Notes under the pieces: model-generated
What the model was told of the DNA's origin: nothing
The model's input: only the letters and a program-made list of their open reading frames with translations
Databases searched by the model: none
Translations under genes and position numbers: made by a program
DNA from: an uncultured Gammaproteobacteria bacterium
Lineage (GTDB): Bacteria; Pseudomonadota; Gammaproteobacteria; JAKDMP01
Assembly (NCBI GenBank): GCA_964586925.1
Contig: CAZPJI010000004.1
Span: 1,052 to 65,051, forward strand
Length of the DNA stretch: 64,000 bases
Direction of reading: 5' to 3'
Shown: piece after piece, positions 1 to 64,000 of the stretch
Layout: the number at the start of each line of letters is the position of its first letter
Position numbering within the stretch: the first letter of the stretch is position 1

Positions 1-315
1 CTGCTCGGACGTACCTACGCCGAACCGACCGAATCGCTCCAAGACTATGTGCGCGATTTGTACGAACAGGTCTCCAACCGCTTCCAGGCCGCATTCCATA
101 AAACGCTCCCCGACTTGGACGCCAAGGAACTCTACTGGCGCCTGCATTTCATGGTCGGCACGCTGGCTTTTTGCATGAGCGGCCCTTACACCATGCGTCT
201 GATCGCCAGCTCGCATCTCGCTGACGAGCCCACGCCGATACTGATAGAGCGGCTGACGAAATTTCTCGTTGGGGGACTCAGCCCCGCCACGGCACTCTCG
301 CAAGCCACAGCCTGA
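1..315 (+). CDS. TetR-family transcriptional regulator, C-terminal part (5' truncated by window edge)
   Basis: Frame 1 is open from base 1: LLGRTYAEP...LYWRLHFMVGTLAF...LIERLTKFLVGGL, resembling the C-terminal domain of PsrA-like TetR proteins. Confidence 0.7.
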   Translation: MLGRTYAEPTESLQDYVRDLYEQVSNRFQAAFHKTLPDLDAKELYWRLHFMVGTLAFCMSGPYTMRLIASSHLADEPTPILIERLTKFLVGGLSPATALSQATA

Positions 316-322
316 GCCGAGT

Positions 323-1423
323 ATGCAAACGAGCAGCGACGGCCTTTACCTGGGACTGATCTCCGGTACCAGCCTGGACGGCGTGGATGCAGCTCTCATA
401 GAGAGAGCCGGACCGCGGGTGCGTCTCGTGCGGGCCACAACAACGCCATACCCTTCCATACTTCGGGAGAAGGTCCAGGCACTGGCCAGTGGCCGCGGCG
501 ACATCATCTCACTGTACCGCTGCGATATCGAGGTCGGAAACTTTTTCGCGGGAGCCGCTAACGACCTGCTCTCTGTGGCGGCCATTTCAGCGGAAAAAGT
601 ACGTGCCATCGGCAGTCATGGGCAAACGGTCTGGCATCAACCCCAGGATCATTTCAGCGTACAAATCGGGGATGGTGCCCGAATCGCTCAGCAGACCGGT
701 GTCGTTACTGTTTGCGACTTCAGGCGCGCCGATCTCGCCGTGAAGGGCGAAGGGGCACCTTTGGCACCCGCTTTCCACCAGGCAGTGTTCGCACAATTAT
801 CGCCCGTAGCCGTGCTCAACCTCGGCGGCATTGCCAACCTCACCCTGTTACGTCCCGGACAACCGCCGATTGCTTTCGACGTCGGACCGGCCAACACCTT
901 GCTCGACGCGCTGGCCCGCGAAACCACCGGCGAGGGTTGCGACCGGGGCGGCGCTCTCGCAGCCCAAGGCACCGTAGATCAAGTGTTGCTGGAGATGCTA
1001 TTGGCCGATCCCTGGTTTGATCTTCCTCCGCCCAAAAGCACCGGGCCGGAATACTTCCATCTGGACTGGGTCCGCCGGCACCGCCGTGCAAGCGAATTAT
1101 CGCCGCCCGAATTGGCCGCCACGTTAACGGCGTTGACCGCCACCAGCGTAGCCTCCGCATTGGAACGCCATGGCGACAAAGCCCGGACACTTCTCTTGTG
1201 CGGGGGCGGCGTGCACAATCCTCAGCTCGTCACGCAACTGCGTGAGGCCATGCCCGGCATAGACATCGAGGACACCTCGACTCGGGGGGTGGACCCAGAT
1301 TTCGTGGAAGCGATGTGCTTTGCCTGGCTGGCGGGAGAAACCCTGGCCGGGCGCCCGGGCAATCTGCCGAGCGTTACCGGAGCGCAAAGGCCTGTTGTGC
1401 TGGGTGCCATACATCACCCCTAG
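323..1423 (+). CDS. anmK: Anhydro-N-acetylmuramic acid kinase
   Basis: YLGLISGTSLDGVD, GSHGQT, DFRRAD, GEGAPL, LNLGGIAN, FDVGPAN and KSTGPEYF motifs; ATG at 323 (ORF track starts further upstream). Confidence 0.95.
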   Translation: MQTSSDGLYLGLISGTSLDGVDAALIERAGPRVRLVRATTTPYPSILREKVQALASGRGDIISLYRCDIEVGNFFAGAANDLLSVAAISAEKVRAIGSHGQTVWHQPQDHFSVQIGDGARIAQQTGVVTVCDFRRADLAVKGEGAPLAPAFHQAVFAQLSPVAVLNLGGIANLTLLRPGQPPIAFDVGPANTLLDALARETTGEGCDRGGALAAQGTVDQVLLEMLLADPWFDLPPPKSTGPEYFHLDWVRRHRRASELSPPELAATLTALTATSVASALERHGDKARTLLLCGGGVHNPQLVTQLREAMPGIDIEDTSTRGVDPDFVEAMCFAWLAGETLAGRPGNLPSVTGAQRPVVLGAIHHP

Positions 1424-1461
1424 TACGGTCCACGGGCTTTTAGGTAAACAACTGCGTAGAA

Positions 1462-1959
1462 TCACCCCCCGCCGAAGGCGTTCACCAGCGCTTCCTGCTG
1501 GTAGAGCGCATAGACCTGCGCTGCACCGGGTTGGGCCAATTCGAGCAAGCAAGCGGTGCCCTTGTCCATCACCACGCGCGCCCCGCTCAGCCAAGCTATA
1601 AGGCCCGACAGATCGGGTTCGTGACCGATCAGGGCAACCGGCCGGCCATCCCCTTCCCCCAACATTCGCGTCAAGGCCATGCGATCGAACCCCGGCGCCA
1701 GAAAGGATGTGGCCTCCGGCGGGGGCAAAGAAAGGGCGAAAGCCAGCAATCCGGCGGTTTCACGTGCACGGAGATAGGGGCTGGTATAAATCCGGCCGAT
1801 CTCGGGCAACAGTTGTGCCAATACCGCGCAAGCCTGTTCCGTCCGCTTGCGACCTGCCGGGGTCAGGCGCCGCTCGGCGTCACCTGCGTGGCCAAAACCC
1901 AGCGCTTCGGCCGGGCCATGGCGCATGACCAGAATGCGGGTACCGGGCCCGGCCGTCAT
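1462..1959 (-). CDS. sixA: SixA-like phosphohistidine phosphatase (histidine phosphatase superfamily)
   Basis: ILVMRHG, RRLTPAG, TSPYLRARETA and LIGHEPDL motifs; 165 aa. Confidence 0.85.
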   Translation of the reverse strand: MTAGPGTRILVMRHGPAEALGFGHAGDAERRLTPAGRKRTEQACAVLAQLLPEIGRIYTSPYLRARETAGLLAFALSLPPPEATSFLAPGFDRMALTRMLGEGDGRPVALIGHEPDLSGLIAWLSGARVVMDKGTACLLELAQPGAAQVYALYQQEALVNAFGGG

Positions 1960-1986
1960 GCGAGCCCCTTATGATCGTGCAGCTGA

Positions 1987-2340
1987 TCAGGCAGCGAAGG
2001 AGGAACCGCAACCACAGGTCGTGGTGGCATTCGGATTGCGGATGATGAAACGTTCGCCCTGCAAGTCTTCCGCGTAATCGATTTCCGCCGATTCCAGGTA
2101 GGGCATGCTCAACGCGTCGACCAGCAGGGTTACGCCTTCCTGTTCGAGACGATAATCATCTTCATTGACCTCGGTTTCAAAACCGAAACCATACTGAAAA
2201 CCCGAACAGCCACCGCCCGTTATGTATACGCGCAGCTTCAGTTCAGGATTGCCTTCTTCGGTAATCAACTGCCGGATGCGTGCACCGGCCGCACTGGTCA
2301 GCTTGAGCAGATTTTCTTCCATCGCGACATTTTCACTCAT
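1987..2340 (-). CDS. erpA: A-type Fe-S cluster insertion protein
   Basis: [17 protein letters not shown] ... [14 protein letters not shown]. Confidence 0.93.
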
Positions 2341-2352
2341 AGTTCAAACCTA

Positions 2353-2805
2353 TCACTGCTTGGCGTCCGCTGCAATCCCCGTCACGGTCTTGTCTTCCGT
2401 TTCCGGTTTGGCCGCGCCACCCGTCTGCTGGTGCTCCAGGGCCAGGCGTTCCTTGGCCGGCCGGTGGATGAGCTTGCCGTTGACCTCGGCGCCAGCCGCC
2501 ATTTCCAGCACGTTGTAGTAGACGTTGCCGTCGATGTGAGCCCGCGTGCCGAGCACCAGACGATTATCGGCGTATATGTCGCCTTCGACAATGCCGTTGA
2601 CGATAACGGTGCCGACATGTATCTCTCCCGACACACGGCCCTGCTCACTGATATCGAGCCGCGCCTGATCATCCGTCGCCTCGACATTGCCTTCAACACG
2701 CCCTTCCAAATGCAGTCCTCCGGCAAAACGCACGTCGCCGACAACCGCCGTACCCGTACCGATCAGCGTAGTAATTTGCGTGCCTCGCATTTGCGACTTT
2801 TTCAT
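2353..2805 (-). CDS. Bactofilin (polymer-forming cytoskeletal protein)
   Basis: TLIGTGTAVVGDVRF-G-LHLEGRVEGNV beta-helix repeats; LEMAAGAEVNGKL. Confidence 0.9.
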   Translation of the reverse strand: MKKSQMRGTQITTLIGTGTAVVGDVRFAGGLHLEGRVEGNVEATDDQARLDISEQGRVSGEIHVGTVIVNGIVEGDIYADNRLVLGTRAHIDGNVYYNVLEMAAGAEVNGKLIHRPAKERLALEHQQTGGAAKPETEDKTVTGIAADAKQ

Positions 2806-2834
2806 GTCTCAACGACCTCCTGGAATTTCTACCT

Positions 2835-3608
2835 TCAACTGCTGAACGTGGGCCAATTGAAACTGGCCCGGGTGGTGCCCTTGCCCTTTACGTCAACGCT
2901 CACATCTATCTCGTGCGGCGTGAAGTCGTGAGGCAACCGCAGGGCGCCGGACAGGTTCGTGAAATAGCGTAACGTAAATTTCAGAGGATCGGGGGTGTTG
3001 GGGGATACGGACGCCAGCGAAAGGCGGACCGTCTTGCCGTTGCGCTCACCACTCACGGTCACCGTGCAGCTGCCGTGCAAGGGGGGCTTGGTTTTGTCAT
3101 CCGCCCTTATCAGCACAATCTGGAAACGGAATGCCCTGCTGGATCCGTCAGGCAGCACCTGCAGACCGGCGATGCGCACCGCGGCATCGGCCGATGGCGG
3201 GGCAACGATACCGCGATAGAATGCCAGTTGCCGCTGCAGGTCGTTCAGCTGGCCCTGTTGTTTTATCAAACTCTTTTTGACCTCGGTGGCGCTTTGGTTG
3301 GCGAGTTTTATGGAATGTTCCAAAAATGACACCCGAAGGCGTAAACGGGCGTTTTCGCTGGACTCTTTTTCCAGCGCTTTTCCGGCCTGGGCCAGTTGGG
3401 CCGCAGCCTTGAAATGCAGATAACCGCCGCGGCGTTCTCCGTACCAGTACGTAACCACCAGCGCCATCAGCAATACCAGTACACCCATGGCAAGGTAGAA
3501 ACGGCGCAAGCCCGGACGGTGATGACGGACAATAAGAGATTTTTTCAATTGCGCCCCAAGTGTCTGCCAAAAAAGCCATTTTACCTGCCTCGTGAGACCT
3601 GTCCGCAT
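2835..3608 (-). CDS. Conserved hypothetical membrane-anchored coiled-coil protein (DUF6776-like); true start possibly TTG 3548
   Basis: N-terminal TM helix, coiled coil, LAFYRGIV motif, beta-rich C-terminus (FTLRYFTNLSG); typical neighbour of bactofilin-erpA. Confidence 0.7.
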   Translation of the reverse strand: MRTGLTRQVKWLFWQTLGAQLKKSLIVRHHRPGLRRFYLAMGVLVLLMALVVTYWYGERRGGYLHFKAAAQLAQAGKALEKESSENARLRLRVSFLEHSIKLANQSATEVKKSLIKQQGQLNDLQRQLAFYRGIVAPPSADAAVRIAGLQVLPDGSSRAFRFQIVLIRADDKTKPPLHGSCTVTVSGERNGKTVRLSLASVSPNTPDPLKFTLRYFTNLSGALRLPHDFTPHEIDVSVDVKGKGTTRASFNWPTFSS

Positions 3609-3673
3609 GGAAACGGTTCCGGCACCTCGCGGCAGTGCTTTTATAATGCTCCGGCACCTATTGGAGCCAAGCC

Positions 3674-4087
3674 ATGCGTTGGGTACTCGCGTTTCATATT
3701 ATTTTCATGGTGACCTGGTTTGCCGGCCTGTTTTACCTGCCGCGCCTGTTCATATACCACACGGCCGCAACCGACAGCGCCTCGCTCGAACGCTTTACCA
3801 TCATGGAACGGCGTCTCTACTACATCATGACCATCGGCGCCGTGGCCACCATCGCCTTCGGCATCTGGCTCGTCGCGGCCTGGTTCTGGCCGATGCCGGC
3901 CTGGCTGGTCGTGAAACTGATACTGGTCGCAGGACTCTTGGGCTACCACTTCTACTGCAAGCGCCTGATCACGCGGATGGCCCGCGGGGAACGCCCCCAT
4001 TCAGACCGCTTTCTGCGCTATTTCAACGAGATCCCCGGCCTGTTCCTGATCGCGATCGTGATCCTCGCCGTGATCCAGCCTTTTTGA
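3674..4087 (+). CDS. hemJ: Protoporphyrinogen IX oxidase HemJ (CopD family)
   Basis: AFHIIFMVTWFAGLFYLPRLFIYH, MERRLY, WLVVKL, FNEIP. Confidence 0.92.
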   Translation: MRWVLAFHIIFMVTWFAGLFYLPRLFIYHTAATDSASLERFTIMERRLYYIMTIGAVATIAFGIWLVAAWFWPMPAWLVVKLILVAGLLGYHFYCKRLITRMARGERPHSDRFLRYFNEIPGLFLIAIVILAVIQPF

Positions 4088-4667
4088 CCCGGTATGGACT
4101 GCGGGGCGCCCGCCAACGCCGTTCGCCATCGTTGTTGTGCGTACGGTCCCGTGCCGGCTGGCGGCGGGGCGGGCCATCGGGAAAGGCCAGTTGAGCCAAC
4201 TCGGTCAAAGCCAGCTCGTAAACCCGGCGCTTGAAGAAGATAATGTCTGATAACGGATGCCACCACGAGACCCAGCGCCAATGATCAAACTCGGGGTGAT
4301 CCACTGCATCGAGGCGTATGGCCGATTCTTCGGCCCTGAGACGGAGCAGAAACCAAACCTGTTTCTGGCCGATACACCGGGGCGTTGCCCGCTGGCGCTG
4401 GTAGCGGTGCGGCAGGCGATAACGCAACCAGCCCTCGGTGCGCCCGACAAGCTGGACATCGTCCATGCCCAGGCCCACTTCCTCATGCAATTCACGGTAA
4501 AGCGCCTCTTCCGCGGTTTCGCCGAGGTCAATCCCCCCCTGCGGGAACTGCCAGCCACGATTACGGGTGCAACGTGCCCACAGCACGTCGCCGTTTTCGC
4601 GGGCCACGATAATGCCCACGTTGGCCCGGAACCCGTCGGCATCGATGGTTTCGATAATTCTTTCCAT
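4023..4667 (-). CDS. rppH: RNA 5'-pyrophosphohydrolase
   Basis: IDADGFRANVGII, WQFPQGGI..ETAEEALYRELHEEVGL Nudix box, CIGQKQVWFLL, EFDHWRWV, FKRRVY. Confidence 0.93.
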   Translation of the reverse strand: MERIIETIDADGFRANVGIIVARENGDVLWARCTRNRGWQFPQGGIDLGETAEEALYRELHEEVGLGMDDVQLVGRTEGWLRYRLPHRYQRQRATPRCIGQKQVWFLLRLRAEESAIRLDAVDHPEFDHWRWVSWWHPLSDIIFFKRRVYELALTELAQLAFPDGPPRRQPARDRTHNNDGERRWRAPRSPYRVKKAGSRRGSRSRSGTGRGSR

Positions 4668-4744
4668 GGCGCGCATGACTCGCGCTTTCATTACCCGGCA
4701 GTATATGGCATAAGTGCCGGCCCGTTCCCGGGAGCCGGCCTGTA

Positions 4745-5758
4745 ATGGCTGCGGAGCTTGCCTACAGCGTCCATCGCCCCATCAGGCGCGGGGCTGCGCT
4801 GGTGCTGATTCTTGCAATCGGTGCTGCCGCCGCGCTGCTCATGTCCCTGTTCGTAGGCAGCGTATACGTGACCCCAGGGGCGGTGCTGGCTGCGCTCACC
4901 GGGCACGGCAACGCACTCGACCACACGCTTGTGCTGGACTTGCGCCTCCCCCGGGCCCTGGCTGCGTTCTCAACCGGTGCGCTCTTGGGGCTGGCCGGAG
5001 CTTTGATGCAGGTGCTGCTGCGTAATCCGCTGGCAGACCCGTACGTGCTCGGGGTTTCCGGCGGTGCGGCCACGGGCGCCTTGATCGCGCTGCTCGCGGG
5101 CCTCGGCACCACGGCGGCCACGGGCACGGCGTTCGCCGGAGCGCTCGTCAGCACGCTGATCGTCTTCGTGTTGGCGCATGGCCGCGGCAGCTGGGCGCCC
5201 ACGCGCCTGTTGCTCACCGGTATCGTCATGGCCGCCGGCTGGGGGGCGGTCGTCAGTCTGCTGCTGGCGCTCAGTCCGGATGCCACGTTACGCAGCATGC
5301 TGTTCTGGATGATGGGAGACTTGGCCTATCGCTCAGCCTGGCATTTGCCGCTGGTGGTGATGATGGCGGCATTGCTGATCGCAATGCCTTTTGCGCGCAC
5401 CTTGAACGTCCTCGCGCGTGGAGAGTTACCCGCCCGCGCCCTCGGCGTGCCGGTCCAGGCCGTCAACATCGGCATTTACCTCCTGGCATCGTTGATTACG
5501 GCGGTCGCAGTCGTGGAGGCCGGCACTATCGGTTTCGTCGGCCTTATCGTGCCGCACATGATCCGCCTCACCGGCGGCGCCGATCATCGTCTGGTATTGC
5601 CGGGCGCCGCGCTCGGCGGCGGCCTGCTTTTAACGGTCGCGGACATGGTCGCCCGCTCCGTGGCCGCACCACGCGCACTGCCGGTTGGCGTGATTACCGC
5701 AGCAATCGGTGTCCCCTTGTTTCTTTACTTGCTGTTACGCACGCGCACACTGAAATGA
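4745..5758 (+). CDS. FecCD/BtuC-family ABC permease (cobalamin or iron-chelate)
   Basis: LRLPRAL, QVLLRNPLADPYVLGVSGGA, FWMMGDL, GELPARALGV, IGFVGLIVPH, PVGVITA. Confidence 0.9.
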   Translation: MAAELAYSVHRPIRRGAALVLILAIGAAAALLMSLFVGSVYVTPGAVLAALTGHGNALDHTLVLDLRLPRALAAFSTGALLGLAGALMQVLLRNPLADPYVLGVSGGAATGALIALLAGLGTTAATGTAFAGALVSTLIVFVLAHGRGSWAPTRLLLTGIVMAAGWGAVVSLLLALSPDATLRSMLFWMMGDLAYRSAWHLPLVVMMAALLIAMPFARTLNVLARGELPARALGVPVQAVNIGIYLLASLITAVAVVEAGTIGFVGLIVPHMIRLTGGADHRLVLPGAALGGGLLLTVADMVARSVAAPRALPVGVITAAIGVPLFLYLLLRTRTLK

Positions 5759-6522
5759 ACGCGTTGCTCACATCCCGTGGCTTGCAGGTTTGCCGGGGCG
5801 AACGCCAATTGGTGTCGGATTTCGACTTCGATCTGAATGCCGGTGAACTGGTGGCTGTCGTGGGCCCCAATGGTGCCGGCAAGTCGAGCTTGCTTACGGC
5901 CCTGGCCGGGCTGTTGCCCGCGGGCGGGGATATCTTTCTCCGGGGCAGAGCGCTGGGTAAACTGTCGCGCCGCCAAATCGCACGGCACCTCGCTTTCCTT
6001 GCCCAGGACAATGAAGATCCTTACCCCGCGACGGTCATCGAAACCGCACTGATCGGACGACATCCGCATATCGACTTCTGGCGCTGGGAATCAACGGCCG
6101 ATCGCCGGCGGGCACTCAAGGCACTGCGCGCCGTAGGACTCGCCGAAGCCGCGAACCGCCAGGTGGCGACTCTGTCGGGCGGCGAACGCCGTCGGCTGGC
6201 TATCGCCACACTGCTCAGCCAGGCGCCGCGGGCCTACCTCCTCGATGAACCGCTGGAAGCACTGGATCTGGCGTTCCAGGTCAAACTCCTGAGACTCATG
6301 CGGCATCTGGCGGCATTGGGCGGCGTCGGGGTGATGTTCAGTCTGCACGACCTGTCTTTGGCCGCACGCCATGCCGACCGCGTGATCCTGCTGGATGGAT
6401 GCGGGGGAACGGCACTTGGAAAGCCCGAAGCCGTACTGAAACCCGGCGATCTCGGCAATATTTACGGCTGTGCTATCCGGCGCGTCGAAATCGAGGGTCT
6501 GCCTTTTTACGTGGCACGCTGA
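5755..6522 (+). CDS. ABC ATP-binding subunit (BtuD/FecE-like)
   Basis: GPNGAGKS, LSGGERRR, LLDEP, LHDL; 4-bp overlap with the permease. Confidence 0.92.
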   Translation: MNALLTSRGLQVCRGERQLVSDFDFDLNAGELVAVVGPNGAGKSSLLTALAGLLPAGGDIFLRGRALGKLSRRQIARHLAFLAQDNEDPYPATVIETALIGRHPHIDFWRWESTADRRRALKALRAVGLAEAANRQVATLSGGERRRLAIATLLSQAPRAYLLDEPLEALDLAFQVKLLRLMRHLAALGGVGVMFSLHDLSLAARHADRVILLDGCGGTALGKPEAVLKPGDLGNIYGCAIRRVEIEGLPFYVAR

Positions 6523-6543
6523 ATACTCTCGCTTCTGCCAAAA

Positions 6544-6571
6544 GAAAGGCGGACCCGTGGGCCCGCCTTTC
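6544..6571. terminator. Rho-independent terminator between convergent genes
   Basis: gaaaggcggaccc-gt-gggcccgcctttc stem with one mismatch; on the minus strand it is followed by ctttctttt, so it mainly serves the protease gene. Confidence 0.75.
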
Positions 6572-6593
6572 ATGACCTGCCGCCGGCGGCTTA

Positions 6594-8816
6594 TCAGGAA
6601 CGCTTGCGTAAAGCCAACAAGCCGGCCAATGCCATTAGCCCGGCGAGCGTACCGAAGCCGAGCGCGCCACCACCGCCGCCACCCGATGAGGGCGGCGCCG
6701 TAACTGTGACGGTTGCGGTGTCATCAGTACTTTGCAGCGAATCACCACAAGTGAACGTCACCGTATAAGTACCTGCATTCATGTACTTAACGGCGGGTGG
6801 AGTCAACTGAGCGGAATCCGCAACACCTGAACCGGTGCCGAAGCTCCATTTGTAATTCAGCGTATGGGTCCCCGCATAGTTACAGCTCGCCTTGAACTGG
6901 ATACTCTTGCCTGTCTGAACGTTGATCGGAGAACCCGTCGGCGATGTGATGGCCGCCGTGATCGGCGAATCTAGCGAAGCAGCGGCGGCCGCGGCATCGA
7001 TCAGACCCGCACCGGCTTCATCCGCCGTCGGGGAACCATTAATAGCACTCATGCTGGCACTATCCATGATGATCTGCTTCCACTGTGCAGCGGTGTTGGT
7101 GCTGCTGGGCAAGGCGCTGCGCAACAGGGCAAGCACGGAAGCAACATTCGGCGATGCCGCGGAAGTGCCGTAGAAATAAGCTCCCCCGCCGGTTCTCGGA
7201 GACCCGAAACCACCCGCTCCGCTGACGGTAACTCCGTCCACGCCGGTAATGTCCGGCTTCGCTACCGACGTCGTCCCGTTCAGCCAGTCTCCGCTGATGT
7301 AAGGCCCGTTCTGGCTGAAAGTTTCCAAATTAACGCTCGCGCCCGTCGTACTCAGATGCGCGGCGGCCGCTGAAATCAACTCGGGCATTGCCGACTGGCC
7401 GTACATGCCGCCGCTGGACTTCACCGAGAAGGAGCCTGCGCCATCCAGCAAGCCCGTCAGCTTGACCAACAGATTCGACGTCTGGTTGCAGACGTAGCAC
7501 ATGACCACCAACTTAAGCGTTTGCGGCCCGCCTGTCGTGTCCGTGTACTGAACGAATTCAGCAGGCGGATTCCAGGTGACTGAACTGGGGCTGTAGTTGA
7601 TATCCGATTTCTGATCGTAGGTACTGGCGTCGAGAATATTGTTGTTGCTGTCGAGCAGGTAAAGATCCAAGTCGTCATACGGTCCATTGAGCGGATCATT
7701 CCAAGTCAATAGAAATGCGGTCGAATAATTCGCCGGCACTTTGCCGATATATACCGTCTCGTATGCGCTGCCACCAATATCCATCGCAGACTGGTAGGTA
7801 CGTGGCGTCGTCACACCGCCCGGCTCGACCGAGCTCGCCGAGGGCGCAGGTGTCAATGAAATGGGCACGGTCGCGCTGCTGGGCGCGTAGGTCGCCTGGT
7901 AATAGTCCTGACGATCATTGCCCACGGCCGTGACCAGTGAAATATTCGGGTTGTTCTGGGCGAAATTCTTGATTGCGGCGGCAAATGTCGTCGTAATCGG
8001 GTTGTTGTTGAAAAATGTATTCGGAAAACCCAGATCGTCGGAGATGATATCGGCCCCCCAGGCGGCAAAGTCCTGGTAGCAAGTCACGAAATCAACCGAC
8101 GTATTTGGCCCGCAGAAACCCAGCGAGGCCTGCGGCGCCATCGCATGGACTTCCTCGAGCATGGCCGTGCCCTCATCGCCACTGCCCGGAAAGCTCGAGT
8201 CGACCCATACGGTGCCGGGCAAATAGCCGGCTGTTTGGGAACTGGAAATGCAGTCGGCACCGTCGGAGATGATGCCAACCTTGACGCCACTGCCCTTGGT
8301 ACCCGCGGTATGCAAGTTCGAGACGTTTTCGGCGGTAATTCCTTCGTGGTCGATTGCAAGCCCCGACTGAACAGACGTGCAGCTATCCGCACGCGGTTGG
8401 ATGCCTCCCAACCCACGCATGACCGCATAGTCAGGCAAACCGATACGGGTTACACCGGTCATGTTCGCAAGCTGCTGCAGGCGCGAAATCGGCACCCAAG
8501 CCTGCACCACGCCGAGTGCCGCCCGGATATGGGTTGCACCCAGCATGACTAGTGACGAATCCCCAGGCCGCTGGCCGGGCTTGTAATGGATATAGACCTG
8601 TACTTCGCCACTGCTGTTTACATGCGGGTCAAAAATAGTGGTGCCGGCCAGATCACGTTTCTGATTGGCCATGCGCGTGACGATCTGTGGAGAGCGGGCA
8701 TATTCTGCGGACAATTTAGCCAGTCTGGGCGACAGGCCGCCCGCGTAGGCACTGTTTACCATGACCGCGGTTCCAAGAATGGCTGCGGCGCCAACCGATA
8801 GTTTGCTGATTTTCAT
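6594..8816 (-). CDS. Secreted S8/S53-like serine peptidase with propeptide, PKD domain and GlyGly-CTERM anchor
   Basis: Signal peptide ending AYA; GIISDG (Asp), DEGTAM (position of HGT), AVGND, YGTSAASP (Ser); PKD (YKWSFG...YMNAGTYTVTFT); C-terminus SSGGGGGGALG-TM-RKRS. Confidence 0.88.
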   Translation of the reverse strand: MKISKLSVGAAAILGTAVMVNSAYAGGLSPRLAKLSAEYARSPQIVTRMANQKRDLAGTTIFDPHVNSSGEVQVYIHYKPGQRPGDSSLVMLGATHIRAALGVVQAWVPISRLQQLANMTGVTRIGLPDYAVMRGLGGIQPRADSCTSVQSGLAIDHEGITAENVSNLHTAGTKGSGVKVGIISDGADCISSSQTAGYLPGTVWVDSSFPGSGDEGTAMLEEVHAMAPQASLGFCGPNTSVDFVTCYQDFAAWGADIISDDLGFPNTFFNNNPITTTFAAAIKNFAQNNPNISLVTAVGNDRQDYYQATYAPSSATVPISLTPAPSASSVEPGGVTTPRTYQSAMDIGGSAYETVYIGKVPANYSTAFLLTWNDPLNGPYDDLDLYLLDSNNNILDASTYDQKSDINYSPSSVTWNPPAEFVQYTDTTGGPQTLKLVVMCYVCNQTSNLLVKLTGLLDGAGSFSVKSSGGMYGQSAMPELISAAAAHLSTTGASVNLETFSQNGPYISGDWLNGTTSVAKPDITGVDGVTVSGAGGFGSPRTGGGAYFYGTSAASPNVASVLALLRSALPSSTNTAAQWKQIIMDSASMSAINGSPTADEAGAGLIDAAAAAASLDSPITAAITSPTGSPINVQTGKSIQFKASCNYAGTHTLNYKWSFGTGSGVADSAQLTPPAVKYMNAGTYTVTFTCGDSLQSTDDTATVTVTAPPSSGGGGGGALGFGTLAGLMALAGLLALRKRS

Positions 8817-8845
8817 TGACTCCCTCTAGGTGATTCCTGTTTGGC

Positions 8846-9364
8846 TTACTTGGGAAAACCATAGGCCGGCGGTGTAATCCGCACGACATCCGGTAATTTC
8901 GAGATGCGTTTCAATGCACTGGGGGTGGCCCAGACCTGATAGACCTTCATCGTTGCCACACCGCGCTCGATCGTCGCACCCGTTCCTGCCAAACGGGATT
9001 CGGTTGCTGCGTCGACATGGTTGACATAGATATAGACTTGGATCTGCTTCTTCGCATTGATATGGATACGCGAGTTGGACAGCGCCTTTGCAGCACTCCC
9101 GTCAGGCGCAGCCTGCACTTGCTTGACCATGGCTGCCAGCCCCGGGGTGAGCTTCGCCCAGCCTTGGGACACAGCCGGACTTGCTGCAGTCGATGTGGTG
9201 GGTTGTTCGGATATGGCCGGTTGTTCGACGGTGCTAGCCGCCGCTACCGTGCGCGGAGGCGGAGGCGTCGCCTTTGACGGTTGCCTAGCGGACGAGCCGT
9301 CATGACAGCCTGCCAGCGCCAAAGTTAACAAAATGCCCAGCCCTAGGCTAATGTGTTTATGCAC
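8846..9364 (-). CDS. Lipoprotein homologous to the propeptide of the adjacent subtilase (GTG start 9364 inferred; ORF track 9391)
   Basis: Lipobox LALAG-C, P/T/S/A-rich linker, then a domain that aligns by eye with the neighbouring protease prodomain. Confidence 0.75.
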   Translation of the reverse strand: MHKHISLGLGILLTLALAGCHDGSSARQPSKATPPPPRTVAAASTVEQPAISEQPTTSTAASPAVSQGWAKLTPGLAAMVKQVQAAPDGSAAKALSNSRIHINAKKQIQVYIYVNHVDAATESRLAGTGATIERGVATMKVYQVWATPSALKRISKLPDVVRITPPAYGFPK

Positions 9365-9530
9365 TATTTGCCACCGGTGAAACAGCGGCACAAAATATCA
9401 GAATTCTGCTGAAACAACAAAGAAGCAAGAATTTTTGCCGTCGTACCTGCACCCCGGTTATGCGATCTGACTACGCAAGCCGCGGCGTGAGAGGCTAAAA
9501 TGCTCGCCGTTTCTCACGAGCAGACTAAAT

Positions 9531-10067
9531 ATGGACCTGAATCAGATCGGTGCTGGCGCCAACCCGCCGGAAGAGCTCAACGCCATCATCGAAATTCCCG
9601 CCCACACGGCTCCCGTGAAATACGAACTGGACAAGAAAACCGGTTTGCTGGCCGTGGATCGTTTCCTGAGCACTTCGATGGTATACCCGGCCAATTACGG
9701 TCTTATTCCCTGCACACTTTGCGGCGACGGCGATCCACTCGATGTATTGGTCGTCACGCCGCTGCCGCTGGTTCATGGCTGCATGATCGAGGTACGTCCC
9801 GTCGACCTGATGATGATGACCGACGAGAAGGGCGAGGACGCCAAACTGATCGCGGTTCCGGTCTCCGGCGTTTATGCCGGCTTCAGCAAAGCCCAGTCGG
9901 TAGAAGACTTGCCGGGCGGCCTGAAAGGCCAGGTCGAGCACTTCTTCTCCCAGTACAAGGCCTTTGAGCCCGGCAAGTGGGTCGAGATCGACGGTTGGGG
10001 CGGTCGTGAGAAAGCGCTCGCCGAGGTGCGTAAAAGCATTGAGCTTTACCAGAAGCAGGCCGGCTGA
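9531..10067 (+). CDS. ppa: Family I inorganic pyrophosphatase
   Basis: VKYELDK, VDRFL, YPANYG.IP.TL..DGDPLDVLV, DEKGEDAKLI, YKAFE.GKWV. Confidence 0.96.
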   Translation: MDLNQIGAGANPPEELNAIIEIPAHTAPVKYELDKKTGLLAVDRFLSTSMVYPANYGLIPCTLCGDGDPLDVLVVTPLPLVHGCMIEVRPVDLMMMTDEKGEDAKLIAVPVSGVYAGFSKAQSVEDLPGGLKGQVEHFFSQYKAFEPGKWVEIDGWGGREKALAEVRKSIELYQKQAG

Positions 10068-10085
10068 AGCAGGCGAAGTCGCGGT

Positions 10086-11099
10086 TCAAGGCACTCCGAG
10101 TTCGGCCAGCGCCGAACGGACTTCCGCGGGAGCGATCCCGCGCAGGCAGTTGAAGTGCCCGAGAGGACATTCACGCGCGAAGCACGGGCTGCAATCCAGC
10201 GCGCGGTAAAGAATGCGCACACGATCCGCCGCGGGCGGCGTGTAGCGGGGAGATGACGATCCGTACAAGGCCACGATGGGACGGCCCACTGCTGCCGCCA
10301 CGTGCATCAATCCGGAATCGTTGCAGACCACCGCTGCCCCCGCGGCCAGGACATCGACGGCCTCGTCGAGCGTAGTGGCCCCGGCCAGGTTGGCGGTGCC
10401 GGGCGCGGCGACCGCGATCGATTCCCCCAGCGACCGCTCGCGGGCACTGCCCACCACCCACACGGCATGCCCGGCGGTTCGCAGCCCGGCCGCCAATTCG
10501 GCGTAATGCTCGATCGGCCAGCGCTTGGCCGGACCATACTCCGCGCCCGGGCACAAGATGATCGGTGCAGCCCCGGGCTCCAGCCCCAGCCGCCGGAGCA
10601 CCTTCTCGCGGGTGGCGGGATCACTCTGCAGTTCTGGACTCGGCAACACGCCGGGCAGGGGACTGCCCGGAGGATACGCCAGGGCCGCATAACGCTCCAC
10701 CAGCCGCTCATGGGCCGGATTCAAGCGGTGCATGCGATTGATCAGGCCGTAGCGCCACTCGCCCCGATAGCCGATGCGCCGGGGGATCCGCGCCAGCCAG
10801 GGCACCAGCGCCGCCTTGGCCGAGCGCGGCAGGATGTAGGCATGGGAATAGTCGCGCAGGCGCAATTGCCGCGCGAGCCGGCGGCGTGCGCCGATGGCCA
10901 GCTCGCCATGACCGGCAGGCAACTCGATCACGTCTGCAACCTCGCGCATGCGGGCGGCCACCGGCAGCGCCCATGCCGGTGCCAATACATCGATGGGCAC
11001 GGCGGGCGACTGCTGCTTCAGCAGCTTGAACAGGGTATCGGCCATGACCAAATCGCCCACCCAACTGGGTGCGGCAACCAGTACCCGCGTCGGGTTCAT
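10086..11099 (-). CDS. waaF: LPS heptosyltransferase II (GT9)
   Basis: [49 protein letters not shown]; ATG at 11099. Confidence 0.93.
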
Positions 11100-12043
11100 G
11101 CGCTGGTTTCGAGCCAGCCCAGGTAGTCCGCGACGCCTTTTTCCACCGTGCGGAACTCGACATCGCAACCGGTCGCGCGCAGGCGGCTCAGGTCGGCTTC
11201 GGTGAAGCTCTGGTAGCGACCTTTCAGATCGTCGGGGAAGGGGATGTAATCGATTTCGCCACGCCTATGATGGGCGATCACGGCCCGCGCCACGTCGTTG
11301 AAGCTCTGGCTGCGCCCGGTGCCACAATTGTAGACGCCGTTGTGCCCCGGATGGTCCAGGAACCAGAGGTTAACGGCCACAACGTCATCGACGTAAACGA
11401 AATCCCGGCGCTGTTCGCCATCGCCATAGCCGTCGGTGCCGGCGAACAGACGGCAACGGCCTTTCTCGGCAATCTGGTTGTTGAAATGCCAGGCCACGCT
11501 GGCCATGCGCCCCTTGTGCTGCTCGCGCGGGCCGTAGACGTTGAAGTAGCGGAAACCGGCCACTGGTGAACGCACCGAAGACAGGCGCCGGCGAACATAG
11601 CGGTCGAACAATGTCTTGGAGTAGCCGTAGAGATTGATCGGCGCCTCATTGGCCGGATCCTCGACGAAGCGCTCGCCCGCACCGTAGACCGAGGCCGAGG
11701 AGGCATAAATGAACGGAATGCCGCGCGCCGCAGCGAATTCGAACAGAATGCGCGAGTAACGGTAGTTCACATCCATCATGTAGCGCCCGTCCCATTCCGT
11801 AGTATCCGAACAGGCACCCTGGTGGAAAATCGCCTCGATGCGGCCGTTGAGTTCGCCTTTCTCGACGCGCGCCAGGAAACGCTCGTAATGCTCGTAGTCG
11901 CCGATCTGCGCGGTGGCGATGTTGACGAATTTGGTGCCATCGGCCAGGTCGTCGACGACGAGGATGTCATCCACGCCACGAGCGTTGAGCGCATGCACCA
12001 GATTGGAGCCGATGAAACCGGCGCCGCCCGTGACGACGATCAC
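11096..12043 (-). CDS. hldD: ADP-L-glycero-D-manno-heptose 6-epimerase
   Basis: [66 protein letters not shown]; GTG at 12043. Confidence 0.95.
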
Positions 12044-12273
12044 TCCGCGCGCGCTCCCGCCTCGTCCTCGCCTTCGAGCGTGAACCAGGTGCTGCAATAC
12101 GGGCACTCGGCCTCGTCACCGGGTTTTTCCAGCGGAATGTAGACCTGGGGATGAGAATTCCACAGGCTCATCTCCGGCAACGGGCAATGAACCGGCAGGT
12201 CGGCAGCCGCTACCCGCACGCGACGGGTATCGTTGGGCTCCTTGTTGCGTTTGGGGTCGGGTCCCTTATACAT
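12040..12273 (-). CDS. Small zinc-finger (CHCC-type) protein
   Basis: DLPVHCP...[11 protein letters not shown]...CPYC (C-H-C-C pattern). Confidence 0.85.
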
Positions 12274-12312
12274 GACAGACTATCTCGCGATTGCTGGTGC
12301 CAATTATAACGA

Positions 12313-14901
12313 TCACGACAATACAGCGGCGAACGTTTCGGCCCAGCAGCCCTCAATGTATCCCCGGGCGCGTGCCTCGGCATCCCTGTCCGGCTCCAGA
12401 CCGAGCACCCGCCGGTTGGCCGCGGCGCGAAGGCCGGCAAGGGCCTCGGCCAATGGCTGGGCAGCCGAAACATGACCCTGCTCCGCGAGAGCACGCATCT
12501 GTCGTTCGAGATCCGTATGGCGAACAACGGACTCATCATGCGGCGCCACCGACAGTAACCAGTAGGCCGCGATGAATTCGCCGTCGATCAGCGCCGCGGA
12601 GTTGGCTGTGCGCCTGGGTCCGACTCCGGCGACCCGTTTGCGCATCGCCACGATTTCCCCGGCCAGCTGTGGTGCCGGGATTTCACGCGTCAGCAAGCGC
12701 AGCCGTTCGGCTTGGAAACGCCGCGCAAGGCGCGCGCTTCCGGCAACGGGCCGGGCCCGGAGCAAAGCCTGGCGCTCCCATAACCACGCGCTCTCCGACT
12801 GGTAGCGCTGCCAGGCATCGAAACGTGACAAGAGCAGCCCGGCTGCACCCTCAGGCCGCAAGCGTGTATCGACGGCGTAGAGCGGCCCTGCCAGGGTCGG
12901 CTGACTCAGCAGCGAAAGAGCCCGTTGCGTAAGACGCGCGAGATAGATTTCCGTCGCCAGCCCCTCCCGCGAGCTGATGTCGCCCGAGGTATACACGAAC
13001 ACCAGGTCGAGATCGGAAGCGAAGCCCAGTTCCCGGCTGCCGAGCTTCCCGTAACCGATGGCCAGCAATTCGCCTTCCAAGTCGCCGTGGCGCTCGCGCA
13101 TCCGCATAGCGGCCAATGCGAGCGCCGCCCTCACGCTGCGCTCGGCGAGTTGCGTCAGCGCCTGTTCGCTTTGCTTCGGCTGCCATGCGCCCTCGATCAC
13201 GGCGGCCGCGACTTTCAACCTTTGCAGTTCATTAAACTCGCGCAATTGCTCCGCCGCCTCTTCCCCGGACAGCGTCAACCGCGCCAGAGCCTGCAGCTGC
13301 CGGGCAACCGTGGCCGGCGGTGCCGGGTCGCTGACACGCTCATCAAGCAATTCGTCTAGCGCCGCCGGCGTGGCCGCCAGGCGTTCGGCAATCCATGGAC
13401 TGGATCCGATCAGGCCGACGAGGCGGCTGCGTGCCTCGACCCGCTCGACCAGCAGGGCGAGATAGGCGCTGCGCCTCACCAGCGCCGTGAGCAACCCCAA
13501 CAACCGATGCAGCGCGCCACTGGGATCGGCCTGCGCGGCCGCGGCACTGATCAGCTCGGGCGCCAGTCGATCCAGGGCCCGGCGTCCGCGGGGTCCCATC
13601 AATCGCACGGGCCTCGAATTCTGGAAATTGAGCAGGACTTCCAGCGCCGGGCCCAGGCCCAGCTCGGCAGCCGCTTGTGGCGCGTTTTCGCCTCGCCATA
13701 ACCGCTCGGCGGCGCCCCGCATCGGCCCACCGCGTGGCGGCGCGCCGAGTATGTCGTTGAAGACCGCTCGCACCTGTTGTTGATGTTGCGCCAAGCTGCT
13801 CTCCAGCTCCGCTGCATCGGCAAGACCCAGGCTGGCCGCCAACAACGCACGGCGTTCGGGCTCCTCCGGCAGAACATGCACCGGCGCCAACGCGGCCATT
13901 TGCAGGCGGTTCTCGACACGCCGCAGGAAATAGTAGGCCGACAACAGGGCACGGGCACTGGCCGGTTCGAGGTGGCCCAGACGTTTCGCAGCAGCCAACG
14001 CACTGCGCAGACCGCTACCCGCCAGCGCGGGCTCACGGCCGCCGCGCACGAGCTGGAAAGCCTGCACGATGAATTCGATTTCGCGAATCCCGCCCGGCCC
14101 CTGCTTGATGTCGCCCGCCCGACTGCCCGCTTCGACCTCGATCTGGCGCTTCATCTCGCGAAGGGCCTCGATCGCGTTGTAATCAAGGTAGCGGCGGTAA
14201 ATGAACGGCCGCAGTTGGTGCAGAAATCCGTGTCCCGCCGCATATCGCCCGGCTATGACACGGGCCTTGAGCCAGGCATAGCGTTCCCAGTCGCGGCCAT
14301 GATTCTGGAAGTATGACTCCATGGCCTCGAGCCCCATGGCCAGCGGCCCCGATTGACCGAAGGGGCGCAGCCTCAGATCGATCCGGAAGCCGCCCTCGAG
14401 CCGTTCCAGCAGACGCCGTGAGGCACGCAAGGCCAGGCGCTCTTCACGTTCGCCCGTGCCCGCATAGGCAAACACCAGATCCAGATCGGAGTAGAAGTTG
14501 AGTTCCCGGCCGCCCAGTTTGCCGAGACCGAACACGATCAGGTTGCCGGCATCCGGCACCTCGGCGAGGGTCCGTTTAACAGTGGACTGCGCAAGGCTGC
14601 TCAGCGCCAGCAGACTTTCGCGCACGGTTTGCAGGCCGGCCAGTTCGCGCAGGGCAATCAATGCCAGCCCGTCATGCACACCGAAATCGCCGCTCGCAAA
14701 GGATCCGAGAAGGGGCAAACGAGCCGTTTCAATCAAGGCTTCCGCCTGACCTGGCCCGAGAATGAGCAGCCGTCGATAAAGAAAATCACTCCATCCCAGC
14801 GCCCCTGCCAATGCGCCCGGCGAACCCAACTCGCAAGACGTCAGTCCGCTCTCGGCCAGTCGCGCCCGGCCGCGCTCCAGCAAGCTCTCCCGCGCGTTCA
14901 C
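12313..14901 (-). CDS. glnE: Glutamine synthetase adenylyltransferase/adenylyl-removing enzyme (GTG start 14901 inferred)
   Basis: Two nucleotidyltransferase repeats: GLGKLGGRELNFYSDLDL / IDLRLRP / WERYAWLKAR and GYGKLGSRELGFASDLDL / VDTRLRPEG / WERQALLRAR. Confidence 0.92.
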   Translation of the reverse strand: MNARESLLERGRARLAESGLTSCELGSPGALAGALGWSDFLYRRLLILGPGQAEALIETARLPLLGSFASGDFGVHDGLALIALRELAGLQTVRESLLALSSLAQSTVKRTLAEVPDAGNLIVFGLGKLGGRELNFYSDLDLVFAYAGTGEREERLALRASRRLLERLEGGFRIDLRLRPFGQSGPLAMGLEAMESYFQNHGRDWERYAWLKARVIAGRYAAGHGFLHQLRPFIYRRYLDYNAIEALREMKRQIEVEAGSRAGDIKQGPGGIREIEFIVQAFQLVRGGREPALAGSGLRSALAAAKRLGHLEPASARALLSAYYFLRRVENRLQMAALAPVHVLPEEPERRALLAASLGLADAAELESSLAQHQQQVRAVFNDILGAPPRGGPMRGAAERLWRGENAPQAAAELGLGPALEVLLNFQNSRPVRLMGPRGRRALDRLAPELISAAAAQADPSGALHRLLGLLTALVRRSAYLALLVERVEARSRLVGLIGSSPWIAERLAATPAALDELLDERVSDPAPPATVARQLQALARLTLSGEEAAEQLREFNELQRLKVAAAVIEGAWQPKQSEQALTQLAERSVRAALALAAMRMRERHGDLEGELLAIGYGKLGSRELGFASDLDLVFVYTSGDISSREGLATEIYLARLTQRALSLLSQPTLAGPLYAVDTRLRPEGAAGLLLSRFDAWQRYQSESAWLWERQALLRARPVAGSARLARRFQAERLRLLTREIPAPQLAGEIVAMRKRVAGVGPRRTANSAALIDGEFIAAYWLLSVAPHDESVVRHTDLERQMRALAEQGHVSAAQPLAEALAGLRAAANRRVLGLEPDRDAEARARGYIEGCWAETFAAVLS

Positions 14902-14960
14902 GCGCAGCGCCCCGCAGACAAAGCCCGGTACAATCGGAACATCGACCCGGAGTGATTCCA

Positions 14961-15629
14961 ATGCTGCTGACCTTGTCCGACGTTCTTCAACCCGACGTGT
15001 TGTCCGGCTTGTATGATGCGCTTGCCGGCGCCCAGTGGGAAGACGGCAGGAACACCGCGGGTGCAGGCTCCCGCGACCGCAAGAACAATGCACAGGTGAG
15101 TCCATCCGATCCCAACCTGCCGCAATGGCGGGCGCTGGTTACGCAAGCTTTGTGGAGTCATCCCATGATGCAGTTCCTGGTTTTGCCCAAGCGCATCATG
15201 GCGCCGGTCTTCAACCGTTACGACACGGGGATGTACTACCAGGATCATGTCGATTTTCCGCTCCTGGAAGGCGATCCGCGGATGCGGGCCGACCTGTCCC
15301 TGACCCTGTTCCTGTCGCCGCCCGAAAGTTACCAGGGCGGGGAACTGGTGATCGGCCTGCCGGACGGGGAACAACGCATCAAGCTTCCTGCAGGCCAGGC
15401 GATCGTCTACCCGGCCTCGACGCTGCACCGCGTGGAAACGGTTCGTTCGGGATCGCGAATCGCCGCCGTCACCACCATTCAGAGCCATGTGCGCGGGCAA
15501 ACCGAGCGCGATCTGATCGCCGACATGGTCCGGCTCTGGCGCCTCGTGGAAGACATGGCTCCGCAAGGCGAAGAGGTACGCCTTGCGGCCAAGATCCATC
15601 ACAATCTGCTGCGCCTCTGGGCCGACTGA
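14961..15629 (+). CDS. Fe(II)/2-oxoglutarate dioxygenase (PiuC/YbiX-like)
   Basis: WEDGRNTAG, K.N.Q, FNRY, HVD, DLSLTLFL..P..YQGGEL, YPASTLHRVE.V.SG.R. Confidence 0.9.
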   Translation: MLLTLSDVLQPDVLSGLYDALAGAQWEDGRNTAGAGSRDRKNNAQVSPSDPNLPQWRALVTQALWSHPMMQFLVLPKRIMAPVFNRYDTGMYYQDHVDFPLLEGDPRMRADLSLTLFLSPPESYQGGELVIGLPDGEQRIKLPAGQAIVYPASTLHRVETVRSGSRIAAVTTIQSHVRGQTERDLIADMVRLWRLVEDMAPQGEEVRLAAKIHHNLLRLWAD

Positions 15630-15637
15630 TTTCAAAT

Positions 15638-17452
15638 TCATGAGGGAGACAGCACGGTGATGACCGGGTCATGATCCGAGGCACGATAAGGCGCCGCCGG
15701 GCCATGGCAAACGGGACCCCCGGCATAACCGAATCCACGCGCTTCATCGGCATCGATATGCCAGATGGCGGCGCCCCGCTCGTACTTCGCCAGCGCCGGG
15801 GAAAGGAAGACATAATCCAACCGCCCTGAACCGTAACTGCCGTTTTCCGTATATTCGGCGTCGCGGGCTTGCAACATCGGTTCCTCCTGCCAGCCATCTT
15901 GCAGCAATTCGCGGATAGCGGCCTCGTACGGATAGGCATTGAAGTCCCCGATGAGTGCCACGGCCGAAGTTGCAATGCCCGTCGGCCGCTGCCCGATCCA
16001 ACGCGCGAGATACGGTATGGCACGTGCACGTGCCCGCGCACAATGCCCCCCCCCATCCGAATTATCCAGATCCTTGCCGCAGCGGCTGCGCTTGGAGCGC
16101 AGATGCACCACGACGACGGTAAACGGCTTGCCGCCGGCGCGCGCACGGAAACTGGCGGCCAGAGCGGGACGCGTGAGCCCCTTGCGTACCGCACTGTCAT
16201 CGTCCGGGGGATCCAGCATGGCAACGTGACCCACACGAGCCAGACGGCTCGCATCATAAATCAGAGCCGGCGCAATAAGGTCCGTCCCGAGCCGTCGGGT
16301 TGGAGGGTGAACAAACCGATAGGCCGCCTTCGGCAGCGACCGGTTGAGCGCATCGACCAAGGTGCCAAGAGCGCCTTTCGGCCCATACCCGTTGTTCTCG
16401 ATCTCCTCCAGACCCGCAACCGTCGGCCGCATGGTTTGCAGCGCTGCGACCAGCTTGTCCGTCTGACACAGCCACTGCGAATGCGTACGCGCGCCGCGCT
16501 CGGTCGGAAAGGGCGATCCCGACGTTGCGCGATTGAAATAATTTTCGACATTGAAGGTCACCAGGCGCAGACCCTGCGGAAGTCCCAGCGACGCCCAGTC
16601 CGGTCGCGGGTTGGTCTTGCGCATCCGTCCGATGTGCGTCACTTCCAGCAAATAACGTCCGTAAGCGTGATAGGCCATGCCGGCGACGGATTCGAATACA
16701 TCACCGACACGCAGCGGGTGCAAGGCATTGAAAACCAGCTTGCCCAACTGCAGAGTTTGCGGTTGAGCCTTGCTGTTGCCGTGCAGCCAGATCTCCCGCC
16801 CGGCCGCAACCCGTATCAATTGACGTATGGCCGGGCCTGGAGTAGTCAACGCGGTGGGCGCATAGTGCTGTCCGCCTGCGTGCAGGCGCACTTCGCCGTA
16901 GCGAAGGAAATCGTCGAGATCGTCCACCGTGAGCGGCTGCCGGAGCTGAATGCGCATGCCGAGCCTGGCTTCCCATTGCCGTGCCGACTGCGGCAAAGAC
17001 ACGGTGATCGCCGGCGGCAATGCGAGCCGCCCACAATGTTCCATGCCTCGCGGGTACGCCAATTCCGGCACACCGTGAAAGGTCTGGTAACGAGCGGTGA
17101 ATGCGAGCCGCTGCCCGGAGGCAAAATTGTCCAGCGACTGCCGCCCGTCATAGACGAACGCGGCTTCGGTGGTGGCGGGGTCGTCATCCCACCCCGCCCG
17201 GGGCGTTTCGAGGAAAAATCCGTGCATACGCGGGAACACTGCAGTCACCACGCCTGTCACCCTGACCGTGTGGCCGGATCTTGCCGTTGCCAATGCATGC
17301 AATGGGGTGGCCCGCGCCCCACAATCGCCCCAGGCGAACCGGGCCCAACCCAGCACCGCCAACAGGATCGCCAAGCCGGCGCACACATGACGCCTTTTAT
17401 CAAAACCAGCCCGCGGTCTAACCACCTGAGTGCGGCGTCCCCTTTGTCTCAC
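15638..17452 (-). CDS. ExeM/NucH-like extracellular endonuclease (EEP fold with OB-like N-terminus); start may be GTG 17386
   Basis: GVVTAV..GFFL, TFNVENYFN, GLEEIEN, VVHLRSK, GDFNAY, GRLDY, ASDHDPV; hydrophobic signal-like N-terminus. Confidence 0.85.
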   Translation of the reverse strand: MRQRGRRTQVVRPRAGFDKRRHVCAGLAILLAVLGWARFAWGDCGARATPLHALATARSGHTVRVTGVVTAVFPRMHGFFLETPRAGWDDDPATTEAAFVYDGRQSLDNFASGQRLAFTARYQTFHGVPELAYPRGMEHCGRLALPPAITVSLPQSARQWEARLGMRIQLRQPLTVDDLDDFLRYGEVRLHAGGQHYAPTALTTPGPAIRQLIRVAAGREIWLHGNSKAQPQTLQLGKLVFNALHPLRVGDVFESVAGMAYHAYGRYLLEVTHIGRMRKTNPRPDWASLGLPQGLRLVTFNVENYFNRATSGSPFPTERGARTHSQWLCQTDKLVAALQTMRPTVAGLEEIENNGYGPKGALGTLVDALNRSLPKAAYRFVHPPTRRLGTDLIAPALIYDASRLARVGHVAMLDPPDDDSAVRKGLTRPALAASFRARAGGKPFTVVVVHLRSKRSRCGKDLDNSDGGGHCARARARAIPYLARWIGQRPTGIATSAVALIGDFNAYPYEAAIRELLQDGWQEEPMLQARDAEYTENGSYGSGRLDYVFLSPALAKYERGAAIWHIDADEARGFGYAGGPVCHGPAAPYRASDHDPVITVLSPS

Positions 17453-18335
17453 CCGGTCCGGCCCGTACCGGTGCGGGACCCACGATGAGGCTCTGTGGCG
17501 TGCGCTGCAATGTATCGACCAGGGTCTGAAGTCGTGCGCTCAGGGTCCGGAGGCGCGCGAGCAGTGCATCGAACCCCGGGAGCATGGTCTGGCTCGCCTG
17601 CGTTGCCAGTGCACCGGCGGCACTGGCGGCGCGGCCCACCGCCTGTATCGGTTGGCGGGCTTCTGAAACCAGCGTCTTGGCCTGTACCAACACTTTGCGC
17701 GCGTCACCGAGCGTGTCGTCCAATTGCGTGATCAACCCGGGCATTTTTTTCAAACTCGGGCGGACCGCTTTTTCGAGCTGCACCAGCTGGGCGCTCGCCT
17801 CGTCGATCTGTGCCAGGGTCGCGGAGATGTGTTCGCGGTTCTGTTTACCGAGCAGTTCATGGACTGATTTGAGCGTGTCCTTGAGACTGCTCATGATCGC
17901 GCTTGCGTTATGCATCAGACCCGACATGGCCCCGGACTTGAGTGGCAGGTGCGCCGGCGACGCGATACTGGTCTGAATATTATTCGGTCCGGATCCCAAG
18001 GTCAGCTCCACGGTTTTAGTGCCGATCAGCCCGGGTGACGCTACGGTAGCGTAGCTGCCCTCGGGCAGCGGAAAATTCGTGTCTACAGCGACAAGTACCG
18101 TGATGTGGCGGCGATTCCGGGGATCCAGTCCCACCTTGCGCACCCCACCCACCCGGACGCCGTGATAGCTGACCGGTGAGCCGGGACCCAGACCGGCCAC
18201 GCTGCCTTGCGCATCCAGTACGTAAGGGACGCGGCTGACTCCCGGCGCCATCATCCACCAGGCGACGAGTCCGGCGCCGACACCGAACACCGCGAGAAAA
18301 ATGATCGCGATCAGTGCGTGTGCCCTTTCTTCCAT
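17418..18335 (-). CDS. MlaD/MCE-domain protein
   Basis: N-terminal TM, VAGL..GSPVSYHGVRVG.V, PGLIG, helical region, PQSLIVG C-terminus. Confidence 0.9.
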   Translation of the reverse strand: MEERAHALIAIIFLAVFGVGAGLVAWWMMAPGVSRVPYVLDAQGSVAGLGPGSPVSYHGVRVGGVRKVGLDPRNRRHITVLVAVDTNFPLPEGSYATVASPGLIGTKTVELTLGSGPNNIQTSIASPAHLPLKSGAMSGLMHNASAIMSSLKDTLKSVHELLGKQNREHISATLAQIDEASAQLVQLEKAVRPSLKKMPGLITQLDDTLGDARKVLVQAKTLVSEARQPIQAVGRAASAAGALATQASQTMLPGFDALLARLRTLSARLQTLVDTLQRTPQSLIVGPAPVRAGPGETKGTPHSGG

Positions 18336-18357
18336 ACCGCAATCTCCTTGCCGTCCT

Positions 18358-18623
18358 AGTGTACCCCGCCGTGATTCCTGGCACTTTCAGAGCCCCCCAC
18401 AAGCGCCAGATCAAGGCGCAGCGCGCAGGGAATGGCCGGCGCCCTTGCCAAGCGCTGCAACGCAGAGCTGGCGCTTGTGGGGGACTCCCTTCGGGCGAGT
18501 CGCTGCAGCCCGGCTGCCGCGTTGCGCACGCTTGAAAGGGAATAACCCTTCCTGCGCGCACGCGCCTTGCATCCAACCTGCAGCGGCTCGCTGAAAGTGC
18601 CAGGAATCACGGCGGGGTACACT
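18358..18623. repeat. Palindromic MITE/REP-like element, copy 1 (266 bp)
   Basis: Perfect 33-bp inverted arms 18358-18390 (agtgtaccccgccgtgattcctggcactttcag) and 18591-18623; inner 16-bp stem 18394-18409/18468-18483; cUUCGg hairpin 18485-18499. Confidence 0.9.
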
Positions 18624-18635
18624 GGCGCTCCGGCG

Positions 18636-19439
18636 TTACGAGCGGCCCGCGTTTCTCAACGCGGCTCCGCGCGGCCCGGCGAGCAACCGGCGTATGGTCT
18701 CATGCATCTCCGCCTGATGCGGATCGGCTAATTCCTCGAGCGAACCCTCAAGCAGGATGCGTCCCTCCGCCAACACGACAGCCCTGTTGGCCAGGGCCGC
18801 CACGGAATCCAGATCATGGCTGACCATAACGATGGTCAGCCCCAGCTCACGATGCAGATCGGCCAACAAAGCATCGAGCTCGTGAGCGGTCACGGGATCC
18901 AGTCCCGATCCCGGCTCGTCGAGGAACAGCAGCTCGGCTTCCACGGCCAGAGCTCGCGCCAGGGCCACACGCTTGACCATGCCCCCCGAAAGTTCGGCAG
19001 GACGTTTATTGGCATCCTTCGGCTCAAGTCCGGTGAGCTCCAGCTTGTACATGACAACGTCGTGAATCAATTCCTCGTCGATGTGCTCCCCCATGGTGCG
19101 CAATTCACGCAACGGAAAGGCCACATTGTCGAAAACATTCAGTGCGCTGAACAACGCGCCTTGCTGAAACAGCATGCCCCAACGCTTGCGCAGCAGATGT
19201 TGCTCGTGCCAGTTCAGACGCTGCACGTCATAGCCGAAGACTTCCACCGTACCGGCATCCGGCTTGCGCAGACCGATCATTTCGTGCAACAGCGTCGTCT
19301 TACCGCCGCCACTCGTGCCGATGATCGCCAGCACGTCACCCCGGCATGCTGTCAAATTGATGCCTTTGTGCACCCAGCTTCCACCCAGGCGCGTGCGTAG
19401 ATCGCGAACGCGCACGATGACCTCTTTCTCTGCGTTCAT
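18636..19439 (-). CDS. MlaF-like ABC ATP-binding protein
   Basis: GTSGGGKT, LFQQGALFS, LSGGMVKRVALARAL, LFLDEP, SHD. Confidence 0.93.
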   Translation of the reverse strand: MNAEKEVIVRVRDLRTRLGGSWVHKGINLTACRGDVLAIIGTSGGGKTTLLHEMIGLRKPDAGTVEVFGYDVQRLNWHEQHLLRKRWGMLFQQGALFSALNVFDNVAFPLRELRTMGEHIDEELIHDVVMYKLELTGLEPKDANKRPAELSGGMVKRVALARALAVEAELLFLDEPGSGLDPVTAHELDALLADLHRELGLTIVMVSHDLDSVAALANRAVVLAEGRILLEGSLEELADPHQAEMHETIRRLLAGPRGAALRNAGRS

Positions 19440-20557
19440 AAGCCGACCCCGCTGAACAGGAAGCCGAACGCGACTTCGATGATGAGCACCAGGGCGAAGC
19501 CGACCACCACGGCGCGAGTGGTATGGGCGGAAATGCTCTGGGTGTCACGCGGCGCGGTAAGCCCGTAATAGGCGCTGGTGATGCCAATGATGAATCCGAA
19601 CAACGCGCCCTTGCCGACGCCGATGAAATAGTTTTCTATAGGCACGGAATCGGGGAACCACGCCAACCACATTTGCCATGTCACACCCAGCTGGGTGTTG
19701 GACAGGTACACTCCCCCGAGCACACCCCAGAAATCGATCCAGACCACCAGCAGGGGCATCACAATCGTCATGGCGAGCACACGCGGCATTACGATGCGCA
19801 ACGTGGGCGAAACACCCAGGGCGCGCAACGCGTCGAGTTCTTCGGTCAGACGCATTCCGCCTATGCTCGCCGTCGTCGCGCTGCCCATGCGGCCGACCAA
19901 TACGAGACCGGCGATGAAGGGCCCCAGTTCACGGGTGAATGCAAGCCCCACGGCTCCGATGATTTGTTCATTGAGCCCGAACTGGACCAGCTGAGCGGAG
20001 ATTTCGTACGTGAGCATCATCCCGACCAGGAGGCCGAGGAAAGCCAGCAGGATCAGCGACTGCGCACCTGCGCGATAAATCGTCGCAGACAATTCCCGTA
20101 GCGGGAAGAGCCGTGGATTTTCCACGCAGTGCCAAAGGTCGACGAAGAACTGGCCACCCAGCAAGCTGCTGCCTCCGGCCTGCTGCATGAAACCGTGTAT
20201 CGCACGGCCCATCGCGGGCAGGAAACGACGCAGGCGCGCGAAACGGCCGGGCACCGGCGGGCGGACCAGGGGATGTTTGCCCAGTCGCTCGAACACGGGG
20301 GCGTGCGCATCGCCCCCTGCAAGATTCTGTGGCAAACGCTCACCCCAGCAGTGCCAGAGTGCCAGAGCGCCGAGACTGTCGAGGTGGGACATGTCGGTCA
20401 GGTCCCAGTGGTCTGACGACCGACCCGTGACCGAGCGGAGTGTATGGAGAACGTCGTTTTCTTTTTCCAGCAGCGCCTGCAGCCGCCAATCGCCGCTCAC
20501 ACGAATATGCCGCGTTGATCCTGACTCCTCGATGTCTACTTGCGGAGCATCGTCCAT
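19436..20557 (-). CDS. MlaE-family permease with N-terminal STAS-like domain
   Basis: GDWRL...LDSLGAL; RELGP, GRMGSATTASIGGM..TEELDALRALG, PRVLA, TTRAVV. Confidence 0.9.
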   Translation of the reverse strand: MDDAPQVDIEESGSTRHIRVSGDWRLQALLEKENDVLHTLRSVTGRSSDHWDLTDMSHLDSLGALALWHCWGERLPQNLAGGDAHAPVFERLGKHPLVRPPVPGRFARLRRFLPAMGRAIHGFMQQAGGSSLLGGQFFVDLWHCVENPRLFPLRELSATIYRAGAQSLILLAFLGLLVGMMLTYEISAQLVQFGLNEQIIGAVGLAFTRELGPFIAGLVLVGRMGSATTASIGGMRLTEELDALRALGVSPTLRIVMPRVLAMTIVMPLLVVWIDFWGVLGGVYLSNTQLGVTWQMWLAWFPDSVPIENYFIGVGKGALFGFIIGITSAYYGLTAPRDTQSISAHTTRAVVVGFALVLIIEVAFGFLFSGVGL

Positions 20558-20683
20558 CCGGTCCCCGTTTTTGTGCCGGCCTTCGCTGGCAGTATAGAGC
20601 CTAAGCTGGAAGTTGCCCGGCGGATCGCATAACCTTGGCCGCTAACCAGAGGCCTCATCATCCCCGCAGTTACACTAGCAACC

Positions 20684-22234
20684 ATGCGCATCGATCCCGC
20701 CCGTGCCCCGACGAACTACCTGCTCGCGATAGCGACGGCATTGGTAACGGTCGCGTTCGCCCTCGGAGCCTGGAATCACGGCCCCATTCCCTCGATGGAA
20801 ACGCGATTTGCCGTAGCGGTGCAACAGATGCTTGCGCATCATCAATGGCTGATCCCGCAAAAAAACGGCCTGCCTTATATCGAATACCCACCGTTTTACT
20901 ACTGGATGGCCCTGGTGCTCGCGAAAGCGGGCCTGCCGGTGTTGCCCGCCATTCGTTTGCCCAACCTGCTCGCCCTGTGGATTTGGCTGGGGGCGCTGTT
21001 TGCGCTGTCGCGCCACCTGCTGCCGCAGTTGCCGCGCTGGTTGCTGCCGGTCCTGGCATTGGCGGCACCGGCCGCGCTATACAATTTCTTCGTCGCCCAG
21101 ACCGATGGCTGGCTGTGCGTCGGAGTGGCTTTGGGGCTGCTCGGCTATCTGCGCCACGAGGACGATAAATTCCCCTGGCTGCTATGGGGCGGCGCGGCAT
21201 TGGCGGTCTTCGCCAAAGGCCCCGTGGGCTTGGTTCTGATCGGGCTGGCGATCGCGGGAGATCTTTTGCTCGCCGTAGCAAGCGGCGCTTCCCGCTGGCA
21301 GGAGCTGCCGCGGCGTGTCTGGCGGCTGGCGCCGTTGCGCGGACTGGTGCTGTCCCTGGCCCCGCTGGCGGCCTGGTATGTGGCCTGCGGCTTCGTGGCC
21401 GGTTGGGATTTCGTACGCGCAGCGCTCGTCTACGATAATTTCACCCGCTTCGTGGCGGGCGCCGGTGGCCACGCCAATCCCTGGTGGATGTATGCCCAAA
21501 GCTTCTGGACGGATTATCTGCCCTGGTCGCTGGCCGCACCCTTCGGATTGGTGCTCGCAGCACGCCGCTTGCGGGAACCGGGCTTGCGCCTGGCCTTGGC
21601 CTGGACAGCGACGACAATCATCTTCTTTTCCATCTCCGCTTCCAAACAAAGCAAATACATTCTTCCCGCTGCCCCGGCGTTTGCCGCCCTGGCGCTCTAT
21701 GCGCTGGCGGCGTTAACGAGCCGCCGTCCGGCGTGGCTGTCGCGCGGCGTGGCCGCATGGAGCGGTTTTATCCTGTTGCTCTTTACGGTATTGGTCGGGG
21801 CCTGGCTGCCGCAGCTCGGTCCGCGCATCGATGACGATGCCGCCTGGGCCCGCCTGCGCGGCGTGGTTCAAACCACGCCCGACAGCAAAATATACATGTA
21901 CCGCTGGCCCCGTTCGCTCATTCTCTGGCAACTGCAACTGGGTGCGCCCATGCCCTGGTTCCGCGATGCCCGGGATTTGTATACGGCCGTTCATGACGGC
22001 CATCTGAAAGCCGGAGACTATCTCCTCGTATACCGCGATTCGCTGCGCAAGCATGCCGGGCCCTTTGCACTGGAGCCCGCACCCAGGCCGCCGTATTTCC
22101 GTCATGTGATGACAGTGAAATCCAAGGGCGGAATCGAGGTGTTCCGGGTCATGGCGGATGCGGCTTCGGCCCCTGTGCCACAAACCCCGGTAGCCCCGCC
22201 GCCACCCTGGTGGGCTCAATTCGACACGGACTGA
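20684..22234 (+). CDS. ArnT/GT39-like lipid-carrier glycosyltransferase
   Basis: ETRFA.AVQQM, W.IP.KNG.PY.EYPPFYYW, KGPVG, H..PWWMY, SKQSKYILP; multi-TM. Confidence 0.85.
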   Translation: MRIDPARAPTNYLLAIATALVTVAFALGAWNHGPIPSMETRFAVAVQQMLAHHQWLIPQKNGLPYIEYPPFYYWMALVLAKAGLPVLPAIRLPNLLALWIWLGALFALSRHLLPQLPRWLLPVLALAAPAALYNFFVAQTDGWLCVGVALGLLGYLRHEDDKFPWLLWGGAALAVFAKGPVGLVLIGLAIAGDLLLAVASGASRWQELPRRVWRLAPLRGLVLSLAPLAAWYVACGFVAGWDFVRAALVYDNFTRFVAGAGGHANPWWMYAQSFWTDYLPWSLAAPFGLVLAARRLREPGLRLALAWTATTIIFFSISASKQSKYILPAAPAFAALALYALAALTSRRPAWLSRGVAAWSGFILLLFTVLVGAWLPQLGPRIDDDAAWARLRGVVQTTPDSKIYMYRWPRSLILWQLQLGAPMPWFRDARDLYTAVHDGHLKAGDYLLVYRDSLRKHAGPFALEPAPRPPYFRHVMTVKSKGGIEVFRVMADAASAPVPQTPVAPPPPWWAQFDTD

Positions 22235-22240
22235 TCGACA

Positions 22241-23299
22241 GTGTCATCCGCGGCCAACGAACTCGATACCTGGCTCAATGGACTAGTCCATGACCGTGAA
22301 GTCTTTCCTCACCAACTGGACACCATTAATCGGCAACTATTACTCGTTCGCCTTACCGGGGAACAGGTCAGGGAAGCTGCCTTCCTCGACCAGCGTATTC
22401 TCGGCGGCCGGGAATCAGGGGCCTGGGTACCCCTGGATCGGGTTCTCGGTCTCACCGGTCCGGAGAACCATCCACGCGGTCTGATCCTGCATTGCGGGCA
22501 TGTCGGCTCTACCTTGATTTCACGCCTGTTGGGCGAATTGCCCCGGGTTTGGTCGCTGCGTGAGCCGCTCCTGCTGCAGGCACTTGCGGCGGAAGCGCGG
22601 GTATCGGGCACCCCATTGGCACGCTTGCGCACCAGCGAATTTCATGCCTTGCTGGCCCTGTCCCAGAGGCTGTTGGCCAAGGCACCGCCGGATCACCCGG
22701 ATGTCGTCATCAAACACACCAGCCTGACCGCCAACCTGGCGCCCTGGCTGCTCGGCCTGCCCCAGCCTCCGGCCATCGTTTGCCTGTGGATCCCGTTGGC
22801 AGATTATCTCGCCACCATGCTGCGTGAACCCTCACTGCGCGCCAGCGTGCGCGTTGCCGCCGGTGAATGGATCAAAGACCTTGTTCCGACCCTGGGTGGT
22901 TCCGCCCCGGTGCTGGGTGAATGCAACGATGCGGAATTGACTGCATTGAATTGGTGCGCCGCCCAGTTTGCCTTCGCGCAAGCCCGTGCGCTTGCGCCTG
23001 ATCGGTCGATCAGCCTGGATTTTTCTGATTTCCTCCGGGAGCCCGAACGGCGCCTCGGGTCATTGGCGCATCATTTCGGCATCGAACACACCGAACGCGA
23101 TCTCGGGCATGCGCTTTGCAGCCCCTGGATGCGCCGTTATGCCAAAGATCCTCGTTACCCGTTCGATTCCGCCGAGCGTGCCCGTGAACTCGCGGCGGCC
23201 AAGTCCAGGCTGGCCGATGAAATTGATACAGGCAGGCAATTCGCGCGGAGGCTGTGGCAACGCCTGCCCATGGCCAATGCTTTTACTGAGCCCGGCTAA
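22241..23299 (+). CDS. Hypothetical protein with sulfotransferase-like P-loop
   Basis: FLDQR, ILHCGHVGSTLISRLL, SLREP, VVIK, DFSDFL..PE, YAKDP; 6-bp gap after the GT gene. Confidence 0.6.
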   Translation: MSSAANELDTWLNGLVHDREVFPHQLDTINRQLLLVRLTGEQVREAAFLDQRILGGRESGAWVPLDRVLGLTGPENHPRGLILHCGHVGSTLISRLLGELPRVWSLREPLLLQALAAEARVSGTPLARLRTSEFHALLALSQRLLAKAPPDHPDVVIKHTSLTANLAPWLLGLPQPPAIVCLWIPLADYLATMLREPSLRASVRVAAGEWIKDLVPTLGGSAPVLGECNDAELTALNWCAAQFAFAQARALAPDRSISLDFSDFLREPERRLGSLAHHFGIEHTERDLGHALCSPWMRRYAKDPRYPFDSAERARELAAAKSRLADEIDTGRQFARRLWQRLPMANAFTEPG

Positions 23300-23312
23300 C
23301 GGGTAGACAGGA

Positions 23313-24383
23313 TCAGTCGCGCGCACCCAAGCGGCGGGCACGCTCGGATCTCTCCGCCGCGTCACGGCGCTGTAGATGCAGATTGTAGCTGGCCAAGGCT
23401 TCCGGCCATCCGGCCATTTCGCGGGCTACCAGTTCGGTGAGCATCTGAATATGCCCCGTATTGGCATTGAGAGCCGGTACGTAGACGAAACGCTTGCCAC
23501 CAGCCTCCAAAAAAACATCCCGGTAGCGCTGGGCAATTTCCTCCAGCGTCTCCAGGCAATCCGCGGCAAACCCGGGACAAACGACGGTAACGCTTTCGAT
23601 CCCCGCCTCGGCCCAACCCCGAAGCATAGCCTCGGTATCGGGCTGCAACCAGGTCGCGCGCCCGAAGCGGGACTGGAACGCCAAAGCCCACTCGCTGCGC
23701 GCAATACCCAGCCGCGTGGCAATCAGGCGTGCCGTACCCTGGCATTGGCAGTAATAGGGATCTCCCGCCTCCAATGTTGCGCGTGGCATGCCATGGAAAG
23801 ACAGGAGTAACCGTTCGTTGCGGCCTTCCGTCTCCCAGCTGCGCTCGATGCTGGCTGCTATGGCATCGGTGTAGCGGGGATAATCGTGGTAGTGGTTGAG
23901 AAAACGCACGGATGGCACCCAGCGCAGGCGGGCCAGTGCGGCGCCCACGGCATCGCTTGCGGCACCGGTGGTGGCACCGGAGTACTGCGGGTAGAGCGGG
24001 AGCACCAGTAATCTTTCCACGCCGGCCTGCATGAGGACACCCAAGGACCGTTCCACGCTGGGCTCGCCATAGCGCATGGCCAGGGCGACCGACACGGGGC
24101 CGTCCAGCCGCGTTGCCAGCGCGTCACGCAAGCCCTGCTCCAGCATCCGCGAATGCACCATCAGGGGCGACCCTTCCTCGGTCCATACCGAGCGATAGGC
24201 CTGCAGCGTCTTGCGCGGGCGCACACGGAGAATGACACCATGGAGCAACAGCCGCCGTAGTACTGTTGGTAATTCGATGACGCGCGGGTCCGCGAGAAAC
24301 TCGGCCAGGTACCGCCGCACGGCCCCGACTGTCAGGGCTTGCGGCGTGCCCAGGTTTACCAGCAGGACGCCGGCACGGCCCAT
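23313..24383 (-). CDS. hemH: Ferrochelatase
   Basis: GVLLVNLGTP, AMRYGEPS, LPLYPQYS, LLSFHG, FQSRFG..WLQP, PGF.ADCLETLEEI; ATG at 24383. Confidence 0.95.
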   Translation of the reverse strand: MGRAGVLLVNLGTPQALTVGAVRRYLAEFLADPRVIELPTVLRRLLLHGVILRVRPRKTLQAYRSVWTEEGSPLMVHSRMLEQGLRDALATRLDGPVSVALAMRYGEPSVERSLGVLMQAGVERLLVLPLYPQYSGATTGAASDAVGAALARLRWVPSVRFLNHYHDYPRYTDAIAASIERSWETEGRNERLLLSFHGMPRATLEAGDPYYCQCQGTARLIATRLGIARSEWALAFQSRFGRATWLQPDTEAMLRGWAEAGIESVTVVCPGFAADCLETLEEIAQRYRDVFLEAGGKRFVYVPALNANTGHIQMLTELVAREMAGWPEALASYNLHLQRRDAAERSERARRLGARD

Positions 24384-24447
24384 TTCTTCATGGCGATAGT
24401 CACTACGTCCCCAATAGCGACTCTTCATCGCGCGTCCTGAATCCCTC

Positions 24448-25857
24448 TTACAGGCTGTAGTAGAGATCGAACTCGACCGGGTGCGTGGTCATGCGCACGC
24501 GTTGCACGTCCTGGCGCTTGAGTCCGATGTAGGCCTTGAGCGCATCTTCGCTGAAAACGCCTCCAGCGGTAAGGAAAGCGTGGTCGTTCTCGAGCGCATC
24601 GAGCGCGCCTTCCAGCGAATAGGCCACTTCGGGGATGTCGGCCGACACCTCCGGCGGCAGGTCGTAGAGATCCTTGTCCATGGCCTCGCCGGGATGCAGG
24701 CGGTTGAGGATGCCATCCAGGCCGGCCATCAACAATCCGCTGAAAGCGAAATAGGGGTTGGCCATGCTGTCGGGGAAACGCACCTCGATGCGGCGACCCT
24801 TCGCACTGGGTGCGAACGGAACACGGATCGAGGCGGAACGGTTGCGTGCCGAATAAGCGAGTTTGACCGGAGCCTCGAAACCGGGCACGAGACGTTTGTA
24901 GCTATTGGTGGCGGGATTGGTGAGCGCATTCAGGGCAGGGGCATGCTTGATGATGCCGCCGATGAAAAACAGCGCCGTTTCCGAAAGCCCGCCATAGCCA
25001 TCGCCGGCGAACAGGTTTTGCCCACCCTTGGCCAGCGACATGTGCACATGCATGCCGTTGCCGTTGTCGCCGGTGAGCGGCTTGGGCATGAACGTGGCCG
25101 TCTTGCCGTAACGCTGGGCGACGTTCATCACCACGTACTTGAGGATCTGCACTTCGTCGGCCTTGCGCACCAAGGTATTGAGCCGCACACCGATCTCGCA
25201 CTGGCCTGCCGTGGCGACTTCATGGTGGTGGACTTCGCTTTCCAGTCCCATTTCTCCGAGAACCCGGCACATTTCGGAGCGGATGTCCTGCAACGAATCG
25301 ACCGGGGGCACCGGGAAGTAACCACCCTTCAGGCCCGGGCGGTGACCGAAGTTACCGTCCGGGTAGACGCGTCCGGAATTCCAGTTGGCCTCCATGGAAT
25401 CGACTTCGTAGAAGGCGCTGCCGACCGCGCTGCCCCAGCGCACATTGTCGAAGATGAAAAACTCGTTTTCGGGTCCGAAAAAGGCGATATCGGCGATGCC
25501 CGTCTGCTGCAGGTAGGTCTCGGCGCGGCGCGCGATCGAGCGCGGGTCGCGCTCATAGCCGGACAGGGTAGTGGGCTCGACCACATCACAGCGCAAGACC
25601 AGCGTCGGATGGTCCATGAAGGGATCCATTACGGCGCTGGCGACGTCCGGCATCAACACCATGTCGGATTCGTTGATCTGCTTCCAGCCGGCGATCGAAG
25701 ACCCGTCGAAAGCCTTGCCTTCCTCGAAGAAATCCGCATCCACACTGGTCGGTGTTACCGTCACGTGCTGCTCTTTGCCCCGTGTGTCGGTAAAACGCAG
25801 ATCCACAAAATGTATCTCGCCCGCGGCGATCCGCTTGAGAATGTCATCGGCACTCAT
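24448..25857 (-). CDS. glnA: Type I glutamine synthetase
   Basis: [61 protein letters not shown] adenylylation site; 469 aa. Confidence 0.98.
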
Positions 25858-25897
25858 GAAAACGGCTCCAGAAATAATCAAGAATGAGGCAACCCCC

Positions 25898-26076
25898 AGT
25901 GTAGTGTTTCGCGATTCCTGGTGCTTTCAGAGCCCTCCACAAGCGCCAGATCAAGGCGCAGCGCGCAGGGAATGGCTGTCGCCCTTGCCAAGCGCTGCAA
26001 CGCAAAGCTGGCGCTTGTTAGGGGGCTCCCTTCGGGCGAGTCGCTGAAAGCACCAGGAATCGCGAAACACTACACT
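25898..26076. repeat. Palindromic MITE/REP-like element, copy 2 (179 bp)
   Basis: Perfect 33-bp inverted arms 25898-25930 (agtgtagtgtttcgcgattcctggtgctttcag) and 26044-26076; inner 113 bp closely similar to 18391-18502. Confidence 0.9.
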
Positions 26077-26173
26077 AACCCTGCCGCGAACGATAACACG
26101 CTTGCGGCGGCCACCCCTTTATACTAATCGCCTTTGACCGCCGGCGACCTTGTTTCAAGGATTTTTACGCCCC

Positions 26174-27067
26174 ATGACTAACCATCCGCCAAAAACTTTC
26201 CAGGAGTTGGTCCTGCGATTGCGCCAATACTGGGCCGAACAGGGTGCCGCGTTGCTGGAACCCTACGATATGCCGATGGGTGCCGCGACCTTCCACCCCG
26301 CGACCTTTCTGCGCGCGCTCGGGCCACGTCCCTGGCACGCCGCTTTCGTCCAGCCCTGCCGCCGGCCGACAGACGGACGCTACGGGGAAAATCCCAACCG
26401 CGGGCAACAATATTTCCAGTTCCAGGTGCTGTTGAAGCCGGTGCCCGACGATTTCCAACAGCTTTACCTGGGCTCCCTGGTGGCGCTGGGCTTGGACCTC
26501 GGAGTCCAGGACGTGCGTTTCGTCGAGGACGATTGGGCCTCTCCCACGCTGGGCGCCTGGGGGCTGGGCTGGGAAGTCTGGCTGAACGGCATGGAAATCA
26601 GCCAGTTCACTTATTTTCAGCAGGTCGGCGGCATCGAATGCCGGCCGGTCACCGGCGAAATCACTTACGGCCTCGAGCGCATCGCGATGTACTTGCAGAA
26701 CGTAGACAGTATGTACGACCTTATATGGCAGGAAACCCCCGCCGGCACCTTACGCTATGGCGATCTGTACCTCGACAACGAACGGGAGCAATCGCACTAC
26801 AACTTCGAACTGGCCGACACTACCCAGCTCAACGCGCAATTCGCTGCTGCTGAGCGCGAGCACACAAGGCTCCTCGAAGCCAGCCAAATACTTCCTGCCT
26901 ATGAAAGGACCCTGGAGGCCTCGCATGCCTTCAACCTGCTCGATGCACGCCGCGCCCTATCCGTGACCGAACGGCAAAACCACATCCTGAGGGTCAGGCG
27001 CATGGCCACCGCCGTAGCCAAAGCGTGGCACGCCGCTGAAGCCGGGAAGGAGTCGCCGGTCTCATGA
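26174..27067 (+). CDS. glyQ: Glycyl-tRNA synthetase alpha subunit
   Basis: [59 protein letters not shown]. Confidence 0.97.
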
Positions 27068-29175
27068 GCCGTTCCCAATCCACTGACCTGTTGTTGGAAA
27101 TCGGCACCGAAGAATTGCCTGCCGCCGCCCAGGAGCCGATGGCGCGCGCCCTTGCCGAAGGGCTGGACAGGCTGCTCAAGGGGCATGCTTTGGCTGCGGA
27201 ATCGATACGTCCCCTGTGGGGCCCGCGGCGCCTGGCGATTATAGCCACCGGCGTGCCCGGCATCGAGCCAGACCGGCAGGAAGAGCGCCGCGGACCCAGC
27301 CTCAAAGTCGCGTTTGATCCGGCGGGTAATCCGACAAAGGCGGCCGAGGGTTTTGCACGCTCCATCGGGGTGGCCGTTGCGGATCTGCAAAAGCTTGAGA
27401 ATGACAAGGGAGAGGCTTGGTTGGTGCACCGTGAAGTGCGCAAGGGCCTGCCGACCGCCGACATTCTGGCCGCGGAGTTGCCGGAACTCCTGCATACACT
27501 GCCCCAACCGCGGCGGATGCGCTGGAACGGATCCGATACGGGCTTTCTGCGTCCCGTGCGCTGGCTTTGCGTGCGCCTGGGTAAAACGGTCGTGCCGATC
27601 AAGGCTTTCGAGCTCACGGCCACCGGCGAGAGCGCGGGTCATCGCGTACATCATCCGAAGCCGGTGCCCATCGCAACACCCGGCAAGTACATCGATACGC
27701 TGGCTGCTGCGCATGTGCTCGCAGACCCGGCGGTACGCCGCGAGCACATCATGACCGAGGTCCGAAAGCTGGCGGAATCTCTCGATGCCGAGCCGTCACC
27801 ACCCAGTGACTCGCTTTACGAAGAACTCACCGGACTGGCCGAGTGGCCGGTCGCGCTCGCAGCACGCTTCGACCCGGGCTTCCTCGAGCTGCCCGAAGCG
27901 GTCGTGATCACCACATTGGCCCATCACCAACGATTCATCCCCTTGCGCGACCGTGAAGGCCGCCTGCTACCCGATTTCATCGCCATCGCCAATATTGAAA
28001 GCAAGGACCCCGAACAGGTCAGCAATGGCCTGGCACGCGTCGTACGTCCCCGCCTGGAGGACGCCCGTTTCTACTACCGCCGCGACCGCCTGCAGCCGAT
28101 TACAGCTTATGTCGGCGAACTGGAGGATTTGCAGTTCGGCCCCAAACTCGGCACGATGGCGGATAAGTCACTACGTTTAGCGACACTTTGCGAGCATATT
28201 TGCCAACTTCCACATTGGCCGGATGGCGACTCCGCTGCGGCGCGGCGCGCTGGCGAATTGGCCAAGTGCGACCTCGTCACCGGCATGGTCTTCGAGTTCC
28301 CCGAGCTCCAGGGCGTCATGGGTGGACTGTATGCGGCAGACAGCGAACCGGAGACTGTTGCCCAAGCGATTTCCGAGCAGTATCTCCCGGCCGGTGCGGA
28401 GGACCGGCTACCTGGTACGAACCTCGGTGCCGCCCTGGCACTCGCGGATCGGCTCGATACCTTGGTGGGCGGGTTCGCCGCGGGCCTTGCCCCGAGCGGG
28501 ACCAAGGATCCGTTCGGACTGCGCCGCGCGGCATTTGGCGCCCTGCGCATCCTCAGCGAGCGCGCACCGCAACTTGACCTCGAACCCGTATTGCAGTTTG
28601 CCGCCCGCTTGTACCCGCCTGTGCTCGAGGCCGAAAACGCGATTCCAGACACCACCGCTTTCCTGCGCGACCGTTTGCGCAGCCTCATCCTGGACCAGGG
28701 CGAGCGCCCGGATATAGCCCAAGCCGTGCTCGCCGTGGCACCGCTTGCCCCAGGCCTCATCCTCGCCCGCTCCCGCGCACTGCGCATCTTCGGTGAAGGT
28801 CCCCATGCTGCCTCACTGGCTGCGGCTAACAAACGCATCGCGAACCTGCTACGCCAGGCTTCTGACGAAGACCTGAACTCCGGGGCCAGCGCCGTCACCA
28901 ACACGGAAGACGCCGAGGGAGCACTGTCTCAGGCGCTGGGGCAACGCTTACCAATATTGGACGCCGCCCTCCAGGCGCAGGATTACGCCCGCGGATTGGA
29001 AGCTCTGGCTGAATTGCGCGAACCGGTCGACCGCTTCTTCGATGAGGTCCTTGTTATGGACCCCGATCCGCAGGTTCGGGCTCGGCGACTCAACCTTCTC
29101 GCACGCCTGCGTAATGCCTTTCTGCGCATTGCCGATATCGGCGAGCTTCAGGCCCCGGGAAACAGTTCGATATGA
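27064..29175 (+). CDS. glyS: Glycyl-tRNA synthetase beta subunit
   Basis: [68 protein letters not shown]. Confidence 0.97.
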
Positions 29176-30464
29176 GTGTGATCGTGCTTGACCGTGACGG
29201 CGTCATCAACGTCGATCGCGATGACTACGTAAAGAACCCGGCGGAGCTTGAATTCATCCCGGGCAGTCTAGAGGCGATGGCGCGTTTAAGTCGCGCCGGT
29301 CACGAACTGGTCATTGCAACCAACCAATCCGGGGTGGGGCGAGGCCTCTACAGCATGGCGTCCGTCGACGCCATCCATCGCCATCTCATTCGCGAAGCGG
29401 CCCGCAAGGGCGCTCGCATCAGTGGTATTTACGTTTGCCCCCATGCGCCACTGGCCGAATGCGACTGCCGCAAGCCAGCGCCGGGTTTGTTGCAACGGAT
29501 CGCAAGGGATTTCTCGGTCCCACCGGCAAAGCTGATCATGATCGGCGACACCAGCAAGGATCTTGGTGCGGCTGCGGCCGTAGGCGCTAAAGCCATTCTC
29601 GTTCGTACCGGCCAGGGAGAGGCCACTTTGGCCAGGCAAGCCACACCACCTGAAGACATACACGCTGACCTCGCCGCAGCAGCTGACGCACTGCTGGCCC
29701 ACCATCCCGGTGAATGGCTACTGGCTCTGGGTTCACTCGTATACAACGCCGCTTATGTCGCCAGCATCGCTGTATATGGGTTCATCTGTACGGTATTTGC
29801 CTTTCTACCGGGCGGAAGGCCGGGGCTTGAGGCTGTTGCGCGCGCATACGCACGCGTGTTCTTTGGGTTACTACGGTCAACGGTGGGTCTGAAAATGCGC
29901 ATCGAGGGACTGGAAAACGTGCCCGACACGCCGTGCGTGCTTTACCTCAGACATTCCTCCACCTGGGAAACCATGCTGCCTTTCATCCTGGTGCGCAGGC
30001 CGGCGTTCGTGCTCAAGCGTGAACTGCTCTGGATCCCCCTGGTGGGCTGGCCCCTTGCCCGGCTGGGCGCCATTGGGATCAATCGCCTCTCAAAACGGCG
30101 GGCGGTCGATCAGATCCGCAGTCAAGGTAAACGCCTGATCGCTCGCGGGCATACGATTGCCATATTTCCGGAAGGCCATCGGATGCCGCCGGGATCCACC
30201 CGCCGTTATGGTCTCTCTGGCGCCTTGCTTGCCCGTGACTGCCAGGTTCCCATCGTACCTGTCGCACATAATTCCGGAGAATTCTGGCCACGCCGTTCCT
30301 TTATCAAACGGCCAGGGACGGTTAGGGTCATCATTGGCCCACCCATTGAGACGGCGAACCGTGGTCCGGAAGCTATCAACCTGGAAGCCAAACGCTCAAT
30401 CGAACACAATATGCGGCGCATCAGTGTGGCGTATCAGGCCAAGCTTCCACCGCTAGAAGTTTAA
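29172..30464 (+). CDS. gmhB: Fusion: heptose-1,7-bisphosphate phosphatase GmhB + 1-acyl-glycerol-3-phosphate acyltransferase PlsC
   Basis: aa 1-175: LDRDGVIN, ATNQSG, CPH..CDCRKP, MIGD; C-terminal half: HSSTWET, FVLKRELL, IFPEG; junction translated by hand has no stop. Confidence 0.88.
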   Translation: MSVIVLDRDGVINVDRDDYVKNPAELEFIPGSLEAMARLSRAGHELVIATNQSGVGRGLYSMASVDAIHRHLIREAARKGARISGIYVCPHAPLAECDCRKPAPGLLQRIARDFSVPPAKLIMIGDTSKDLGAAAAVGAKAILVRTGQGEATLARQATPPEDIHADLAAAADALLAHHPGEWLLALGSLVYNAAYVASIAVYGFICTVFAFLPGGRPGLEAVARAYARVFFGLLRSTVGLKMRIEGLENVPDTPCVLYLRHSSTWETMLPFILVRRPAFVLKRELLWIPLVGWPLARLGAIGINRLSKRRAVDQIRSQGKRLIARGHTIAIFPEGHRMPPGSTRRYGLSGALLARDCQVPIVPVAHNSGEFWPRRSFIKRPGTVRVIIGPPIETANRGPEAINLEAKRSIEHNMRRISVAYQAKLPPLEV

Positions 30465-30485
30465 ACAGTCTCCCGATAGCGGAGG

Positions 30486-34018
<3,533 letters not shown>

Positions 34019-34102
34019 GGAAGCCCGAAATAGGCTTGGGGGAAGTAATCGCCCGGCTTACTGTCCTGCGTCATCCTGTTTGCCTGCGTATAGCATGGGT
34101 TG

Positions 34103-35206
34103 CTACAGCCGCATAGGCATAATGACATAGCGGTACCGTTCACTATCAGGCGCGCCCAGAAGTGCGCTGGAATTGGAATCCGTAAACTGGAATTCTACGG
34201 TCTCGCTGTCGAGAGCGGCTAAAGCGTCCTGCAGATAAGTCGCGTTGAAAGCGATAACCAGACGCTCACCTTCGTAGTTTGCGGTGACCTGTTCCTCGGC
34301 TTCCTCGTTCTCCGGATTGTGCGCAGCCAGCTTGAAGCCCTCGTCTGAGGCTTCCAGCCGAATACCACGGAATTTCTCATTGGCCAGGATCGCTACACGG
34401 GTGAGCGCTTCACGCAGGGGGCCGCGGTCCGTCACCAGCTTTTTGTTGCAGCTCTTGGGAATAACGCGATCATAATCAGGGAATTGGCCATCAATAAGTT
34501 TGGTCGTCATGACCTGTGTTCCCAGGTCAAAGCGGGCGTGGGTTTGAGTCAGCGTTACTTCAATCTGTTTTCCGGCTTGGCCGAGAAGACGCTCCAATTC
34601 CATAACCGCCTTGCGGGGCAGAATAGCCGCCTGCTCCCCCTCTACCTCGGGATTCTGCTCCGCATCGCATAAGGCAAGACGGTGCCCATCAGTAGCGACG
34701 GCACGCAACCGTTCTGGAGATAATTCCAGCAGGAGCCCCGTCAGATAGTATCTGACGTCTTGTTGTGCCATTGCGAACGCACTGCGCTTGAGCAAGTCGG
34801 ACAAGACACTGCTTTCGATACTGAAGCGCAAGCCGCTGTCCAGGTCTCCGACCGTAGGAAATTCATCCACGGGCAACGTGGTCAAGACGAAACGGCTCCG
34901 TCCGGAACCAAGCCGCAACCGGCCTTCCTCCTGGCTGAGCTTGATGCTGGCTCCCTCCGGGAGTGCACGGCATATATCCAAAAGTTTACGCGCGGGTACC
35001 GTGGAAGCTCCGGTCTTCTTGCCGCCCTGCGACAAACGTGCATTCATTTCCACTTCAAGATCAGTCGTTACCAGGCGGATTGCGTTATCCGCTTCCACTT
35101 CGATGCAAACATTACCAAGGATGGGAATTGTTTGCCGACGTTCTACAACACCAATGACGGCTTGCAAGGGTTGAAGGATTTCTTCTCTTAATAATTCAAT
35201 TTCCAT
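34103..35206 (-). CDS. dnaN: DNA polymerase III beta clamp
   Basis: VERRQTIPILGN, TDLEVE, QDVRYYLTG, ATDGHRL, GQFPDY, YVIMPMRL. Confidence 0.98.
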   Translation of the reverse strand: MEIELLREEILQPLQAVIGVVERRQTIPILGNVCIEVEADNAIRLVTTDLEVEMNARLSQGGKKTGASTVPARKLLDICRALPEGASIKLSQEEGRLRLGSGRSRFVLTTLPVDEFPTVGDLDSGLRFSIESSVLSDLLKRSAFAMAQQDVRYYLTGLLLELSPERLRAVATDGHRLALCDAEQNPEVEGEQAAILPRKAVMELERLLGQAGKQIEVTLTQTHARFDLGTQVMTTKLIDGQFPDYDRVIPKSCNKKLVTDRGPLREALTRVAILANEKFRGIRLEASDEGFKLAAHNPENEEAEEQVTANYEGERLVIAFNATYLQDALAALDSETVEFQFTDSNSSALLGAPDSERYRYVIMPMRL

Positions 35207-35385
35207 AATTTCATCCTGTCATAGTAATTAGTGCTGTGAATATCGTAAAAACCCTAATTTAAAGTTAAAAAACAACAAGTTATAGATTTTCTTCTATTGT
35301 ATAAGTTGACCATTTTCGGTTGATGTTTTGTGGATAACTTCAGTCTTTTTTCCGATGCACAGTTTATCCACAAGTCGTCCCGTAT
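35207..35385. other. Putative oriC (dnaA-dnaN intergenic region)
   Basis: Two perfect DnaA boxes, TGTGGATAA 35329-35337 and TTATCCACA 35364-35372, next to a strongly AT-rich tract (about 35207-35320) in a GC-rich genome. Confidence 0.75.
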
Positions 35386-36717
35386 TCATACCGAAAGTTG
35401 TTTCACCAGATTTTGGTAGTCAGAATCCATTTGCGCATCACTCGCCCTTAGCTCGCGTATTTTGCGGCAGGCATGCAAAACGGTGCTATGGTCCCGGCCG
35501 CCGAATGCATTACCGATTTCAGGTAGGCTATGGCGGGTTAATTCCTTGGCGAGAGACATGGCGATTTGCCGTGGCCGGGTAACAGAACGTGAGCGATTCT
35601 TGGAGCACAGGTCTGCAGTACGTATGCGGAAATAATTAGCGACCGTGCTCTGGATATTATCGATGGTAACCAGCTTCTGCTGTACGGCCAGGAGATCCCG
35701 CAAAGCTTCCCGGGCCAGATCGAGTGAGACCGGCCGCCGGGTAAACCGGGCTGTGGCAAGGACGCGCCTAAGAGCCCCCTCAAGTTCGCGGACGTTGGAG
35801 CTGATGCGCTGGGCGAGGAAGAAAGCCACGGATTCCGGCAATTCGATGCCCTGCTGCTGGGCCTTGCTCATGGCGATCGCGACCCGTGTTTCGAGTTCGG
35901 GTGGATCGACCGAAGCAATCAGACCCCATCCAAAGCGGGATTTCAGACGTTCTTCCAACCCCGAGATTTCTTTCGGGTAGCGGTCGCTGGTCAACACGAT
36001 TTGGTGCCGTCCCTCCATCAGCGTGTTGAAGGTGTGGAAGAACTCTTCCTGAGAACGCTCCTTATTGGCGAAGAACTGAATGTCATCTATGAGCAGCACG
36101 TCCAGGGAACGGTATTGCTCCTTGAAGCTGTCGATGCGCCCATGCTGCAGAGCCCGGATCATATCGTTGACGAAGCGTTCGGATTGCACGTAGGCGACGC
36201 GTCGACGGCCCCCGTCCTGCTCACTCAAATGGTTTGCCAGGCTATGCATAAGGTGCGTTTTGCCCAGACCCACGCCGCCGTAGATGAACAAAGGATTGTA
36301 TTGTCCGCCCGGTTGCTCGGCTACCAGGAGGGCGGCGGCACGTGCCATCTGGTTGGATGGCCCCTCGATGAAATTAGCAAAACGGTAGGCTGGGTTGATC
36401 GGGTTTCCAGGCACCGGTGGCCGATCCCGGACGCTGCGACGCTTGTTGGCGTCCGGCGGCAGGCCTTCTTCTTCACCGGAGCCCAAGCCGAGTTCTACAC
36501 GTGCGTTGGGATCGGAATCGAATTCTTGTGTCAGAGCCCTGATCTTGTCCAGGAAGCGGGATTCAACTTCCTTGAGGACAAATCGATTGGGAGCCAGCAG
36601 CCGCAGTGAGCCGTCGTTTTCTACCGCATGCAATGGCCGCAGCCAGAGGTTCAGATCGCGCTCTTCACACTCCTGTTCCAGGCGGTTAAAACAACGTTGC
36701 CATAGGCTTGCGGCCAT
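35386..36717 (-). CDS. dnaA: Chromosomal replication initiator
   Basis: YNPLFIYGGVGLGKTHL, LLIDDIQF, RLKSRFGWG, NVRELEGAL, GGRDHSTVLHA. Confidence 0.99.
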   Translation of the reverse strand: MAASLWQRCFNRLEQECEERDLNLWLRPLHAVENDGSLRLLAPNRFVLKEVESRFLDKIRALTQEFDSDPNARVELGLGSGEEEGLPPDANKRRSVRDRPPVPGNPINPAYRFANFIEGPSNQMARAAALLVAEQPGGQYNPLFIYGGVGLGKTHLMHSLANHLSEQDGGRRRVAYVQSERFVNDMIRALQHGRIDSFKEQYRSLDVLLIDDIQFFANKERSQEEFFHTFNTLMEGRHQIVLTSDRYPKEISGLEERLKSRFGWGLIASVDPPELETRVAIAMSKAQQQGIELPESVAFFLAQRISSNVRELEGALRRVLATARFTRRPVSLDLAREALRDLLAVQQKLVTIDNIQSTVANYFRIRTADLCSKNRSRSVTRPRQIAMSLAKELTRHSLPEIGNAFGGRDHSTVLHACRKIRELRASDAQMDSDYQNLVKQLSV

Positions 36718-36872
36718 TGCCTGAAAACTGTCGGGAAAGGCCTCACAGTCTAACTCCCATGCGTCCCCCGATCTACTGCTTCGAACCTTGACATGAGGCC
36801 TGTGGACTGGTCTAATGTGCGACCAGCTTTAAAGCATGTGTGAGCGCGTCGCCGCGCCGATCAAGGTCCAAC

Positions 36873-37007
36873 ATGAAACGAACCTACCAGCCCAGCAAAA
36901 TTCATCGCAAACGTACGCATGGATTCCGTGCACGGATGGCTACCAAAGGGGGCCGGCTTGTGCTCAAGTCCCGCCGTGCCAAGGGGCGTGCCCGCCTCAG
37001 CGCCTGA
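36873..37007 (+). CDS. rpmH: 50S ribosomal protein L34 (absent from ORF track)
   Basis: Hand translation: [44 protein letters not shown]. Confidence 0.97.
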
Positions 37008-37347
37008 CGCCAAGTCCGGCTACGGTTTCCCCCGTGCGGCACGCCTGACCCGTCCGTCTGAGTTCACGCGTGTATTCAAACAAGGGCACCGCAGCCACAC
37101 ACGCTACTTTATCCTTGTTGCGACCTCAGGCGGCGTACGGGCCAGATTGGGTCTTGCCGTCGGTCGCAAGGCTTCACCGCGGGCGGTTGCCCGGAACCGG
37201 ATCAAACGGATAGTTCGTGATGCATTTCGCCGTACACCATTGCCGTCCATGGACTTCGTCGTCGTGGCGCGCAGCGGTTGCGGACGTGTGGACTCAGAAG
37301 CGTTGCGCAAGGATCTCCTTGTGGCCCTGGAAGCATTGAAGCAATGA
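36988..37347 (+). CDS. rnpA: RNase P protein component (GTG start 36988 inferred)
   Basis: FPRAARL....[23 protein letters not shown] (RNR motif), MDFVVVAR. Confidence 0.92.
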
Positions 37348-37568
37348 GATCCGTGATCATCGCCTGCATCCGCTTTTACCAAATCGTGTTCAGTCCCTGG
37401 CTGGGCAATCATTGCCGCTACTCCCCCACCTGCTCCGCCTACGCCATCGAAGCGGTGCGCAGGCACGGTGTCGTCCGCGGTCTGATCCTGGGCATCGCCC
37501 GGATCAGCCGTTGTCATCCTTTCCACGCCGGAGGCCATGATCCGGTGCCGCCGAGAACACATCACTGA
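37344..37568 (+). CDS. yidD: Membrane protein insertion efficiency factor
   Basis: YQIVFSP..G.HCRYSPTCS.YA.EA...HG...G......RI.RCHPF..GG.DPVP. Confidence 0.95.
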   Translation: MRSVIIACIRFYQIVFSPWLGNHCRYSPTCSAYAIEAVRRHGVVRGLILGIARISRCHPFHAGGHDPVPPRTHH

Positions 37569-39283
37569 TGGATACACGTCGACTTTTTCTCTATATTGCA
37601 TTGGGCTTGATCCTTTTACTGCTCTGGCAGCAGTGGCAAGCGGATCATCCTGTGCCGGTGCAGCATCCGGCTACGCCGGCGGCCAGCAGTACGGCGGCGG
37701 CAGGTAATCAGGCGGCGACGCCGGAAGCGACCTCTCCGAACAAGTCGACCCCACAGACACCGGCCGTAGCGTCGGTAAGCAACGGCGCGATCGGTATCGA
37801 AGCACCCGCCGGGCCGGAAATCACTGTGCATACGGATGTTCTGGATGTTGCCATAGCATTACAGGGCGGCGAACTGACCCGCGCAACCCTGCTCAAATAT
37901 CCGCAAAAGCTGCATTCGAAAGAAAAAGTCAGGTTGTTGGCGGCCGGAACCAGCCAGGGGCCGGCCATGATGATCAAGCCGGAACTGCACGGTTCCGCAT
38001 TGCCCGCAAACCCTGCATTTACAGCATCCGCCAAGGAATACCGTCTTATCCAGGGCCAGGACTCGCTACGCGTGCCACTCACCTGGCATGGAAACGGGAT
38101 CACCGTGCAGCGGGTGCTGGTATTCAAACGGGGCAGCTACCAGGTACAGGTGCAGACGAAAATCGTTAATGCAAGTGATAAGGCATTGACCCTGGTGCCG
38201 GGCGTACGCGTGGTCGGTTCCAATCCCATAACACCCAAACATTTTTGGGATCACTTCCTACCCAAGTACTATGCATATCGCGGACCGGCTTACTACAACG
38301 GCAAAGACGGGTATGAAAAGGTCACGATCAAGGACCTCAACGACCAGCCCCTAGATAAACAATTCAGTGGAGGCTGGATTGCTTCGGTGAAGCAATACTT
38401 TGTAGCGGCCGCGATTCCGGGGGGGAGGCAGAACGCACGATATTTTGCCCATACCCGGGACGGCAAGTACGCACTGGGCTATAACCTGGCACCTCTGGCA
38501 GTCACCGCGGGCGGCCAGGCGAGCACGGATATGCGACTTTTCCTGGGCCCCAAGAAGCAGGGTCTGCTAAAGCAGGTCGCACCCGGTTTGCCGCGTACCG
38601 TTGATTACGGCAAGGCCACGATTATTTGTAAGCCGATTTTTGCCGTTCTCTCTTTTATTCATCGTTTTCTCGGCAACTGGGGGTGGTCGATCATTATCCT
38701 GGTGCTGTTGATCAAGGCATTGTTCTACTTTCCTCAGCGCATGAGCGCACGCTCAATGGCCAAGATGCGTAAGTTGCAGCCGCGTCTTAAATTGCTGCGC
38801 GAGCGCTATAAGGACGATCGGCAGAAATTGTCCCAGGCGACCATGGATCTCTACAAGCAGGAAGGCGCCAATCCGGTGGGTGGTTGCCTGCCCATGCTGA
38901 TCCAGATTCCGATTTTCATCGGCTTGTTCTACGTGTTGATCTACAGTGTCGAGTTGCGCCAGGCGCCCTGGATGCTGTGGATTCATGATTTGTCACAGCC
39001 CGATCCCTATTACGTATTGCCCGTCATCTATGCGGCACTGAGTTTCATTCAGTTCCGCCTGCAGCCGCAGGCCATGGACAATGCGCAGGCCAAGATGATG
39101 ATGGTCATGCCGTTGCTGTTCGCGTTCTTCTATGCCTTGTTCCCGTCGGGCCTGGTCTTGTATTACACGCTCAGCACCGGCCTCAATATCGCGATCCAGT
39201 ACCAGGTCAACCATGAACTGGGAATGAAAGGGTTGGGTGTGTTGCCGAAGATCAATTGGCCGGGTGGCAAAAAAGGCGGTTGA
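37568..39283 (+). CDS. yidC: Membrane protein insertase
   Basis: N-terminal TM, periplasmic domain (KQYFVAA, LFLGPK), VDYG, GNWGWSII, KMRKLQP, NPVGGCLP.LIQIP, WIHDLS.PDP. Confidence 0.97.
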   Translation: MDTRRLFLYIALGLILLLLWQQWQADHPVPVQHPATPAASSTAAAGNQAATPEATSPNKSTPQTPAVASVSNGAIGIEAPAGPEITVHTDVLDVAIALQGGELTRATLLKYPQKLHSKEKVRLLAAGTSQGPAMMIKPELHGSALPANPAFTASAKEYRLIQGQDSLRVPLTWHGNGITVQRVLVFKRGSYQVQVQTKIVNASDKALTLVPGVRVVGSNPITPKHFWDHFLPKYYAYRGPAYYNGKDGYEKVTIKDLNDQPLDKQFSGGWIASVKQYFVAAAIPGGRQNARYFAHTRDGKYALGYNLAPLAVTAGGQASTDMRLFLGPKKQGLLKQVAPGLPRTVDYGKATIICKPIFAVLSFIHRFLGNWGWSIIILVLLIKALFYFPQRMSARSMAKMRKLQPRLKLLRERYKDDRQKLSQATMDLYKQEGANPVGGCLPMLIQIPIFIGLFYVLIYSVELRQAPWMLWIHDLSQPDPYYVLPVIYAALSFIQFRLQPQAMDNAQAKMMMVMPLLFAFFYALFPSGLVLYYTLSTGLNIAIQYQVNHELGMKGLGVLPKINWPGGKKGG

Positions 39284-39308
39284 TAGCAACCACCGCGTCG
39301 CGGCGAGA

Positions 39309-40547
39309 CTACTCGCCGCGCCAGCGCCGGAAAATCAGGCTGGTATTGATGCCGCCGAAGGCGAAGTTATTGCTCATCACGTAATCGACTTCGGCCTCGA
39401 GAGGCTTGCCGGTGATGTGATTGATCGGCGCGATGTCGTCGCCGGGGGTTTCCAGGTTGCGGGTCGGCGCGAACCAGCCCTCATTCATCATCTGGATGGC
39501 AAGCCACGCCTCAAGCGGCCCGCAGGCTCCGATCGGATGCCCGAAATAACCCTTCATGGAACTGACCGGCACCTGGTCTCCTAGAACTTCCAGCGTGGCC
39601 TGTGCTTCCGCCACATCGCCGCGGTCTGTGCCCGTGGCATGGGCACTTACGTACCCGATCTGCTCGGGTTTCAGCTCGGCGTTATCGAGGGCGGCACGCA
39701 TGACCTCAGCCATGGTGACCATATTGGGCCGGGTGATGTGGGTGCCATCGGTATTGCTGGCAAAGCCCGCGATCTCGGCATAGATTCTGGCACCCCGCGC
39801 ACTGGCATGCTCTAGATCTTCAAGGATGAGGGTAGCTCCGCCCTCGCCGACCACGATTCCGTCCCGGGTGGCATCGAATGGGCGCGGCGAGCGTTCAGGG
39901 GTTTCGTTCAAGGTACCGGTGGCACCGATCATATCGAAAACTACGGCACTGACTACCGACAGCTCATCGGCACCGCCGGCCACCATCAGTTCCTGACGTC
40001 CGTCCTGAATGGTTTCGTAGGAGTAGCCGATGCCCTGGCTGCCCGAGGTGCATGCGCTGCACGTCGGAATGAGTCGGCCCGTAATCTTGAAGAACACGCC
40101 GATGTTGACCGCTCCGGTTTGCGCCATCATCTGCACGTAGCTGTTGGGTGCTGCACCGCGTAGTGTGCCGAGTTCGGCGAAACGTCCCGCGGCGACGATG
40201 GGCTTGATGCTTCCTGCCGAGGATCCATAGGCGATGCCGGCGCGGCCGCTGCGCAGGATGGGTTCACCGATCAGTCCGGCGTCCTCGAGCGCGAGCTCGG
40301 AAGCCCGCACGGACAGGGTCGATACGCGGCCCATGCCGCGCATGATCTTGCGGTTGTAATGCGACGGCAGTTCGAAAGCCTGTGCAGGGGCGCCCAGGCG
40401 GGTGTGGAGTTCCTTGTAGTCGTCCCATTCGCTCATGTACCTCACGCCCGTACGGTTTTCCAGCAGGGCGCTGCGAATAGTGGGCCAATCGTGTCCGAGG
40501 GCCGTGAGGCCTCCGCATCCGGTCACGACGACACGGCGCTTCTTCAT
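39309..40547 (-). CDS. Beta-ketoacyl-ACP synthase (FabF/ApeR-like)
   Basis: RRVVVTG, SACTSGSQ (Cys), SAHATGT, KGYFGH, NNFAFGGIN. Confidence 0.92.
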   Translation of the reverse strand: MKKRRVVVTGCGGLTALGHDWPTIRSALLENRTGVRYMSEWDDYKELHTRLGAPAQAFELPSHYNRKIMRGMGRVSTLSVRASELALEDAGLIGEPILRSGRAGIAYGSSAGSIKPIVAAGRFAELGTLRGAAPNSYVQMMAQTGAVNIGVFFKITGRLIPTCSACTSGSQGIGYSYETIQDGRQELMVAGGADELSVVSAVVFDMIGATGTLNETPERSPRPFDATRDGIVVGEGGATLILEDLEHASARGARIYAEIAGFASNTDGTHITRPNMVTMAEVMRAALDNAELKPEQIGYVSAHATGTDRGDVAEAQATLEVLGDQVPVSSMKGYFGHPIGACGPLEAWLAIQMMNEGWFAPTRNLETPGDDIAPINHITGKPLEAEVDYVMSNNFAFGGINTSLIFRRWRGE

Positions 40548-41275
40548 GCAAGTCCTCCGTTGACTCCGATAACTTGTCGTGTGATGTAAGCGGCGGGCGG
40601 TGTGAACAGGAAGGCCACAATCGCGGCGACCTCCTCCGGCGTGCCGGCCCGGCCGGCGGGAATAAGTGGCAGGATGTGCTCCTGGGGCACCTCGGCGCTC
40701 ATATCGGTCTCTATCAGTCCAGGGGCTACGCAGTTGACGGTAATCCGGCGGCTGGCCAGTTCCACCGCCAGGGCCTTGGTGGCGCCGATGATGCCGGCCT
40801 TGGCGGCACTGTAATTGACCTGACCACGGTTGCCAATCTGCCCGGCGACCGAAGACAGGGTGACGATGCGTCCACCCGATCGCAGCCGGACCATCGGCAT
40901 CACCAGTGGCTGAACAACATTGTAGAAGCCGTCCAGGTTAGTGGTGAGGACGTTGTCCCAGGCATCGCCGTCCATGGCGGCAAAGGTATCGTCGTCGGTG
41001 ACGCCGGCATTGGCGACGATTCCCCAGAAGGCGCCGTTGTCCTTGATCTCGCCTTCCAGCGCATCCCGGGTTTGTTCGCGGTCGGCCACGTTGAACGCCA
41101 GGACGGAAGCCGTTCCGCCCGCGTCGCGGATGCCGGCAGCGGTATCCTGCGCAGCATCGACGCGGCTACGGCAATGAACCACGATCTCGAAGCCTGCGCC
41201 ACCCAGTGCCAGGGCGATCGCGCGCCCTATCCCGCGGCTAGCGCCTGTCACCAGAACCCGCTGTTGATCCGTCAT
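40544..41275 (-). CDS. 3-oxoacyl-ACP reductase (FabG/ApeQ-like)
   Basis: VLVTGASRGIG, NAGVTDD, GNRGQVNYSAAK, NCVAPGLIET, VNGG; ATG at 41275. Confidence 0.92.
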   Translation of the reverse strand: MTDQQRVLVTGASRGIGRAIALALGGAGFEIVVHCRSRVDAAQDTAAGIRDAGGTASVLAFNVADREQTRDALEGEIKDNGAFWGIVANAGVTDDDTFAAMDGDAWDNVLTTNLDGFYNVVQPLVMPMVRLRSGGRIVTLSSVAGQIGNRGQVNYSAAKAGIIGATKALAVELASRRITVNCVAPGLIETDMSAEVPQEHILPLIPAGRAGTPEEVAAIVAFLFTPPAAYITRQVIGVNGGLA

Positions 41276-41745
41276 GCTTCTCCCTGGTTCATATCGCCGC
41301 ACCACAGCATCAGGCGGGCACTGACATATAGTTTATCGGCGCACAGGATACGACACTCGAATGTGCCCAATTCGCCGTTTTCCAGATCTGCGGCCTCGCA
41401 ATCGGCCTCGATACGCAGTTCGGTATCCACAGGAAGTCGAGGTTCGGCGATATCGATGCGCTTTACACCGACCAGATAGCCCACAGCCGGCGAGTGGCCC
41501 GTGTTGTCCGGAGTTCGGGATAATCCCAGGTACAGGCCCGCGCACTGGGCCATGATCTCGAGGCCGGCCCAGCCCGGTACGCCGAGGCGCTCAGGGTCAT
41601 ACAGCGCGCTGGCTTCGCGAACGGTCCATTGCGCCGCGACTCTCTGCCCGGGGGCAAAGTCGAGAATACGATCCACGCAACAGGCTTCCGGGCCGTGGGG
41701 CAGCAAGTCAAGGGGCATGGGCCACGCGGCCGGGCAGCTGTTCAC
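41272..41745 (-). CDS. Hotdog-fold dehydratase (ApeP-like); GTG start 41745 inferred
   Basis: LLPH, VDRI, GLEIMAQ, GYLVGVK. Confidence 0.85.
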   Translation of the reverse strand: MNSCPAAWPMPLDLLPHGPEACCVDRILDFAPGQRVAAQWTVREASALYDPERLGVPGWAGLEIMAQCAGLYLGLSRTPDNTGHSPAVGYLVGVKRIDIAEPRLPVDTELRIEADCEAADLENGELGTFECRILCADKLYVSARLMLWCGDMNQGEA

Positions 41746-42218
41746 AGGAATTTTTCCAGGCATTTGAGCAAGACATCGGGGGTGGCAAGCTGCATTTCGC
41801 CATCGGCGTCCACAGCGCACTGGAGGGTGTAGCCGGTTGTGATGCGGGCCCCGTTCTCCGCGTCCGTGATGAGATAACCGATACGCAAGGCGCATTCCCA
41901 CTGCTCGATACCCGCCGCCACATGCAGCCGCTGTGCATAACGGGAGGCCTGCACATAGCGGAGTTTGGCCTCGATAATCGGCCAGGTGTAACCCGAGGCT
42001 TGCATGTCCGGGTAGTCGTAACCGATCTTACGCATCAGGGCGACCCGCGCCGATTCGAAGTGGCGCAGGTAGTGGCCGTGCCAGGTAATCGCCATGGGAT
42101 CCAGGTCGGGGAATTCCACCTCGATCTCCACTGACGCCTCGACCAGCCAGTTTTTGCGGGTGCGCGCAGCACGGCTGCCGGCTGTGGACGTGTTCATGGG
42201 GCAGGGCTCAAGTGGCAT
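41742..42218 (-). CDS. Acyl-CoA/ACP thioesterase (ApeK-like, 4HBT family)
   Basis: F.DLDPM.ITWHGHY..HFESAR, GY.WPIIE, L.IGY.I.DA..G...T.G.T.Q.AV. Confidence 0.88.
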   Translation of the reverse strand: MPLEPCPMNTSTAGSRAARTRKNWLVEASVEIEVEFPDLDPMAITWHGHYLRHFESARVALMRKIGYDYPDMQASGYTWPIIEAKLRYVQASRYAQRLHVAAGIEQWECALRIGYLITDAENGARITTGYTLQCAVDADGEMQLATPDVLLKCLEKFL

Positions 42219-42263
42219 GAATATAGCTCTTCGAGGGTTTGTACGCAGGATACATGAGCAGAC

Positions 42264-43001
42264 TCAGGATAGGTTCCGCGAGCGCCGAGAGCCCCGTGCC
42301 AGGCGTATCGGCATCCCGGCCAGCAGGCGCAGGTGGAGCCAGGTCATGCGCAGGTTGTCGCGAAGCATGCGGAAGTTCGACAGTCCGTCGGTCGGGTAGC
42401 GGACATCGACCGGCAGGAAGCGCACTGGCGTGCCGGACAGGAACAGGCGCACCATGATTTCGGTGTCGAAGTCCATGCGCCGGCCGACCGGTTGGCTGGT
42501 GAAAGCGGCCAGGCTGGCGGCTACTGGATAGACACGATAGCCACACATGGAGTCCTTGAGTTCGCACGACCAGGTCTCGAGCCAGACCAAAAGATGCGTA
42601 ATCCAGCGTCCGTAGTAACGCACCGCCGGAACGCTGTCATCATAGGCCGGCATTCCCGAGATCAGCGCCCGCTCGTCGGCTTGCGCCAATTCGAGCAGCA
42701 GTGGCGCCTGCCGGGGGTCGTGCTGGCCGTCAGCGTCGATTTGCAGGACGTGCGTATAGCCGGCTTCGCCGGCGGCTTCCAGGCCGGTGAGGAAAGCGGC
42801 CCCCTTGCCCCGATTCTCGGTATGGCGCAGAACCGTCACCCGAGGGTCGCCAGCGGCCAGCTTGTCGATCGTCTCAGCGGTAACGGCATCGCTTCCATCG
42901 TCCACCAGGATCACCGGCAGCGATTGGGCACGGAGCTCGCCGACCAGGTACTGCAAGGAGTCGTGGTGATTGTAGATGGGGATCAGTGCGCAGGGCGTCA
43001 T
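42264..43001 (-). CDS. GT2 glycosyltransferase (ApeJ GT-domain-like)
   Basis: LIPIYNH, LVDDGS, NRGKG, QIDADGQH, DSMCGYRVYP, RMDFDTEI. Confidence 0.9.
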   Translation of the reverse strand: MTPCALIPIYNHHDSLQYLVGELRAQSLPVILVDDGSDAVTAETIDKLAAGDPRVTVLRHTENRGKGAAFLTGLEAAGEAGYTHVLQIDADGQHDPRQAPLLLELAQADERALISGMPAYDDSVPAVRYYGRWITHLLVWLETWSCELKDSMCGYRVYPVAASLAAFTSQPVGRRMDFDTEIMVRLFLSGTPVRFLPVDVRYPTDGLSNFRMLRDNLRMTWLHLRLLAGMPIRLARGSRRSRNLS

Positions 43002-43010
43002 AGTCGTTCG

Positions 43011-43376
43011 TCAGAAGTTGAGGCGGCCACGGCTGAGCAGCGCAGCATCAGCCAGGAATTGCCAGCTCACGCGGTTTTCTTCGCGGTGCAGATCGAGCAG
43101 CAGGGCTTTATCGAGCGGCACCGTCTCCAGAAATTTCACCCGGCCGATACTTACGGGATCGTGGCCGAAATCGAAATGCTCCCGGGCGTAGAAAACGGCC
43201 CAGGCGATCTGGGCCACGCCCGGCAACACCGGGCGCGACGGGAAATGGCCCCGGAACCAGACCAGGTTGGGCGGAATGGCAAGATGCAGGCGCACGCCGT
43301 CGGGTAGCGGCTGGCGGTTCCTCAGTTCGGGGAGCCGGGCCGCGGGAGAGGATGTGCTGCCGGCGTCAGCCCTCAT
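43011..43376 (-). CDS. FabZ/ApeI-like dehydratase
   Basis: WFRGHFP..PVLPGVAQI.WA, VKF. Confidence 0.85.
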   Translation of the reverse strand: MRADAGSTSSPAARLPELRNRQPLPDGVRLHLAIPPNLVWFRGHFPSRPVLPGVAQIAWAVFYAREHFDFGHDPVSIGRVKFLETVPLDKALLLDLHREENRVSWQFLADAALLSRGRLNF

Positions 43377-43614
43377 CGATCATGCGGCGGATTTCGCATT
43401 CCACGTCCGCAACGGTGCGGACATGGCGAAACTCCTGTGGGGTCACCTTGCGGCCCGTAAGTTCACGCACCACGATCGCAAGGTCTATGGCATCAATGCT
43501 GTCGAGATCCAGGTCTTCATAAAGACGCGCTTCCGGGCGGATGTCGGCTGGATCCAGCTCGAATCGTTCCACCAGCAACTTGTGAAATCGCGCCGAAATA
43601 TCTTCCTGGTTCAT
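43366..43614 (-). CDS. Acyl carrier protein
   Basis: LYEDLDLDSIDAIDL phosphopantetheine motif; FRHVRTVADV. Confidence 0.92.
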   Translation of the reverse strand: MNQEDISARFHKLLVERFELDPADIRPEARLYEDLDLDSIDAIDLAIVVRELTGRKVTPQEFRHVRTVADVECEIRRMIDEG

Positions 43615-43665
43615 AGGTCGCGCTGCCCCCTCGAATGGGGACGGTAATGGCCGGAGGGAAAGTGG

Positions 43666-44481
43666 TCAGGGCGGCAAAAGTGGTTCATGTGGCTTGGAAG
43701 ACAGTTGTCGTAAAAAATAATTTTCTAGGCCCCGTGTGGCCCGCCGCGCCATCCGAGATAAATCCTCGGAGGAGCCCCCGGCAAAGTCGGCAATGTCGCA
43801 AGGCGCACCAAAGCGTATCACAAGATGTACGCGCCTGTCGGGCATCCGGTACCAGGGATGGCCGTGGGTCAGCGCCGGCGGGTCGCAGTGGACCACAAGC
43901 GGCACAATGCGGAGTCCGGCACGCAGGGCTACCTGGGCCGCGCCGCGGCGGAAGCGCAGGGGCGCACCCGGGGTAGAGCGCGTGCCTTCGGGGAAGATCA
44001 GGATTGGCTCGCCTCGCGTGCTGGCCGCGCGGCAGGCCTCGATCAGTTTTTGCGGATCGTCGTTGTCGCAGGCGATGTAGCCGCCCAGTCGAGTGAACGG
44101 GAAAAACAGCGGGTGATTGAGCAGCGAGGATTTCATGACGCAATTTACGCGCGGAAGATGAGCCATGAGAAAGACGGCGTCGAGATAGCTCGGATGGTTG
44201 GCTACCAGCAGGCAACCCGCCAGATCCGGGATGCCGTCGCTGCGCACCTCGATGTCGGCCAAGCCGAAACCTTCGATCATGCGGATCAATAGGCGGAATC
44301 CCACACTGGCCAGCCCGCGAATCCGCTGCTCCCGCAAGCGGCGCGGCGTGACCAGCAACAGGATTGGCAATGGGACAAACAGGCCAAACAGGGCCACAAT
44401 GCCGAAAATGGCGAAGCCCAGGCCGGCGAGCGCACTGTGGCGCAGGCTCTCGATCCGGTTAAAGCCGTGTGTTTCCATCAA
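43666..44481 (-). CDS. PlsC-type acyltransferase (ApeD-like)
   Basis: VANHPSYLD, CVMK, IFPEGTRS, F.RGAA. Confidence 0.88.
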   Translation of the reverse strand: MMETHGFNRIESLRHSALAGLGFAIFGIVALFGLFVPLPILLLVTPRRLREQRIRGLASVGFRLLIRMIEGFGLADIEVRSDGIPDLAGCLLVANHPSYLDAVFLMAHLPRVNCVMKSSLLNHPLFFPFTRLGGYIACDNDDPQKLIEACRAASTRGEPILIFPEGTRSTPGAPLRFRRGAAQVALRAGLRIVPLVVHCDPPALTHGHPWYRMPDRRVHLVIRFGAPCDIADFAGGSSEDLSRMARRATRGLENYFLRQLSSKPHEPLLPP

Positions 44482-45371
44482 TGCGCCCAGTAATCGTAGA
44501 AATTGAACCAGTTATCGGGCGCATCCCGGGCATAGCGTTCCAGGCAGTCCACGTATTTTTGCGTTAACTGGTGAATGGCCTGTTCACGATCCGCTCGTCT
44601 TACCCGTTCGCCGGCGCACAGTTCTTCCAGATAAAGATCGTAACGATTACCACCCCGGTAAATGCCTGCGTAAAACAGGACCGGGCAGCCCAGGACCAGT
44701 GCGGCCTGCGTGACGCCGGTGGCGAAACGTGCCGGCTTGCCGAGGAAGGGCAGATCCAGAATGTGGGTATCGGACGGAGCCACGCGGTCGGAAAGTGCGG
44801 CTACAAAACTGCCTTTTTCTATCCGGTCGCTGAGCTGCATCAGTACGTCGGGAGATCCCAGGGGAATGCAGCGGCGCGCAAGGTCCGGATCCAACGTGGC
44901 AAAAGTCCGGGTAATGCGTGCATTGTGCTCGGGATAGAAAAGGATGTGTATGTCTAGGCCGGCCCGCTGCCGCGCCAGGGCACGCATGGCGAAAAAGCTG
45001 CCCATATGGGCACCCAGAAGGATTGCGCCCCGCCCCTGGTTTTGCAGGTCGAGGAGAGGTTCCGGGTTGTGGATGCGAATATCGAGTAGATCGGTACGGC
45101 TCGCCAGCAGATAGGTGCGATCCAAGGTAACCGCGGCAAAATTCCAGTAGGTTCGAGCCACATCCCGCCATTTTGGCGGGGCTGGTCGTGCCCGGCTCAG
45201 GAATTCCCGGACACTGCGCTGCTCGCTGCGCGTAACCAGCAGGAACCAGGCAACGGCGGGAAAGAGGCACAGGCGGGCCAGACGGCGGCCACCACGCAGC
45301 GCCGACAAACGCATGAAGGCGATCCACAGGCCGTTTCCGCGCTCCCGGCGTGTGCTCCAGTCGCCGCTCAC
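44478..45371 (-). CDS. LpxL/LpxP-like acyltransferase; GTG start 45371 inferred
   Basis: W....ERG, LLGAH.GSF, DR, FLG..A.F..G, P.NWFNFYDYW. Confidence 0.85.
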   Translation of the reverse strand: MSGDWSTRRERGNGLWIAFMRLSALRGGRRLARLCLFPAVAWFLLVTRSEQRSVREFLSRARPAPPKWRDVARTYWNFAAVTLDRTYLLASRTDLLDIRIHNPEPLLDLQNQGRGAILLGAHMGSFFAMRALARQRAGLDIHILFYPEHNARITRTFATLDPDLARRCIPLGSPDVLMQLSDRIEKGSFVAALSDRVAPSDTHILDLPFLGKPARFATGVTQAALVLGCPVLFYAGIYRGGNRYDLYLEELCAGERVRRADREQAIHQLTQKYVDCLERYARDAPDNWFNFYDYWAH

Positions 45372-46690
45372 GTCGGTTCCGGGGCTGGCGGCACGGCATG
45401 GCGGGAGACGATATCCAGCAAGTAGCTGCGTTGTAGCTTGCCGGTCCCGGTGCGCTCCAGGTGGGGGACGCAAATCAGGGGGCGCGGCATAAATATCGGA
45501 TCGATCAATCGTGCCAGACGGGTTCGTATATCCGCAGGCTGTAGACACGGCGCAACCACCACGGCGGCCAGGCGGGCATCGGCCTCGTCGGGGGCCACGA
45601 AGCTGCCCTCTTCCACGCCGTCTATGGACAAGAGGTGGTGATTCAGTTCCGCCAGCGAGGTTCTTTTCCCGGCGAGCTTGATCTGATCGCTGCTGCGGCC
45701 GAGCAGGATGAAGTGGCCGCCGGCTTCGATCTGCAAGCGGTCGGACAGTGGCCGGGGGCCGTCCAGATAGGGCGCATGTACCACGCAGCTCCCGTCCGAG
45801 GGTTCCAAGCTCACGTCGGCATACAGGGTCCAGGCAGAATCACGGCTCGTGCGCCGGCTGGCCAGCGCACCGGCTTCGCTGCAGCCGTAGATTTCGTGCA
45901 CAGCAGCGCCCAATCGGCTTTCGGCACGTGCCGCCAGGTCCGGATCCAGGGGGGCGGTGGCGCTTACGATCCCGGCCAGGTCCGGCCAGTCGAGTCCGGC
46001 GCGCAGACAGACATCGAGATGCAACGGTGTTGTGATGAGCACCCGGGGCGCCTCCAGTGCTTGCAGAGCCGCGCAGACATCGGCCGGATAAAGGGGGTGT
46101 CCGCTATGCACGACACCCGGCCCCAACAGGGTGTAGAGCACGCTGGATTCGAAGCCGTAGGAATGTTGCGCCGGCACCGTAGCGACAATCTGGTGCCCCG
46201 TCTTTTCAAGGGCAAATCGGTCCATGGCCCGTAATGTGACGCCATACAGCTCCTTCCAGGTCTTGGCCTGTGCCCGTGGTTCGCCCGTACTTCCCGAGGT
46301 AAAAAGAATGGCTGCCCTGTGACTGGACTCGATCAGGGGAGCGTCAGGGCTTTCCGTGGCGGATCCGATCGCATTCTCCAGGCCTTCAACCAGTTCGTCG
46401 TTTATTCGATAGGCTTCGTAACGGCGCGCGAGCGATTCGAGCATGCCGGGCGCTTGCCCCGGTGGCAGCAAGGCCGTTTGCCCGCGCATCAGCAGTGCGG
46501 CGAATGCCACCATGAAGTTGTAACGGTTCGCGCACATCAGGAGCGCATGGCGGCGATCCGGAAGTGCCCGCGCCAATGCCGCTGCGTGCTTCAAGTAGGC
46601 ACGGCGGGAGATCAGGCTACCTCTGTGCCAGGCCAGTGGAGCATCGTGTGGTGTGACGCCCAGCAGGGGGAGTAATTCGCGGTTGCTCAT
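45368..46690 (-). CDS. Acyl/aryl-ACP ligase (AMP-binding; XanA2-like)
   Basis: PLAW.....S...Y, C.NRY.F.V.FAA..MRGQ..LLPP, FTSGSTGEP, H.YGFE, EIYGCSEAG, KLAGKR.SL.ELN; ATG at 46690. Confidence 0.85.
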   Translation of the reverse strand: MSNRELLPLLGVTPHDAPLAWHRGSLISRRAYLKHAAALARALPDRRHALLMCANRYNFMVAFAALLMRGQTALLPPGQAPGMLESLARRYEAYRINDELVEGLENAIGSATESPDAPLIESSHRAAILFTSGSTGEPRAQAKTWKELYGVTLRAMDRFALEKTGHQIVATVPAQHSYGFESSVLYTLLGPGVVHSGHPLYPADVCAALQALEAPRVLITTPLHLDVCLRAGLDWPDLAGIVSATAPLDPDLAARAESRLGAAVHEIYGCSEAGALASRRTSRDSAWTLYADVSLEPSDGSCVVHAPYLDGPRPLSDRLQIEAGGHFILLGRSSDQIKLAGKRTSLAELNHHLLSIDGVEEGSFVAPDEADARLAAVVVAPCLQPADIRTRLARLIDPIFMPRPLICVPHLERTGTGKLQRSYLLDIVSRHAVPPAPEPT

Positions 46691-47361
46691 GGTCGGAACA
46701 AACGCAGAAAGTCGATATGGCGTATACGCGACCAATCGATGGGTTCGGCAGCCTTCAGTTCATTGCGCAGCCAGAATTGGCGGAAGAGCCACTCGCTCAG
46801 GAAAAAGCCGATCGGCAGTGCATAGGGAGCCACATTTATCCACCACCACCAGAAAGCCCCCGCGGGAATAAAAGCGACGGCGAACGTGATCAGACTCATC
46901 AGCGCCATAAGCACGGCCCAATACCAGGCCACGGCGCGGATGTAGGCACGTTCCCGGGGGCTGCGTTCCGGGCGAATCGTGCAGGCGATAAGCGTGATGA
47001 TATCGGTTTTCCCGGGCCGTAAGCCGCGCAGGAAAAGCCAGCTGATCAGGGCCTGGACGATGGCGGTCGTCAGGCTCAGCGCCGCGAGCGGGCCCTTGAG
47101 GGCGAACATGATGACGACCAGCACCAGATTGCACAAAGCCAACAGGAAGGCGGTCTTATTCCTTTCCAGCAGTCCCTGTGTGGCTCCCAGTACCAGCATC
47201 AGGACGAGCATCCAGGCTGCCGGGCGTGCATGCCCCGAGGCGGTGGCAAGGGCAACGAGCACGACATAGGCCAGCAGGAGCAGAACCCATGCCGCACCTA
47301 GAAGCTGGTGCAGTCTGTTTTGGGGGAGGCGGCGCTGCGGTTGAGCGTCATCGGGAGACAT
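46687..47361 (-). CDS. Membrane protein of aryl-polyene clusters (ApeG/COG4648-like)
   Basis: Multi-TM; Y.RAV..YW, W....N...Y, F..EW.FR. Confidence 0.7.
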   Translation of the reverse strand: MSPDDAQPQRRLPQNRLHQLLGAAWVLLLLAYVVLVALATASGHARPAAWMLVLMLVLGATQGLLERNKTAFLLALCNLVLVVIMFALKGPLAALSLTTAIVQALISWLFLRGLRPGKTDIITLIACTIRPERSPRERAYIRAVAWYWAVLMALMSLITFAVAFIPAGAFWWWWINVAPYALPIGFFLSEWLFRQFWLRNELKAAEPIDWSRIRHIDFLRLFRP

Positions 47362-47372
47362 GCGCGTAGCCG

Positions 47373-47651
47373 TCAGGCGTTTTCCGCCCGGCGAGCAGCG
47401 ATATAGGCGGCCAGTGCGCGCAGCGACCGGAAGGCCTCTCGATCCCGTTCGTTATCCGATTTCAGTTGTACGCCGTATTGTTTGGCTATAGCCAGAGACA
47501 ATTCCAGGGCATCGATGGAGTCCAGACCCAGGCCTTCACGGAACAGGCGCGCCTCGGGGTCGATGTCCTCGGCGGTTACATCTTCCAGTTCCAGTGCGGA
47601 CACGATCAGTTGCGCCACGTCCAGTTCAAAGTCGGTCATTTGTCCACTCAC
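47373..47651 (-). CDS. Acyl carrier protein (XanC/ApeE-like)
   Basis: IDPEA.LF.EGLGLDSIDALEL...I.KQYG. Confidence 0.92.
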   Translation of the reverse strand: MSGQMTDFELDVAQLIVSALELEDVTAEDIDPEARLFREGLGLDSIDALELSLAIAKQYGVQLKSDNERDREAFRSLRALAAYIAARRAENA

Positions 47652-47790
47652 CCGGGCCCTCGATGCCCTGTTTCTCAGCGAGATTATCCTATATTGTGTG
47701 ACACGGCTTGAAAAGCTCGTAAATTCGGCGATTTATCGCTAATATGCGCCCGGTTTGCCCGGTCTGTACGAATACAGCGGAGAAAGCGTG

Positions 47791-49131
47791 ATGAGGGATG
47801 AACAGGCGCAGGACGCCTTGAGCTGCGATGTGGCCGTTATTGGTGGAGGGCCTGCTGGCGCCGCTACAGCGGCCTTGCTGGCCCGCAAGGGGCGCGATGT
47901 CGTTGTGTTCGAGAAGGATCACCATCCCCGATTTCATATCGGCGAATCCCTGATCCCGCAAACCCTGCCGCTGCTGGAAAAGCTCGGCGTTCTGGATCAG
48001 GTGGACAAGACGGTCGGGTTGCTCAAGCCGGGTGCGAATTTCTACTCGGACACGCACCCCAACGTTCAGCAAACCTACTACTTCCGCGAGGCCTGGGACA
48101 AACAATGGCCCCATGCCTATGAAGTCAGGCGCAGCGAGTTCGACAAAATGCTCTTCGACAATGCCCAGGCATCTGGAGCACGCACCTTTGAGGGCGCACG
48201 GGTCGCTTCGGTGGACTTCGAAAGCGATGGCTCCAGCCGTGTCCAAGTGCGTCTCCGGAACGGCGAAGAGCAAAGCTGGACCGCCCGCTACGTAGTGGAC
48301 GCCAGCGGACGGGACACCATGCTGTCATCGAAGCACAAGCTCAAACGGAAGAACCGCCGCCACAACAGTGCGGCCATTTTTGGCCATTACCGTAACGTCC
48401 CGCGCCAGGAAGGCGAGGATGAGGGCAACATTACGGTTTACTGGTTCGAGCATGGCTGGTTCTGGCTCATTCCGCTAAAGGGCGGAATCATGAGCGTCGG
48501 GGCAGTGTGTTGGCCCGAATACCTCAAGACCCGCGATTGTTCGCCTGCGGAGTTTCTCGAACGGACCTGGAAGCTGTCACCCTCGCTCGGCAAGCGCATG
48601 GCGAATGCAGAACTCGAAGGCGAAGTCCGGGCGACCGGCAACTTCACCTACTTGTCCAAGGCCGCTGCCGGCAAGGGGTATTTGCTGGTCGGTGATGCTT
48701 TCGCGTTTCTGGACCCGGTGTTTTCCAGCGGCGTTCACCTGGCCTTGGCGGGGGCCTTCAAGGGTGCCGATACAGTGGATGCCATTCTCGACAATCCAGC
48801 CCGGGCACGAAAGCTGACGCGGGAATACGAACGTTACCTGCGCCGTGGCATGAAGGTATTCGCCTGGTTCATATATCGCTTCAATACACGCGCGCTGCAC
48901 AACCTGTTCATGTCGCCGCGAGACGTGCAACGAATGCCGGAGGCTGTCACCACGATGCTGGCCGGAGACGTGTTTCGCAAGACCCCGATACGCTGGCCGA
49001 TGTTCCTGTTCCGGCTGGTGTATTACGTCACTGCGCTCGCCAATTACCGCGCCAGTCTCGCATGGTGGTGGCGGAGGAGGCGCAACCTGCATGTGGTTAC
49101 CAGCGGCTCCACGCCCGCGGATTCCGGCTGA
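47791..49131 (+). CDS. FAD-dependent oxidoreductase, probable flavin-dependent halogenase
   Basis: GGGPAG, PRFHIGESL, LLKPGANF (conserved Lys), VDASGR, WFWLIP (WxWxIP), VGDAFAFLDPVFSSGV. Confidence 0.8.
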   Translation: MRDEQAQDALSCDVAVIGGGPAGAATAALLARKGRDVVVFEKDHHPRFHIGESLIPQTLPLLEKLGVLDQVDKTVGLLKPGANFYSDTHPNVQQTYYFREAWDKQWPHAYEVRRSEFDKMLFDNAQASGARTFEGARVASVDFESDGSSRVQVRLRNGEEQSWTARYVVDASGRDTMLSSKHKLKRKNRRHNSAAIFGHYRNVPRQEGEDEGNITVYWFEHGWFWLIPLKGGIMSVGAVCWPEYLKTRDCSPAEFLERTWKLSPSLGKRMANAELEGEVRATGNFTYLSKAAAGKGYLLVGDAFAFLDPVFSSGVHLALAGAFKGADTVDAILDNPARARKLTREYERYLRRGMKVFAWFIYRFNTRALHNLFMSPRDVQRMPEAVTTMLAGDVFRKTPIRWPMFLFRLVYYVTALANYRASLAWWWRRRRNLHVVTSGSTPADSG

Positions 49132-49141
49132 TCAAGCCGGG

Positions 49142-49939
49142 TCAGCCGGTTTGTTGGCAGTGAATTATCAGGTGCGATTCGTCCAGATAGGGTAGCCGGA
49201 TTTCTGCATCGGCTTGAGCGCACGCGAGTGCCGTGAGCAGCGGCAGGGCGCGGGCAGCCGGATTGCCCGTGCGCAACGCTTCAAGGTGGGGATCTGCGAG
49301 TGTCGACTCTTCGCCCCCCCTCTCCAGGCGCAAGGATAAGCCGGTCGACGCACCGTCCGGTTGCCGGCGCAGTAAGAGCGCACAGGCAAATTCGCCCTGG
49401 CCCGGGCGGGTCTTGTTGAGCGGCTCGGGCAGTGTCCGGTCATAGGCCACGAGCAGCACCGGTATGCCTTCGGCGGCCATGGTGGCTGCCTCGAGCAGTC
49501 CGGCGGAGAATGTGGCGTCGTGAGCCGCCACGGCAGTGTGGGGCGTCATGGCGTGTGCCGCGATGGACCAGTAGCCGGCCGGAGCGTTGTGCACGGAGTT
49601 GTGGAACTGGGTCGGCGATACGGCCGGCTCCGGTCTCGTCAGTTCCTCGCAGATCGCATGGATGATGTCACCGTCACCATTGCCGCTCGCAAACACAGTA
49701 GCCACTTGCCGGGCGTTTTCCGGGGAGCCGCCAAAGGCTTCTTCGGCGACGGCCAGGGCGAGGCGCATGGTGGTGGACAAGCGCCTTCTTTCATTGGCCG
49801 GCAGGCCCTGGGGGCTGAGTCTGGGCAAGGGCTCGGGTCGATAGGCTGCGGTGCCTGCAAGGCACTCCCGGGCCGTGGGCCAACCCACCAGGCCGGGCGC
49901 AGCGAAACCGATACCACTCGCCGTCAATCGCGTCATCAT
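49142..49939 (-). CDS. Beta-ketoacyl synthase chain-length factor
   Basis: ERRRLS....LAL, VFAS..GD, SPT.FHNSVHNAPAGYWSI, GLLEA, LVAYD; no catalytic Cys motif. Confidence 0.85.
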   Translation of the reverse strand: MMTRLTASGIGFAAPGLVGWPTARECLAGTAAYRPEPLPRLSPQGLPANERRRLSTTMRLALAVAEEAFGGSPENARQVATVFASGNGDGDIIHAICEELTRPEPAVSPTQFHNSVHNAPAGYWSIAAHAMTPHTAVAAHDATFSAGLLEAATMAAEGIPVLLVAYDRTLPEPLNKTRPGQGEFACALLLRRQPDGASTGLSLRLERGGEESTLADPHLEALRTGNPAARALPLLTALACAQADAEIRLPYLDESHLIIHCQQTG

Positions 49940-51141
49940 GCCGCCCGCCCCACGACAAGGCTTGCATTGCTACCGCCGAAACCGAAAGCATTCACCATGA
50001 TTCGGGAAACGGACTGTTTGCGGTTTTCCAGCACGATATCGGCATCGATGACCGGATCCACGCGGCGCGTGTTGAGGCTGGCCGGGACAAGGCCGTGTTC
50101 CAGTGCCAGAGCGGCGATACCGAAACCCATGATTCCTGCGGCGCCCAGTGTGTGCCCGCACCAGCCTTTGGTCGAACTGCTGGCCTGGCCTGGCCCGAAC
50201 ACTCGGCGCAAGGCGAGATCCTCGGCCTTGTCATTGGCCGGTGTTCCGGTACCGTGAAGATGAACCCAATCGATGTCGGTGGGATTTAGCCCGGCGCGGT
50301 CAAGTGCAGCCTGCATGGCCAGGGCCGCGCCGGCGCCTTCGGGATGCGGCGCCGACATGTGATGGGCGTCACCGCTTTCGCCGAATCCCATCAGTATGGG
50401 CGATTCTTTACCCTCAGAGGCATCCGGCCATTCCAGCAGCGCAAAGCCGGCGGCTTCCCCGAGATTGATGCCGTCCCGCTCCGCATCCGCCGGGCGGCAG
50501 GGCGAGGTGCTGACCAGTTGCAGGGAATGAAAACCATACAGAGTCATCAGGCACAGGCTGTCAACGCCGCCAACCAAGGCGGCTTGGCAAAGGCCGGCCT
50601 GCATATAGCGTGCAGCGGTTGCGAAGACTTTGGCGCTTGAGGAGCAGGCGGTCGACACGGCCAGGGCCGGGCCGGACAATCCCAGGGTTTTACGCACGAA
50701 AGCCGGCAGGGTAAACATATCCTGACTGTGGCTATAGGAAAACCACTCGGGAAGTTCGCCCGTAGCTTGGCGTTCCCGATAGGCACACTCGGTCAACTCG
50801 ATGCCACTGGTGCTGGTGCCCAGGAAAACGCCGATATTCCCCGCGCCATAGCGCTCCCGCAGGCGCAGGCATTCGTCCTGGAAGCCATCCTCGTTCAACG
50901 CCATATGCGCCAGGCGGTTATTGCGGCAATTCCAGGCCGACAGATTGTCCGGCAAGCGATATTCGTCGAGATCAGCAACGCGCCCGATCCAGGTATCAAG
51001 TTTCACGTGAGGGTGATCGCACCGGGTGAGGCCTCCACGATTGTTGCGCAGAGCATCGAGGGTAGCGGCACGGCCACGGCCAAGCGCGCTGGTAATGGTC
51101 CAGGCAGAGGCGATCAAGGGGTGCATGGGTGAAAGATTCAT
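49936..51141 (-). CDS. Beta-ketoacyl-ACP synthase (ApeO/XanK-like); start uncertain (51141 or 51126)
   Basis: SALG.G, RNN.L, LGTSTSG, STACSSSAK (Cys), HLHGTGT..ND, KGWCGHTLGAAG, NAFGFGG.N. Confidence 0.9.
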   Translation of the reverse strand: MNLSPMHPLIASAWTITSALGRGRAATLDALRNNRGGLTRCDHPHVKLDTWIGRVADLDEYRLPDNLSAWNCRNNRLAHMALNEDGFQDECLRLRERYGAGNIGVFLGTSTSGIELTECAYRERQATGELPEWFSYSHSQDMFTLPAFVRKTLGLSGPALAVSTACSSSAKVFATAARYMQAGLCQAALVGGVDSLCLMTLYGFHSLQLVSTSPCRPADAERDGINLGEAAGFALLEWPDASEGKESPILMGFGESGDAHHMSAPHPEGAGAALAMQAALDRAGLNPTDIDWVHLHGTGTPANDKAEDLALRRVFGPGQASSSTKGWCGHTLGAAGIMGFGIAALALEHGLVPASLNTRRVDPVIDADIVLENRKQSVSRIMVNAFGFGGSNASLVVGRAA

Positions 51142-51206
51142 GGGTCGCAAGGACTAATTTTAACCAGTACCGCTACTATGACACGACTTTCAGGAGAAAA
51201 TGCTCA

Positions 51207-51743
51207 ATGAGCGAAGCGGAGAACCCGGCCCGTATTTTGCACGAAGGTGAATTCCTGCGCTTGCTGAGACGCCGGCACTGGGAATACGTCGAGCGCACCA
51301 ATGCCCATGGCGTCGCCGTCATTGTGGCTGTCACGGATGCCGACGAACTGTTGCTGGTCGAGCAGTATCGCTTGCCGGTTCAGCAGCCGGTCATTGAGTT
51401 GCCGGCGGGCCTTGTCGGAGACATCGGTGAGGAAGAGACCCTACTCGAAGCTGCGCAACGCGAGCTTGAAGAAGAAACCGGTTACCGTGCTGCCCGAATG
51501 AGCGAACTGGCCTCGGGACCGACCACGGCCGGCTTGAGCAACGAAATAACCACTTTTTGCCGGGCTGATGGTTTGAAGCGCGTGGGACCGGGCGGCGGCG
51601 ACGACAGCGAAACCATCACGGTGTATCCAGTGCCACTGGCGGGTCTGCGCGATTGGTTGAGTACGCAGTCTTTACGCGCCGCCATTGATCCGAAGCTCTA
51701 TGCCGGTCTTTGGCTGGCCGGCATAGAGCCCGAGGCAGTCTGA
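51207..51743 (+). CDS. Nudix hydrolase (ADP-sugar pyrophosphatase-like)
   Basis: EQYRLP, IELPAGLVGD, AAQRELEEETGY; ATG at 51207. Confidence 0.88.
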   Translation: MSEAENPARILHEGEFLRLLRRRHWEYVERTNAHGVAVIVAVTDADELLLVEQYRLPVQQPVIELPAGLVGDIGEEETLLEAAQRELEEETGYRAARMSELASGPTTAGLSNEITTFCRADGLKRVGPGGGDDSETITVYPVPLAGLRDWLSTQSLRAAIDPKLYAGLWLAGIEPEAV

Positions 51744-51767
51744 GGGTTTGCGATGCCGTGGAACTCG

Positions 51768-52148
51768 TTACCGGGGCGGGAATCCGCCACCGCTCAGCTT
51801 GGAGCTTTCCTGCCCGGGGACGACAATGGAGGACGCCTGCTCGCGGCGCAATTCACGCAATTCTTCCATGGTCTGCTCAAGCGCTTCGCGCGCGGCTTCG
51901 GGGTACCGCTCGAGGGCCTCGGAGAAGGTTTCGGCCTTGATTTCGAAACTCAGCGGCAACGTACCCGCCGGGGTCATCAGGCTTGTGGAGCCCTCCCAGA
52001 CCGCCGGCCGGCTGGGATCGTCGGAGCCGTCGGCATGGATCGGCAGCAGTTTGCGCAGAGTTCCCATCCGCCGGTCGGTGTAGGTTTCTTCCCGGTAAAG
52101 ATGTCCGCTGTCCAGGCGGATTTCGGGCATTTCGGTGCTATCGGCCAT
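51768..52148 (-). CDS. Hypothetical protein, probably conserved
   Basis: Good codon usage; LYREETYTDRR.G.LR.L.P, TP.G.LPLSFEI.A and C-terminal helix ending SIVVP. Confidence 0.65.
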   Translation of the reverse strand: MADSTEMPEIRLDSGHLYREETYTDRRMGTLRKLLPIHADGSDDPSRPAVWEGSTSLMTPAGTLPLSFEIKAETFSEALERYPEAAREALEQTMEELRELRREQASSIVVPGQESSKLSGGGFPPR

Positions 52149-52172
52149 GTTTTTTCATCGATCGACTGAATT

Positions 52173-53267
52173 ATGGTTCAGGATAACAGCGCCATTGAGC
52201 TAAAGTCAGCACTCATGGAGGACAAAATGCCCTCGCACGCACCGCAAAGCGCAGCCGTGTGGGAGCCGGACGCGGCGATTCCCAACACGCTGCGCGTGCC
52301 CGCGCGTGCCCGTAGCCTGGTACGCCTGCGGAATGCGGACAACCTGCCGGAAGTCCTGGATGCAGCACAAGCGGCGGGTTTGCCCTTGTTTGTTCTCGGC
52401 GCGGGAAGCAATATTTTATTCGTCGGCGATTTTCCGGGCACCGTCTTGCAGTTGGCAACGCGCGGCATCGAGGAAACGGACCAGGGCCGGATCCGCGTCG
52501 CGGCCGGGGAGTCCTGGGATGGTTTCGTGCGCTGGTCTCTCGAGGCGGGATACGCAGGTCTGGAAAACCTGATCCTGATTCCGGGTACCGTGGGTGCTGC
52601 ACCGGTTCAGAATATTGGCGCCTACGGCGTCGAGTTGTCGGAGTTTGTCTCCAGGGTAGAAGCCTGGGACCGGCAGGCATCGCGGCGCGTGACATTGGGG
52701 CCGGATGACTGTGCCTTTGCGTACCGTGATTCGGTTTTCAAACGCGACGTCGAGCGTTACATTATTACGCACGTCGAGTTGGTGTTGTCCCGGCGACGCG
52801 CCCTGTGTCTGGATTATCAAGGTGTGCAGGAGGCGTTGGAATCCCTGGGCGTGCGCGAGCCCACGGCGTTTGACGTGGCCCGGGCAGTGGAGCGGTTACG
52901 TTTGCGCAAGCTGCCCGACCCTCAAATGATCGCCAACGCGGGCAGCTTTTTCAAAAACCCGGTGGTCAGCGAACAGGAGGCGCAACGCTTGCGTTCACAG
53001 TATCCCGATCTACCCAATTATCCGCAGCCACCGGACGGCGGCGTAAAGTTGTCGGCCGCCTGGTTGATCGAGCAATGCGGGATGAAGGGCGTGCGCCGGG
53101 GCGATGCCGGGTTGTATGCAGGCCATGCCCTGGTATTGGTCAATCATGGGCAGGCGACGGGTCCTGAACTACTGGCCCTGGCCCGGGAGGTGCAGGCGAC
53201 AGTGACCAAGCGCTTCGGGGTGACTTTGCAGCCGGAACCTCGGATCGTGCCGGCGGTATCCTCCTGA
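52173..53267 (+). CDS. murB: UDP-N-acetylenolpyruvoylglucosamine reductase (start may be 52227)
   Basis: LGAGSN.LF, GLENLILIPGTVGAAPVQNIGAYG, FAYRDSVFK, NAGSFFKNP, KLSAAWLIE, HALVLVN, LQPEP. Confidence 0.96.
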   Translation: MVQDNSAIELKSALMEDKMPSHAPQSAAVWEPDAAIPNTLRVPARARSLVRLRNADNLPEVLDAAQAAGLPLFVLGAGSNILFVGDFPGTVLQLATRGIEETDQGRIRVAAGESWDGFVRWSLEAGYAGLENLILIPGTVGAAPVQNIGAYGVELSEFVSRVEAWDRQASRRVTLGPDDCAFAYRDSVFKRDVERYIITHVELVLSRRRALCLDYQGVQEALESLGVREPTAFDVARAVERLRLRKLPDPQMIANAGSFFKNPVVSEQEAQRLRSQYPDLPNYPQPPDGGVKLSAAWLIEQCGMKGVRRGDAGLYAGHALVLVNHGQATGPELLALAREVQATVTKRFGVTLQPEPRIVPAVSS

Positions 53268-54865
53268 TGGAATTGCCGGGCATCATGGACAGTCATCTGA
53301 TCTGCGCCACTTACCGCGTGCAGGGAACGGCTGCGGAAGCGGCCCGGATCGCGCGGGCCGTTATTTACGAGCAAACCGTGGAATTACCCCCGGCGCAGGT
53401 TGCAGGCACTCCTGCCGAGGCGTGCGTTGGACACGTCGAGGCGATTATCCCCGACCCCGAGCAGGGGGGGGCGCAGCGGGTGCACATCGACTTTCCGGTC
53501 GACCTTGCCTGCGGCCAACTGGGTCAGTTATTCAACCTGCTGTATGGAAACATCTCCATGTATCGCGGTATCCGGCTGCTCGATGCCAATTTGCCGGCTT
53601 CGTTGCTGACCGATTGGCATGGCCCACGCTACGGAAGTGACGGCTTGCGCAGATTGACGGGAGTCCATGGCCGGCCGCTTCTGGCTACGGCCGTGAAACC
53701 GCGAGGCCTTCCGCTCGCGGAACTCGCTGCATTGGCGGGAGCCTTTGCGCTGGGCGGCGGGGATGTAGTCAAGGACGATCAAAACCTGGTGCATAGGGAT
53801 TTCGACGGTTTCCGCGCCCACGTCGATGCCTGCGCTGACGCTGTCGACCAGGCCAATGCGGCCACGGGCCGACGCTGCCTCTACCTCCCGCACCTGTCAG
53901 GCCCGGACCCGGAGCTGGAACGCCGCGCAGAGTACATACAGCAACGCGGCCTCGCCGGGGCTCTGCTGTGCCCCCTGGTGCTGGGACTGGATCGTGCCCG
54001 CGCACTGGCCGAACGTTACCAATTGCTGTTCATGGCGCATCCTGCCCTGTCCGGTGCTTACACCAATGGCCAGCAGGAAGGTATTTCGCACGCGGTGTTG
54101 CTGGGTACTTTATTCCGCATGGCTGGTGCGGATATCTCCGTTTTTCCCTCGCCCGGCGGGCGATTCGATGTGAACTACGATGATTGCAAGAGCATCGCAA
54201 CGGCATTGCAAGATCCGTTGGGCGGACTGGCCAGTGCTTTGCCCTCACCTGGCGGCGGCTTGCACACGGAGCAGGTCGAGGATTTGGCCCGGTGTTACGG
54301 CACGGAAGCGGTGTGGTTGCTGGGCGGTTCGCTCCACGGCGCAGCAGGCGGGATCGAAGCAGGCACGCGGCGTTTGCTGGATGCCATGAAAACGCATTTC
54401 GAAGAGCGGCTGGAAGAACCGGAAGCGGCGTGGATGTCAGCCTGTGAATTGCCCGCCAGCGGCGCAAGCGCGGATGTGCGCAAATTATTGCCGGTATCCG
54501 ATGACTTCAATTGGGCGGCGCGTGAAAATCAGCGCTATAAGACCAGCGGGAATTTGCCTTTCCAGGGAGTGCGTAGAGTCGAGTTGGTCGGCAAACAGGG
54601 CGAGCCGTGCAGTTTCGAGTTGCGGTATTTTGAACTGGAGCCCGGCGGCTACACCAGCCTCGAAAAGCATGTGCATACGCATGTATTGATCGGCGCTCGT
54701 GGCGAGGGCCTCGTGATCATGGACGAGGAGCGATTGGCGTTGAAGCCTGACGATATCGCCTACGTTGCGCCCCTGCAGGTTCACCAGCTCCGCAACGAAT
54801 GTGATCAGCCCTTCGGCTTCTACTGCATTGTCGATAAGGACAGGGATCGCCCGATGGCGCCTTGA
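53267..54865 (+). CDS. RuBisCO-like protein (form IV) fused to C-terminal cupin
   Basis: EQTVE, GPRYG..GLR, RPLL.T.VKP.G, GGGDVVKDDQ, LFRMAGAD...FP..GGRF, P.PGGG; cupin YFELEPGGYTSLEKHVHTH...LRN...PFGFYCIVD..RDRP. Confidence 0.88.
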   Translation: MELPGIMDSHLICATYRVQGTAAEAARIARAVIYEQTVELPPAQVAGTPAEACVGHVEAIIPDPEQGGAQRVHIDFPVDLACGQLGQLFNLLYGNISMYRGIRLLDANLPASLLTDWHGPRYGSDGLRRLTGVHGRPLLATAVKPRGLPLAELAALAGAFALGGGDVVKDDQNLVHRDFDGFRAHVDACADAVDQANAATGRRCLYLPHLSGPDPELERRAEYIQQRGLAGALLCPLVLGLDRARALAERYQLLFMAHPALSGAYTNGQQEGISHAVLLGTLFRMAGADISVFPSPGGRFDVNYDDCKSIATALQDPLGGLASALPSPGGGLHTEQVEDLARCYGTEAVWLLGGSLHGAAGGIEAGTRRLLDAMKTHFEERLEEPEAAWMSACELPASGASADVRKLLPVSDDFNWAARENQRYKTSGNLPFQGVRRVELVGKQGEPCSFELRYFELEPGGYTSLEKHVHTHVLIGARGEGLVIMDEERLALKPDDIAYVAPLQVHQLRNECDQPFGFYCIVDKDRDRPMAP

Positions 54866-54917
54866 GGTGAAGCGGCGGCGGACTGATTTTTTATCCCGCG
54901 TTTTCTATACTGGGGCC

Positions 54918-56069
54918 ATGAGAAACAAGCGCAAAGCGGTATCGGTCGGCCGGCTCGCCCGGCAATCACGTGTGGCCTTCGTACGCTCCTCACGCCGGCT
55001 GTTGGGTACCTACCACCGCCCCGGTACGGCACCGGGGACACTGGAATACAGGGTGGAACCGGGTGAACCGCCACGGCCGCCGGCCCGCCTCACCCTATAC
55101 CGCTTTGACGCCGAGCGCGTGGAGGAACAGGTCGACGCGACGGTCGACGACTGCAAGCCCTCGGCCAAGCCGGGCGAAGTAACCTGGTTGCAGGTGGAAG
55201 GCGCCCCGACCCCCGAGTTGATGGCCGAGCTGGGCCTGGCTTTCGATCTGCACCCCCTGGCCATGGAGGATGTCATGGGTCATGGGCAAAGGAGCAAGTT
55301 CGAGGCCTATGAGAGCCAGTATTTCGTGGTACTCAACAAACCCCGCCGGGACGCGGAGGGTGCCTTACATACTTCCCAGTGCAGTTTTTTCCTGGGAGCA
55401 AACTACGTCATCTCCTTTGACGAGAGCGACGGCGATACCTTTGCACCGATCAAGGCGCGGCTGCAAACCAAGCGAATGTTTCGCGAGCGCGGCGCCGATT
55501 ACCTGTTTTACTCACTCCTCGACGTGGTGATCGACGAAGGATTTCCGCTGTTGGAGGATTTCGGCGAACGCATGGATGTGCTGGAAGCAGACGTGCTCGA
55601 GGCGCCCACCCGGGAGTTACGCAACCAGATTCATTACATGAAACAGGAACTGGTGGAGCTGCGCCGTGCCTGGTGGCCACAGCGCGACGTAATCAATACC
55701 CTGCTGCGTGATGGCGAGCAGATGATCAGCGAAACCACGCGCCTGTACCTGCGTGATACCTATGATCATTGCGCTCGCATCATCGATCTCGTGGAGATGT
55801 ATCGGGAAATGGCTTCGAGCCTTCTCGACACCTACCTGTCGAGCGTCAGCCAGCGCATGAACGATATCATGAAAGTGCTGACCATCATTGCCACGATATT
55901 CATGCCGCTCACCTTCATAGTGGGCGTCTATGGTATGAACTTCGATACCGCGAGCCCCTGGAACATGCCCGAGCTGCATTGGCGCTACGGCTATTTCTAT
56001 GCGCTGGGCGTCATGCTCGTAATCGCCGTTGCCATGCTGGCGTATTTCCGCCGCAAGCGCTGGCTGTGA
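54918..56069 (+). CDS. corA: CorA Mg/Co transporter
   Basis: PGTAPGTL, LHPLAMED...QR.K.E, GADYLFY.LLD, SQRMN.IMKVLT, YGMNF, MPEL.W.YGY. Confidence 0.95.
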   Translation: MRNKRKAVSVGRLARQSRVAFVRSSRRLLGTYHRPGTAPGTLEYRVEPGEPPRPPARLTLYRFDAERVEEQVDATVDDCKPSAKPGEVTWLQVEGAPTPELMAELGLAFDLHPLAMEDVMGHGQRSKFEAYESQYFVVLNKPRRDAEGALHTSQCSFFLGANYVISFDESDGDTFAPIKARLQTKRMFRERGADYLFYSLLDVVIDEGFPLLEDFGERMDVLEADVLEAPTRELRNQIHYMKQELVELRRAWWPQRDVINTLLRDGEQMISETTRLYLRDTYDHCARIIDLVEMYREMASSLLDTYLSSVSQRMNDIMKVLTIIATIFMPLTFIVGVYGMNFDTASPWNMPELHWRYGYFYALGVMLVIAVAMLAYFRRKRWL

Positions 56070-56467
56070 ACCCGACGCGCGCCAGCCTGGCGCGTGCCTA
56101 CGAGAGCGCGGTGTATGTCGCGGAACTCCCCGCTGGACGGGTTGAGTTCCGTCTTCACGCCAGACACCGGGGGCGGCCACCGGGCAGTCCCCTGGCCATC
56201 ATAACGGCGTGGAATCCGGGCGTTGAGCGTCCCTCAGAAACGGCCAACAAGGAGGCCAACCTGCGCTTGGAGAGTGCGCTCAAGGAAGCGCGCTGGCCCT
56301 ACTATCCTGCCATTGGCCGCAGCGAAGATGGCTCGCACACGGAACCCTCTTACGCGGTATTGGGCATCGATCCCGCCGCGGCCATGGATCTGGCTCGCAA
56401 CTTCAGGCAAGCCGCCGTTTTTTTCTGGGACGGCAAACAATCGAGACTGCTTTGGTGTGATGAATGA
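56066..56467 (+). CDS. DUF3293-like protein
   Basis: AY....Y, IITAWNP, N..AN..L, EPSY, A..F.Q.A.F; GTG overlapping the corA stop. Confidence 0.75.
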   Translation: MNPTRASLARAYESAVYVAELPAGRVEFRLHARHRGRPPGSPLAIITAWNPGVERPSETANKEANLRLESALKEARWPYYPAIGRSEDGSHTEPSYAVLGIDPAAAMDLARNFRQAAVFFWDGKQSRLLWCDE

Positions 56468-56636
56468 CGGCACTTCAGCCGGATCCAGTGCCTTCGTCCG
56501 GCCGTAAATGGAATAGCTACTGCTGCAATAACCATGCAAAACAAGGCCACGCTTATGGCCACAATCATCAGCATGCCGCAATATTTCTGAATTTGTGCTG
56601 AAGTTCAGAGACAGCCGCAATCGTGTCAAGGTCGCA

Positions 56637-56852
56637 CTATTTCTCTATGCCGTTTAACGAGCGCGCCGCACGCCTCGGCAGGATTGATGGCACGAGATGG
56701 AAAAAGATGCTGCCTGCGAGGTAAAACAGAACCATGAGCACAATGATGCCGTGGGGTATGCCTGTAGCGCCCCGGGCTTCCGGAACGAGACTCATGCCTA
56801 GCATAAGGATAAGTCCGCAAGCTATGAAGCCCATCACGGCAAGGAATTTCAT
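56637..56852 (-). CDS. Small two-TM hypothetical membrane protein
   Basis: 71 aa, two hydrophobic helices, ATG start, no overlap with other genes. Confidence 0.5.
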   Translation of the reverse strand: MKFLAVMGFIACGLILMLGMSLVPEARGATGIPHGIIVLMVLFYLAGSIFFHLVPSILPRRAARSLNGIEK

Positions 56853-57033
56853 CCGTGGCGCGTCTGAGAAAGAGGGCCGGTTATGGCCGCTCCCGGGCTA
56901 GTTGTGGAGTCTTGCACAAAATCCTCCCTGATTTTGTCAGTACCGGTGCACGCAGGAGCGCCGGCTACTGAGAGTATCGTTCTATCGCCCGGGGATCAAG
57001 GCAAAACGGAGGTTCTTGTACAGTTCTTATTGT

Positions 57034-57825
57034 CTATCCCATCGGAATGAAAAGCAGCAGGGCGATGCCGAGCAGGATGCGGTAGATCGCAAACGGTGTG
57101 AAGCGGTGCGTGCGGATATAGCCGAGTAACCATTTCACGGCGATGAAAGCCACAATCAGAGACACTATGAAACCGACGGCAAGCGCGCCCCAATGCGTTT
57201 GCGATACATCGTGGTGATGCACGGTCTTGAACAGTTCGTAACCGGTGGCGGCGTACATGGTCGGTATGCCGACCAGGAACGCAAATTCAGTTGCTGCGGA
57301 GCGGTCGCTGGTGCCGAACAACATGGCAGCGAAGATGGTCGATGCCGAGCGTGAGGTGCCGGGGAAGATACCGGCCACCATCTGGGCAATGCCGACGAGT
57401 ATGGCTACGCGCCAAGTGATCCGCGTGCTTGGTGGTCGACGCGCGGCGATCTGCTCGGCAGCAATCATCCACACGCCGCCGATGATCAGGGCCCAGGCTA
57501 TCGGGCCGATGTTCTTGGGCAGTTTGAAACCGAGTTCTACCGCGACCAGGCCAATAACGGACGTAATCAGGAATGCCACGATGAGCTTGAGGAGATAGTC
57601 GCGGGTCTCGGGCTCGCGCCAGCGGGTCAGGAAATCCCACAGGCGGCGGCGGTAAATCAGCGTGATGGCGAGGATGGCGCCGGCCTGGATGCCTACGTTG
57701 AATAGGTCGGAGCGGGCGCCTAGCCAGTGTTCTGCGATCAGGAGGTGTCCGGTACTGGAAATGGGGAGAAACTCGGTGATGCCCTCGATGATGCCCAGAA
57801 GGACAACGTTGAACAGATCGTGCAT
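57034..57825 (-). CDS. uppP: Undecaprenyl-diphosphate phosphatase
   Basis: LGIIEGITEFLPISSTGHL, IQAGAILA, FPGTSRSASTI, EFAFLVGIP, F..YRI. Confidence 0.95.
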   Translation of the reverse strand: MHDLFNVVLLGIIEGITEFLPISSTGHLLIAEHWLGARSDLFNVGIQAGAILAITLIYRRRLWDFLTRWREPETRDYLLKLIVAFLITSVIGLVAVELGFKLPKNIGPIAWALIIGGVWMIAAEQIAARRPPSTRITWRVAILVGIAQMVAGIFPGTSRSASTIFAAMLFGTSDRSAATEFAFLVGIPTMYAATGYELFKTVHHHDVSQTHWGALAVGFIVSLIVAFIAVKWLLGYIRTHRFTPFAIYRILLGIALLLFIPMG

Positions 57826-58059
57826 GAGCCCCGGCCGCGAACAAAGACAGCAGTGTATACGAAACGTCGTGGCAGGGTGATTTGATGCCGTTCATCAACC
57901 AGCAGAGTGGATGTCATCCAGGCCGGCGGATGCCAAGGACTTGTCGCAGCATTGCTACCGGCATGCAAGCGGTCTAGGTTGCAGGTCCGGCAACGCCGGC
58001 AATGATGATCTCCCCAAGGGTTTCAGCCAATTTCCGTTACGCGGCTTGCGGGCTTGGGT

Positions 58060-59709
58060 TCAGGCCATCTGTGACCGAGAGGCGGAAGGTGTTTTTCGCC
58101 CTTGCCAGTGTGCGATCTTCTCAGCAGGCAACGGTTCGCTAATGGCGAATCCCTGCAGTGCGTCGCAACCTAGGCGCGGGAGGCGGGCCGCCACTTCCGA
58201 ATTCTCCACGCCTTCGGCCGTGACATGCAAATCGAGGGCGTGGGCCAGCTGGATAATGGCGTTGAGCAGTACCTCGCCATCTGTACCGCGTGCCATGTCG
58301 GCGACGAACATGCGGTCTATCTTGATGCTGCTGACAGGCAACCTGCGTAGATAGGCAAGAGAAGAATATCCGGTGCCAAAATCGTCTATGGATGTTTGTA
58401 CGCCGAGTTCCGACAGGCGTGTGATCGTATCGTAGGCACGTTCCTGATCCGTCAGCAATGTAGTTTCTGTCATCTCCAGGGTCAATGCGTTTTTCGGCAG
58501 CTTGAAGGAGGCCAGCATCCCGGAGACGGTATTGGCGAATTCGGGATCGAGCAGACTGGCCGCGGTGACATTGACCGAGACGCTCAGTTCCTTGCCCGCA
58601 TCGTGCCAGTCGGCCATGTCGCGCAGCGCCTCCCTCAGGACCCAGCTGGTGAGTTCGCGGATGAATCCACTGCGTTCCGCGAGAGGGATGAACTCGTCGG
58701 GCAGAAGCATGCCGTAGCGTTCATGCTGCCAGCGGACCAGCGCCTCTACACTTCTCAGTTTCCCGGTATGTGCATCAACGATGGGTTGGTACTGCAACAC
58801 CAGTTCCTTGCGTTGGAGGGCTTGGCGCAGTTCACCCAGCAGGATGAGTCGATGCGGGCTGGATTTGTCCTGCTCCGGCGAATACAGGGCATACCCGCTG
58901 CGGTCCTTCTTGGCCCAGTACATGGCCACTTCCGCGCGCTGCATCAGTGTGTCCGCATCGCGGCCATGGGCGGGGAAGCAGGTGGCGCCGATGCTGGCGG
59001 CCAGCGACAAGCTCAGCCCTTCCAGCGCGTAGGGTGCTTCCAGGGCCTTGCGGATGGCCTTGACGGTGGAGAGGATATCCGCCTCCTTTCTCAGCCGAGG
59101 CAGGATCAGTCCGAATTCGTCGCCGCCGAGGCGGGCCACGGTCACCGAATCGCTGACCGCATTACGGATCCGTGTCGCAACGCTTTTTAATACACGGTCG
59201 CCGCTATGGTGGCCCAGTGAGTCGTTGATTTCCTTGAAGTGGTCCAGATCCAGGAGGAGTATCGCCACTTCAATCTTTTCAGTGTTGGCCAATTGCAGCG
59301 CCTGTTCGAGGCGGTCAACGAAAAGTACTCGATTGGGCAGATCCGTGAGCTGGTCGTGGGTGGACTCGTGCGAGATGCGCTTTTCAAGCGCAACGGTTCG
59401 GCTGCGCAGATCGGTGGTTTGATCCATGACCATAGCGCCGGCTTCGTAAGCGATCACAGTGCTGGTGTATTGTCCCCAGAAGCCGAATATGAAAGGTGTT
59501 GCATCCAGCAACCAAAGCACGGGGTTGGTAGCCTGGGCGTGGATGATGCTGGCAAGCGTCAGTTCATAGTGGTTGCTGAAATAAGCGCTGAGCAGCGTTG
59601 CGACCACAACGGTAATACTGGCAATGATGGTGCCGATGATGGCCTGTTTGGAGACTTTGCTGCGGAGAAGCCGTACATTCTCCTGAAATATTTGTTTTGC
59701 GGTCAGCAT
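58060..59709 (-). CDS. Membrane-anchored diguanylate cyclase/phosphodiesterase
   Basis: HDQLTDLPNR, DLDHFKEIND..GH..GD, RLGGDEF, LQYQP, EALVRW, DDFGTGYSSL, IKID, AEGVE, QGF. Confidence 0.93.
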   Translation of the reverse strand: MLTAKQIFQENVRLLRSKVSKQAIIGTIIASITVVVATLLSAYFSNHYELTLASIIHAQATNPVLWLLDATPFIFGFWGQYTSTVIAYEAGAMVMDQTTDLRSRTVALEKRISHESTHDQLTDLPNRVLFVDRLEQALQLANTEKIEVAILLLDLDHFKEINDSLGHHSGDRVLKSVATRIRNAVSDSVTVARLGGDEFGLILPRLRKEADILSTVKAIRKALEAPYALEGLSLSLAASIGATCFPAHGRDADTLMQRAEVAMYWAKKDRSGYALYSPEQDKSSPHRLILLGELRQALQRKELVLQYQPIVDAHTGKLRSVEALVRWQHERYGMLLPDEFIPLAERSGFIRELTSWVLREALRDMADWHDAGKELSVSVNVTAASLLDPEFANTVSGMLASFKLPKNALTLEMTETTLLTDQERAYDTITRLSELGVQTSIDDFGTGYSSLAYLRRLPVSSIKIDRMFVADMARGTDGEVLLNAIIQLAHALDLHVTAEGVENSEVAARLPRLGCDALQGFAISEPLPAEKIAHWQGRKTPSASRSQMA

Positions 59710-59839
59710 GGCGGGGTTCCCTAGCGAGATACGAAGCTTTTATGTTGTATCCCCTAAGATTAGTCCTTTTGGGCTGATTATGGCAATTCCGGGAGGAGAG
59801 GCCGCAAGGCATCAATACGATATTAGAGGCCGAGTCGAC

Positions 59840-61591
59840 TCATTCCGGCTGGCTCAGCACCCGGGCGCGTGCGGTAATGTCGGCCCCTGCCAGCTTGCCG
59901 TTGGCCACCGCAGACACAAAGCGTGCATTCTCACGGGCGTGCAGGGCATGCATGGCGCTGCCAACCTCGTGCACGAGATGGGCAAGCAGTTCCCGCTCGT
60001 CGGGTGGAAAATGTTCACCGGGCCGGTTGGCCAGCACGATGGCACCCAGGAGGTCTCCGCGCACGGTCATCGGCAACAGCAGTCCGTCATTGCCCAAGTC
60101 GCTGCTGAGATTCTCAAGATCCGTTTCCGAGCGTTCGGAACGCAGAGCGACAAAAGCCCGGTCGTCTATGCTCATTGTCAGGGGATAAGACAGTATGCCG
60201 CTGGTGGCGATACGCCGGTAGGCGTCCCGCTCCTGCCAATAGAATGCCGCGGCGGGGGCAGCCGTGTGAGTGCACAGCTCGCGCAGTGTCTGTTCGAGCA
60301 GGTGATCGGGGTTTTCTATGTAGGCGCATTGACGCGCGAAGGCGCGGAGTGCGTTTTCGTTCTTGAATTTTTGCCGGAATAAAAAACGTTCGCTGATACT
60401 TTCCAGGCGTTTGCGTATGGCTTCCAGCGAGAATCCGATAATCAAGGGAACTGCGAGTTCAAGCGCAAGGCTTTCTTTCTCCGATATGGCAAGCTTCTCA
60501 AGAAAGCTCTCCAACAAAATGAAAATACCGACAACGAAGGTCAAGGTGGCGCTGTACACGATCGCCCGATTGATAACGAATGACATGTCGACCACGCGAT
60601 GCCGCAATACCGAATAGAGCAGTCCTGAAAATCCGAAGAAATAGGCCAGGATTTCAACCAGATTGGATAAGGGATAGCCCAGTAGCGGCGCATTGCTTAG
60701 CAGGATGCCGAGCACCATGATTACCGCGCTCCAGAACATCCAGCGCAAGCGGGGTTTCCAGTCGGGTTGTGCATTGTGAAAGCCGACCAGAAGCAGCACT
60801 GTTGCGATGACATAGGGCAAATCCCAGAGTACGGAGGCGATCTGGGGGATCAGGATTGCCCCGTAGACAAAGGTCAGAACCGATGACACTTCATAGGCGT
60901 AGCCGAGCAGCAACGTAGCCAGGAAGACATAAATGAACGTGCGTCGGCTGGTCGAGCCCAACGCGGGCCCTGCTATGGCAAAGGCCATGACGAAAAAGCC
61001 GACGCGGGCGACCAGATAGCAAATTTGCGATGCAAAGCCGAGACCAAAACCCAGTTGGTCTGACGCGGGAGCCAGGTTAAAGGCCATGCCGAATTGGAAC
61101 GCAATGGCCCAGATTGCAATGCCCCATGCTGCCCGGTCCCGGCCGCGCCACAACGTAATCAGGATGATCAGGCATGAGAGAATCGACCAGGCGATACCCA
61201 GATAGCTCATGCTTCGCATTGCCGGATCCGTGCCCAGCGGCTGTATGGAAACGCGGATATGACGCAATTGCCCGTCTTTGAGTGTCACGACCAGTGGCAG
61301 GGCATGCCCCTGGCGGATGTTGTTCATGTCGATGCTGGCGAGCAAGTCCATACGGGCAGTTGTGCTCTGATGCGCAAAATCGACACGGTCTCCAGCGTGC
61401 AATCCTGCGGGCATCGGCAGACTGTGCAGGTGGGCGATGCGAGCGTGATGAGGCGAGATGTTCTCGAGCGCCAAGGGCACACCGGACAATTGCGTAAAGA
61501 GCACGCAATTCCACCCCGTAAGAACGACGACGAACAGGCTGATCAGAGCGAGTAACGGATAGTGGCGATTTTGTACGTGCATGCCATATGC
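59840..61591 (-). CDS. Multi-TM membrane protein with PDZ-like periplasmic loop and C-terminal GAF-like domain
   Basis: TM1, AGLHAGDRV, then about 8 TM helices, YSVLRHRVVD, ERFLFR, GAF-like LLPMTVRGDLLGAIVLA..F..DE.ELL; start uncertain (61591 or 61627). Confidence 0.7.
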   Translation of the reverse strand, partial: AYGMHVQNRHYPLLALISLFVVVLTGWNCVLFTQLSGVPLALENISPHHARIAHLHSLPMPAGLHAGDRVDFAHQSTTARMDLLASIDMNNIRQGHALPLVVTLKDGQLRHIRVSIQPLGTDPAMRSMSYLGIAWSILSCLIILITLWRGRDRAAWGIAIWAIAFQFGMAFNLAPASDQLGFGLGFASQICYLVARVGFFVMAFAIAGPALGSTSRRTFIYVFLATLLLGYAYEVSSVLTFVYGAILIPQIASVLWDLPYVIATVLLLVGFHNAQPDWKPRLRWMFWSAVIMVLGILLSNAPLLGYPLSNLVEILAYFFGFSGLLYSVLRHRVVDMSFVINRAIVYSATLTFVVGIFILLESFLEKLAISEKESLALELAVPLIIGFSLEAIRKRLESISERFLFRQKFKNENALRAFARQCAYIENPDHLLEQTLRELCTHTAAPAAAFYWQERDAYRRIATSGILSYPLTMSIDDRAFVALRSERSETDLENLSSDLGNDGLLLPMTVRGDLLGAIVLANRPGEHFPPDERELLAHLVHEVGSAMHALHARENARFVSAVANGKLAGADITARARVLSQPE

Positions 61592-61732
61592 CGGTATTCC
61601 GGTTGCCGGAAAGCATAACCCAACCACTCTGTCGGGGAGCAGCTGCAGTCGAGCCCGACGTTGGGGGCATTATCCGCAGGGCCCTGGGGAAACCAGGAGC
61701 GGGCGCCGTACAACGTGTGGTTTGGGATGTGT

Positions 61733-62263
61733 TTATCGGTTATTGGACGCTTCGTTCATTACCTTGATGTACTTGTGCTCCACCAAAACTTTGCCAAAGG
61801 CATTGGACGTCTTCTCCTCGGCGATTAGAAAGCCATAGGCGGTATACAAGCGCGCAGCTGCTGTCAATTCATGCGTGGTCCACAGGTAGGCCGAGGTATA
61901 GCCACAGGCCTGAATAAAAGCGAAAAACTTATCCAGCAGCTGGCGGGCCAGCCCCAGTCTCCGGTAACGTGGGTGAATCAGGAAAAAACGTAGTTGGGCC
62001 GAATTGCCTCGATCCAACAGGCCCAGGCAGCCGATGAGGGAACCGGCGTGTTCGCAGAGCCAGAAACGGTTGCGGTGTGGATCATAATGCCTCAGAAACT
62101 CGTAGAGTCCAGCAGATACATAAGATTCGAAGGCCATTCCATAGCTGAATTCCTGTTGGTACAGGGGACCATGCAATTGGACGATGCGGGCAATGTCGCG
62201 AGCGTGTAAATCCGTACGGATGGCGATATCCTCAAGCTGAACATCCCCTGCTCGTGCGCTCAA
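61733..62263 (-). CDS. GNAT acetyltransferase (TTG start 62263 inferred)
   Basis: LHG.LY..EF.Y...FE.YV, AQLRFFLIHP.YR.LGL...L, YLWTT..L.AA..LY...GF. Confidence 0.85.
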   Translation of the reverse strand: MSARAGDVQLEDIAIRTDLHARDIARIVQLHGPLYQQEFSYGMAFESYVSAGLYEFLRHYDPHRNRFWLCEHAGSLIGCLGLLDRGNSAQLRFFLIHPRYRRLGLARQLLDKFFAFIQACGYTSAYLWTTHELTAAARLYTAYGFLIAEEKTSNAFGKVLVEHKYIKVMNEASNNR

Positions 62264-62333
62264 CTTCGTAGCCCCTCTGTCAGTCAAGCACACCTGCAGT
62301 GTACTCTTGTGATGAGTGAGTGTGAAACAAAAC

Positions 62334-63941
62334 ATGACAAAAGCAACGGACGAGAGTAGCTTTGACTTCGTCATCGTGGGCGCGGGGTCGGCCGGTTGCC
62401 TGCTCGCAGAGCGCCTGTCAACCGATTCGGAGAAGCGAGTCCTGTTGATCGAGGCGGGTCCGGATTCTGCCTCCTGGATGCTTCGAGTTCCGGCAGCGTT
62501 GCCGTTGTTGTTGCGTTCGCGGCGCTACAACTGGGGCTTCGAAACAGTGCCCCAGCCGGCACTCGGTAATCGCAGACTGTATTGGCCGCGCGGGCGCGTC
62601 GTGGGGGGCAGTTCCTCGATCAATGCGATGTGTGCCGTACGTGGCCCCACCGCCGATATCGATGCCTGGTCGGCCTATGGCGGAAAGGCCTGGAGCTGGG
62701 CATCCCTGTCACCGCTCATGGATCGGATTTGCGTCCCTCCGGAGGGGGATGGGCCGAATCGCCTGGCTATATCGCCCTTGCGTTACCGGCACCCCATATC
62801 GCAGGCCTTCGTCGAGGCGGCGCGCGAATTCGGCTATCCGGGCTTGCCCGATTTCAATATTGACCGGCCAGACGGGATCGGTTTCTACCCGGTCTTCCAA
62901 CGTGAAGGGGAGCGTTGGGAAAACGCCCGGGCCTTCGTCGATCCGGCCCGGACGCGCGCCAACCTTCACATCCTGGCTGATGCACAGGTTCTCCGGGTGG
63001 AGCTGGACGCGGCGCGTCGTGCGACCGGTGTGCGTGTGCGCAGGCGGGATGGAAGTGTTCAGTCGATCATGGCGCGTCGCGAAGTCATTCTGTCCGCAGG
63101 CGCCATCGGCAGTCCGCACTTATTGATGTTGTCCGGAATTGGCCCACAGGAAGAATTGCGGGCCTTCGGCATTGACGTGCGGCACGAGCTTCAAGGTGTC
63201 GGCCGGAATCTACAGGATCACCTGGACGTAACGGTGGTCTGCTATGCGAACGGCGGAGGAATCTCAGCCAGTCCCCGTGAGCTGCCGGCGCGCGCCAAAG
63301 CAATCTGGGACTACGCATTCCATCGCAGGGGGGCTTTTACCAGCAATCTCGCCGAAGCCGGCGGCTTCATCCGTAGCCACCCCGAGCTGGATCACCCCGA
63401 CCTGCAACTGCATTTCCTGCCCGCCGTGCAGCAGGATCACGGACGCAAGCTGGTGCGCACCGTCCTGTTTCCCGGCTGTGCTCTGCATGTCTGCGGGCTC
63501 TATCCGAAGAGCCGCGGGCGCATCGGCCTCGACTCGGCCGATCCCTTGGTCACGCCGCGCATCGACCCACGTTATCTATCGGACGAGGCTGACCTCGATA
63601 CGCTCAAGGCCGGTCTGCAAAAGGTTTTCGGGATTCTTCGCCAACCCGCCTTTGATGGCTATCGTTTACGCCCCTTCATTCCGCGCAGCATTCCCGAGGC
63701 GGATCACGAGCTGGATGAACTGGTTCGATCCCGCGCCGAGACGATCTACCATCCCGTAGGCACCTGCCGCCTGGGCACCGACGCGGGAGCCGTCGTCGAT
63801 CCGCAGCTGCGCGTGCACGGCATCGAAAACCTGCGCGTCGTCGATGCTTCGGTCATGCCGACCTTGATCGGCGCCAACACGAACATCGCCACGACGCTCA
63901 TCGCCGAAAACGCCGCCCGCCTGATTCGCGCGGATTCATAA
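62334..63941 (+). CDS. GMC-family oxidoreductase (choline/alcohol dehydrogenase-like)
   Basis: IVGAGSAG, RGRVVGGSSSINAM, GRNLQDH, TIYHPVGTCR, RVVDAS.MP, ANTN. Confidence 0.93.
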   Translation: MTKATDESSFDFVIVGAGSAGCLLAERLSTDSEKRVLLIEAGPDSASWMLRVPAALPLLLRSRRYNWGFETVPQPALGNRRLYWPRGRVVGGSSSINAMCAVRGPTADIDAWSAYGGKAWSWASLSPLMDRICVPPEGDGPNRLAISPLRYRHPISQAFVEAAREFGYPGLPDFNIDRPDGIGFYPVFQREGERWENARAFVDPARTRANLHILADAQVLRVELDAARRATGVRVRRRDGSVQSIMARREVILSAGAIGSPHLLMLSGIGPQEELRAFGIDVRHELQGVGRNLQDHLDVTVVCYANGGGISASPRELPARAKAIWDYAFHRRGAFTSNLAEAGGFIRSHPELDHPDLQLHFLPAVQQDHGRKLVRTVLFPGCALHVCGLYPKSRGRIGLDSADPLVTPRIDPRYLSDEADLDTLKAGLQKVFGILRQPAFDGYRLRPFIPRSIPEADHELDELVRSRAETIYHPVGTCRLGTDAGAVVDPQLRVHGIENLRVVDASVMPTLIGANTNIATTLIAENAARLIRADS

Positions 63942-64000
63942 CTCGACACCCCGGATGCCCGAGTGCCGGCTTCCCTGGACACGGCCGGCGGCTAGCGACC

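Follow-up and report, generated by a model that had tools for sequence, protein, structure and literature searches.

The window (the whole 64,000-nucleotide stretch that was analyzed) carries on its minus strand a gene for a small lipoprotein, followed by a gene for a large protease with a subtilisin-fold catalytic domain. Table 1 lists the features of the pair. The longest ORF of the lipoprotein (8846-9391) encodes 181 residues. Because its close homologues begin with MHK..., the true start is probably an in-frame GTG at 9364 and not 9391, giving a precursor of 172 residues; the numbering of the 181-residue ORF is kept here. All elements listed in the original prediction (the ORFs, lipobox, linker, spacing, and ribosome-binding site [RBS]) are present in the sequence. 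As it had stated, the genes lie 29 bp apart on one strand, and the protease has its own RBS, AGAGGGAG, located 6 nt ahead of the ATG. A promoter/terminator scan found no terminator-like site between the two genes and no minus-strand promoter for the pair, and the number of sites that it returned was not above that for shuffled sequence. An Rfam scan of the window gave no matches. An operon-like module is the best explanation for this arrangement.

Table 1. Positions of the two genes and of their parts in the window
Feature	Position	Strand	Basis or remark
Stand-alone propeptide-like lipoprotein gene	8846..9364	(-)	Longest ORF from 9391; stop codon 8846-8848
Lipoprotein signal peptide, lipobox LALAG-C	9305..9364	(-)	Read from sequence; Cys29 codon 9305-9307
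P/T/S/A-rich tether, residues 30-77	9161..9304	(-)	Predicted disordered, pLDDT mostly <60
Lipoprotein folded domain, residues 78-181	8849..9160	(-)	pLDDT >90; Foldseek; hhalign E=7e-19
Intergenic spacer, 29 bp	8817..8845	(-)	Carries protease RBS AGAGGGAG
Protease gene, 740 aa	6594-8816	(-)	ORF list; ATG at 8816
Protease Sec signal peptide, residues 1-25 (...NSAYA-GG)	8742..8816	(-)	Sequence; modelled helix, low confidence
Protease cis N-terminal (pro)domain, residues 26-134	8415..8741	(-)	Ends LPDY130-AVMR134
Subtilisin-fold catalytic domain, residues ~156-615	6972..8351	(-)	Partial Pfam S8; Foldseek
Key codons of the catalytic domain	S184 8265-8267; E215 8172-8174; N300 7917-7919; S552 7161-7163	(-)	D260/D261 also key
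PKD domain, residues 628-706	6699..6935	(-)	Pfam PKD_4 E=2e-10, PKD E=1e-8
Sorting-tag-like C-terminal tail	6597..6698	(-)	Gly run, hydrophobic helix, RKRS

The lipobox of the lipoprotein, LALAG-C29, is followed by His at position +2 and Asp at +3. Cys29 is invariant across 18 homologues, and 13 related loci also have stand-alone proteins with a lipobox; the lipid anchoring proposed earlier is supported by these features. The linker described as about 45 residues rich in P, T, S, and A was recovered as the disordered segment of residues 30-77, which varies in length and sequence among homologues. The 20 close homologues are all unnamed or labeled "hypothetical protein."

The homology between the lipoprotein and its neighbor had been proposed from a hand alignment with about 22 identities in about 68 columns. 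BLASTP aligned residues 110-177 of the lipoprotein with residues 65-130 of the protease at 23/68 identities (34%, E=9e-8), a significant pairwise match. Comparison of the two family profiles by hhalign extended the alignment to lipoprotein residues 78-181 and protease residues 25-134 (104 columns, 99.1% probability, E=7.1e-19), and this region takes in the helix in which LTPGLAAM had been paired by eye with LSPRLAKL. In addition, an HMM built from 102 protease N-terminal domains matched the lipoprotein with E=1.7e-16. Judged by these alignments, the C-terminal domain of the lipoprotein and the N-terminal domain of the neighboring protease are truly homologous.

In the AF2 model, residues 78-178 of the lipoprotein have pLDDT >90, with β-strands at 117-123, 140-145, 150-155, and 169-173 and α-helices at 128-136 and 157-163. 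The order of these elements is the same in the modeled cis domain of the protease. Nearly all top-ranked Foldseek matches of the lipoprotein domain (residues 78-181) are subtilase propeptides, such as the BPN' prosegment (1spb_P; TM 0.75, rmsd 1.8 Å over 66 columns), with E-values that are weak for this small domain (0.014 and above). At the sequence level, PF05922 (I9) had no match at E<=10 in 18 lipoprotein family members or in the protease N-terminal domain, and Pfam and NCBIfam searches with the lipoprotein and all 18 homologues returned noise only, with neither I9 nor pro-kumamolisin. The model thus supports a subtilase-propeptide (I9-type) fold, so that the I9 assignment of the original prediction stands for the fold and not for a Pfam sequence match. 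Profiles of the trans and cis domains were also compared with the BPN' propeptide sequence by hhalign, and the result was not significant (E 0.3-0.6). This comparison contained a weak hint of a register with K181 on Tyr77 (P1).

The two domains also correspond at their C-terminal ends. The cis domain ends in LPDY130-AVMR134 and the lipoprotein in ...PPAY-GFPK-COOH, and hhalign of the cis and trans profiles aligns K181, the last residue of the lipoprotein, with R134. Tyr130 is invariant in the protease family, and 66 of 102 members have Arg or Lys at Y+4. Among 119 short family members, 103 have the ..Y motif within the last 25 residues; 50 of these 103 stop exactly at Y+4 (42 of them on a terminal Arg or Lys), while about half of the stand-alone proteins run past this position. 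Because the proteins that obey this end rule usually finish on Arg or Lys where the protease has its conserved basic R134, they look as if they mimic a propeptide that has already been cleaved. The comparison with the BPN' propeptide being not significant, the predicted placement of K181 at P1 derives from the alignment of the cis and trans domains together with the end rule, and not from the solved structure of a complex.

The cis domain of the protease is complete and conserved in 102 homologues, and the linker that follows it (residues 135-150) has low model confidence. Pfam S8 matches the protease partially (E=2e-13), Foldseek relates the catalytic domain to pro-subtilisin E, CspB, and Tk-SP (E~1e-11), and the best PDB sequence match is mirolase. 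The catalytic domain contains a large β-rich insertion (~310-470). S552, in the nucleophile motif GTSxAxP, and the oxyanion residue N300 are both invariant in the family. In the profile alignment to subtilisin BPN', E215 falls on His64 (Glu in 102/102 members) and S184 on Asp32 (Ser in 101/102), so that the partner is not the canonical subtilase that had been assumed. The adjacent D185 is present in only 74/102, and the residue four positions after the glutamate, M219, is Met in 92/102. The His64 and Asp32 columns came into view through a local hmmsearch and through searching the PDB with a sub-profile; when the full-length protease profile was aligned to mature BPN' by hhalign, the C-terminal third was all that was reported.

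Sedolisins (S53) are defined by a Ser-Glu-Asp triad, in which the Asp lies one helical turn past the Glu, and by an oxyanion-hole Asp. The protease resembles them in having Glu at the general-base position but differs in having M219 instead of Asp at Glu+4 and in lacking the oxyanion-hole Asp. A PDB search with the profile of residues 150-312 returned no S53 chain at E<=10, and the sedolisin reading was rejected for this reason. With the S8 enzymes it shares the subtilisin fold, the serine nucleophile of GTSxAxP, and the Asn oxyanion residue, but the Asp-His-Ser triad is absent, with E215 in place of His64 and S184 in place of Asp32. Two catalytic types of the subtilisin fold have been described, subtilases (S8) and sedolisins (S53) (PMC11593635), and on its aligned residues the protease family fits neither. 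The partner enzymes appear to form a large, unstudied Glu-for-His branch of this fold.

The C-terminal tail of the protease resembles the GlyGly-, MYXO-, and PEP-CTERM tags. Its matches (SVAGG-GlyGly, PEP-CTERM, and IPTL-CTERM) are below every NCBIfam cut-off, as is the MYXO-CTERM match of the tail of the orthologue P0022. The tail was not called GlyGly-CTERM because it reached the cut-off of no sorting-tag model. No rhombosortase was found among the window ORFs scanned, which cover part of the window.

The co-occurrence of the two genes was checked in related loci. A lipobox-bearing stand-alone copy adjoins the protease at L001-L006, L008-L010, L012, L013, L019, L031, and L083; it usually lies upstream in the same orientation, but at some loci it is found downstream and convergent. 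Linked pairs were found at many proteobacterial and some acidobacterial loci, and the linkage is kept across unrelated genome contexts down to ~31-36% protease identity. In the reverse direction, two of three distant stand-alone proteins with informative flanks are encoded directly upstream of family proteases, and one stand-alone gene lies on a 2.2-kb contig that carries no protease. For some related proteases (Metallibacterium scheffleri L007, L016, L017, and L030), the flanks fetched contained no stand-alone gene. These observations support a conserved linked gene pair, in agreement with the pairing that had been proposed. The domain matches 483 clusters at 50% identity, and the best 150 are mostly short stand-alone proteins. 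In a phylogeny of the sampled gammaproteobacterial loci, the stand-alone copies group apart from the cis copies, in clades of their own, and the branching of the two matches. From this tree and the cluster search, the stand-alone proteins are an old family that comprises hundreds of clusters and has diverged in step with the proteases; duplications appear to have occurred separately in other lineages. The idea of a duplicated propeptide is upheld as to homology (hhalign E=7e-19), whereas a recent local copy of this neighbor's propeptide was rejected because the clades of the stand-alone and of the cis copies are old and distinct.

Here, we propose that the lipoprotein is a tethered trans-acting inhibitor that keeps the protease inactive in the cell envelope, and we give this reading a probability of roughly 0.6. 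The lipoprotein would reside in the envelope as a folded domain on its flexible tether of ~48 residues. The protease would be exported, fold on its cis propeptide, and cut itself at the domain junction, with the predicted cleavage after the conserved basic R134, four residues beyond the invariant Tyr130. After loss of the cis propeptide, the lipoprotein domain may take the same face of the catalytic domain, with its ...PPAY-GFPK-COOH tail laid in the substrate cleft and its last residue at P1, in the manner of a propeptide after cleavage. The enzyme would thereby stay inactive, tethered to the membrane within the envelope or on its surface, until its release or export. The parts of this reading that we infer are that the lipoprotein binds and inhibits the protease, where the protease is cleaved, and which cellular compartment is involved. 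The catalytic mechanism of the partner protease itself is unproven, which we count against the inhibitor reading.

Like ORF2 of Aeromonas sobria, the lipoprotein might instead be an intermolecular chaperone that the protease needs for folding or maturation in the periplasm, with inhibition only as a by-product. ORF2 is reportedly a separately encoded, propeptide-like bacterial partner of an adjoining subtilase-fold protease, with a tail that reaches the active site; the A. sobria serine protease (ASP) is said to have no propeptide of its own and to require ORF2 for folding, and ORF2 is reportedly not a lipoprotein. Propeptide folds are classical folding catalysts, the upstream gene position would make the partner available first, and ORF2 (3wqb_B) is among the Foldseek matches at rank 25. 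However, the 3wqb_B match is of low quality (prob 0.54, rmsd 7.2), and for many family proteases there is no nearby stand-alone partner. Moreover, the protease here has retained a cis domain of this fold that is complete and strongly conserved, where the client of ORF2 lacks one, so that a second foldase is not obviously needed. We regard a foldase role as unlikely. The lipid anchor and the long tether, which are conserved as features and not in sequence, would also suit a docking partner that holds the mature protease at the outer membrane or surface by the propeptide-binding face without mainly blocking catalysis. The protease already has its own C-terminal membrane or sorting tail, and the conserved substrate-like tail with a basic end points at the active-site cleft and therefore implies occlusion, making simple retention distinctly improbable.

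The inhibitor might also guard the envelope against related proteases of competitors and not against the cell's own enzyme. Family proteases occur widely in environmental metagenomes of the same kinds, and the stand-alone gene without an adjacent protease would fit such a shield, but the tight gene adjacency and the mirrored trans and cis phylogenies favor a cognate pair, and we consider this role very unlikely. The sole point in favor of a functionless, decaying remnant of a partial duplication is that the lipoprotein is a partial copy. The domain is under purifying selection (dN/dS of 0.14 in comparison with the L001 orthologue), 18 homologues share 22 invariant columns, and the lipobox recurs and the protein ends are regular over hundreds of clusters. 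The pseudogene idea is hardly tenable in view of the dN/dS and the conservation, and it was rejected.

The proposed cognate inhibitor can be compared with several known systems. In fold and logic it is similar to Plasmodium SUB1-ProM, whose gene lies beside subtilase genes and whose target subtilase retains its own propeptide; stand-alone propeptide mimics inhibit subtilases of this kind potently, and stand-alone I9-type proteins act, or are proposed to act, as endogenous inhibitors (PMC6993865). The members compared here (SUB1-ProM, Pleurotus POIA1, yeast PBI2, Arabidopsis SPI-1, and Toxoplasma MIC5) are all eukaryotic and soluble, whereas the present protein is bacterial and lipid-anchored on a long tether. 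It also differs from them in being homologous by sequence to its neighbor's propeptide with no Pfam I9 match, in stopping, typically, at the residue that aligns with the predicted P1, and in having a Glu-variant enzyme as the partner. In gene order and lipid anchor it is similar to the potempins of the Tannerella forsythia KLIKK-peptidase/potempin system, which are lipoproteins of 98-132 residues encoded immediately upstream of, and co-transcribed with, the proteases they inhibit; they are anchored in the outer membrane and protect the cell's own surface, and PotC inhibits a subtilase (PMC9890683). Similarly, the lipoprotein gene here is co-oriented and immediately upstream, with a 29-bp gap and no terminator-like site. 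Potempins have OB-folds or eight-stranded β-barrels unrelated to propeptides (PMC9890683), whereas the modeled fold here is the α/β fold of propeptides. Potempins block the cleft by loops and belong to Bacteroidota, with T9SS cargo. Spi is an inhibitor and a stand-alone paralogue of the propeptide of the adjoining streptopain SpeB, with a proposed role in protection of the producer cell; unlike the present lipoprotein, it belongs to a cysteine-protease system, has another fold, and is cytoplasmic without a lipid anchor.

The original statement that no description of the two-gene arrangement was known holds for this specific bacterial combination and not more widely, because SUB1-ProM and the potempins are close precedents (PMC6993865, PMC9890683). 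Literature searches for a bacterial propeptide-like lipoprotein inhibitor and for a Glu-for-His subtilase found no description of either, and these are weak negatives because the coverage was incomplete. To our knowledge, stand-alone propeptide mimics have so far been described in fungi, plants, and apicomplexans, and a lipid-anchored inhibitor co-transcribed with its protease only in Tannerella. Should the lipoprotein prove to be a cognate inhibitor, we would know of no earlier bacterial example that unites both solutions, and a family now hypothetical or unannotated (483 clusters at 50% identity) would gain a name and a testable function. The end rule makes a sharp prediction on the autoprocessing site and the inhibitory mechanism.

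A bolder and rather doubtful possibility is that subtilisin-fold peptidases include a third, undescribed catalytic type and that this module is its system of self-control. Such an enzyme would combine a serine nucleophile with Glu as the general base in place of His64, lack Asp32, and keep the Asn oxyanion hole; the acid partner may be the invariant D261, at the position of the Ser125 that contacts the base. This type would be widespread in bacteria and archaea, and its propeptide would have been repeatedly spun off in proteobacteria and acidobacteria to give a lipid-anchored protein that mimics the cleaved product, stops exactly at P1, and silences the enzyme in the envelope. The Glu-for-His branch bears on the relation of the S8 and S53 catalytic machineries, and, if the inhibitor reading is true, it would offer a set of proteases for which specific protein inhibitors exist in nature. 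The family proteases are at present mostly annotated as "PKD domain-containing protein," "Ig-like domain-containing protein," or "S8 family serine peptidase."

The gap between the lipoprotein and protease genes is 29 bp, AGAGGGAG precedes the protease ATG by six bases, and the promoter/terminator scan of the window gave no terminator-like site in the gap. The similarity between the C-terminal domain of the lipoprotein and the N-terminal prodomain of the protease, on which the original prediction was built, is confirmed far beyond chance. BLASTP between the two products aligned lipoprotein residues 110–177 with protease residues 65–130 (23/68 identities, E=9e-8), and profile–profile alignment of both families matched residues 78–181 with 25–134 over 104 columns (99.1% probability, E=7.1e-19). 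The N-terminal helix match, previously made by eye, lies inside the latter alignment.

Coordinates of the gene pair, its catalytic residues, origin-region genes, and the reversed block in relatives (window positions unless a locus is named)
Feature	Position	Strand	Basis or remark
Lipoprotein ORF, 181 aa (longest reading)	8846–9391	minus	ORF call
Protease ORF, 740 aa	6594–8816	minus	ORF call
Protease catalytic domain	6972–8351	minus	
S184	8265–8267	minus	
E215	8172–8174	minus	
N300	7917–7919	minus	
S552	7161–7163	minus	
ppa–lipoprotein–protease block	6594–10067		
gyrB	30486–32915		
dnaA	35386–36717		
yidC	37568–39283		
Reversed block, L003	2783–6217		neighborhood gene content otherwise equal
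Reversed block, L004	2806–6490		neighborhood gene content otherwise equal
Reversed block, L005	2880–6832		neighborhood gene content otherwise equal

In the AlphaFold2 model of the lipoprotein, residues 1–77 (signal and tether) are disordered and residues 78–178 are confident (pLDDT above 90), with helices at 83–94 and 98–102 followed by a strand–helix–strand–strand–helix–strand order. The protease model (pLDDT 88.6, pTM 0.87) repeats these elements at residues 30–126, and a low-confidence linker (135–150) leads to the catalytic domain. The top PDB matches of the lipoprotein model in Foldseek were almost all subtilase propeptides, with the BPN′ prosegment (1spb_P) superimposed at TM 0.75 and 1.8 Å rmsd over 66 columns; other matches were pro-subtilisin E, the Tk-subtilisin propeptide, the PC1/3 and PCSK9 prodomains, and fervidolysin. 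None of the E-values was below 0.014; such weak values are to be expected for a fold of ~70 residues. Pfam Inhibitor_I9, however, matched neither the lipoprotein, nor the protease, nor any of 18 homologues. The expected kinship with I9/S8 propeptides thus held for the fold but not for the Pfam family: in fold the domain is I9-type, and it is a homologue of the protease family's N-domain, yet it is not a Pfam I9 sequence member.

The lipoprotein carries a lipobox (LTLALAG-C29) and then a Pro/Thr/Ser/Ala-rich stretch, as read from the sequence, and a lipobox was present in all 13 proteobacterial stand-alone proteins inspected. Because homologues begin MHK, translation probably starts at the in-frame GTG at 9364. 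Positions +2 and +3 after the lipidated Cys are His and Asp; by the Escherichia coli rule, which may not hold in this taxon, the destination would be the outer membrane. The C-terminus reads PPAY-GFPK (GFPK-stop at window 8849–8860), and its last residue, K181, aligns with protease R134 in the profile alignment. All 102 homologues of the protease retain Tyr130, and 66 of them have Arg or Lys at Y+4. Among 119 short family members, 103 have the Tyr motif in their last 25 residues; 50 of these terminate exactly at Y+4, with Arg or Lys last in 42. The short proteins examined for their ends include P0141–P0286. R134 is the predicted P1 residue of the autoprocessing site, and the stand-alone proteins would therefore mimic an already cleaved propeptide, with a free carboxylate at the predicted P1. 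In the complexes of subtilisin BPN′/E with their propeptides, the cleaved propeptide with a free P1 carboxylate is the form that stays in the cleft. K181 falls on Tyr77 of the BPN′ propeptide, its P1, in an alignment that is nonsignificant though topologically sensible.

The protease model is firmly of the subtilisin fold (pro-subtilisin E, CspB, Tk-SP, and SpyCEP at E~1e-11 in Foldseek), and Pfam S8 covers only the C-terminal two-thirds of the catalytic domain. HMM alignment with BPN′ places S184 at the Asp32 position (VGvISdG to VAVIDSG), E215 at the His64 position (sgdEGTam to nsHGTHV), and N300 at Asn155 (AAGND to AAGNE). The neighbor had been called a subtilase; with Glu at His64 and Ser at Asp32, it is not a canonical one. 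E215, D261, N300, and S552 are invariant in the 102 homologues and S184 is present in 101, whereas D185, a possible substitute for Asp32, occurs in only 74. The GTSxAxP nucleophile motif and the Asn oxyanion residue are retained in the family. A sedolisin (S53) identity was rejected: Glu+4 is Met, the oxyanion residue is Asn, and no S53 structure matched even at E≤10. Because of the Glu at His64, the Ser at Asp32, and the lack of the sedolisin Asp at Glu+4, the family is, judged by sequence, neither S8-type nor S53-type. The invariant D260–D261 fall on BPN′ residues 124–125 in a hand alignment (DIISDDLGFP to DVINMSLGGP). Since the catalytic base of subtilases is in contact with residue 125 (PMC11593635), D261 is a candidate acid partner of the base. 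Relatives with the EGTAM motif are very widely distributed in both bacteria and archaea, with at least 433 genomic stretches encoding them; among 44 long proteins with this prodomain type, the base position reads EGT in 34 and HGT in none. Their public-record names are mostly "PKD domain-containing protein," "Ig-like domain-containing protein," or "S8 family serine peptidase."

The protease begins with a Sec signal peptide and has a large β-rich insertion between N300 and S552. This all-β insertion of ~160 residues (~310–470; window 7400–7890) contains a conserved WNDP motif and gave a subthreshold PPC-domain match. A PKD domain (628–706) precedes a tail in which a Gly run is followed by a hydrophobic helix and then RKRS; the tail is like GlyGly-, MYXO-, and PEP-CTERM sorting tags but below the cut-off of every model. 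The tails of deltaproteobacterial homologues are Cys-containing and MYXO-CTERM-like.

The close lipoprotein family is small (20 matches, all unnamed or "hypothetical protein"). An exhaustive profile search with the domain matched 483 clusters at 50% identity; among the best 150, 106 are short proteins (260 aa or fewer), and nearly every longer one is a protease of the neighbor's family with the domain at the N-terminus. HMMs of both domains were used to scan 87 of the 92 collected loci. A separate small domain ORF lies upstream on the same strand, with a gap of 0–60 bp, in L001–L006, L009, L012, L013, L019, and L083; it is downstream and convergent in L008, L010, and L031; and a distinct subtype adjoins the protease in L085 and L081 of Acidobacteriota. 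In L081 (656–1675), the domain is fused in a protein of 340 aa whose N-terminal part is leucine-rich and whose C-terminus matches weakly (HMM E=1e-3); its gene lies ~0.7 kb upstream of the protease gene. No stand-alone gene was found beside family proteases of Chloroflexota, Bacillota, Planctomycetota, or archaea among the loci scanned. Reverse look-up from distant stand-alone proteins gave three with informative flanks: the P0225 and P0175 genes are directly upstream of family proteases, of which L088 (246–4698) has two in tandem after a single stand-alone gene, and the 2.2-kb contig of P0244 carries no protease gene. Co-occurrence of the pair, a check that the original prediction had proposed, is seen at multiple loci and from both directions of search. 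P0152 (L092 117–1007) is a lipoprotein in which two propeptide-like domains stand in tandem. Among cultured organisms, the nearest identified carrier of a family protease is the acid-mine-associated Metallibacterium scheffleri (L007, GCA_002077135.1; 4001–6421, named only "PKD domain-containing protein," lptF/lptG upstream), with no stand-alone propeptide gene within 4 kb.

In a neighbor-joining tree of the domains, the gammaproteobacterial stand-alone copies and their cis partners fall into two separate clades that branch internally in the same way. In the deltaproteobacterial L009 pair and in the L083 pair, trans groups with cis, and the acidobacterial pairs have their own sequence motif in common. 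This clade pattern points to a single old duplication and co-divergence in the lineage of the window and to independent duplications elsewhere, at the low tree resolution of a short domain. Compared with its L001 orthologue, the domain of the window protein has a dN/dS of 0.14.

We propose, with a probability of about 0.6, that the lipoprotein is a tethered trans-acting propeptide mimic; this is the best-supported reading. Its domain would bind the catalytic domain the way the cis propeptide does, its tail would block the substrate cleft, and the processed protease would be held silent in or on the envelope. Less likely is a foldase role of the kind that ORF2 has for Aeromonas ASP, as the cis domain of the protease is intact. 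A docking partner is likewise less likely: the protease carries an anchor of its own, and the tail of the lipoprotein appears directed at the cleft. The co-divergence of trans and cis copies makes a shield against foreign proteases unlikely. Binding is a shared feature of these three alternatives. A dead remnant is excluded by conservation.

The closest known cases to the lipoprotein in fold and logic are stand-alone I9-type inhibitors, the nearest being Plasmodium SUB1-ProM, whose gene neighbors subtilase genes and which inhibits a subtilase that has its own propeptide (PMC6993865). The Tannerella potempins are closest in gene order, lipid anchor, and proposed role, but their folds are unrelated (PMC9890683). 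A literature search found no description of a bacterial lipoprotein combining a neighbor-homologous propeptide fold, an end at the predicted P1, and a Glu-variant partner. The catalytic variant may be the more novel item: a review recognizes only two catalytic types in the subtilisin fold (PMC11593635), and no description of this Glu variant emerged from a literature search, a negative result that carries little weight.

This chromosomal window covers the replication-origin region; its cumulative GC skew is lowest at 36–40 kb, and G+C drops to 53–56% at 32–36 kb. The pair is flanked by an ABC transporter and ppa/waaF/rfaD/glnE, with identical neighbors in L001 and L003–L005. With respect to the ABC-transporter and waaF/rfaD/glnE genes on its flanks, the ppa–lipoprotein–protease block has one orientation in the window and L001 and the reverse orientation in L003–L005. 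Elsewhere, an ExeM/NucH-family extracellular endonuclease (15638–17452; NCBIfam E=4e-114) differs from the Shewanella ExeM type in having no GlyGly-CTERM-like tail. A cluster at 39309–51150 contains a β-ketoacyl-ACP synthase-like gene (39309–40547, NCBIfam match), a putative second one (49936–51150, from its sequence ends only), an acyltransferase (43666–44481), and a small acyl-carrier-like ORF (47373–47651), and may encode a specialized lipid or polyketide-like pathway.

Follow-up and report, generated by a model that had tools for sequence, protein, structure and literature searches.

A probable family of palindromic, non-coding mobile elements with mirrored arm variation in uncultured Gammaproteobacteria

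Introduction

Two palindromic elements lie in a 64,000-nucleotide stretch of DNA from an uncultured Gammaproteobacteria bacterium (hereafter the window), each with arms that match perfectly within the copy and differ, in mirror image, between the copies. What kind of element is this, and what keeps its arms complementary as they change? A sequence-only reading had left open whether the pair belongs to an unnamed non-autonomous mobile element or to a structured RNA family, and whether pairing is selected or copied from arm to arm. From further copies, empty sites, helix covariation and neighbouring genes, we conclude that the two copies, c1 and c2, probably arose by insertion of a palindromic transposable element that is non-coding and non-autonomous, a MITE of the Correia/ERIC/RUP kind. 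The family appears to be small, confined here to uncultured Gammaproteobacteria and, judged against Rfam and descriptions of known systems, likely uncatalogued until now.

Results

Two palindromes in one window

Both elements were recovered on recheck exactly where they had been placed, with arms that are 100% complementary. Copy c1 is written A-first on the + strand, and the genes on both of its flanks lie on the - strand. The features are as follows.

18356..18357, + strand: CT target flank on the A side of c1, conserved; the other flank begins with G at 18624, against A in the family consensus
18358..18623, + strand: copy c1, full-length, 266 nt, in the order arm, hairpin A, small hairpin, hairpin B, arm'
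18358..18390, + strand: c1 left arm, AGTGTACCCCGCCGTGATTCCTGGCACTTTCAG, complementary at 33/33 positions to 18591-18623
18391..18482, + strand: c1 hairpin A, with basal stem CCCCCCACAAGCGCCAG / CTGGCGCTTGTGGGGG enclosing the conserved core CAAGGCGC…GCAGGGAATGGCCGGCGCCCTTGCCAAG…GCAAC
18483..18501, + strand: c1 small hairpin with a cTTCGg loop
18502..18590, + strand: c1 hairpin B, a diverged, inverted copy of A, with direct repeats TCGCTG…TCGCTG at its bounds
18591..18623, + strand: c1 right arm, reverse-complementary to the left arm at every position
25888..25897, - strand: GGGGGTTGCC, the -12 half of a putative sigma-54-like promoter upstream of glnA
25898..26076, + strand: copy c2, short form, 179 nt, in the order arm, hairpin A, small hairpin, arm', with module B missing
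25898..25930, + strand: c2 left arm, AGTGTAGTGTTTCGCGATTCCTGGTGCTTTCAG, complementary at 33/33 positions to 26044-26076
25931..26024, + strand: c2 hairpin A
26025..26043, + strand: c2 small cTTCGg hairpin
26044..26076, + strand: c2 right arm

The arms, separated by 200 nt in c1 and 113 nt in c2, differ between the copies at 9 of 33 positions (7-12, 15, 25 and 26), and all nine differences are mirrored in the partner arm, as had been described. The common interior, comprising hairpin A and the small cTTCGg hairpin, also proved to be shared as claimed, at ~94% identity. No other long, close inverted repeats occur in the 64 kb window; away from the two elements the best candidates span 20-21 nt at 76-80%. 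With folding z-scores of -15.1 and -12.1, the palindromes are well beyond chance. Independent Logan and JGI contigs (L001, L003 and L004) are 100% identical to the window over the parts that they cover, so the copies are not an assembly artefact. Metagenome contigs end within the arms.

We find no credible coding potential in the element: both strands contain stop-free frames, copy lengths (178-269 nt across the family) do not keep frame, and Pfam returned no match for it. ORFs of 58-107 aa are predicted across it by gene callers. Rfam gave no match in the window at the gathering score, the best sub-threshold hits being microRNA-precursor models at E >= 0.25 that represent generic hairpin matches. 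The predicted genes of the window matched only housekeeping families in Pfam, apart from a few short ORFs with no match and a few stretches that were unscanned, and included no transposase, in line with the original observation; neither a Y1 gene nor an integrase was found among the Pfam-scanned genes. No autonomous IS or transposase with the same ends was present in the window or in the retrieved loci.

Dispersed copies, empty sites and target preference

Metagenomes and MAGs of uncultured Gammaproteobacteria yielded eight further copies, each at an intergenic site of its own, bringing the family to 10 distinct copies at 10 unrelated junctions in at least 5 genome backgrounds. The junctions are mlaF-mlaD, glnA/glyQ, a dsbB-like gene and a putative glycosyltransferase, the divergent region adjoining ridA, ybeY-corC, era-recO, gspE-gspF, a transporter gene fragment and a cold-shock gene, and uvrY-like-uvrC, with the tenth context not assigned. 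The usual place of the element is intergenic, between a stop codon and the next start codon within an operon. An exhaustive profile search against translations of the spurious ORFs gave 69 matches, 20 of them at E<=1e-10, and these strong matches imply that further copies exist. Copy number per genome looks low, and 21 kb of the related contig L030 together with 12-14 kb each of L032-L034 held no copy. Module B, which arose long ago from A by inverted duplication, is missing from the short forms and is dispensable.

Empty sites, a check proposed by the sequence-only reading, were found in relatives for c1, c2 and one further copy, so that precise empty alleles are available at three sites. Neither window copy is present in the syntenic relative L030, and the absence is precise: its mlaF-mlaD spacer measures 34 nt against 300 nt in the window, its glyQ-glnA spacer 137 nt against 316 nt, and these differences match the element lengths exactly or to within 1 nt. 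The copy between mlaF and mlaD is also absent from L032-L034. A base-resolution pair is provided by L025 and L035, whose GspF proteins are 99% identical; the empty genomes (L035-L037) read C-TA-G and the filled one (L025) reads C-TA-[GTGTAC…GTACAC]-TA-G. This pair is compatible with TA duplication at CTAG.

Across the 10 copies, C is found at -2 in 10/10 (p = 9e-6), T at -1 in 8/10 (p = 5e-5) and A at +1 in 7/10 (p = 5e-4), with G at +2 in only 5/10. The target preference is therefore CT^A(G) and is significant; the difference between the C and G counts departs from a symmetric CTAG rule. TA stands at both ends in 4/10 copies (L021, L023, L025 and L029), the others combining TA with CA, TG or TT, and the inner A/T is unchanged at 19/20 element ends. 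In L029 the insertion lies in the CTAG at the centre of a perfect 26-bp palindrome. The earlier statement that no target-site duplication is visible is half correct: the flanks are TA…TG in c1 and CA…TA in c2, and TA…TA in other copies. The flank data are equally compatible with insertion between T and A and no duplication.

At the c2 site the insertion falls inside a putative sigma-54-like promoter that lies upstream of glnA. L030, where this site is empty, has GGGGCACGGGGGTTGCC, with the GGCAC -24 box contiguous with the -12 half; in the window the sequence runs …CTACACT and then GGGGGTTGCC, and c2 separates the two halves.

Covarying helices and mirrored arms

All four helices are maintained through compensatory changes. 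Paired cells make up 95.6% of the structure against 35-43% when partners are slid, double compensatory changes occur at 26/82 consensus pairs against 2-4 in the slid controls, and 0/500 shuffles matched the observed values for pairing or double changes; among the six full-length copies, 33/108 pairs are compensated. The arms are paired in 94.8% of 330 cells (10 copies), yet identity between copies falls to ~50%. Conserved arm sequence is limited to the tip AGTGTAC (7 bp) and the inner CTTTCAG (7 bp); positions 7-26 vary freely, in mirror image. Hairpin A (helix 2), whose core is also conserved in sequence, is 97% paired with double changes at 4 pairs, and the hairpin B stem shows compensatory changes at columns 141-153/222-234 and 172-174/202-204. 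The small hairpin presents a UNCG loop on the + strand of c1 and C-GNA-G on the opposite strand, with UUCG in 7, UGCG in 2 and CUCG in 1 of the 10 copies. Covariation thus extends beyond the two window copies, in both the 8- and the 10-copy comparisons, and the outcome that had been named as refuting the proposal (two copies only, no covariation) was not seen.

Arms diverge faster than the interior. Between c1 and L022 they carry 3 mirrored changes and 1 single change; in the interior, A and the small hairpin are together unchanged (0/115), and B differs by ~3.5%. Pair swaps of the transversion type (C-G to G-C, T-A to A-T) and of the transition type have about the same frequency, and G·T and A·C mismatches show no strand bias, numbering 7 vs 5 within the arms and 13 vs 9 cells in a tally of the pair table. 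Two arm mismatches are common to L025 and L027, which occupy different sites, so a mismatch can persist through transposition and is not corrected at once.

The proposal that covariation reflects either selection on pairing or templated copying was borne out as to the covariation itself, which generalises strongly; between the two, the rate argument leans towards templated copying. That argument is weakened by the possibility that the interior is under strong constraint. Arm complementarity is probably kept by hairpin-templated correction. Quasi-palindrome template switching has been shown mostly with short hairpins, against arms 113-200 nt apart here. Template switching of this kind makes quasi-palindromes perfect (PMC7202029).

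Orientation and alternative explanations

Orientation is the same in 7/7 co-directional contexts and is uniform relative to both transcription and replication; within the window, lagging-strand synthesis uses the gene-sense strand as its template. On the gene-sense strand the small hairpin forms a C-GNA-G DNA triloop in 9/10 copies, a type of DNA loop known to be stable, and its UNCG counterpart belongs to the opposite strand, antisense with respect to the flanking genes. The gene-sense RNA folds at -199 kcal/mol (z = -15).

A rival reading is that selection acts on a folded transcript, with the element, mobile or not, serving between cistrons as an RNA processing or stability module (such as an RNase III/RNase E site) or as a 5'-UTR regulator. 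We regard this as possible but doubtful. It would account for four covarying helices with conserved loops and junctions, for the shared orientation and tight fit between stop and start codons and for the stability of the sense RNA, and bcr1 and Correia elements provide precedents for RNA structure and RNase III action (PMC3184786, PMC2649163). It sits poorly with arms that evolve faster than the interior and with near-identical copies showing more mirrored doubles than singles, where two-step compensation predicts otherwise. Mismatches compatible with G·U and A·C mismatches are, moreover, equally common on either strand, the UNCG loop is antisense to the flanking genes, module B is dispensable, and a perfect 33-bp helix far exceeds the usual needs of functional RNAs. 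The idea of a dedicated RNA gene or riboswitch finds no support either, the neighbouring genes being functionally unrelated to one another and no Rfam family matching.

It is unlikely that an HUH (Y1) enzyme, of either the IS200/IS605 or the RAYT type, moves the element as a single DNA strand, recognising the folded hairpin and not its sequence and inserting 3' of CT, with the orientation bias then owed to the lagging-strand template. Arms conserved in structure and not in sequence would suit such an enzyme, as would the asymmetric target (C 10/10 and T 8/10 on one side, weaker on the other), the uniform orientation, the C-GNA-G triloop, and the 7 nt adjoining the L008 copy, which repeat its right terminus GTACACT. 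A Y1_Tnp gene is indeed present in the L035 genome, but it is truncated, occupies the same position in filled and empty genomes and is not flanked by the element, no terminus of which occurs anywhere in L035; the window has no Y1 gene among its scanned genes. IS200/IS605 and REP ends are separate subterminal hairpins rather than one stem formed from both ends, the GTAG-type REP motif is missing, and TA on both sides at CTAG (L025 vs L035; L021, L023 and L029) is the product expected of a DDE enzyme that duplicates TA. A folded-DNA substrate for site-specific recombination (integron attC, Xer or IMEX type) is very improbable: conserved structure with variable sequence in perfect or imperfect palindromes recalls attC, but the ends are AGTGTAC…GTACACT with no R''/R' core (RYYYAAC / GTTRRRY), no integrase was found in the window, and the copies are single and at unrelated loci. 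Nor is the c1-c2 interval made of cassettes; it holds core genes (hemH, glnA, mlaEF), which L030 also has, without the elements. The breaks of metagenome contigs within arms and the called ORFs could be taken for signs of an artefact, a chance palindrome or a small gene, a combination to which we give practically no credence. These readings are refuted by identical independent assemblies, ten copies with conserved internal structure, z-scores of -12 to -15, lengths that are not multiples of three, unconserved frames with stop-free frames as common on the other strand, and substitutions that track base pairing, not codons.

Discussion

The MITE reading accounts for non-coding elements shorter than ~500 bp with terminal inverted repeats, dispersed copies and precise presence/absence polymorphism, all of them features by which MITEs are recognised. 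The earlier suggestion of an unnamed non-autonomous mobile element is upheld by 10 sites, 3 empty alleles, the CT^A(G) preference, the lack of coding capacity and a window with no transposase found.

Comparison with known systems

ERIC (IRU) elements of enterobacteria are imperfect palindromes of ~127 bp in transcribed intergenic regions, with insertion/deletion variants and orientation-dependent effects on mRNA. They resemble the window family as intergenic palindromes with length variants; they differ in sequence, to which there is no similarity, and in being highly conserved, with no mirrored arm variability. REPIN/REP-RAYT systems likewise consist of short palindromic intergenic hairpin repeats whose structure is preserved across copies, but the window family is larger, has several modules, TA flanks and a low apparent copy number, and lacks a GTAG-type motif in its arms and a RAYT flanked by the element. 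The likening of these elements to REPIN/RAYT was not sustained: no RAYT is associated, and the sole Y1_Tnp, truncated, has no link to them.

Correia elements (CREE/NEMIS) of Neisseria offer several parallels: these palindromic MITEs, also non-coding, measure 100-160 bp, with ~26-bp terminal inverted repeats, and insert at TA and sometimes CA; some copies end in CA rather than TA. An internal segment present in the long form is missing from the short one. They lie mostly 5' of or between genes and are co-transcribed, with paired repeats whose RNA hairpin is bound or cleaved by RNase III, and have no known transposase (PMC2649163). Their host clade is different and their sequence shows no similarity. 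Whereas they have few fixed repeat variants and > 100 copies per Neisseria genome, the window family has arms that vary freely and in mirror image at positions 7-26, is larger (178-269 nt) with a conserved four-helix fold, is present in low number so far, and has no detected IHF site or outward promoter. The bcr1 element of the Bacillus cereus group is also MITE-like (~155 bp), transcribed and strain-variable, and compensatory changes keep its cruciform-like structure (PMC3184786). It differs in its 5-bp direct-repeat flanks, which are not TA, and in its Firmicutes hosts, and arms evolving faster than the core are not reported for it.

RUP and Nezha are MITEs of the IS630/Tc1-mariner family, and a preference of IS630 for CTAG is said to have been described by Tenzen et al. 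in 1990. IS630/ISY100 integrates at TA with TA duplication (PMC2170065), and C-TA-[element]-TA-G in L025, at a site that reads CTAG in L035, would fit such a duplication. The window family differs in its asymmetric target flank and in that neither the window nor the retrieved loci yielded a transposase of IS630 type or a complete IS with these ends; moreover, IS630/Tc1-mariner transposases recognise particular sequences within their inverted repeats, with which free variation at arm positions 7-26 is hard to reconcile.

Proposed mechanism and implications

We suggest that a transposase acting in trans would cut at the conserved tips and integrate at TA, as IS630/Tc1-mariner enzymes do. With the element single-stranded and folded, a change in one arm could be copied to the other at one stroke, through quasi-palindrome template switching in replication or through repair of the hairpin. 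The arms may then drift fast without loss of pairing, and selection for foldability may contribute. When co-transcribed in an operon, the 33-bp stem would offer a target to enzymes of the RNase III type, and the element could then decouple the flanking genes or change their expression, as Correia elements do.

A stronger version of this idea, that the ends are set by structure and not by sequence, so that the element moves as a folded single strand and has one arm rebuilt or corrected from the other in each cycle or often, seems improbable to us. We are equally sceptical of its corollary, in which sequence recognition by the enzyme would be confined to the 7-nt tips, the inner 7 nt and the hairpin A core. 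If true, structure-specified ends would constitute a mechanism of transposition or maintenance not described for MITEs in bacteria, and would explain the hypervariable mirrored arms, the uniform lagging-strand-template orientation and the GNA-type DNA loop of the family.

Anatomy of the two elements

Both palindromes named in the sequence-only reading are present, c1 at 18358-18623 (266 nt) and c2 at 25898-26076 (179 nt), and the 33-nt terminal arms of each are 100% complementary, as had been claimed. The nine arm differences between the copies fall at positions 7-12, 15, 25 and 26, each mirrored by the partner arm. The 64 kb contain no other long, closely spaced inverted repeats (outside c1 and c2 the best are 20-21 nt at 76-80%), and the folding of both strands far surpasses that of shuffled controls (z = -15.1 for c1 as RNA, z = -12.1 for c2 as DNA). 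Three independent metagenome contigs that match the window (L001, L003 and L004) are 100% identical to it over the parts they cover, so the palindromes are not an assembly artefact. These short-read contigs terminate within the 33-bp arms; since a perfect 33-bp inverted repeat can by itself break a de Bruijn assembly, we do not take the breaks as a sign of high copy number.

The element occurs in two forms, read here with hairpin A first:

Short form (c2): arm, hairpin A (~93 nt), small hairpin with a cTTCGg loop, arm'
Long form (c1): as the short form, plus hairpin B ahead of the right arm

In hairpin B, hairpin A recurs inverted and diverged, the match being partial with several gaps. Direct repeats (TCGCTG…TCGCTG) bound hairpin B, and a deletion between them would yield the short form.

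A dispersed family

The family has no Rfam match, either in a gathering search of the whole window or in an E-value search around c1 (only generic hairpin noise), and no match came from a distant blastn search of the plasmid collection. The window holds two copies only. In the genome collection, the conserved arm pattern had 16 single matches, of which 15 were chance and one was a full-length copy, established by nhmmer, in a Gammaproteobacteria MAG (L008). A metagenome scan with the interior pattern added L021, L022 and L023, and a protein search with the translation of a spurious ORF called across the element, followed by contig look-ups, added L025 (identical to L026), L027, L028 and L029, bringing the total to 10 distinct copies at 10 different sites:

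c1: stop of an mlaF-type ABC ATPase gene (18636-19439, minus) / start of an mlaD-type gene (17418-18335, minus)
c2: between the starts of the divergent genes glnA (24448-25857, minus) and glyQ (26174-27067, plus)
L008: divergent region, 27 nt ahead of ridA
L021: ybeY stop / corC start, 16 nt off
L022: DsbB-like gene stop / putative glycosyltransferase gene start (both identified by eye from translations)
L023: era stop (2-nt overlap with the arm) / recO ATG, 3 nt off
L025: gspE stop, 3 nt off / gspF ATG, 6 nt off
L027: end of a transporter gene fragment / convergent cold-shock gene
L028: uvrY-like stop / uvrC, start codon apparently within the arm
L029: copy within 194-488

One unpaired pattern match on a viral contig (L024) is attributed to chance, as it was not confirmed by the element HMM. 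With a profile made from the pseudo-ORF alignment, an exhaustive search returned 69 cluster representatives at E<=1e-3, of which 20 reach E<=1e-10; the weak matches include at least one false one (a TPR-like protein), and those that are strong are clearly translated elements. The family is real, larger than the 10-copy sample and modest in size. Gene calling turns element copies into ‘hypothetical proteins’ 58-180 aa long (P0001-P0005, P0162-P0170, P0221); in P0221, the final ~50 residues of a 356-aa membrane protein stem from an element.

The genes flanking the copies are unrelated to one another, evidence against a pathway-specific riboswitch or leader. All seven copies that have an upstream co-directional gene are entered by transcription from their B side (two-sided p ~0.016), the two divergent regions being uninformative for this count.

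Downstream of pdxJ on L023 (5505-5625) stands a separate long hairpin (-77.7 kcal/mol) whose core is homologous to the hairpin A core (nhmmer E = 6e-5) and whose outer stem (GAGTGTGCGATTC…) resembles the family arms. Possibly it is a more distant relative with a simpler structure, and would then hint at a wider superfamily around the A core.

Empty sites and target

Relatives with empty sites, together with the dispersed copies, support the mobile element that the sequence-only reading had proposed. L030 (GCA_975903485.1), whose MlaD is 84% identical to that of the window, shows full synteny and has neither copy: the mlaF-mlaD spacer there measures 34 nt vs 300 nt in the window (34 + 266), and the glyQ-glnA spacer 137 nt vs 316 nt (137 + 179). 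The mlaF-mlaD copy is also absent from the more distant relatives L032-L034. The best filled/empty pair is L025 against three relatives, L035-L037 (GspF 99% identical, flanks at 93-97% nucleotide identity):

Empty allele (L035-L037): …TGA GCGCCGGGAGGAG C-TA-G CGCCGATG
Filled allele (L025): …TGA T C-TA-[GTGTAC…GTACAC]-TA-G CGCCGATG

Comparing L025 with L027 is uninformative on boundaries, because the difference is a 1.6-kb indel that spans two genes besides the element.

Across the ten copies, the A-side flank carries C at -2 in 10/10 (p = 9e-6) and T at -1 in 8/10 (5e-5), and the other side A at +1 in 7/10 (p = 5e-4). TA is found on both sides in four of the ten, the remainder having TA plus CA, TG or TT. 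The L029 copy has a perfect 13-bp inverted repeat around it (CCGACAGGCTGCT / element / AGCAGCCTGTCGG), which puts it at the CTAG centre of a pre-existing perfect 26-bp palindrome, and the reconstructed L023 junction reads …CTA TAG C ATG…, that is, the era stop, one base and the recO start. Taken with the filled/empty pair, these flanks and sites give the target as C-T^A-(G), which both a 2-bp TA duplication and a duplication-free insertion between T and A fit. Flank conservation is stronger on one side, whereas a symmetric CTAG rule predicts otherwise. This target fits the TA rule of IS630/Tc1-mariner elements (PMC2170065), and Correia elements, which target TA or sometimes CA and at times have a terminal CA, are a close match (PMC2649163).

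Directly left of the L008 copy (651-657) lies GTACACT, the same sequence as the right terminus of the element; it may be left over from a second copy, or the target may mimic the element end. No guide-like homology between the variable box of the arm and the target flank was seen, and such recognition is rejected because copies with identical boxes occupy unrelated flanks.

Covariation and the pairing of the arms

The covariation described for c1 and c2 holds and generalises to 8- and 10-copy comparisons. From the 8-copy alignment, RNAalifold predicts 82 pairs, 26 with double-sided compensatory changes; sliding the partners by 1-3 columns leaves 2-4 such pairs and lowers the paired cells from 95.6% to 35-43%, and none of 500 shuffles reaches either observed value. 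Compensatory changes run through all the main helices: the arms (16/33 pairs), the A stem, the small hairpin and the B stem. Among the six full-length copies, 33/108 pairs are compensated. In the arms of all ten copies, 313/330 cells pair (94.8%), although arm identity between copies drops to ~50% and sequence is conserved only at the tip (AGTGTAC) and the inner end (CTTTCAG). The GATTCCTGG box common to c1 and c2 is swapped for …CCACTCTTGGAGGTA… in L025/L027 and for …CCACAGATATTGACCCA… in L029, each replacement mirrored by the partner arm. Compensatory change that preserves a fold is as such not new, having been reported for the cruciform-like fold of the MITE-like repeat bcr1 (PMC3184786).

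In nearly every copy pair the arms have diverged more quickly than the interior. Between c1 and L022 the arms carry three mirrored changes and one single change, with 0/115 changes in A plus the small hairpin, and three substitutions and one indel in B; at this divergence, double hits that struck the same pair independently are expected ~0.02-0.05 times. Under the classical two-step model of compensation, stems change at a lower rate than neutral sites rather than a higher one. Pair swaps of the transversion type (C-G to G-C, T-A to A-T) occur about as often as those of the wobble-capable transition type, and the mismatches have no strand bias, with 7 G·T vs 5 C·A in the arms and 13 vs 9 mismatch cells over the whole structure (tally of the RNAalifold pair table). 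Arm rates, swap types and strand symmetry together lead us to favour one-step copying of changes from arm to arm over the alternative of strong purifying selection on the interior with arms merely required to pair.

Arm-to-arm copying could proceed by the established process of intramolecular template switching, which turns imperfect inverted repeats perfect at quasi-palindromes (PMC7202029) and would here copy one arm from the other; repair of the folded hairpin would have the same effect. Correction does not appear to be immediate, because L025 and L027, at different sites, have mismatches at arm positions 25 and 28 in common. To our knowledge, template switching at quasi-palindromes has been demonstrated mostly for short hairpins.

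Seven of the 17 arm mismatches lie at positions 25 and 26 (L021, L022, L023, L025, L027 and L028); this clustering and the mismatches common to L025 and L027 reflect either a tolerated wobble or bulge position or mismatches outlasting transposition.

Identity of the element

The element is an uncatalogued family, a TA/CTAG-targeting palindromic MITE with Correia elements nearest in behaviour, and its notable property is that arm sequence is free yet mirrored. The comparison with REPIN/RAYT systems made from the sequence is not supported, a GTAG-type motif being absent and the window having no Y1 gene; Pfam scans of the window's predicted genes found housekeeping families only, with no transposase, RAYT or integrase. 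An attC site is likewise not supported (no R''/R' core sites, no integrase), and the core genes between the two copies are present in L030 without elements. Nor is the element a coding mini-gene: copy lengths do not keep a common frame, and both strands contain stop-free frames (9/10 vs 7/10). A ‘bridging ORF’ preserving translational coupling, attractive in L025 and c1, is not a general feature, because frames are unconserved and stop-free on both strands. A consensus scan found no promoter or terminator within the element. The TGGCAC in the c1 arm points inward and is unconserved in other copies, and candidate IHF and Dam GATC sites in hairpin A are partial matches at best, unconserved by eye in L025 and L027.

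A minority rival, still live, is that an HUH-type single-strand mechanism moves the element. In its favour are the asymmetric target, the arms defined by structure and the loop of the small hairpin, which on the gene-sense strand is a C-GNA-G DNA triloop in nine of ten copies (UNCG on the opposite strand). Orientation is also uniform relative to the lagging-strand template. The gyrB, dnaN and dnaA (minus) and yidC (plus) genes at 30486-39283 and a switch in GC skew sign at ~36-42 kb place the chromosomal replication origin within the window, 10-18 kb from c1 and c2, and both copies lie on the replichore whose lagging-strand template is the gene-sense (minus) strand. The sole Y1_Tnp gene met, in L035, is truncated and occupies the same place in filled and empty genomes; with no element termini nearby and no supporting link, it is rejected as the mobilising enzyme.

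The L035 gene (within 1-830; RAYT/IS200-like, 118 aa) retains the HUH motif, lacks the C-terminal tyrosine region and adjoins a reverse transcriptase. At 3446-4393, L025 carries a group II intron-type reverse transcriptase (RVT_1 + GIIM) after an RtcA-like gene, cut short to 190 aa there and intact in L027 (343 aa). Window positions 39309-51150 hold a biosynthetic cluster of lipid or aryl-polyene type, with ketosynthases, a ketoreductase, an ApeI-like dehydratase, an acyl carrier protein, an AMP-ligase, a glycosyltransferase, an acyltransferase and a halogenase-like flavoprotein.

Consequences for the host and significance

Copies occupy sensitive junctions (mlaF-mlaD, era-recO, ybeY-corC, gspE-gspF and uvrY-uvrC). 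Upstream of glnA, the empty site of L030 (2700-2730) has a good sigma-54 -24/-12 match, GGGGCAC-GGGGG-TTGCC, ~45 nt before the ATG. In the window (25886-25897), the c2 insertion falls exactly between GGCAC and TTGC of this sigma-54-like GGCAC-N5-TTGC, the upstream half having drifted to AGGGTT; c2 apparently lies between the -24 and -12 boxes of a putative sigma-54-type glnA promoter. The filled gspE-gspF allele (L025 10001-10012) is without 13 nt (GCGCCGGGAGGAG) that include the gspF Shine-Dalgarno and adjoin the insertion point in the three empty alleles (L035 5976-6000). In L028 (1817-1995), the conserved PGVY motif of UvrC lies ~40 nt past the element, which apparently places the uvrC start codon, called at 1969, within the arm, so that uvrC seems to owe its first codons to the insertion. 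In a shared transcript, the 33-bp stem would serve as an RNase III-type substrate, as shown for paired repeats of Correia elements (PMC2649163). From the junctions and the glnA promoter site, copies likely alter operon expression.

For annotation, these results add an uncatalogued MITE family to an uncultured gammaproteobacterial lineage, one that breaks short-read assemblies and yields spurious ‘hypothetical proteins’. With arms that stay ~95% paired while positions 7-26 drift faster than the rest of the element, the family is a clean natural test case for structural selection versus hairpin-templated concerted evolution.

Follow-up and report, generated by a model that had tools for sequence, protein, structure and literature searches.

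Halogenase genes have been described in the xanthomonadin (pig) clusters of Xanthomonas and, adjoining ketosynthase (KS) and chain-length factor (CLF) genes, in other genomes (Wang et al. 2013, PMC3691225). Xanthomonas has both the gene and a brominated pigment, whereas Lysobacter lacks the gene and makes a non-brominated pigment (PMC3691225). Xanthomonadin-like clusters with halogenase genes were also published in 2013-2014 for non-xanthomonads, including Variovorax and Azoarcus (PMC3691225, PMC3949708). In Azoarcus sp. BH72, the 'halogenase' gene arcA lies beside XanB2, and the structure assigned to its pigment, arcuflavin, is an aryl-heptaene without bromine (PMC3949708).

Here we analyzed a 64,000-nucleotide stretch of DNA (the window) from an uncultured gammaproteobacterium, in which an aryl-polyene (APE) cluster spanning 39309-51150 contains a gene for a flavin-dependent halogenase (FDH). 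We estimate a probability of roughly 80% that this gene (47791-49131) encodes a genuine two-component FDH, an orthologue of the halogenases that many xanthomonadin-type APE clusters carry, and that it serves as a tailoring enzyme of the type II PKS-like cluster. The first-pass annotation had noted that the organism is not obviously a xanthomonad, and this holds, the nearest named relative by the FDH protein being Acidihalobacter. The novelty that this remark implied is weak: because halogenases in xanthomonadin-like clusters, including those of other proteobacteria, were already published in 2013-2014, we regard the cluster and its halogenase as a new example of an already described system rather than a new kind.

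Gene content of the aryl-polyene cluster

The cluster contains the following features, in order of position.

39309-40547, minus strand: second ketosynthase of the PRK09116 type, ApeR-like (NF006587, 621.8 bits against a cut-off of 470)
40544-41305, minus strand: 3-oxoacyl-ACP reductase, FabG2/ApeQ/XanH-like (NF004200, 365 bits; TIGR01831, 356.6 bits against a cut-off of 338.85)
41272-41901, minus strand: ApeP-like dehydratase, a weak match (PF22817, 21.9 bits; FabA, 20.2 bits; both below cut-off)
41742-42218, minus strand: hot-dog thioesterase, YbgC/ApeK-like (NCBIfam TIGR00051, 46.8 bits; MenI-like, 58 bits)
42264-43001, minus strand: family-2 glycosyltransferase, ApeJ-like (several GT2 NCBIfam models, E = 1e-12 to 1e-6; orthologues in 34 loci)
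43011-43376, minus strand: ApeI-like hot-dog dehydratase (PF22818, 55.8 bits)
43366-43614, minus strand: second ACP, PRK05350 type (NF003757, 104.6 bits against a cut-off of 65)
43666-44481, minus strand: lysophospholipid (PlsC-type) acyltransferase (PF01553, 85.7 bits)
44478-45548, minus strand: LpxL-like (lipid A lauroyl-type) acyltransferase (PF03279, 34.7 bits; orthologues in 32 related loci)
45368-46735, minus strand: aryl-acid AMP-ligase, XanA2/ArcT-like (PF00501, 60.3 bits)
46687-47361, minus strand: 224-aa polytopic membrane protein (about 4-5 hydrophobic segments)
47373-47651, minus strand: dedicated ACP, XanC/ApeE-like (PF00550, 39.3 bits; NF006617 PRK09184, 118.6 bits against a cut-off of 70)
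47652-47790: 139-bp spacer separating the divergently transcribed ACP operon and halogenase gene
47791-49131, plus strand: FDH, 446 aa (Pfam, PDB, AlphaFold/Foldseek and motif evidence)
49124-49149: GC-rich hairpin where the halogenase and CLF genes converge, between their stops (pattern match only)
49142-49939, minus strand: CLF, ApeC/Lysobacter ORF16-like (PF13723 Ketoacyl-synt_2, 111 bits)
49936-51150, minus strand: elongating KS, ApeO/ORF17-like (NF006618 PRK09185, 501 bits against a cut-off of 407)

The halogenase gene sits between an ACP/aryl-ACP ligase operon and a KS/CLF pair, as the first-pass annotation had placed it. Its description as divergently transcribed fits the ACP operon; relative to the CLF/KS pair, the gene is instead convergent, with stops 10 bp apart. 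The end given for the region, 51141, falls short of the end of the KS reading frame at 51150. We take the ATG at 47791 as the real FDH start because a GGAG ribosome-binding site lies 8 nt upstream and an identical 446-aa record is present in the database; a TTG at 47755 was rejected for the same reasons. Within the 139-bp spacer, GTGACA-16-TAAATT at 47698-47725 on the plus strand is a sigma-70-like promoter candidate (consensus match only), and the hairpin at 49124-49149 is a possible bidirectional terminator.

The ACP at 47373-47651, which has its phosphopantetheine attachment Ser in LGLDSID, likely carries the aryl starter. The neighboring AMP-ligase is presumed to be a hydroxybenzoate:ACP ligase; its best NCBIfam match is a 4-coumarate-CoA ligase model (85 bits, below cut-off), and its orthologues, 36-47% identical, adjoin the halogenase in 22 loci. 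The membrane protein between these two has no Pfam or NCBIfam match, and homologues occupy the same ACP/AMP-ligase interval in 13 loci and in the family relatives. The KS has the Cys in STACSSS and both His motifs, and the CLF, with orthologues 35-65% identical in 27 loci, lacks the active-site Cys. An O-methyltransferase of the cluster type, for a 3-methoxy group, was not found within the window; the genome's matches to the methyltransferase family linked to clusters at other loci are only 35% identical, lie outside the cluster and are probably housekeeping.

In our comparison, the Xanthomonas xanthomonadin cluster was represented by the xanthomonadin-type locus L043 of Pseudoxanthomonas jiangsuensis, whose FDH is 52% identical to ours and whose divergent PRK09184-type ACP neighbor is 65% identical. 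Both loci have an LpxL-like acyltransferase, AMP-ligase, ketoreductase (KR) and glycosyltransferase nearby, together with the logic of a KS and a Cys-less CLF. Unlike the Xanthomonas-type cluster, the present one has CLF/KS immediately downstream of and convergent with the halogenase, its XanB2 and MMPL/LolA genes are unlinked, and its left half follows the E. coli Ape type. By description, it resembles apeA-R of E. coli and Xenorhabdus in its ApeR-like KS, FabG2 KR, ApeI/ApeP-like dehydratases, thioesterase, glycosyltransferase, lysophospholipid acyltransferase, two ACPs and KS/CLF. To our knowledge, the E. coli and Xenorhabdus clusters include MMPL and LolA and have neither a halogenase nor an LpxL-like acyltransferase. 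Azoarcus BH72, again by description, is likewise not a xanthomonad; its xanthomonadin-like genes are split between clusters and include those for a halogenase, a chorismatase of the XanB2 type and an AMP-ligase, which in Azoarcus activates 3-HBA. There the halogenase adjoins XanB2, whereas here XanB2 is unlinked, and the Azoarcus product is a non-halogenated DAR ester.

Three further pathway genes were found elsewhere in the genome, all unlinked to the cluster.

Contig C2, L083:9595-11925: MMPL exporter (39% identity to cluster-linked MMPLs)
Contig C2, L083:12041-12754: LolA-like carrier, LolA_3 (113.9 bits)
Contig C24, L084:7397-8437: XanB2-like chorismatase, FkbO/Hyg5-type (PF21168, 92.5 bits; TIGR04444, 212 bits, below the subfamily cut-off of 325)

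Compared with the XanB2-like genes found beside halogenases at other loci, the chorismatase is 32% identical. HutH, located within a hut operon, is the genome's sole aromatic ammonia-lyase, so the starter would be hydroxybenzoate rather than coumarate. Unlinked flavin reductases commonly serve FDHs; no flavin reductase gene is present in the APE cluster, and the one Flavin_Reduct (PF01613) gene of the genome lies at C34:8079-8480, unlinked to it.

Family, motifs and fold of the halogenase

By sequence, profile and fold, the protein encoded by 47791-49131 belongs to the FDHs. It matches Pfam Trp_halogenase (PF04820) with 109.7 bits (E = 2e-31; cut-off 21) and is the only member of this family in the 98%-complete source genome. 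The GxGxxG, the Lys of LLKPGANF and the WFWLIP that had been read from the sequence at first pass are all present, and FLDPVFSSG was found in addition. Aligning 68 homologues from several phyla, we observed that the Gly residues of GGGPAG (residues 18-23), the catalytic Lys79, W223, W225, I227 and P228 of WFWLIP (WxWxIP, 223-228), and F306, the D, P309, the second F, S312 and G314 of FLDPVFSSG (FxxPxxSxG, 306-314) are invariant in 68/68; the active site is intact. In the alignments, the counterpart of Lys79 is the Lys of CndH IKRGGTF and of FasV RKYGGSL, and WFWLIP and FLDPVFSSG align with the corresponding CndH and FasV motifs. Given the E value for PF04820 and this invariance, the FDH signal is far above chance. 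The protein also has a HIGESL motif at residues 49-54. At the position four residues after the Lys, it alone has Asn, with Glu or Asp in 66 of the 68 homologues.

The ten best PDB sequence matches are FDHs or a structural-genomics relative (E = 6.5e-59 to 1e-39), among them FasV (8zop), CndH, RadH, Mpy16, CmlS, PltA, ChlB4, 3nix and Bmp2. The protein did not group with non-halogenating reductases but with FDHs; the nearest non-halogenases lie at E of at least 6e-11, compared with 6.5e-59 for the best halogenase. The first of these is the flavin monooxygenase 8uiu (5.9e-11), and the geranylgeranyl-type reductase 3oz2 is listed at 2.7e-8. An AlphaFold (AF2) model (pLDDT 88.1, pTM 0.89) gave TM scores of 0.74-0.83 in Foldseek against nine solved FDHs, including FasV, PltA, RadH, CmlS, CndH and Bmp2, and the top 38 matches were FDHs or the structural-genomics protein 3nix.

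Fold, FAD-binding, Lys, WxWxIP and FxxPxxSxG are shared with FasV (8zop), CndH (3e1t), PltA (5dbj), Mpy16/Bmp2 (5buk/5bva), CmlS (3i3l) and RadH (8gu0), although identity to structurally characterized FDHs is 26-31% over ~400 residues. Unlike the solved enzymes, which are remote paralogues only, the protein has its own helical C-terminal region of ~110 residues, whose last helix is basic and amphipathic. We know of no structurally characterized FDH in the compared set that acts on an aryl polyene. Among FDH equivalog models, the one for CmlS (NCBIfam NF033113, 570 aa) alone was matched, and we rejected CmlS orthology: the score is 223.5 bits against an equivalog cut-off of 900, and the match covers only model positions 3-360, leaving out the part for the C-terminal 'winged-helix' extension.

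The motifs were initially taken to mark halogenases of carrier-bound substrates. They do mark FDHs, but FDHs in general, as the closest structures include FasV and RadH. These two act on free substrates, whereas PltA, Mpy16, Bmp2 and CndH are carrier-dependent. The conserved ACP/AMP-ligase neighborhood suggests a carrier-protein dependence like that of CndH, PltA and Bmp2 ('variant B').

Proposed pathway, alternatives and distribution

Together with the 52% identity to the Pseudoxanthomonas orthologue, the Pfam, PDB, fold and motif evidence bears out the original call of an FDH in an APE/xanthomonadin-like cluster, and from its gene content the organism is likely to produce a membrane pigment bearing bromine or chlorine. 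We infer the halogenated product in vivo, the choice of halide (Br or Cl), the timing of the reaction and its dependence on a carrier protein as follows. The unlinked XanB2-like chorismatase would provide 3- or 4-hydroxybenzoate, which the AMP-ligase (45368-46735) would load onto the ACP (47373-47651). FADH2 from a separate flavin reductase would reach the FDH and react with O2 to give the flavin-C4a-hydroperoxide, which with Br- or Cl- would form hypohalous acid; Lys79 would keep this acid behind the WxWxIP wall. The hypohalous acid would then halogenate the hydroxyphenyl ring, which is electron-rich, and perhaps, as in xanthomonadin I, the polyene carbon next to it, most likely while the substrate is still ACP-bound. 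Polyene extension by KS/CLF, KR and dehydratases, attachment to lipid by the acyltransferases and glycosyltransferase, and transport to the outer membrane by the unlinked MMPL/LolA-like pair would complete the pathway.

A protein with the FDH fold may nevertheless fail to halogenate the pigment in vivo, being silent, bromide-conditional, or a hydroxylase or other monooxygenase acting on the aryl head group, so that a non-halogenated xanthomonadin-like APE lipid results. We consider this unlikely. The non-brominated arcuflavin of Azoarcus BH72 indicates, by analogy, that a halogenase gene is no guarantee of a halogenated product under given conditions (PMC3949708), but a halide-poor medium may alone explain that result. 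Non-halogenating superfamily relatives also match below threshold (QhpG, 172 bits; LodB, 112; GoxB, 102), and some homologues are named 'hydroxylase' or 'NAD(P)/FAD-dependent oxidoreductase' in the database. However, the best sequence and structural matches are characterized halogenases, and gene and bromination are present together in Xanthomonas and absent together in Lysobacter. WxWxIP and the catalytic Lys, the holder of hypohalous acid or haloamine in FDHs, distinguish halogenases from flavin monooxygenases, and their invariance across several phyla argues for selection on halogenase chemistry.

That the FDH acts on an APE-unrelated substrate, such as free 4-hydroxybenzoate or another phenolic metabolite, with its position in the cluster incidental, is very improbable: XanB2-type enzymes do supply ubiquinone synthesis as well (work cited in PMC3949708 and PMC6859482), the orthologue has no APE genes within 10 kb in 12 of 34 related loci with full flanks, and in sister genera a Nudix gene, not KS/CLF, follows the halogenase, but all 18 orthologue-bearing genomes in a sample of 201 gammaproteobacterial genomes also have the APE CLF (PF13723), which occurs in 42 of the 201 (hypergeometric p = 1.7e-14), and the divergent ACP/membrane protein/AMP-ligase neighborhood is kept across the family and in distant taxa. 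Those genomes tested among the 12 loci still hold the CLF.

Consistent with a tailoring role in the APE cluster, APE genes lie within 10 kb of the orthologue in 20-22 of the 34 full-flank loci. All four genomes of the genus, and 7/9 within the family, retain the FDH. Of 73 related loci, 14 have the ACP adjacent to the halogenase and divergent from it, as do all family relatives. In 21 of 60 loci, XanB2 follows downstream of the halogenase at a distance of no more than 3 kb. CLF/KS directly downstream of and convergent with the halogenase was seen in this genus only (0/68 other loci).

Gene layout at the halogenase locus

The stretch at 47373-51141 carries four genes, encoding an acyl carrier protein (ACP), the FAD protein, a chain-length-factor (CLF)-like protein and a ketosynthase (KS), and all four lie within a larger aryl-polyene (APE) cluster at 39309-51150:

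39309-51150, whole cluster: also a PRK09116-type KS, a FabG2-type ketoreductase (KR), ApeP- and ApeI-like dehydratases, a hot-dog thioesterase, a GT2 glycosyltransferase, a second ACP, PlsC-type and LpxL-like acyltransferases, and an AMP-ligase
46687-47361, 224-aa polytopic membrane protein with about 4-5 hydrophobic segments
47373-47651, minus strand, ACP (PP-binding; PRK09184, 118.6 bits against a cut-off of 70) with the attachment Ser in LGLDSID
47791-49131, plus strand, FAD protein, 446 aa; the open reading frame runs from TTG 47755
49142-49939, minus strand, Cys-less CLF-like protein (Ketoacyl-synt_2, 111 bits)
49936-51150, minus strand, KS (PRK09185, 501 bits) with STACSSS and both His motifs

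Because a GGAG lies 8 nt upstream of ATG 47791 and the product matches a 446-aa database entry at 100% identity, we take this ATG as the real start of the FAD gene. The first-pass annotation had described a divergently transcribed FAD protein between an ACP operon and a KS/CLF pair. The placement and the cluster context are as described, and the gene is indeed divergent from the ACP operon, across a spacer of 139 bp containing one sigma-70-like match. With respect to the CLF/KS pair, however, the orientation is convergent, with 10 bp between the stop codons and a hairpin across them.

The left border of the cluster is yidC and the dnaA-dnaN-recF-gyrB origin region, and the right border is a Nudix gene and murB. 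Since yidC abuts the cluster and dnaA is about 3 kb from it, the cluster lies in the replication-origin region. The cluster and yidC are convergent (37568-39309), with stops 25 bp apart; the gene that usually follows yidC is mnmE.

The 224-aa membrane protein had no Pfam or NCBIfam match. All family relatives, and at least 13 distant loci, have it in the same place, with the ACP on one side and the AMP-ligase on the other. We conclude that it is a recurrent, uncharacterised component of xanthomonadin-type initiation modules.

Identity of the FAD protein

Profile, pairwise (PDB sequence and motif) and fold comparisons were used for family placement, and they bore out the proposal that the FAD protein is a flavin-dependent halogenase. 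It scored 109.7 bits with Pfam Trp_halogenase (cut-off 21). The top NCBIfam model was the CmlS halogenase, at 223.5 bits; as this is far below the equivalog cut-off of 900, the protein is not a CmlS orthologue. The best ten matches among PDB sequences, with E values from 6.5e-59 to 1e-39, were all flavin-dependent halogenases or a structural-genomics relative, and they include 8zop (named FasV in its Foldseek description), CndH, RadH, Mpy16, CmlS, PltA, ChlB4, 3nix and Bmp2. Lower in the list, the first non-halogenase was a flavin monooxygenase (8uiu, 5.9e-11), and a geranylgeranyl-type reductase (3oz2) scored 2.7e-8. An AlphaFold2 model built from a 15-sequence alignment had a mean pLDDT of 88.1 and a pTM of 0.89, and when it was searched against the PDB with Foldseek, the top 38 hits were all halogenases apart from the structural-genomics protein 3nix; the nine nearest proteins had TM scores of 0.74-0.83.

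At the level of residues, Lys79 (LLKPGANF) aligned opposite the Lys of CndH IKRGGTF, and WFWLIP and FLDPVFSSG aligned with the matching motifs of CndH and FasV. Positions G18-G20, P21, G23, H49-L54, K79, W223, W225, I227, P228, F306, D308, P309, F311, S312 and G314 were invariant in 68 homologues from genome contigs. The FAD protein did not group with non-halogenating reductases, which had been named as the outcome that would count against a halogenase: none of the models for QhpG, geranylgeranyl reductase, LodB and UbiH reached its own cut-off, and all scored lower than the halogenase models. By all the computational criteria applied, the FAD protein is thus predicted to be a halogenase.

Residue 83 (48037-48039), four positions after the conserved Lys, is Asn (KPGANF). 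This position is Glu or Asp in 66 of the 68 homologues, including the same-genus relative (KPGAEF), and Asn was found in this halogenase alone. The substitution is probably harmless, since characterised flavin-dependent halogenases have Thr or Ser there in the PDB alignments.

A conserved C-terminal helix (48988-49098) has an aromatic/basic end, AWWWRRRRN, with RRRRN also present in the consensus. We considered a membrane-anchored halogenase and rejected it, as every 19-residue window had a Kyte-Doolittle mean below 1.6. Judged from its sequence, the WWWRRRR helix appears amphipathic at most, with too little hydrophobicity for a transmembrane helix; the aromatic/basic patch could serve in peripheral binding to the membrane or in binding a partner.

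Association with aryl-polyene genes

The halogenase family is very large, with at least 8000 scored candidates, all of them significant, and at least 595 genome loci. Members occur in Gamma-, Beta- and Alphaproteobacteria, Nitrospira and Nitrospinaceae, with identity of about 50% across phyla, and those in Xanthomonadales include Pseudoxanthomonas, Dyella, Rhodanobacter and Dokdonella. Nearer to the window, the gene is present in four of four genomes of the genus and in seven of nine of the family. The window's own genome has no second gene of the Trp_halogenase family.

To describe the surroundings of the family, we counted neighbours at 80 of the loci. Orthologues of the window's glycosyltransferase, LpxL-like acyltransferase, KR, KS, CLF, ACP and AMP-ligase each lay within 10 kb of the halogenase at 22-34 of these 80. 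Where at least 8 kb was available on both sides (34 loci), 20 had two or more APE-specific genes and two more had XanB2, the chorismatase supplying 3-/4-hydroxybenzoate, together with an acyltransferase and a glycosyltransferase. The recurring core consists of the AMP-ligase, membrane protein and ACP on the minus strand, the divergent halogenase on the plus strand, and then often XanB2 on the plus strand; of this core, the left half is present in the window.

About a third of the orthologues (12 of 34), at about 50% identity, lacked APE genes within 10 kb, and their surroundings were lineage-specific (Steroidobacteraceae, Rhodanobacteraceae, Methyloprofundus). These loci include L007, L008, L024, L042, L047, L057, L069, L070, L074, L075, L078 and L082. 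No common alternative neighbourhood was found among the 12, and hence no second pathway is suggested. Across 201 genomes sampled evenly from the class, an orthologue (E <= 1e-80) was present in 18 and the APE CLF (PF13723) in 42, and all 18 were among the 42 (hypergeometric p 1.7e-14). This co-occurrence also stands for genomes in which the two genes lie on separate contigs or are separated by hundreds of kilobases. Because every orthologue-bearing genome in the sample has the APE CLF somewhere, the solitary orthologues are best explained by split clusters, as in the published Azoarcus case.

Gene neighbourhood and genome-level co-occurrence with the APE CLF together support the earlier assignment of the halogenase to an aryl-polyene/xanthomonadin-like cluster, and we put the probability that it is a true flavin-dependent halogenase working in the APE pathway at roughly 0.8-0.9. 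This wider pattern does not hinge on the window: APE-linked halogenases form a very common, highly conserved family whose tie to APE genomes is strict.

Halogenase-bearing xanthomonadin-type clusters are already known, and the locus is another example, adding one further uncultured lineage to the many bacteria predicted to make xanthomonadin-like pigments. Xanthomonas xanthomonadin clusters contain a halogenase gene, and in several genomes halogenase genes adjoin a conserved KS/CLF pair (Wang et al. 2013, Figure 5, PMC3691225); Lysobacter and Xylella are without the gene, and the Lysobacter pigment is non-brominated (PMC3691225). In the split clusters of Azoarcus BH72, arcA, listed as a halogenase, adjoins the XanB2 homologue arcB, and similar clusters occur in Dechloromonas, Variovorax and Sideroxydans (Schöner et al. 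2014, PMC3949708). In the open-access literature the xanthomonadin halogenase appeared only in cluster-level mentions, and we found no biochemical characterisation of a family member.

Cluster composition and the proposed reaction

Families that flank the halogenase elsewhere and are absent from the window were searched for in the rest of the genome (2.56 Mb, 98% complete), where three were found on two other contigs, C2 (locus L083) and C24 (locus L084):

C2, L083:9595-11925, MMPL exporter, 39% identity over 755 residues
C2, L083:12041-12754, LolA_3 carrier protein, beside the MMPL gene, 113.9 bits
C24, L084:7397-8437, FkbO/Hyg5-type, XanB2-like chorismatase (PF21168, 92.5 bits; TIGR04444, 212 bits)

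A stripped cluster lacking exporter and starter supply can therefore be dismissed: the cluster is split, with the exporter and starter genes that complete it lying unlinked on those contigs. The MMPL/LolA_3 pair lies among spoT, a RidA-like gene, recG and ubiA, and the chorismatase is flanked by asmA and thiG. A coumarate starter made by tyrosine ammonia-lyase was also rejected, as the sole PF00221 gene is HutH (TIGR01225, 633 bits), in a hutH-hutI-hutF-hutG group. With HutH the only aromatic ammonia-lyase, a hydroxybenzoate starter is the supported reading, and the XanB2-like chorismatase is favoured as its source.

The left half of the cluster (39309-43614), comprising the PRK09116-type KS, FabG2, the ApeP-like dehydratase, thioesterase, glycosyltransferase, ApeI-like dehydratase and second ACP, is similar in content to the Ape genes of the E. 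coli type. Within 10 kb of 80 other halogenase orthologues, the thioesterase was found at one locus, the ApeI-like dehydratase at two, and the second ACP and ApeP-like dehydratase at none; the PRK09116-type KS likewise has almost no counterpart there. Since this half is Ape-like and nearly absent beside other halogenase orthologues, we read the cluster as a mosaic of two APE subtypes. The E. coli-type module (ApeR-like KS, FabG2, ApeP/ApeI dehydratases, thioesterase, glycosyltransferase, second ACP) looks like one for elongation and tailoring, and the hydroxybenzoate ligase, ACP, membrane protein, LpxL-like acyltransferase and halogenase may form a xanthomonadin-type initiation module.

In flavin-dependent halogenases such as PrnA, RebH, CndH and PltA, a separate reductase supplies FADH2, whose reaction with O2 and halide yields hypohalous acid; the conserved Lys captures this acid behind the WxWxIP wall and passes it to an electron-rich aromatic carbon. 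One Flavin_Reduct gene is present elsewhere in the genome. Xanthomonadin I has two bromine positions. The substrate here would most likely be the hydroxyphenyl head group, and the conserved place of the gene beside those for the ACP and AMP-ligase, and beside XanB2 in other genomes, suggests early action on hydroxybenzoyl-S-ACP. The nearest solved structures include free-substrate enzymes (FasV, RadH) as well as carrier-dependent ones (PltA, Mpy16, Bmp2, CndH), and the halide is not readable from the sequence.

That the natural product of the cluster is halogenated seems probable. It is not certain, mainly because arcuflavin was assigned as a non-brominated aryl-heptaene (PMC3949708) although Azoarcus BH72 has arcA. 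It is rather doubtful that the mosaic cluster yields an undescribed halogenated aryl-polyene lipid scaffold and that halogenated polyene lipids are widespread in the outer membranes of uncultured environmental bacteria; if true, such a spread would follow from the halogenase being present in about 40% of gammaproteobacterial lineages with APE genes, as well as in Nitrospira, Nitrospinaceae, and Alpha- and Betaproteobacteria.

Only this genus has the convergent CLF/KS pair directly 3' of the halogenase, and the arrangement was absent from all 68 other loci. Two sister genera within the family (L089 and L090) have a Nudix gene directly after the halogenase, at 67-69% identity (compare 49142-51743 in the window); this conserved neighbour may or may not be part of the pathway.

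Follow-up and report, generated by a model that had tools for sequence, protein, structure and literature searches.

The founding pair of the MTA-isoprenoid shunt comes from Rhodospirillum rubrum, in which Rru_A1998 is a 5-methylthioribulose-1-phosphate 1,3-isomerase and Rru_A2000 (structure 3jzv) is a 1-methylthioxylulose-5-phosphate methylsulfurylase (PMC4958253). Between them, these separate enzymes turn a by-product of S-adenosylmethionine use into methanethiol and a precursor of isoprenoids. Both steps are carried out in vivo in Rhodopseudomonas palustris by the RuBisCO-like protein (RLP) RLP1 (RPA2169) and an adjacent cupin, RPA2170 (PMC5893883). A cupin of Halorhodospira halophila sits with an RLP in an organisation like that of R. 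rubrum (North et al. 2016). Precedent for consecutive methionine-salvage enzymes in one polypeptide is provided by the fused MtnBD and MtnAK enzymes of Tetrahymena (PMC3698126; PMC6302742), although these are eukaryotic and involve unrelated protein families and steps.

The gene described here lies in a 64-kb stretch of DNA (hereafter the window) from an uncultured gammaproteobacterium whose habitat is salt marsh. Its product combines the same two protein families as the R. rubrum pair, in an order that matches the pathway steps and with an RLP of the same clade type. Unlike the separate proteins of R. rubrum, an alphaproteobacterial phototroph, the two parts are joined by a linker in one polypeptide. 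The domain order also matches the rlp1-then-cupin gene order of RPA2169-RPA2170, which are separate genes in R. palustris. The features of the fusion gene are as follows.

53267..54865, + strand: whole fusion gene (RLP, linker, cupin), 532 aa plus stop; from the ORF, two Pfam domains and an identical protein on two independent contigs
53288..53626, + strand: RLP N-terminal alpha/beta domain (aa ~8-120), in which E35-Q36...E39 and N95 (nt 53549-53551) are conserved; from AF2 pLDDT >90 and the 3qfw alignment, which begins at residue 8
53627..54421, + strand: RLP C-terminal TIM-barrel catalytic domain (aa 121-385); from Pfam PF00016, the 3qfw match (225 bits), Foldseek TM and a residue table
within 53627..54421, + strand: RLP barrel residues K144 (nt 53696-53698), K169-D-D-Q172 (nt 53771-53782), H258-P259 and G297-G-R-F300
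54422..54478, + strand: inter-domain linker (aa 386-404, ~19 residues), poorly conserved and predicted to be disordered; from pLDDT, conservation and length variation
54479..54862, + strand: methylsulfurylase-type cupin (aa 405-532); from end-to-end alignments with 3ibm, 3jzv and 3kgz and 27/33 conserved positions
within 54479..54862, + strand: cupin N-terminal extension residues W416/Y424-K425 and barrel residues E466-x-H468-x-H470-x-H472 (nt 54662-54682)
within 54479..54862, + strand: cupin residues H506-Q507 (nt 54782-54787), C520 and C-terminal R526-D527-x-P529

One gene for an RLP and a cupin

A preliminary description of this DNA, made from its letters, had proposed that a single ORF joins an RLP to a cupin. 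Indeed, the ORF is uninterrupted from its ATG start and encodes 532 aa in one frame, and the same polypeptide is matched by the Pfam families RuBisCO_large (aa 128-289, E 4e-24) and Cupin_2 (aa 454-521, E 3e-9). Every RLP and cupin motif quoted in that description is present in the translation, which includes AVKPRG (K144), VVKDDQN (K169-Q172), RYFELEPGGYTSLEKHVHTHV (aa 453-473) and LRNECDQPFGFYCIVDKDRDRPMAP (C-terminus).

Nothing was found in favor of the view that a sequencing or assembly error, or a frameshift, merged two neighbouring genes, although the rlp and cupin genes of known systems are adjacent. The exact 532-aa protein is encoded in two independent assemblies, by one Logan contig and one JGI contig, and the same continuous RLP-cupin architecture recurs in more than 150 homolog clusters at identities down to 35%. 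Thus, the fusion cannot be put down to a frameshift or to faulty assembly, and on the recurrence of the ORF we rejected that vanishingly improbable reading.

The fusion is genuine and occurs frequently in metagenomes. At least 120 clusters of homologs at 90% identity are listed, with a query coverage of at least 86% in all 120 and of at least 95% in 118. Precomputed annotation assigns both Pfam domains to 116 of the 120 listed clusters, and phmmer finds both halves in every one. The RLP-then-cupin order likewise holds in all 120, and in 37 of the 150 best representatives at 50% identity. A scan of a genome collection with the single protein returned three close MAG relatives. The surmise that gammaproteobacteria already hold such fusions was right, as databases contain many homologs from gammaproteobacterial MAGs, all named generically, for example as 'RuBisCO large subunit C-terminal-like domain-containing protein'. 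Full-text literature searches returned no published description of an RLP-cupin fusion, with a mention in older RLP papers being possible.

Neither of the two closest unfused RLPs is accompanied by a nearby cupin gene or by a detectable remnant of one. Since these relatives lack a downstream cupin, a simple recent fusion of adjacent genes is not documented in this sub-lineage. One of the two adjoins SDR and Ldh_2 genes, and the contexts of the pair hint at functional heterogeneity within the RLP clade.

Affinities of the two halves and their linker

The RLP half has the RuBisCO large-subunit fold, with an N-terminal alpha/beta domain followed by a C-terminal TIM barrel, and is modelled by AF2 with pLDDT >90 over aa 8-385. 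Its active site carries substitutions relative to RuBisCO (KDDE to KDDQ, and HR to H258-P259), and the form III, form I/II and PRK04208 RuBisCO models give 41-151 bits against cut-offs of 438-497. By these sequence features, the half is classed as a form IV RLP rather than a bona fide carboxylase.

Among solved structures, the best match to this half is the R. palustris RLP 3qfw (225 bits, 39% identity, Foldseek TM 0.92-0.93), followed by the YkrW enolases at 148 bits (34% identity to 2oek). RLPs of the Photo clade (1tel, 1ykw and 2qyg) reach at most 93 bits and 3nwr reaches 61 bits. In a neighbor-joining tree of YkrW-type sequences and the clade of 3qfw, with Photo and other RLP clades compared by bit score alone, the YkrW-type sequences were split from the clade that contains both 3qfw and the window protein in 100 of 100 bootstrap replicates. 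We identified 3qfw as RLP1 by elimination, since Foldseek labels 2qyg as rlp2 and R. palustris has two RLPs (PMC5893883). The RLP half therefore groups with this DeepYkr reference over YkrW, Photo and other RLPs, as the preliminary description had predicted, and the contrary outcome that it had named, a placement in the YkrW enolase clade, was not observed.

The YkrW/MtnW enolases (B. subtilis 2zvi and G. kaustophilus 2oek) form a sister RLP clade that acts in canonical methionine salvage, also on an MTA-derived sugar phosphate, and have in common with the window protein the RuBisCO-large-subunit fold and the carbamyl-Lys/Asp metal motif. They differ in carrying a Lys, KDDE and YGSV where the window protein carries Asn95, KDDQ and GGRF. 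The Lys of 2oek at the position of Asn95 is presumably the catalytic Lys98 of YkrW (reported by Imker 2007). In the residue table, N95, K144, KDD[H/Q], HP and GGRF are common to the window protein and 3qfw and not to 2oek; the signature of N95, K169-D-D-Q172 and G297-G-R-F300 is found in 3qfw and about 90% of 135 clade members, and E35, Q36, E39 and N95 are invariant across 35 aligned fusions. KDDQ is present in place of KDDE as first described, but it is not special to the fusion: Q alternates with H at position 172 in fused and unfused relatives alike, and 3qfw itself has KDDH.

The cupin half is matched end to end by three structures, namely 3ibm (112 bits, 48% identity), 3jzv (Rru_A2000; 78 bits, ~35% identity) and 3kgz (69 bits). 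We take 3kgz to be the RPA2170 cupin and 3ibm to be the H. halophila cupin. The latter is the closest solved cupin and is gammaproteobacterial like the window host, although it is standalone and biochemically uncharacterised. The 3jzv match (E 6e-21, aa 28-159 of the query segment) extends to the last residue, and the end-to-end match takes in the family-specific N-terminal W...YK, RYFE, HQ, GFxC and C-terminal RDxP. At the 33 most conserved positions of the fused cupins, the window cupin is identical to Rru_A2000 at 27, compared with 12 for the generic cupin TM1459. All of 43 fused cupins, together with 3jzv, 3kgz and 3ibm, retain the putative metal ligands E466, H468, H470, H472 and H506. 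By these alignments, the cupin half belongs over its full length to the Rru_A2000 methylsulfurylase family, in agreement with the identity first assigned to it.

Both domains are confidently folded in the AF2 model, with pLDDT of 86-92 in the cupin barrel, and pLDDT falls below 50 at aa 391-404 of the linker. The alignment reaches its minimum of conservation at aa 381-400, where indels occur, and the linker spans 8-203 aa among 153 homologs (median 18). The suggestion that the intermediate is channelled thus gains no support from a rigid interface, given a linker that is predicted to be disordered and that ranges so widely in length. A fixed 1:1 stoichiometry and proximity are more likely than a sealed channel to be the benefit that fusion would confer.

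Genes around the fusion

Three genes on the same strand flank or follow the fusion gene.

52227..53267, + strand: murB (UDP-N-acetylmuramate dehydrogenase), 346 aa; from NCBIfam NF000755 (389 bits) and the gene call
54918..56069, + strand: corA (Mg/Co transporter); from TIGR00383 (331 bits) and the gene call
56066..56467, + strand: DUF3293 gene, overlapping the corA stop, a conserved neighbour; from Pfam PF11697 in two gene tables (L004 and L006)

The TGA stop of murB and the ATG start of the fusion gene share nucleotides (TGATG). The corA gene starts 52 nt 3′ of the fusion gene, a terminator scan detected no terminator in the gap, and the two genes are probably in one operon. The uppP gene lies 2 kb from the fusion gene. 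An Rfam search of the whole window gave no match at gathering thresholds, and a relaxed scan of 51.0-57.2 kb gave one chance-level match and nothing else. No RNA runs with the fusion gene were found.

Family scans of 40 ORFs detected no mtnP, mtnA, mtnK or met17 within the 64-kb window, and none of these lies within 10 kb of the fusion gene in four other lineages. These four neighbourhoods, which surround more distant fusion genes, likewise revealed no recurrent metabolic partner. In R. rubrum, mtnA and mtnP (Rru_A0360/0361) are also unlinked to Rru_A1998/2000 (PMC4958253).

Proposed function and its alternatives

To judge from homology, the fusion protein is probably a bifunctional 5-methylthioribulose-1-phosphate isomerase/methylsulfurylase, which would place the MTA-isoprenoid shunt's two signature steps in one enzyme. 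The DeepYkr-type RLP domain would hold 5-methylthio-D-ribulose-1-phosphate in a Mg2+ site formed around a carbamylated Lys169 (K-D-D-Q) and would shift the carbonyl via enediolate intermediates to yield 1-methylthio-D-xylulose-5-phosphate. The cupin, held on its flexible linker of ~19 residues, would then take this alpha-thio-ketone at a predicted metal site formed by E466, H468, H472 and H506, with H470 nearby, and may use a thiol such as glutathione for cleavage of the C-S bond, with DXP and a methanethiol adduct as the expected products. Proximity and the 1:1 stoichiometry could draw the product mixture of the isomerase forward. The preliminary description had called the protein a single-polypeptide shunt. 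The fusion of two shunt steps stands, but the phrase overstates the case, because these two steps alone are fused and the window holds none of the partner genes mtnP, mtnA and O-acetylhomoserine sulfhydrylase. The fusion varies a known pathway and does not amount to a new one.

The moderate identities to characterised enzymes (35% for the cupin to Rru_A2000 and 39% for the RLP to 3qfw) count against the proposed function, as do the absence of mtnP, mtnA, mtnK and met17 from the window and from the four other neighbourhoods, and the contexts of the two closest unfused RLPs. The moderate identities are also consistent with similar chemistry on another substrate, such as a different pentulose phosphate derived from 5′-deoxyadenosine or another thio-sugar of sulfidic salt-marsh sediment. 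The Q at position 172 where 3qfw has H, the lack of mtnA and mtnP in the 64-kb window, the different gene contexts of the closest unfused RLPs and the salt-marsh habitat all point in the same direction. We nevertheless regard a change of substrate as unlikely, given that the methylsulfurylase cupin and the DeepYkr RLP both keep every residue specific to their families and that the pairing of an RLP with a cupin is the hallmark of the known shunt. As mtnA and mtnP are likewise unlinked to these genes in R. rubrum, their absence near the fusion means little. A cupin that is not catalytic at all, and that instead regulates the RLP isomerase as an AraC-binding-like ligand-sensing or oligomerisation domain, might fit the flexible linker and the weak Pfam matches to AraC_binding (E 0.017) and MannoseP_isomer (E 0.012). 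Both matches are below gathering scores, the putative metal-binding E/H residues, like the entire methylsulfurylase signature, do not vary among the 43 fused cupins, and conservation of the cupin in orthologs equals or exceeds that of the RLP half (79% versus 69%, 70% versus 62% and 59% versus 52%), all of which makes a purely regulatory role very improbable.

Because the best NCBIfam names for the protein are those of MtnW models, and because the acireductone dioxygenase MtnD is also a cupin, the gene could be read as a fusion from canonical salvage, joining an MtnW-type 2,3-diketo-5-methylthiopentyl-1-phosphate enolase to an MtnD-type dioxygenase. The curated equivalog models, however, score at about half their cut-offs or less (NF007095, 210 versus 409; TIGR03332, 152.5 versus 513.6), Asn95 and KDDQ replace the Lys and KDDE of YkrW, and the bootstrap split from YkrW is complete. 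On the cupin side, Pfam gave no match of the fusion protein to the acireductone dioxygenase family at E <= 0.1, and among solved cupins the closest ones are of the Rru_A2000 type. This reading is exceedingly improbable, and we rejected it on HMM scores, residues, tree and cupin affinity.

A more far-reaching form of the proposed isomerase/methylsulfurylase function would have the RLP site of an oligomer pass 1-methylthioxylulose-5-phosphate directly to the cupin site, as part of a Dxs-independent route to DXP that is co-transcribed with murB and corA. We consider this combination unlikely and quite speculative. If it were true, direct hand-over and co-transcription would link the recovery of a SAM by-product with provision of undecaprenyl phosphate for peptidoglycan synthesis.

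The fusion reveals no new chemistry. If the two halves function as proposed, however, it would be independent confirmation, of the Rosetta-stone kind, that DeepYkr RLPs act jointly with cupins of the Rru_A2000 type. It would also give annotators a basis for dropping generic RuBisCO-like names, and would offer a compact single-gene module from 5-methylthioribulose-1-phosphate to DXP for structural work on active-site cooperation and for the engineering of isoprenoid synthesis that bypasses Dxs. Methanethiol is an important sulfur currency in marine and salt-marsh sediments, and the MTA-isoprenoid shunt would no longer be confined to a small number of cultured phototrophs but would include numerous uncultured Gammaproteobacteria from such sediments.

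The fused reading frame and the clade of its RuBisCO-like half

The gene that joins a RuBisCO-like protein (RLP) to a cupin is one unbroken ORF.

53267-54865, + strand: fusion gene, 532 aa

Each motif quoted from it in the preliminary description (AVKPRG, VVKDDQN, RYFELEPGGYTSLEKHVHTH and RNECDQPFGFYCIVDKDRDRPMAP) is present in the translation, in which Pfam recognizes a RuBisCO_large domain (aa 128-289, E 4e-24) and a Cupin_2 domain (aa 454-521, E 3e-9). The exact protein is present in two independent assemblies (a Logan contig and a JGI contig) and the fusion recurs in homolog clusters, which rules out a frameshift or a product of misassembly. Among the 120 best 90%-identity clusters, both halves are found by phmmer in every case and both Pfam domains are annotated (precomputed) in 116, with query coverage of at least 86% in all 120 and at least 95% in 118.

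The RLP half had been expected to belong to the DeepYkr clade, with the YkrW (MtnW) enolases as the alternative. Among solved structures it scores best against 3qfw (225 bits, E 1e-65, aa 12-361), ahead of YkrW/MtnW enolases (at most 148 bits), form III RuBisCOs (at most 126) and Photo-clade RLPs (at most 93). An AlphaFold2 model of the protein (mean pLDDT 86; RLP part mostly >90) also ranks 3qfw, labeled “Rubisco-like protein from Rhodopseudomonas palustris”, first in Foldseek (TM 0.92-0.93 normalised to target). Because R. palustris has two RLPs, RLP1 (DeepYkr, RPA2169) and RLP2 (Photo) (PMC5893883), and Foldseek labels 2qyg as R. palustris rlp2, 3qfw is by elimination RLP1.

Plain identity is a poor discriminator (39% to 3qfw versus 34% to the YkrW enolase 2oek), and therefore the YkrW split was tested directly by neighbor joining. 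In the bootstrapped tree of 51 RLP domains (the full tree has 137 taxa), a bootstrap of 100/100 separates 2oek and one YkrW-like representative from every short RLP, 3qfw and the window protein among them. The window protein carries Asn95 where 2oek has a Lys, reportedly (Imker 2007) the catalytic Lys98 of YkrW enolases, K169-D-D-Q172 versus KDDE in YkrW and RuBisCO, and G-G-R-F (297-300) versus YGSV in YkrW. These diagnostic residues are all common to 3qfw and the window protein, save for an H at position 172 of 3qfw. The MtnW models curated by NCBI fall well short of their cut-offs (210 versus 409; 152.5 versus 513.6). Scores, fold, residues and tree bear out the DeepYkr placement, and the condition set in advance for refuting it, a position in YkrW, came out negative. 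The KDDQ motif singled out earlier is present but not distinctive: at position 172, fused proteins (18 Q, 21 H) as well as unfused RLPs (13 Q, 79 H) have either Q or H, and the motif is therefore ordinary within-clade variation.

The cupin half and the proposed reactions

Residues ~401 to 532 align end to end, to the last residue, with the standalone cupins 3ibm (112 bits), 3jzv (78 bits) and 3kgz (69 bits); the next-best match is the generic cupin TM1459 (39 bits). The 3jzv entry is labeled “uncharacterized protein Rru_A2000”, which is the cupin-type 1-methylthioxylulose-5-P methylsulfurylase of R. rubrum's MTA-isoprenoid shunt (PMC4958253). Of the 33 positions that are at least 90% conserved among 43 fused cupins, 27 are identical in Rru_A2000 and 12 in TM1459. 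Family-specific positions common with Rru_A2000 include W416 and Y424-K425 of an N-terminal extension, R453-Y-F-E456, the motif E466-x-H468-x-H470-x-H472, D496, H506-Q507, G517-F-x-C520, and R526-D527-x-P529 at the C-terminus. In the alignment, E466, H468, H472 and H506 would lie opposite the Mn-ligand positions of TM1459, presumably His52, 54, 58 and 92. An ARD (MtnD) identity for the cupin was rejected, as the Pfam search gave no ARD profile match.

By inference, the polypeptide unites two known families and two known consecutive reactions, and we consider it quite probable that it is a bifunctional isomerase/methylsulfurylase. By analogy with RuBisCO-family chemistry, the RLP domain would hold Mg2+ on carbamylated K169 with D170/D171 and would convert 5-methylthioribulose-1-P into 1-methylthioxylulose-5-P together with some ribulose epimer; a 3:1 product mixture is what the R. 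rubrum isomerase yields (PMC5893883). The tethered cupin would then perform glutathione-mediated reductive C-S cleavage, the chemistry reported for the enzymes of R. rubrum and R. palustris (PMC5893883), giving DXP and S-methylthio-glutathione, from which methanethiol would be released and recaptured by O-acetylhomoserine sulfhydrylase. Fusion would guarantee that the two activities stay close together in a 1:1 ratio, and it might draw the isomerase equilibrium toward the productive epimer. Of all segments of the fusion, the linker is the least conserved; it ranges from 8 to 203 residues (median 18, n=153 homologs) and is predicted to be disordered at aa 391-404 (pLDDT <50 in the AlphaFold2 model). 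Its apparent flexibility and its variable length favor a tether over a fixed tunnel between the domains.

Distribution of the fused architecture

The single-polypeptide architecture and the host range are what differ from known systems. Separate, adjacent RLP and cupin genes occur in R. rubrum, R. palustris, Meiothermus, Nitrococcus and Halorhodospira (PMC4958253), and in R. palustris the order, RPA2169 (rlp1) then RPA2170 (cupin), is that of the domains in the fusion (PMC5893883 for the R. palustris genes). The searchable literature, which does not extend to the primary 2012 papers, holds no description of an RLP-cupin fusion.

HMMER, run exhaustively over 1.84 billion 50%-identity representatives, produced 2129 matches at E <= 1e-3. 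Among the best 150 of these, 37 have the RLP-then-cupin order (two with a second cupin), 111 have the RLP only (mostly 365-395 aa), two have split RLP matches, and none has the cupin first. All listed RLP and cupin residues are kept in 35 fusions at 49-92% identity, and ortholog conservation for cupin/RLP is 79/69%, 73/67%, 70/62% and 59/52%, so that the cupin is no less conserved than the RLP; judged from these sequences, constraint acts on both domains.

In the tree, fused RLPs are interspersed with unfused ones, and the closest unfused RLPs, P0135 (54% identical) and P0139 (47%), are complete genes with no cupin remnant beside them on their short contigs, where the downstream neighbors are convergent. 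Gain or loss of the architecture has therefore happened more than once. Belonging to the RLP clade is by itself no guarantee of shunt function, and the strongest clue to function is the methylsulfurylase-type cupin of the fusion. At locus L012 (1941-3870), P0139 immediately follows an SDR gene and has an Ldh_2-family dehydrogenase gene close by, a context that hints at another function within the DeepYkr-like clade.

Other architectures were also observed (P0154, P0195 and P0222, of 620-705 aa; P0144, P0147, P0160, P0145 and P0217). Some clade RLPs carry ~300 additional N- or C-terminal residues without a Pfam match, some fusions have 100-200-aa inserts between the domains, and P0145 and P0217 have two tandem cupins. 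In P0149 (726 aa, a 50%-identity representative), an inositol-monophosphatase-family domain (Pfam Inositol_P, aa 91-294) precedes the RLP (aa ~359-718), which suggests a phosphatase-coupled variant of RLP chemistry.

Genomic setting and host

The fusion gene is ~16-23 kb from dnaA/dnaN/recF/gyrB. Features of the window are as follows.

15638-17452, - strand: 604-aa ORF adjoining an MlaD/MlaE/ABC transporter cluster (17418-20557)
20684-22234, + strand: 516-aa ORF
22241-23299, + strand: 352-aa ORF
30486-32915, - strand: gyrB
32963-36717, - strand: ORFs whose size and synteny with relative locus L006 match recF, dnaN and dnaA
37568-39283, + strand: yidC
39309-40547 and 49936-51150: two beta-ketoacyl synthases
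47755-49131: flavin-dependent halogenase-like protein
51768-52148, - strand: 126-aa ORF divergent from murB, no Pfam/NCBIfam match
54918-56069: corA
57034-57825, - strand: uppP (undecaprenyl-diphosphate phosphatase), 2 kb downstream of the fusion gene
58060-59709, - strand: GGDEF-EAL cyclic-di-GMP protein
59840-61627, - strand: GAF-domain protein

The segment 30486-39283 is the chromosomal replication-origin region, and the cumulative GC skew has its minimum at ~36-40 kb. The murB stop overlaps the fusion-gene ATG (TGATG); corA starts 52 nt past the fusion-gene stop, the gap contains no terminator-like site, and next after corA comes a DUF3293 gene. The same order recurs in L006 (63% identity), ~10 kb from dnaA/dnaN/recF/gyrB. 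Because GyrB relatives (73-81% identity) and fusion homologs sit on same-size contigs (432329, 498271, 101755 and 72354 bp), vertical inheritance of the gene near the replication origin is suggested in this lineage. Around more distant fusion genes, the neighbors are unrelated.

Family scans covering 40 ORFs of the 64-kb window found no mtnP, mtnA, mtnK or met17, an absence that is uninformative alone because mtnA/mtnP (Rru_A0360/0361) are also unlinked to Rru_A1998/2000 in R. rubrum (PMC4958253). No Rfam family reaches its gathering score in the 64 kb; at that threshold the window thus lacks curated RNAs of any kind, be it tRNA, rRNA or riboswitch. No RNA sequencing run was found to contain the fusion gene.

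A divalent-cation transporter gene lies directly downstream of the fusion in two separate lineages: corA in the window and in L006/L007, and in locus L008 a CDF cation-efflux gene (11569-12741) that overlaps the fusion-gene stop. This neighbor may have to do with the metals that the two domains need, or it may be coincidence. The position of the 126-aa ORF is kept in loci L004/L005 and L006/L007 (126-130 aa). Between yidC and murB, a ~12-kb lipid/polyketide-like block (39309-51150) also encodes an SDR/FabG-like reductase, a GT2 glycosyltransferase, two acyltransferases and an AMP-binding enzyme; it is absent from L006, which has a MatE gene in its place, and may be an aryl-polyene-type or specialised-lipid cluster. 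At E <= 1e-6, Pfam matches none of the 604-, 516- and 352-aa ORFs.

The fusion sequence is found in salt-marsh metagenomes. Databases hold many copies under generic names, the named carriers being “Gammaproteobacteria bacterium” and “Xanthomonadales bacterium” MAGs, and the nearest named GyrB relatives (Thioalkalivibrio, Thiohalobacter and Thiosocius) are only 67-68% identical. The fusion would be no surprise to a specialist; its value lies in annotation, in charting the shunt among sediment bacteria, and in offering a target for enzymology or engineering.
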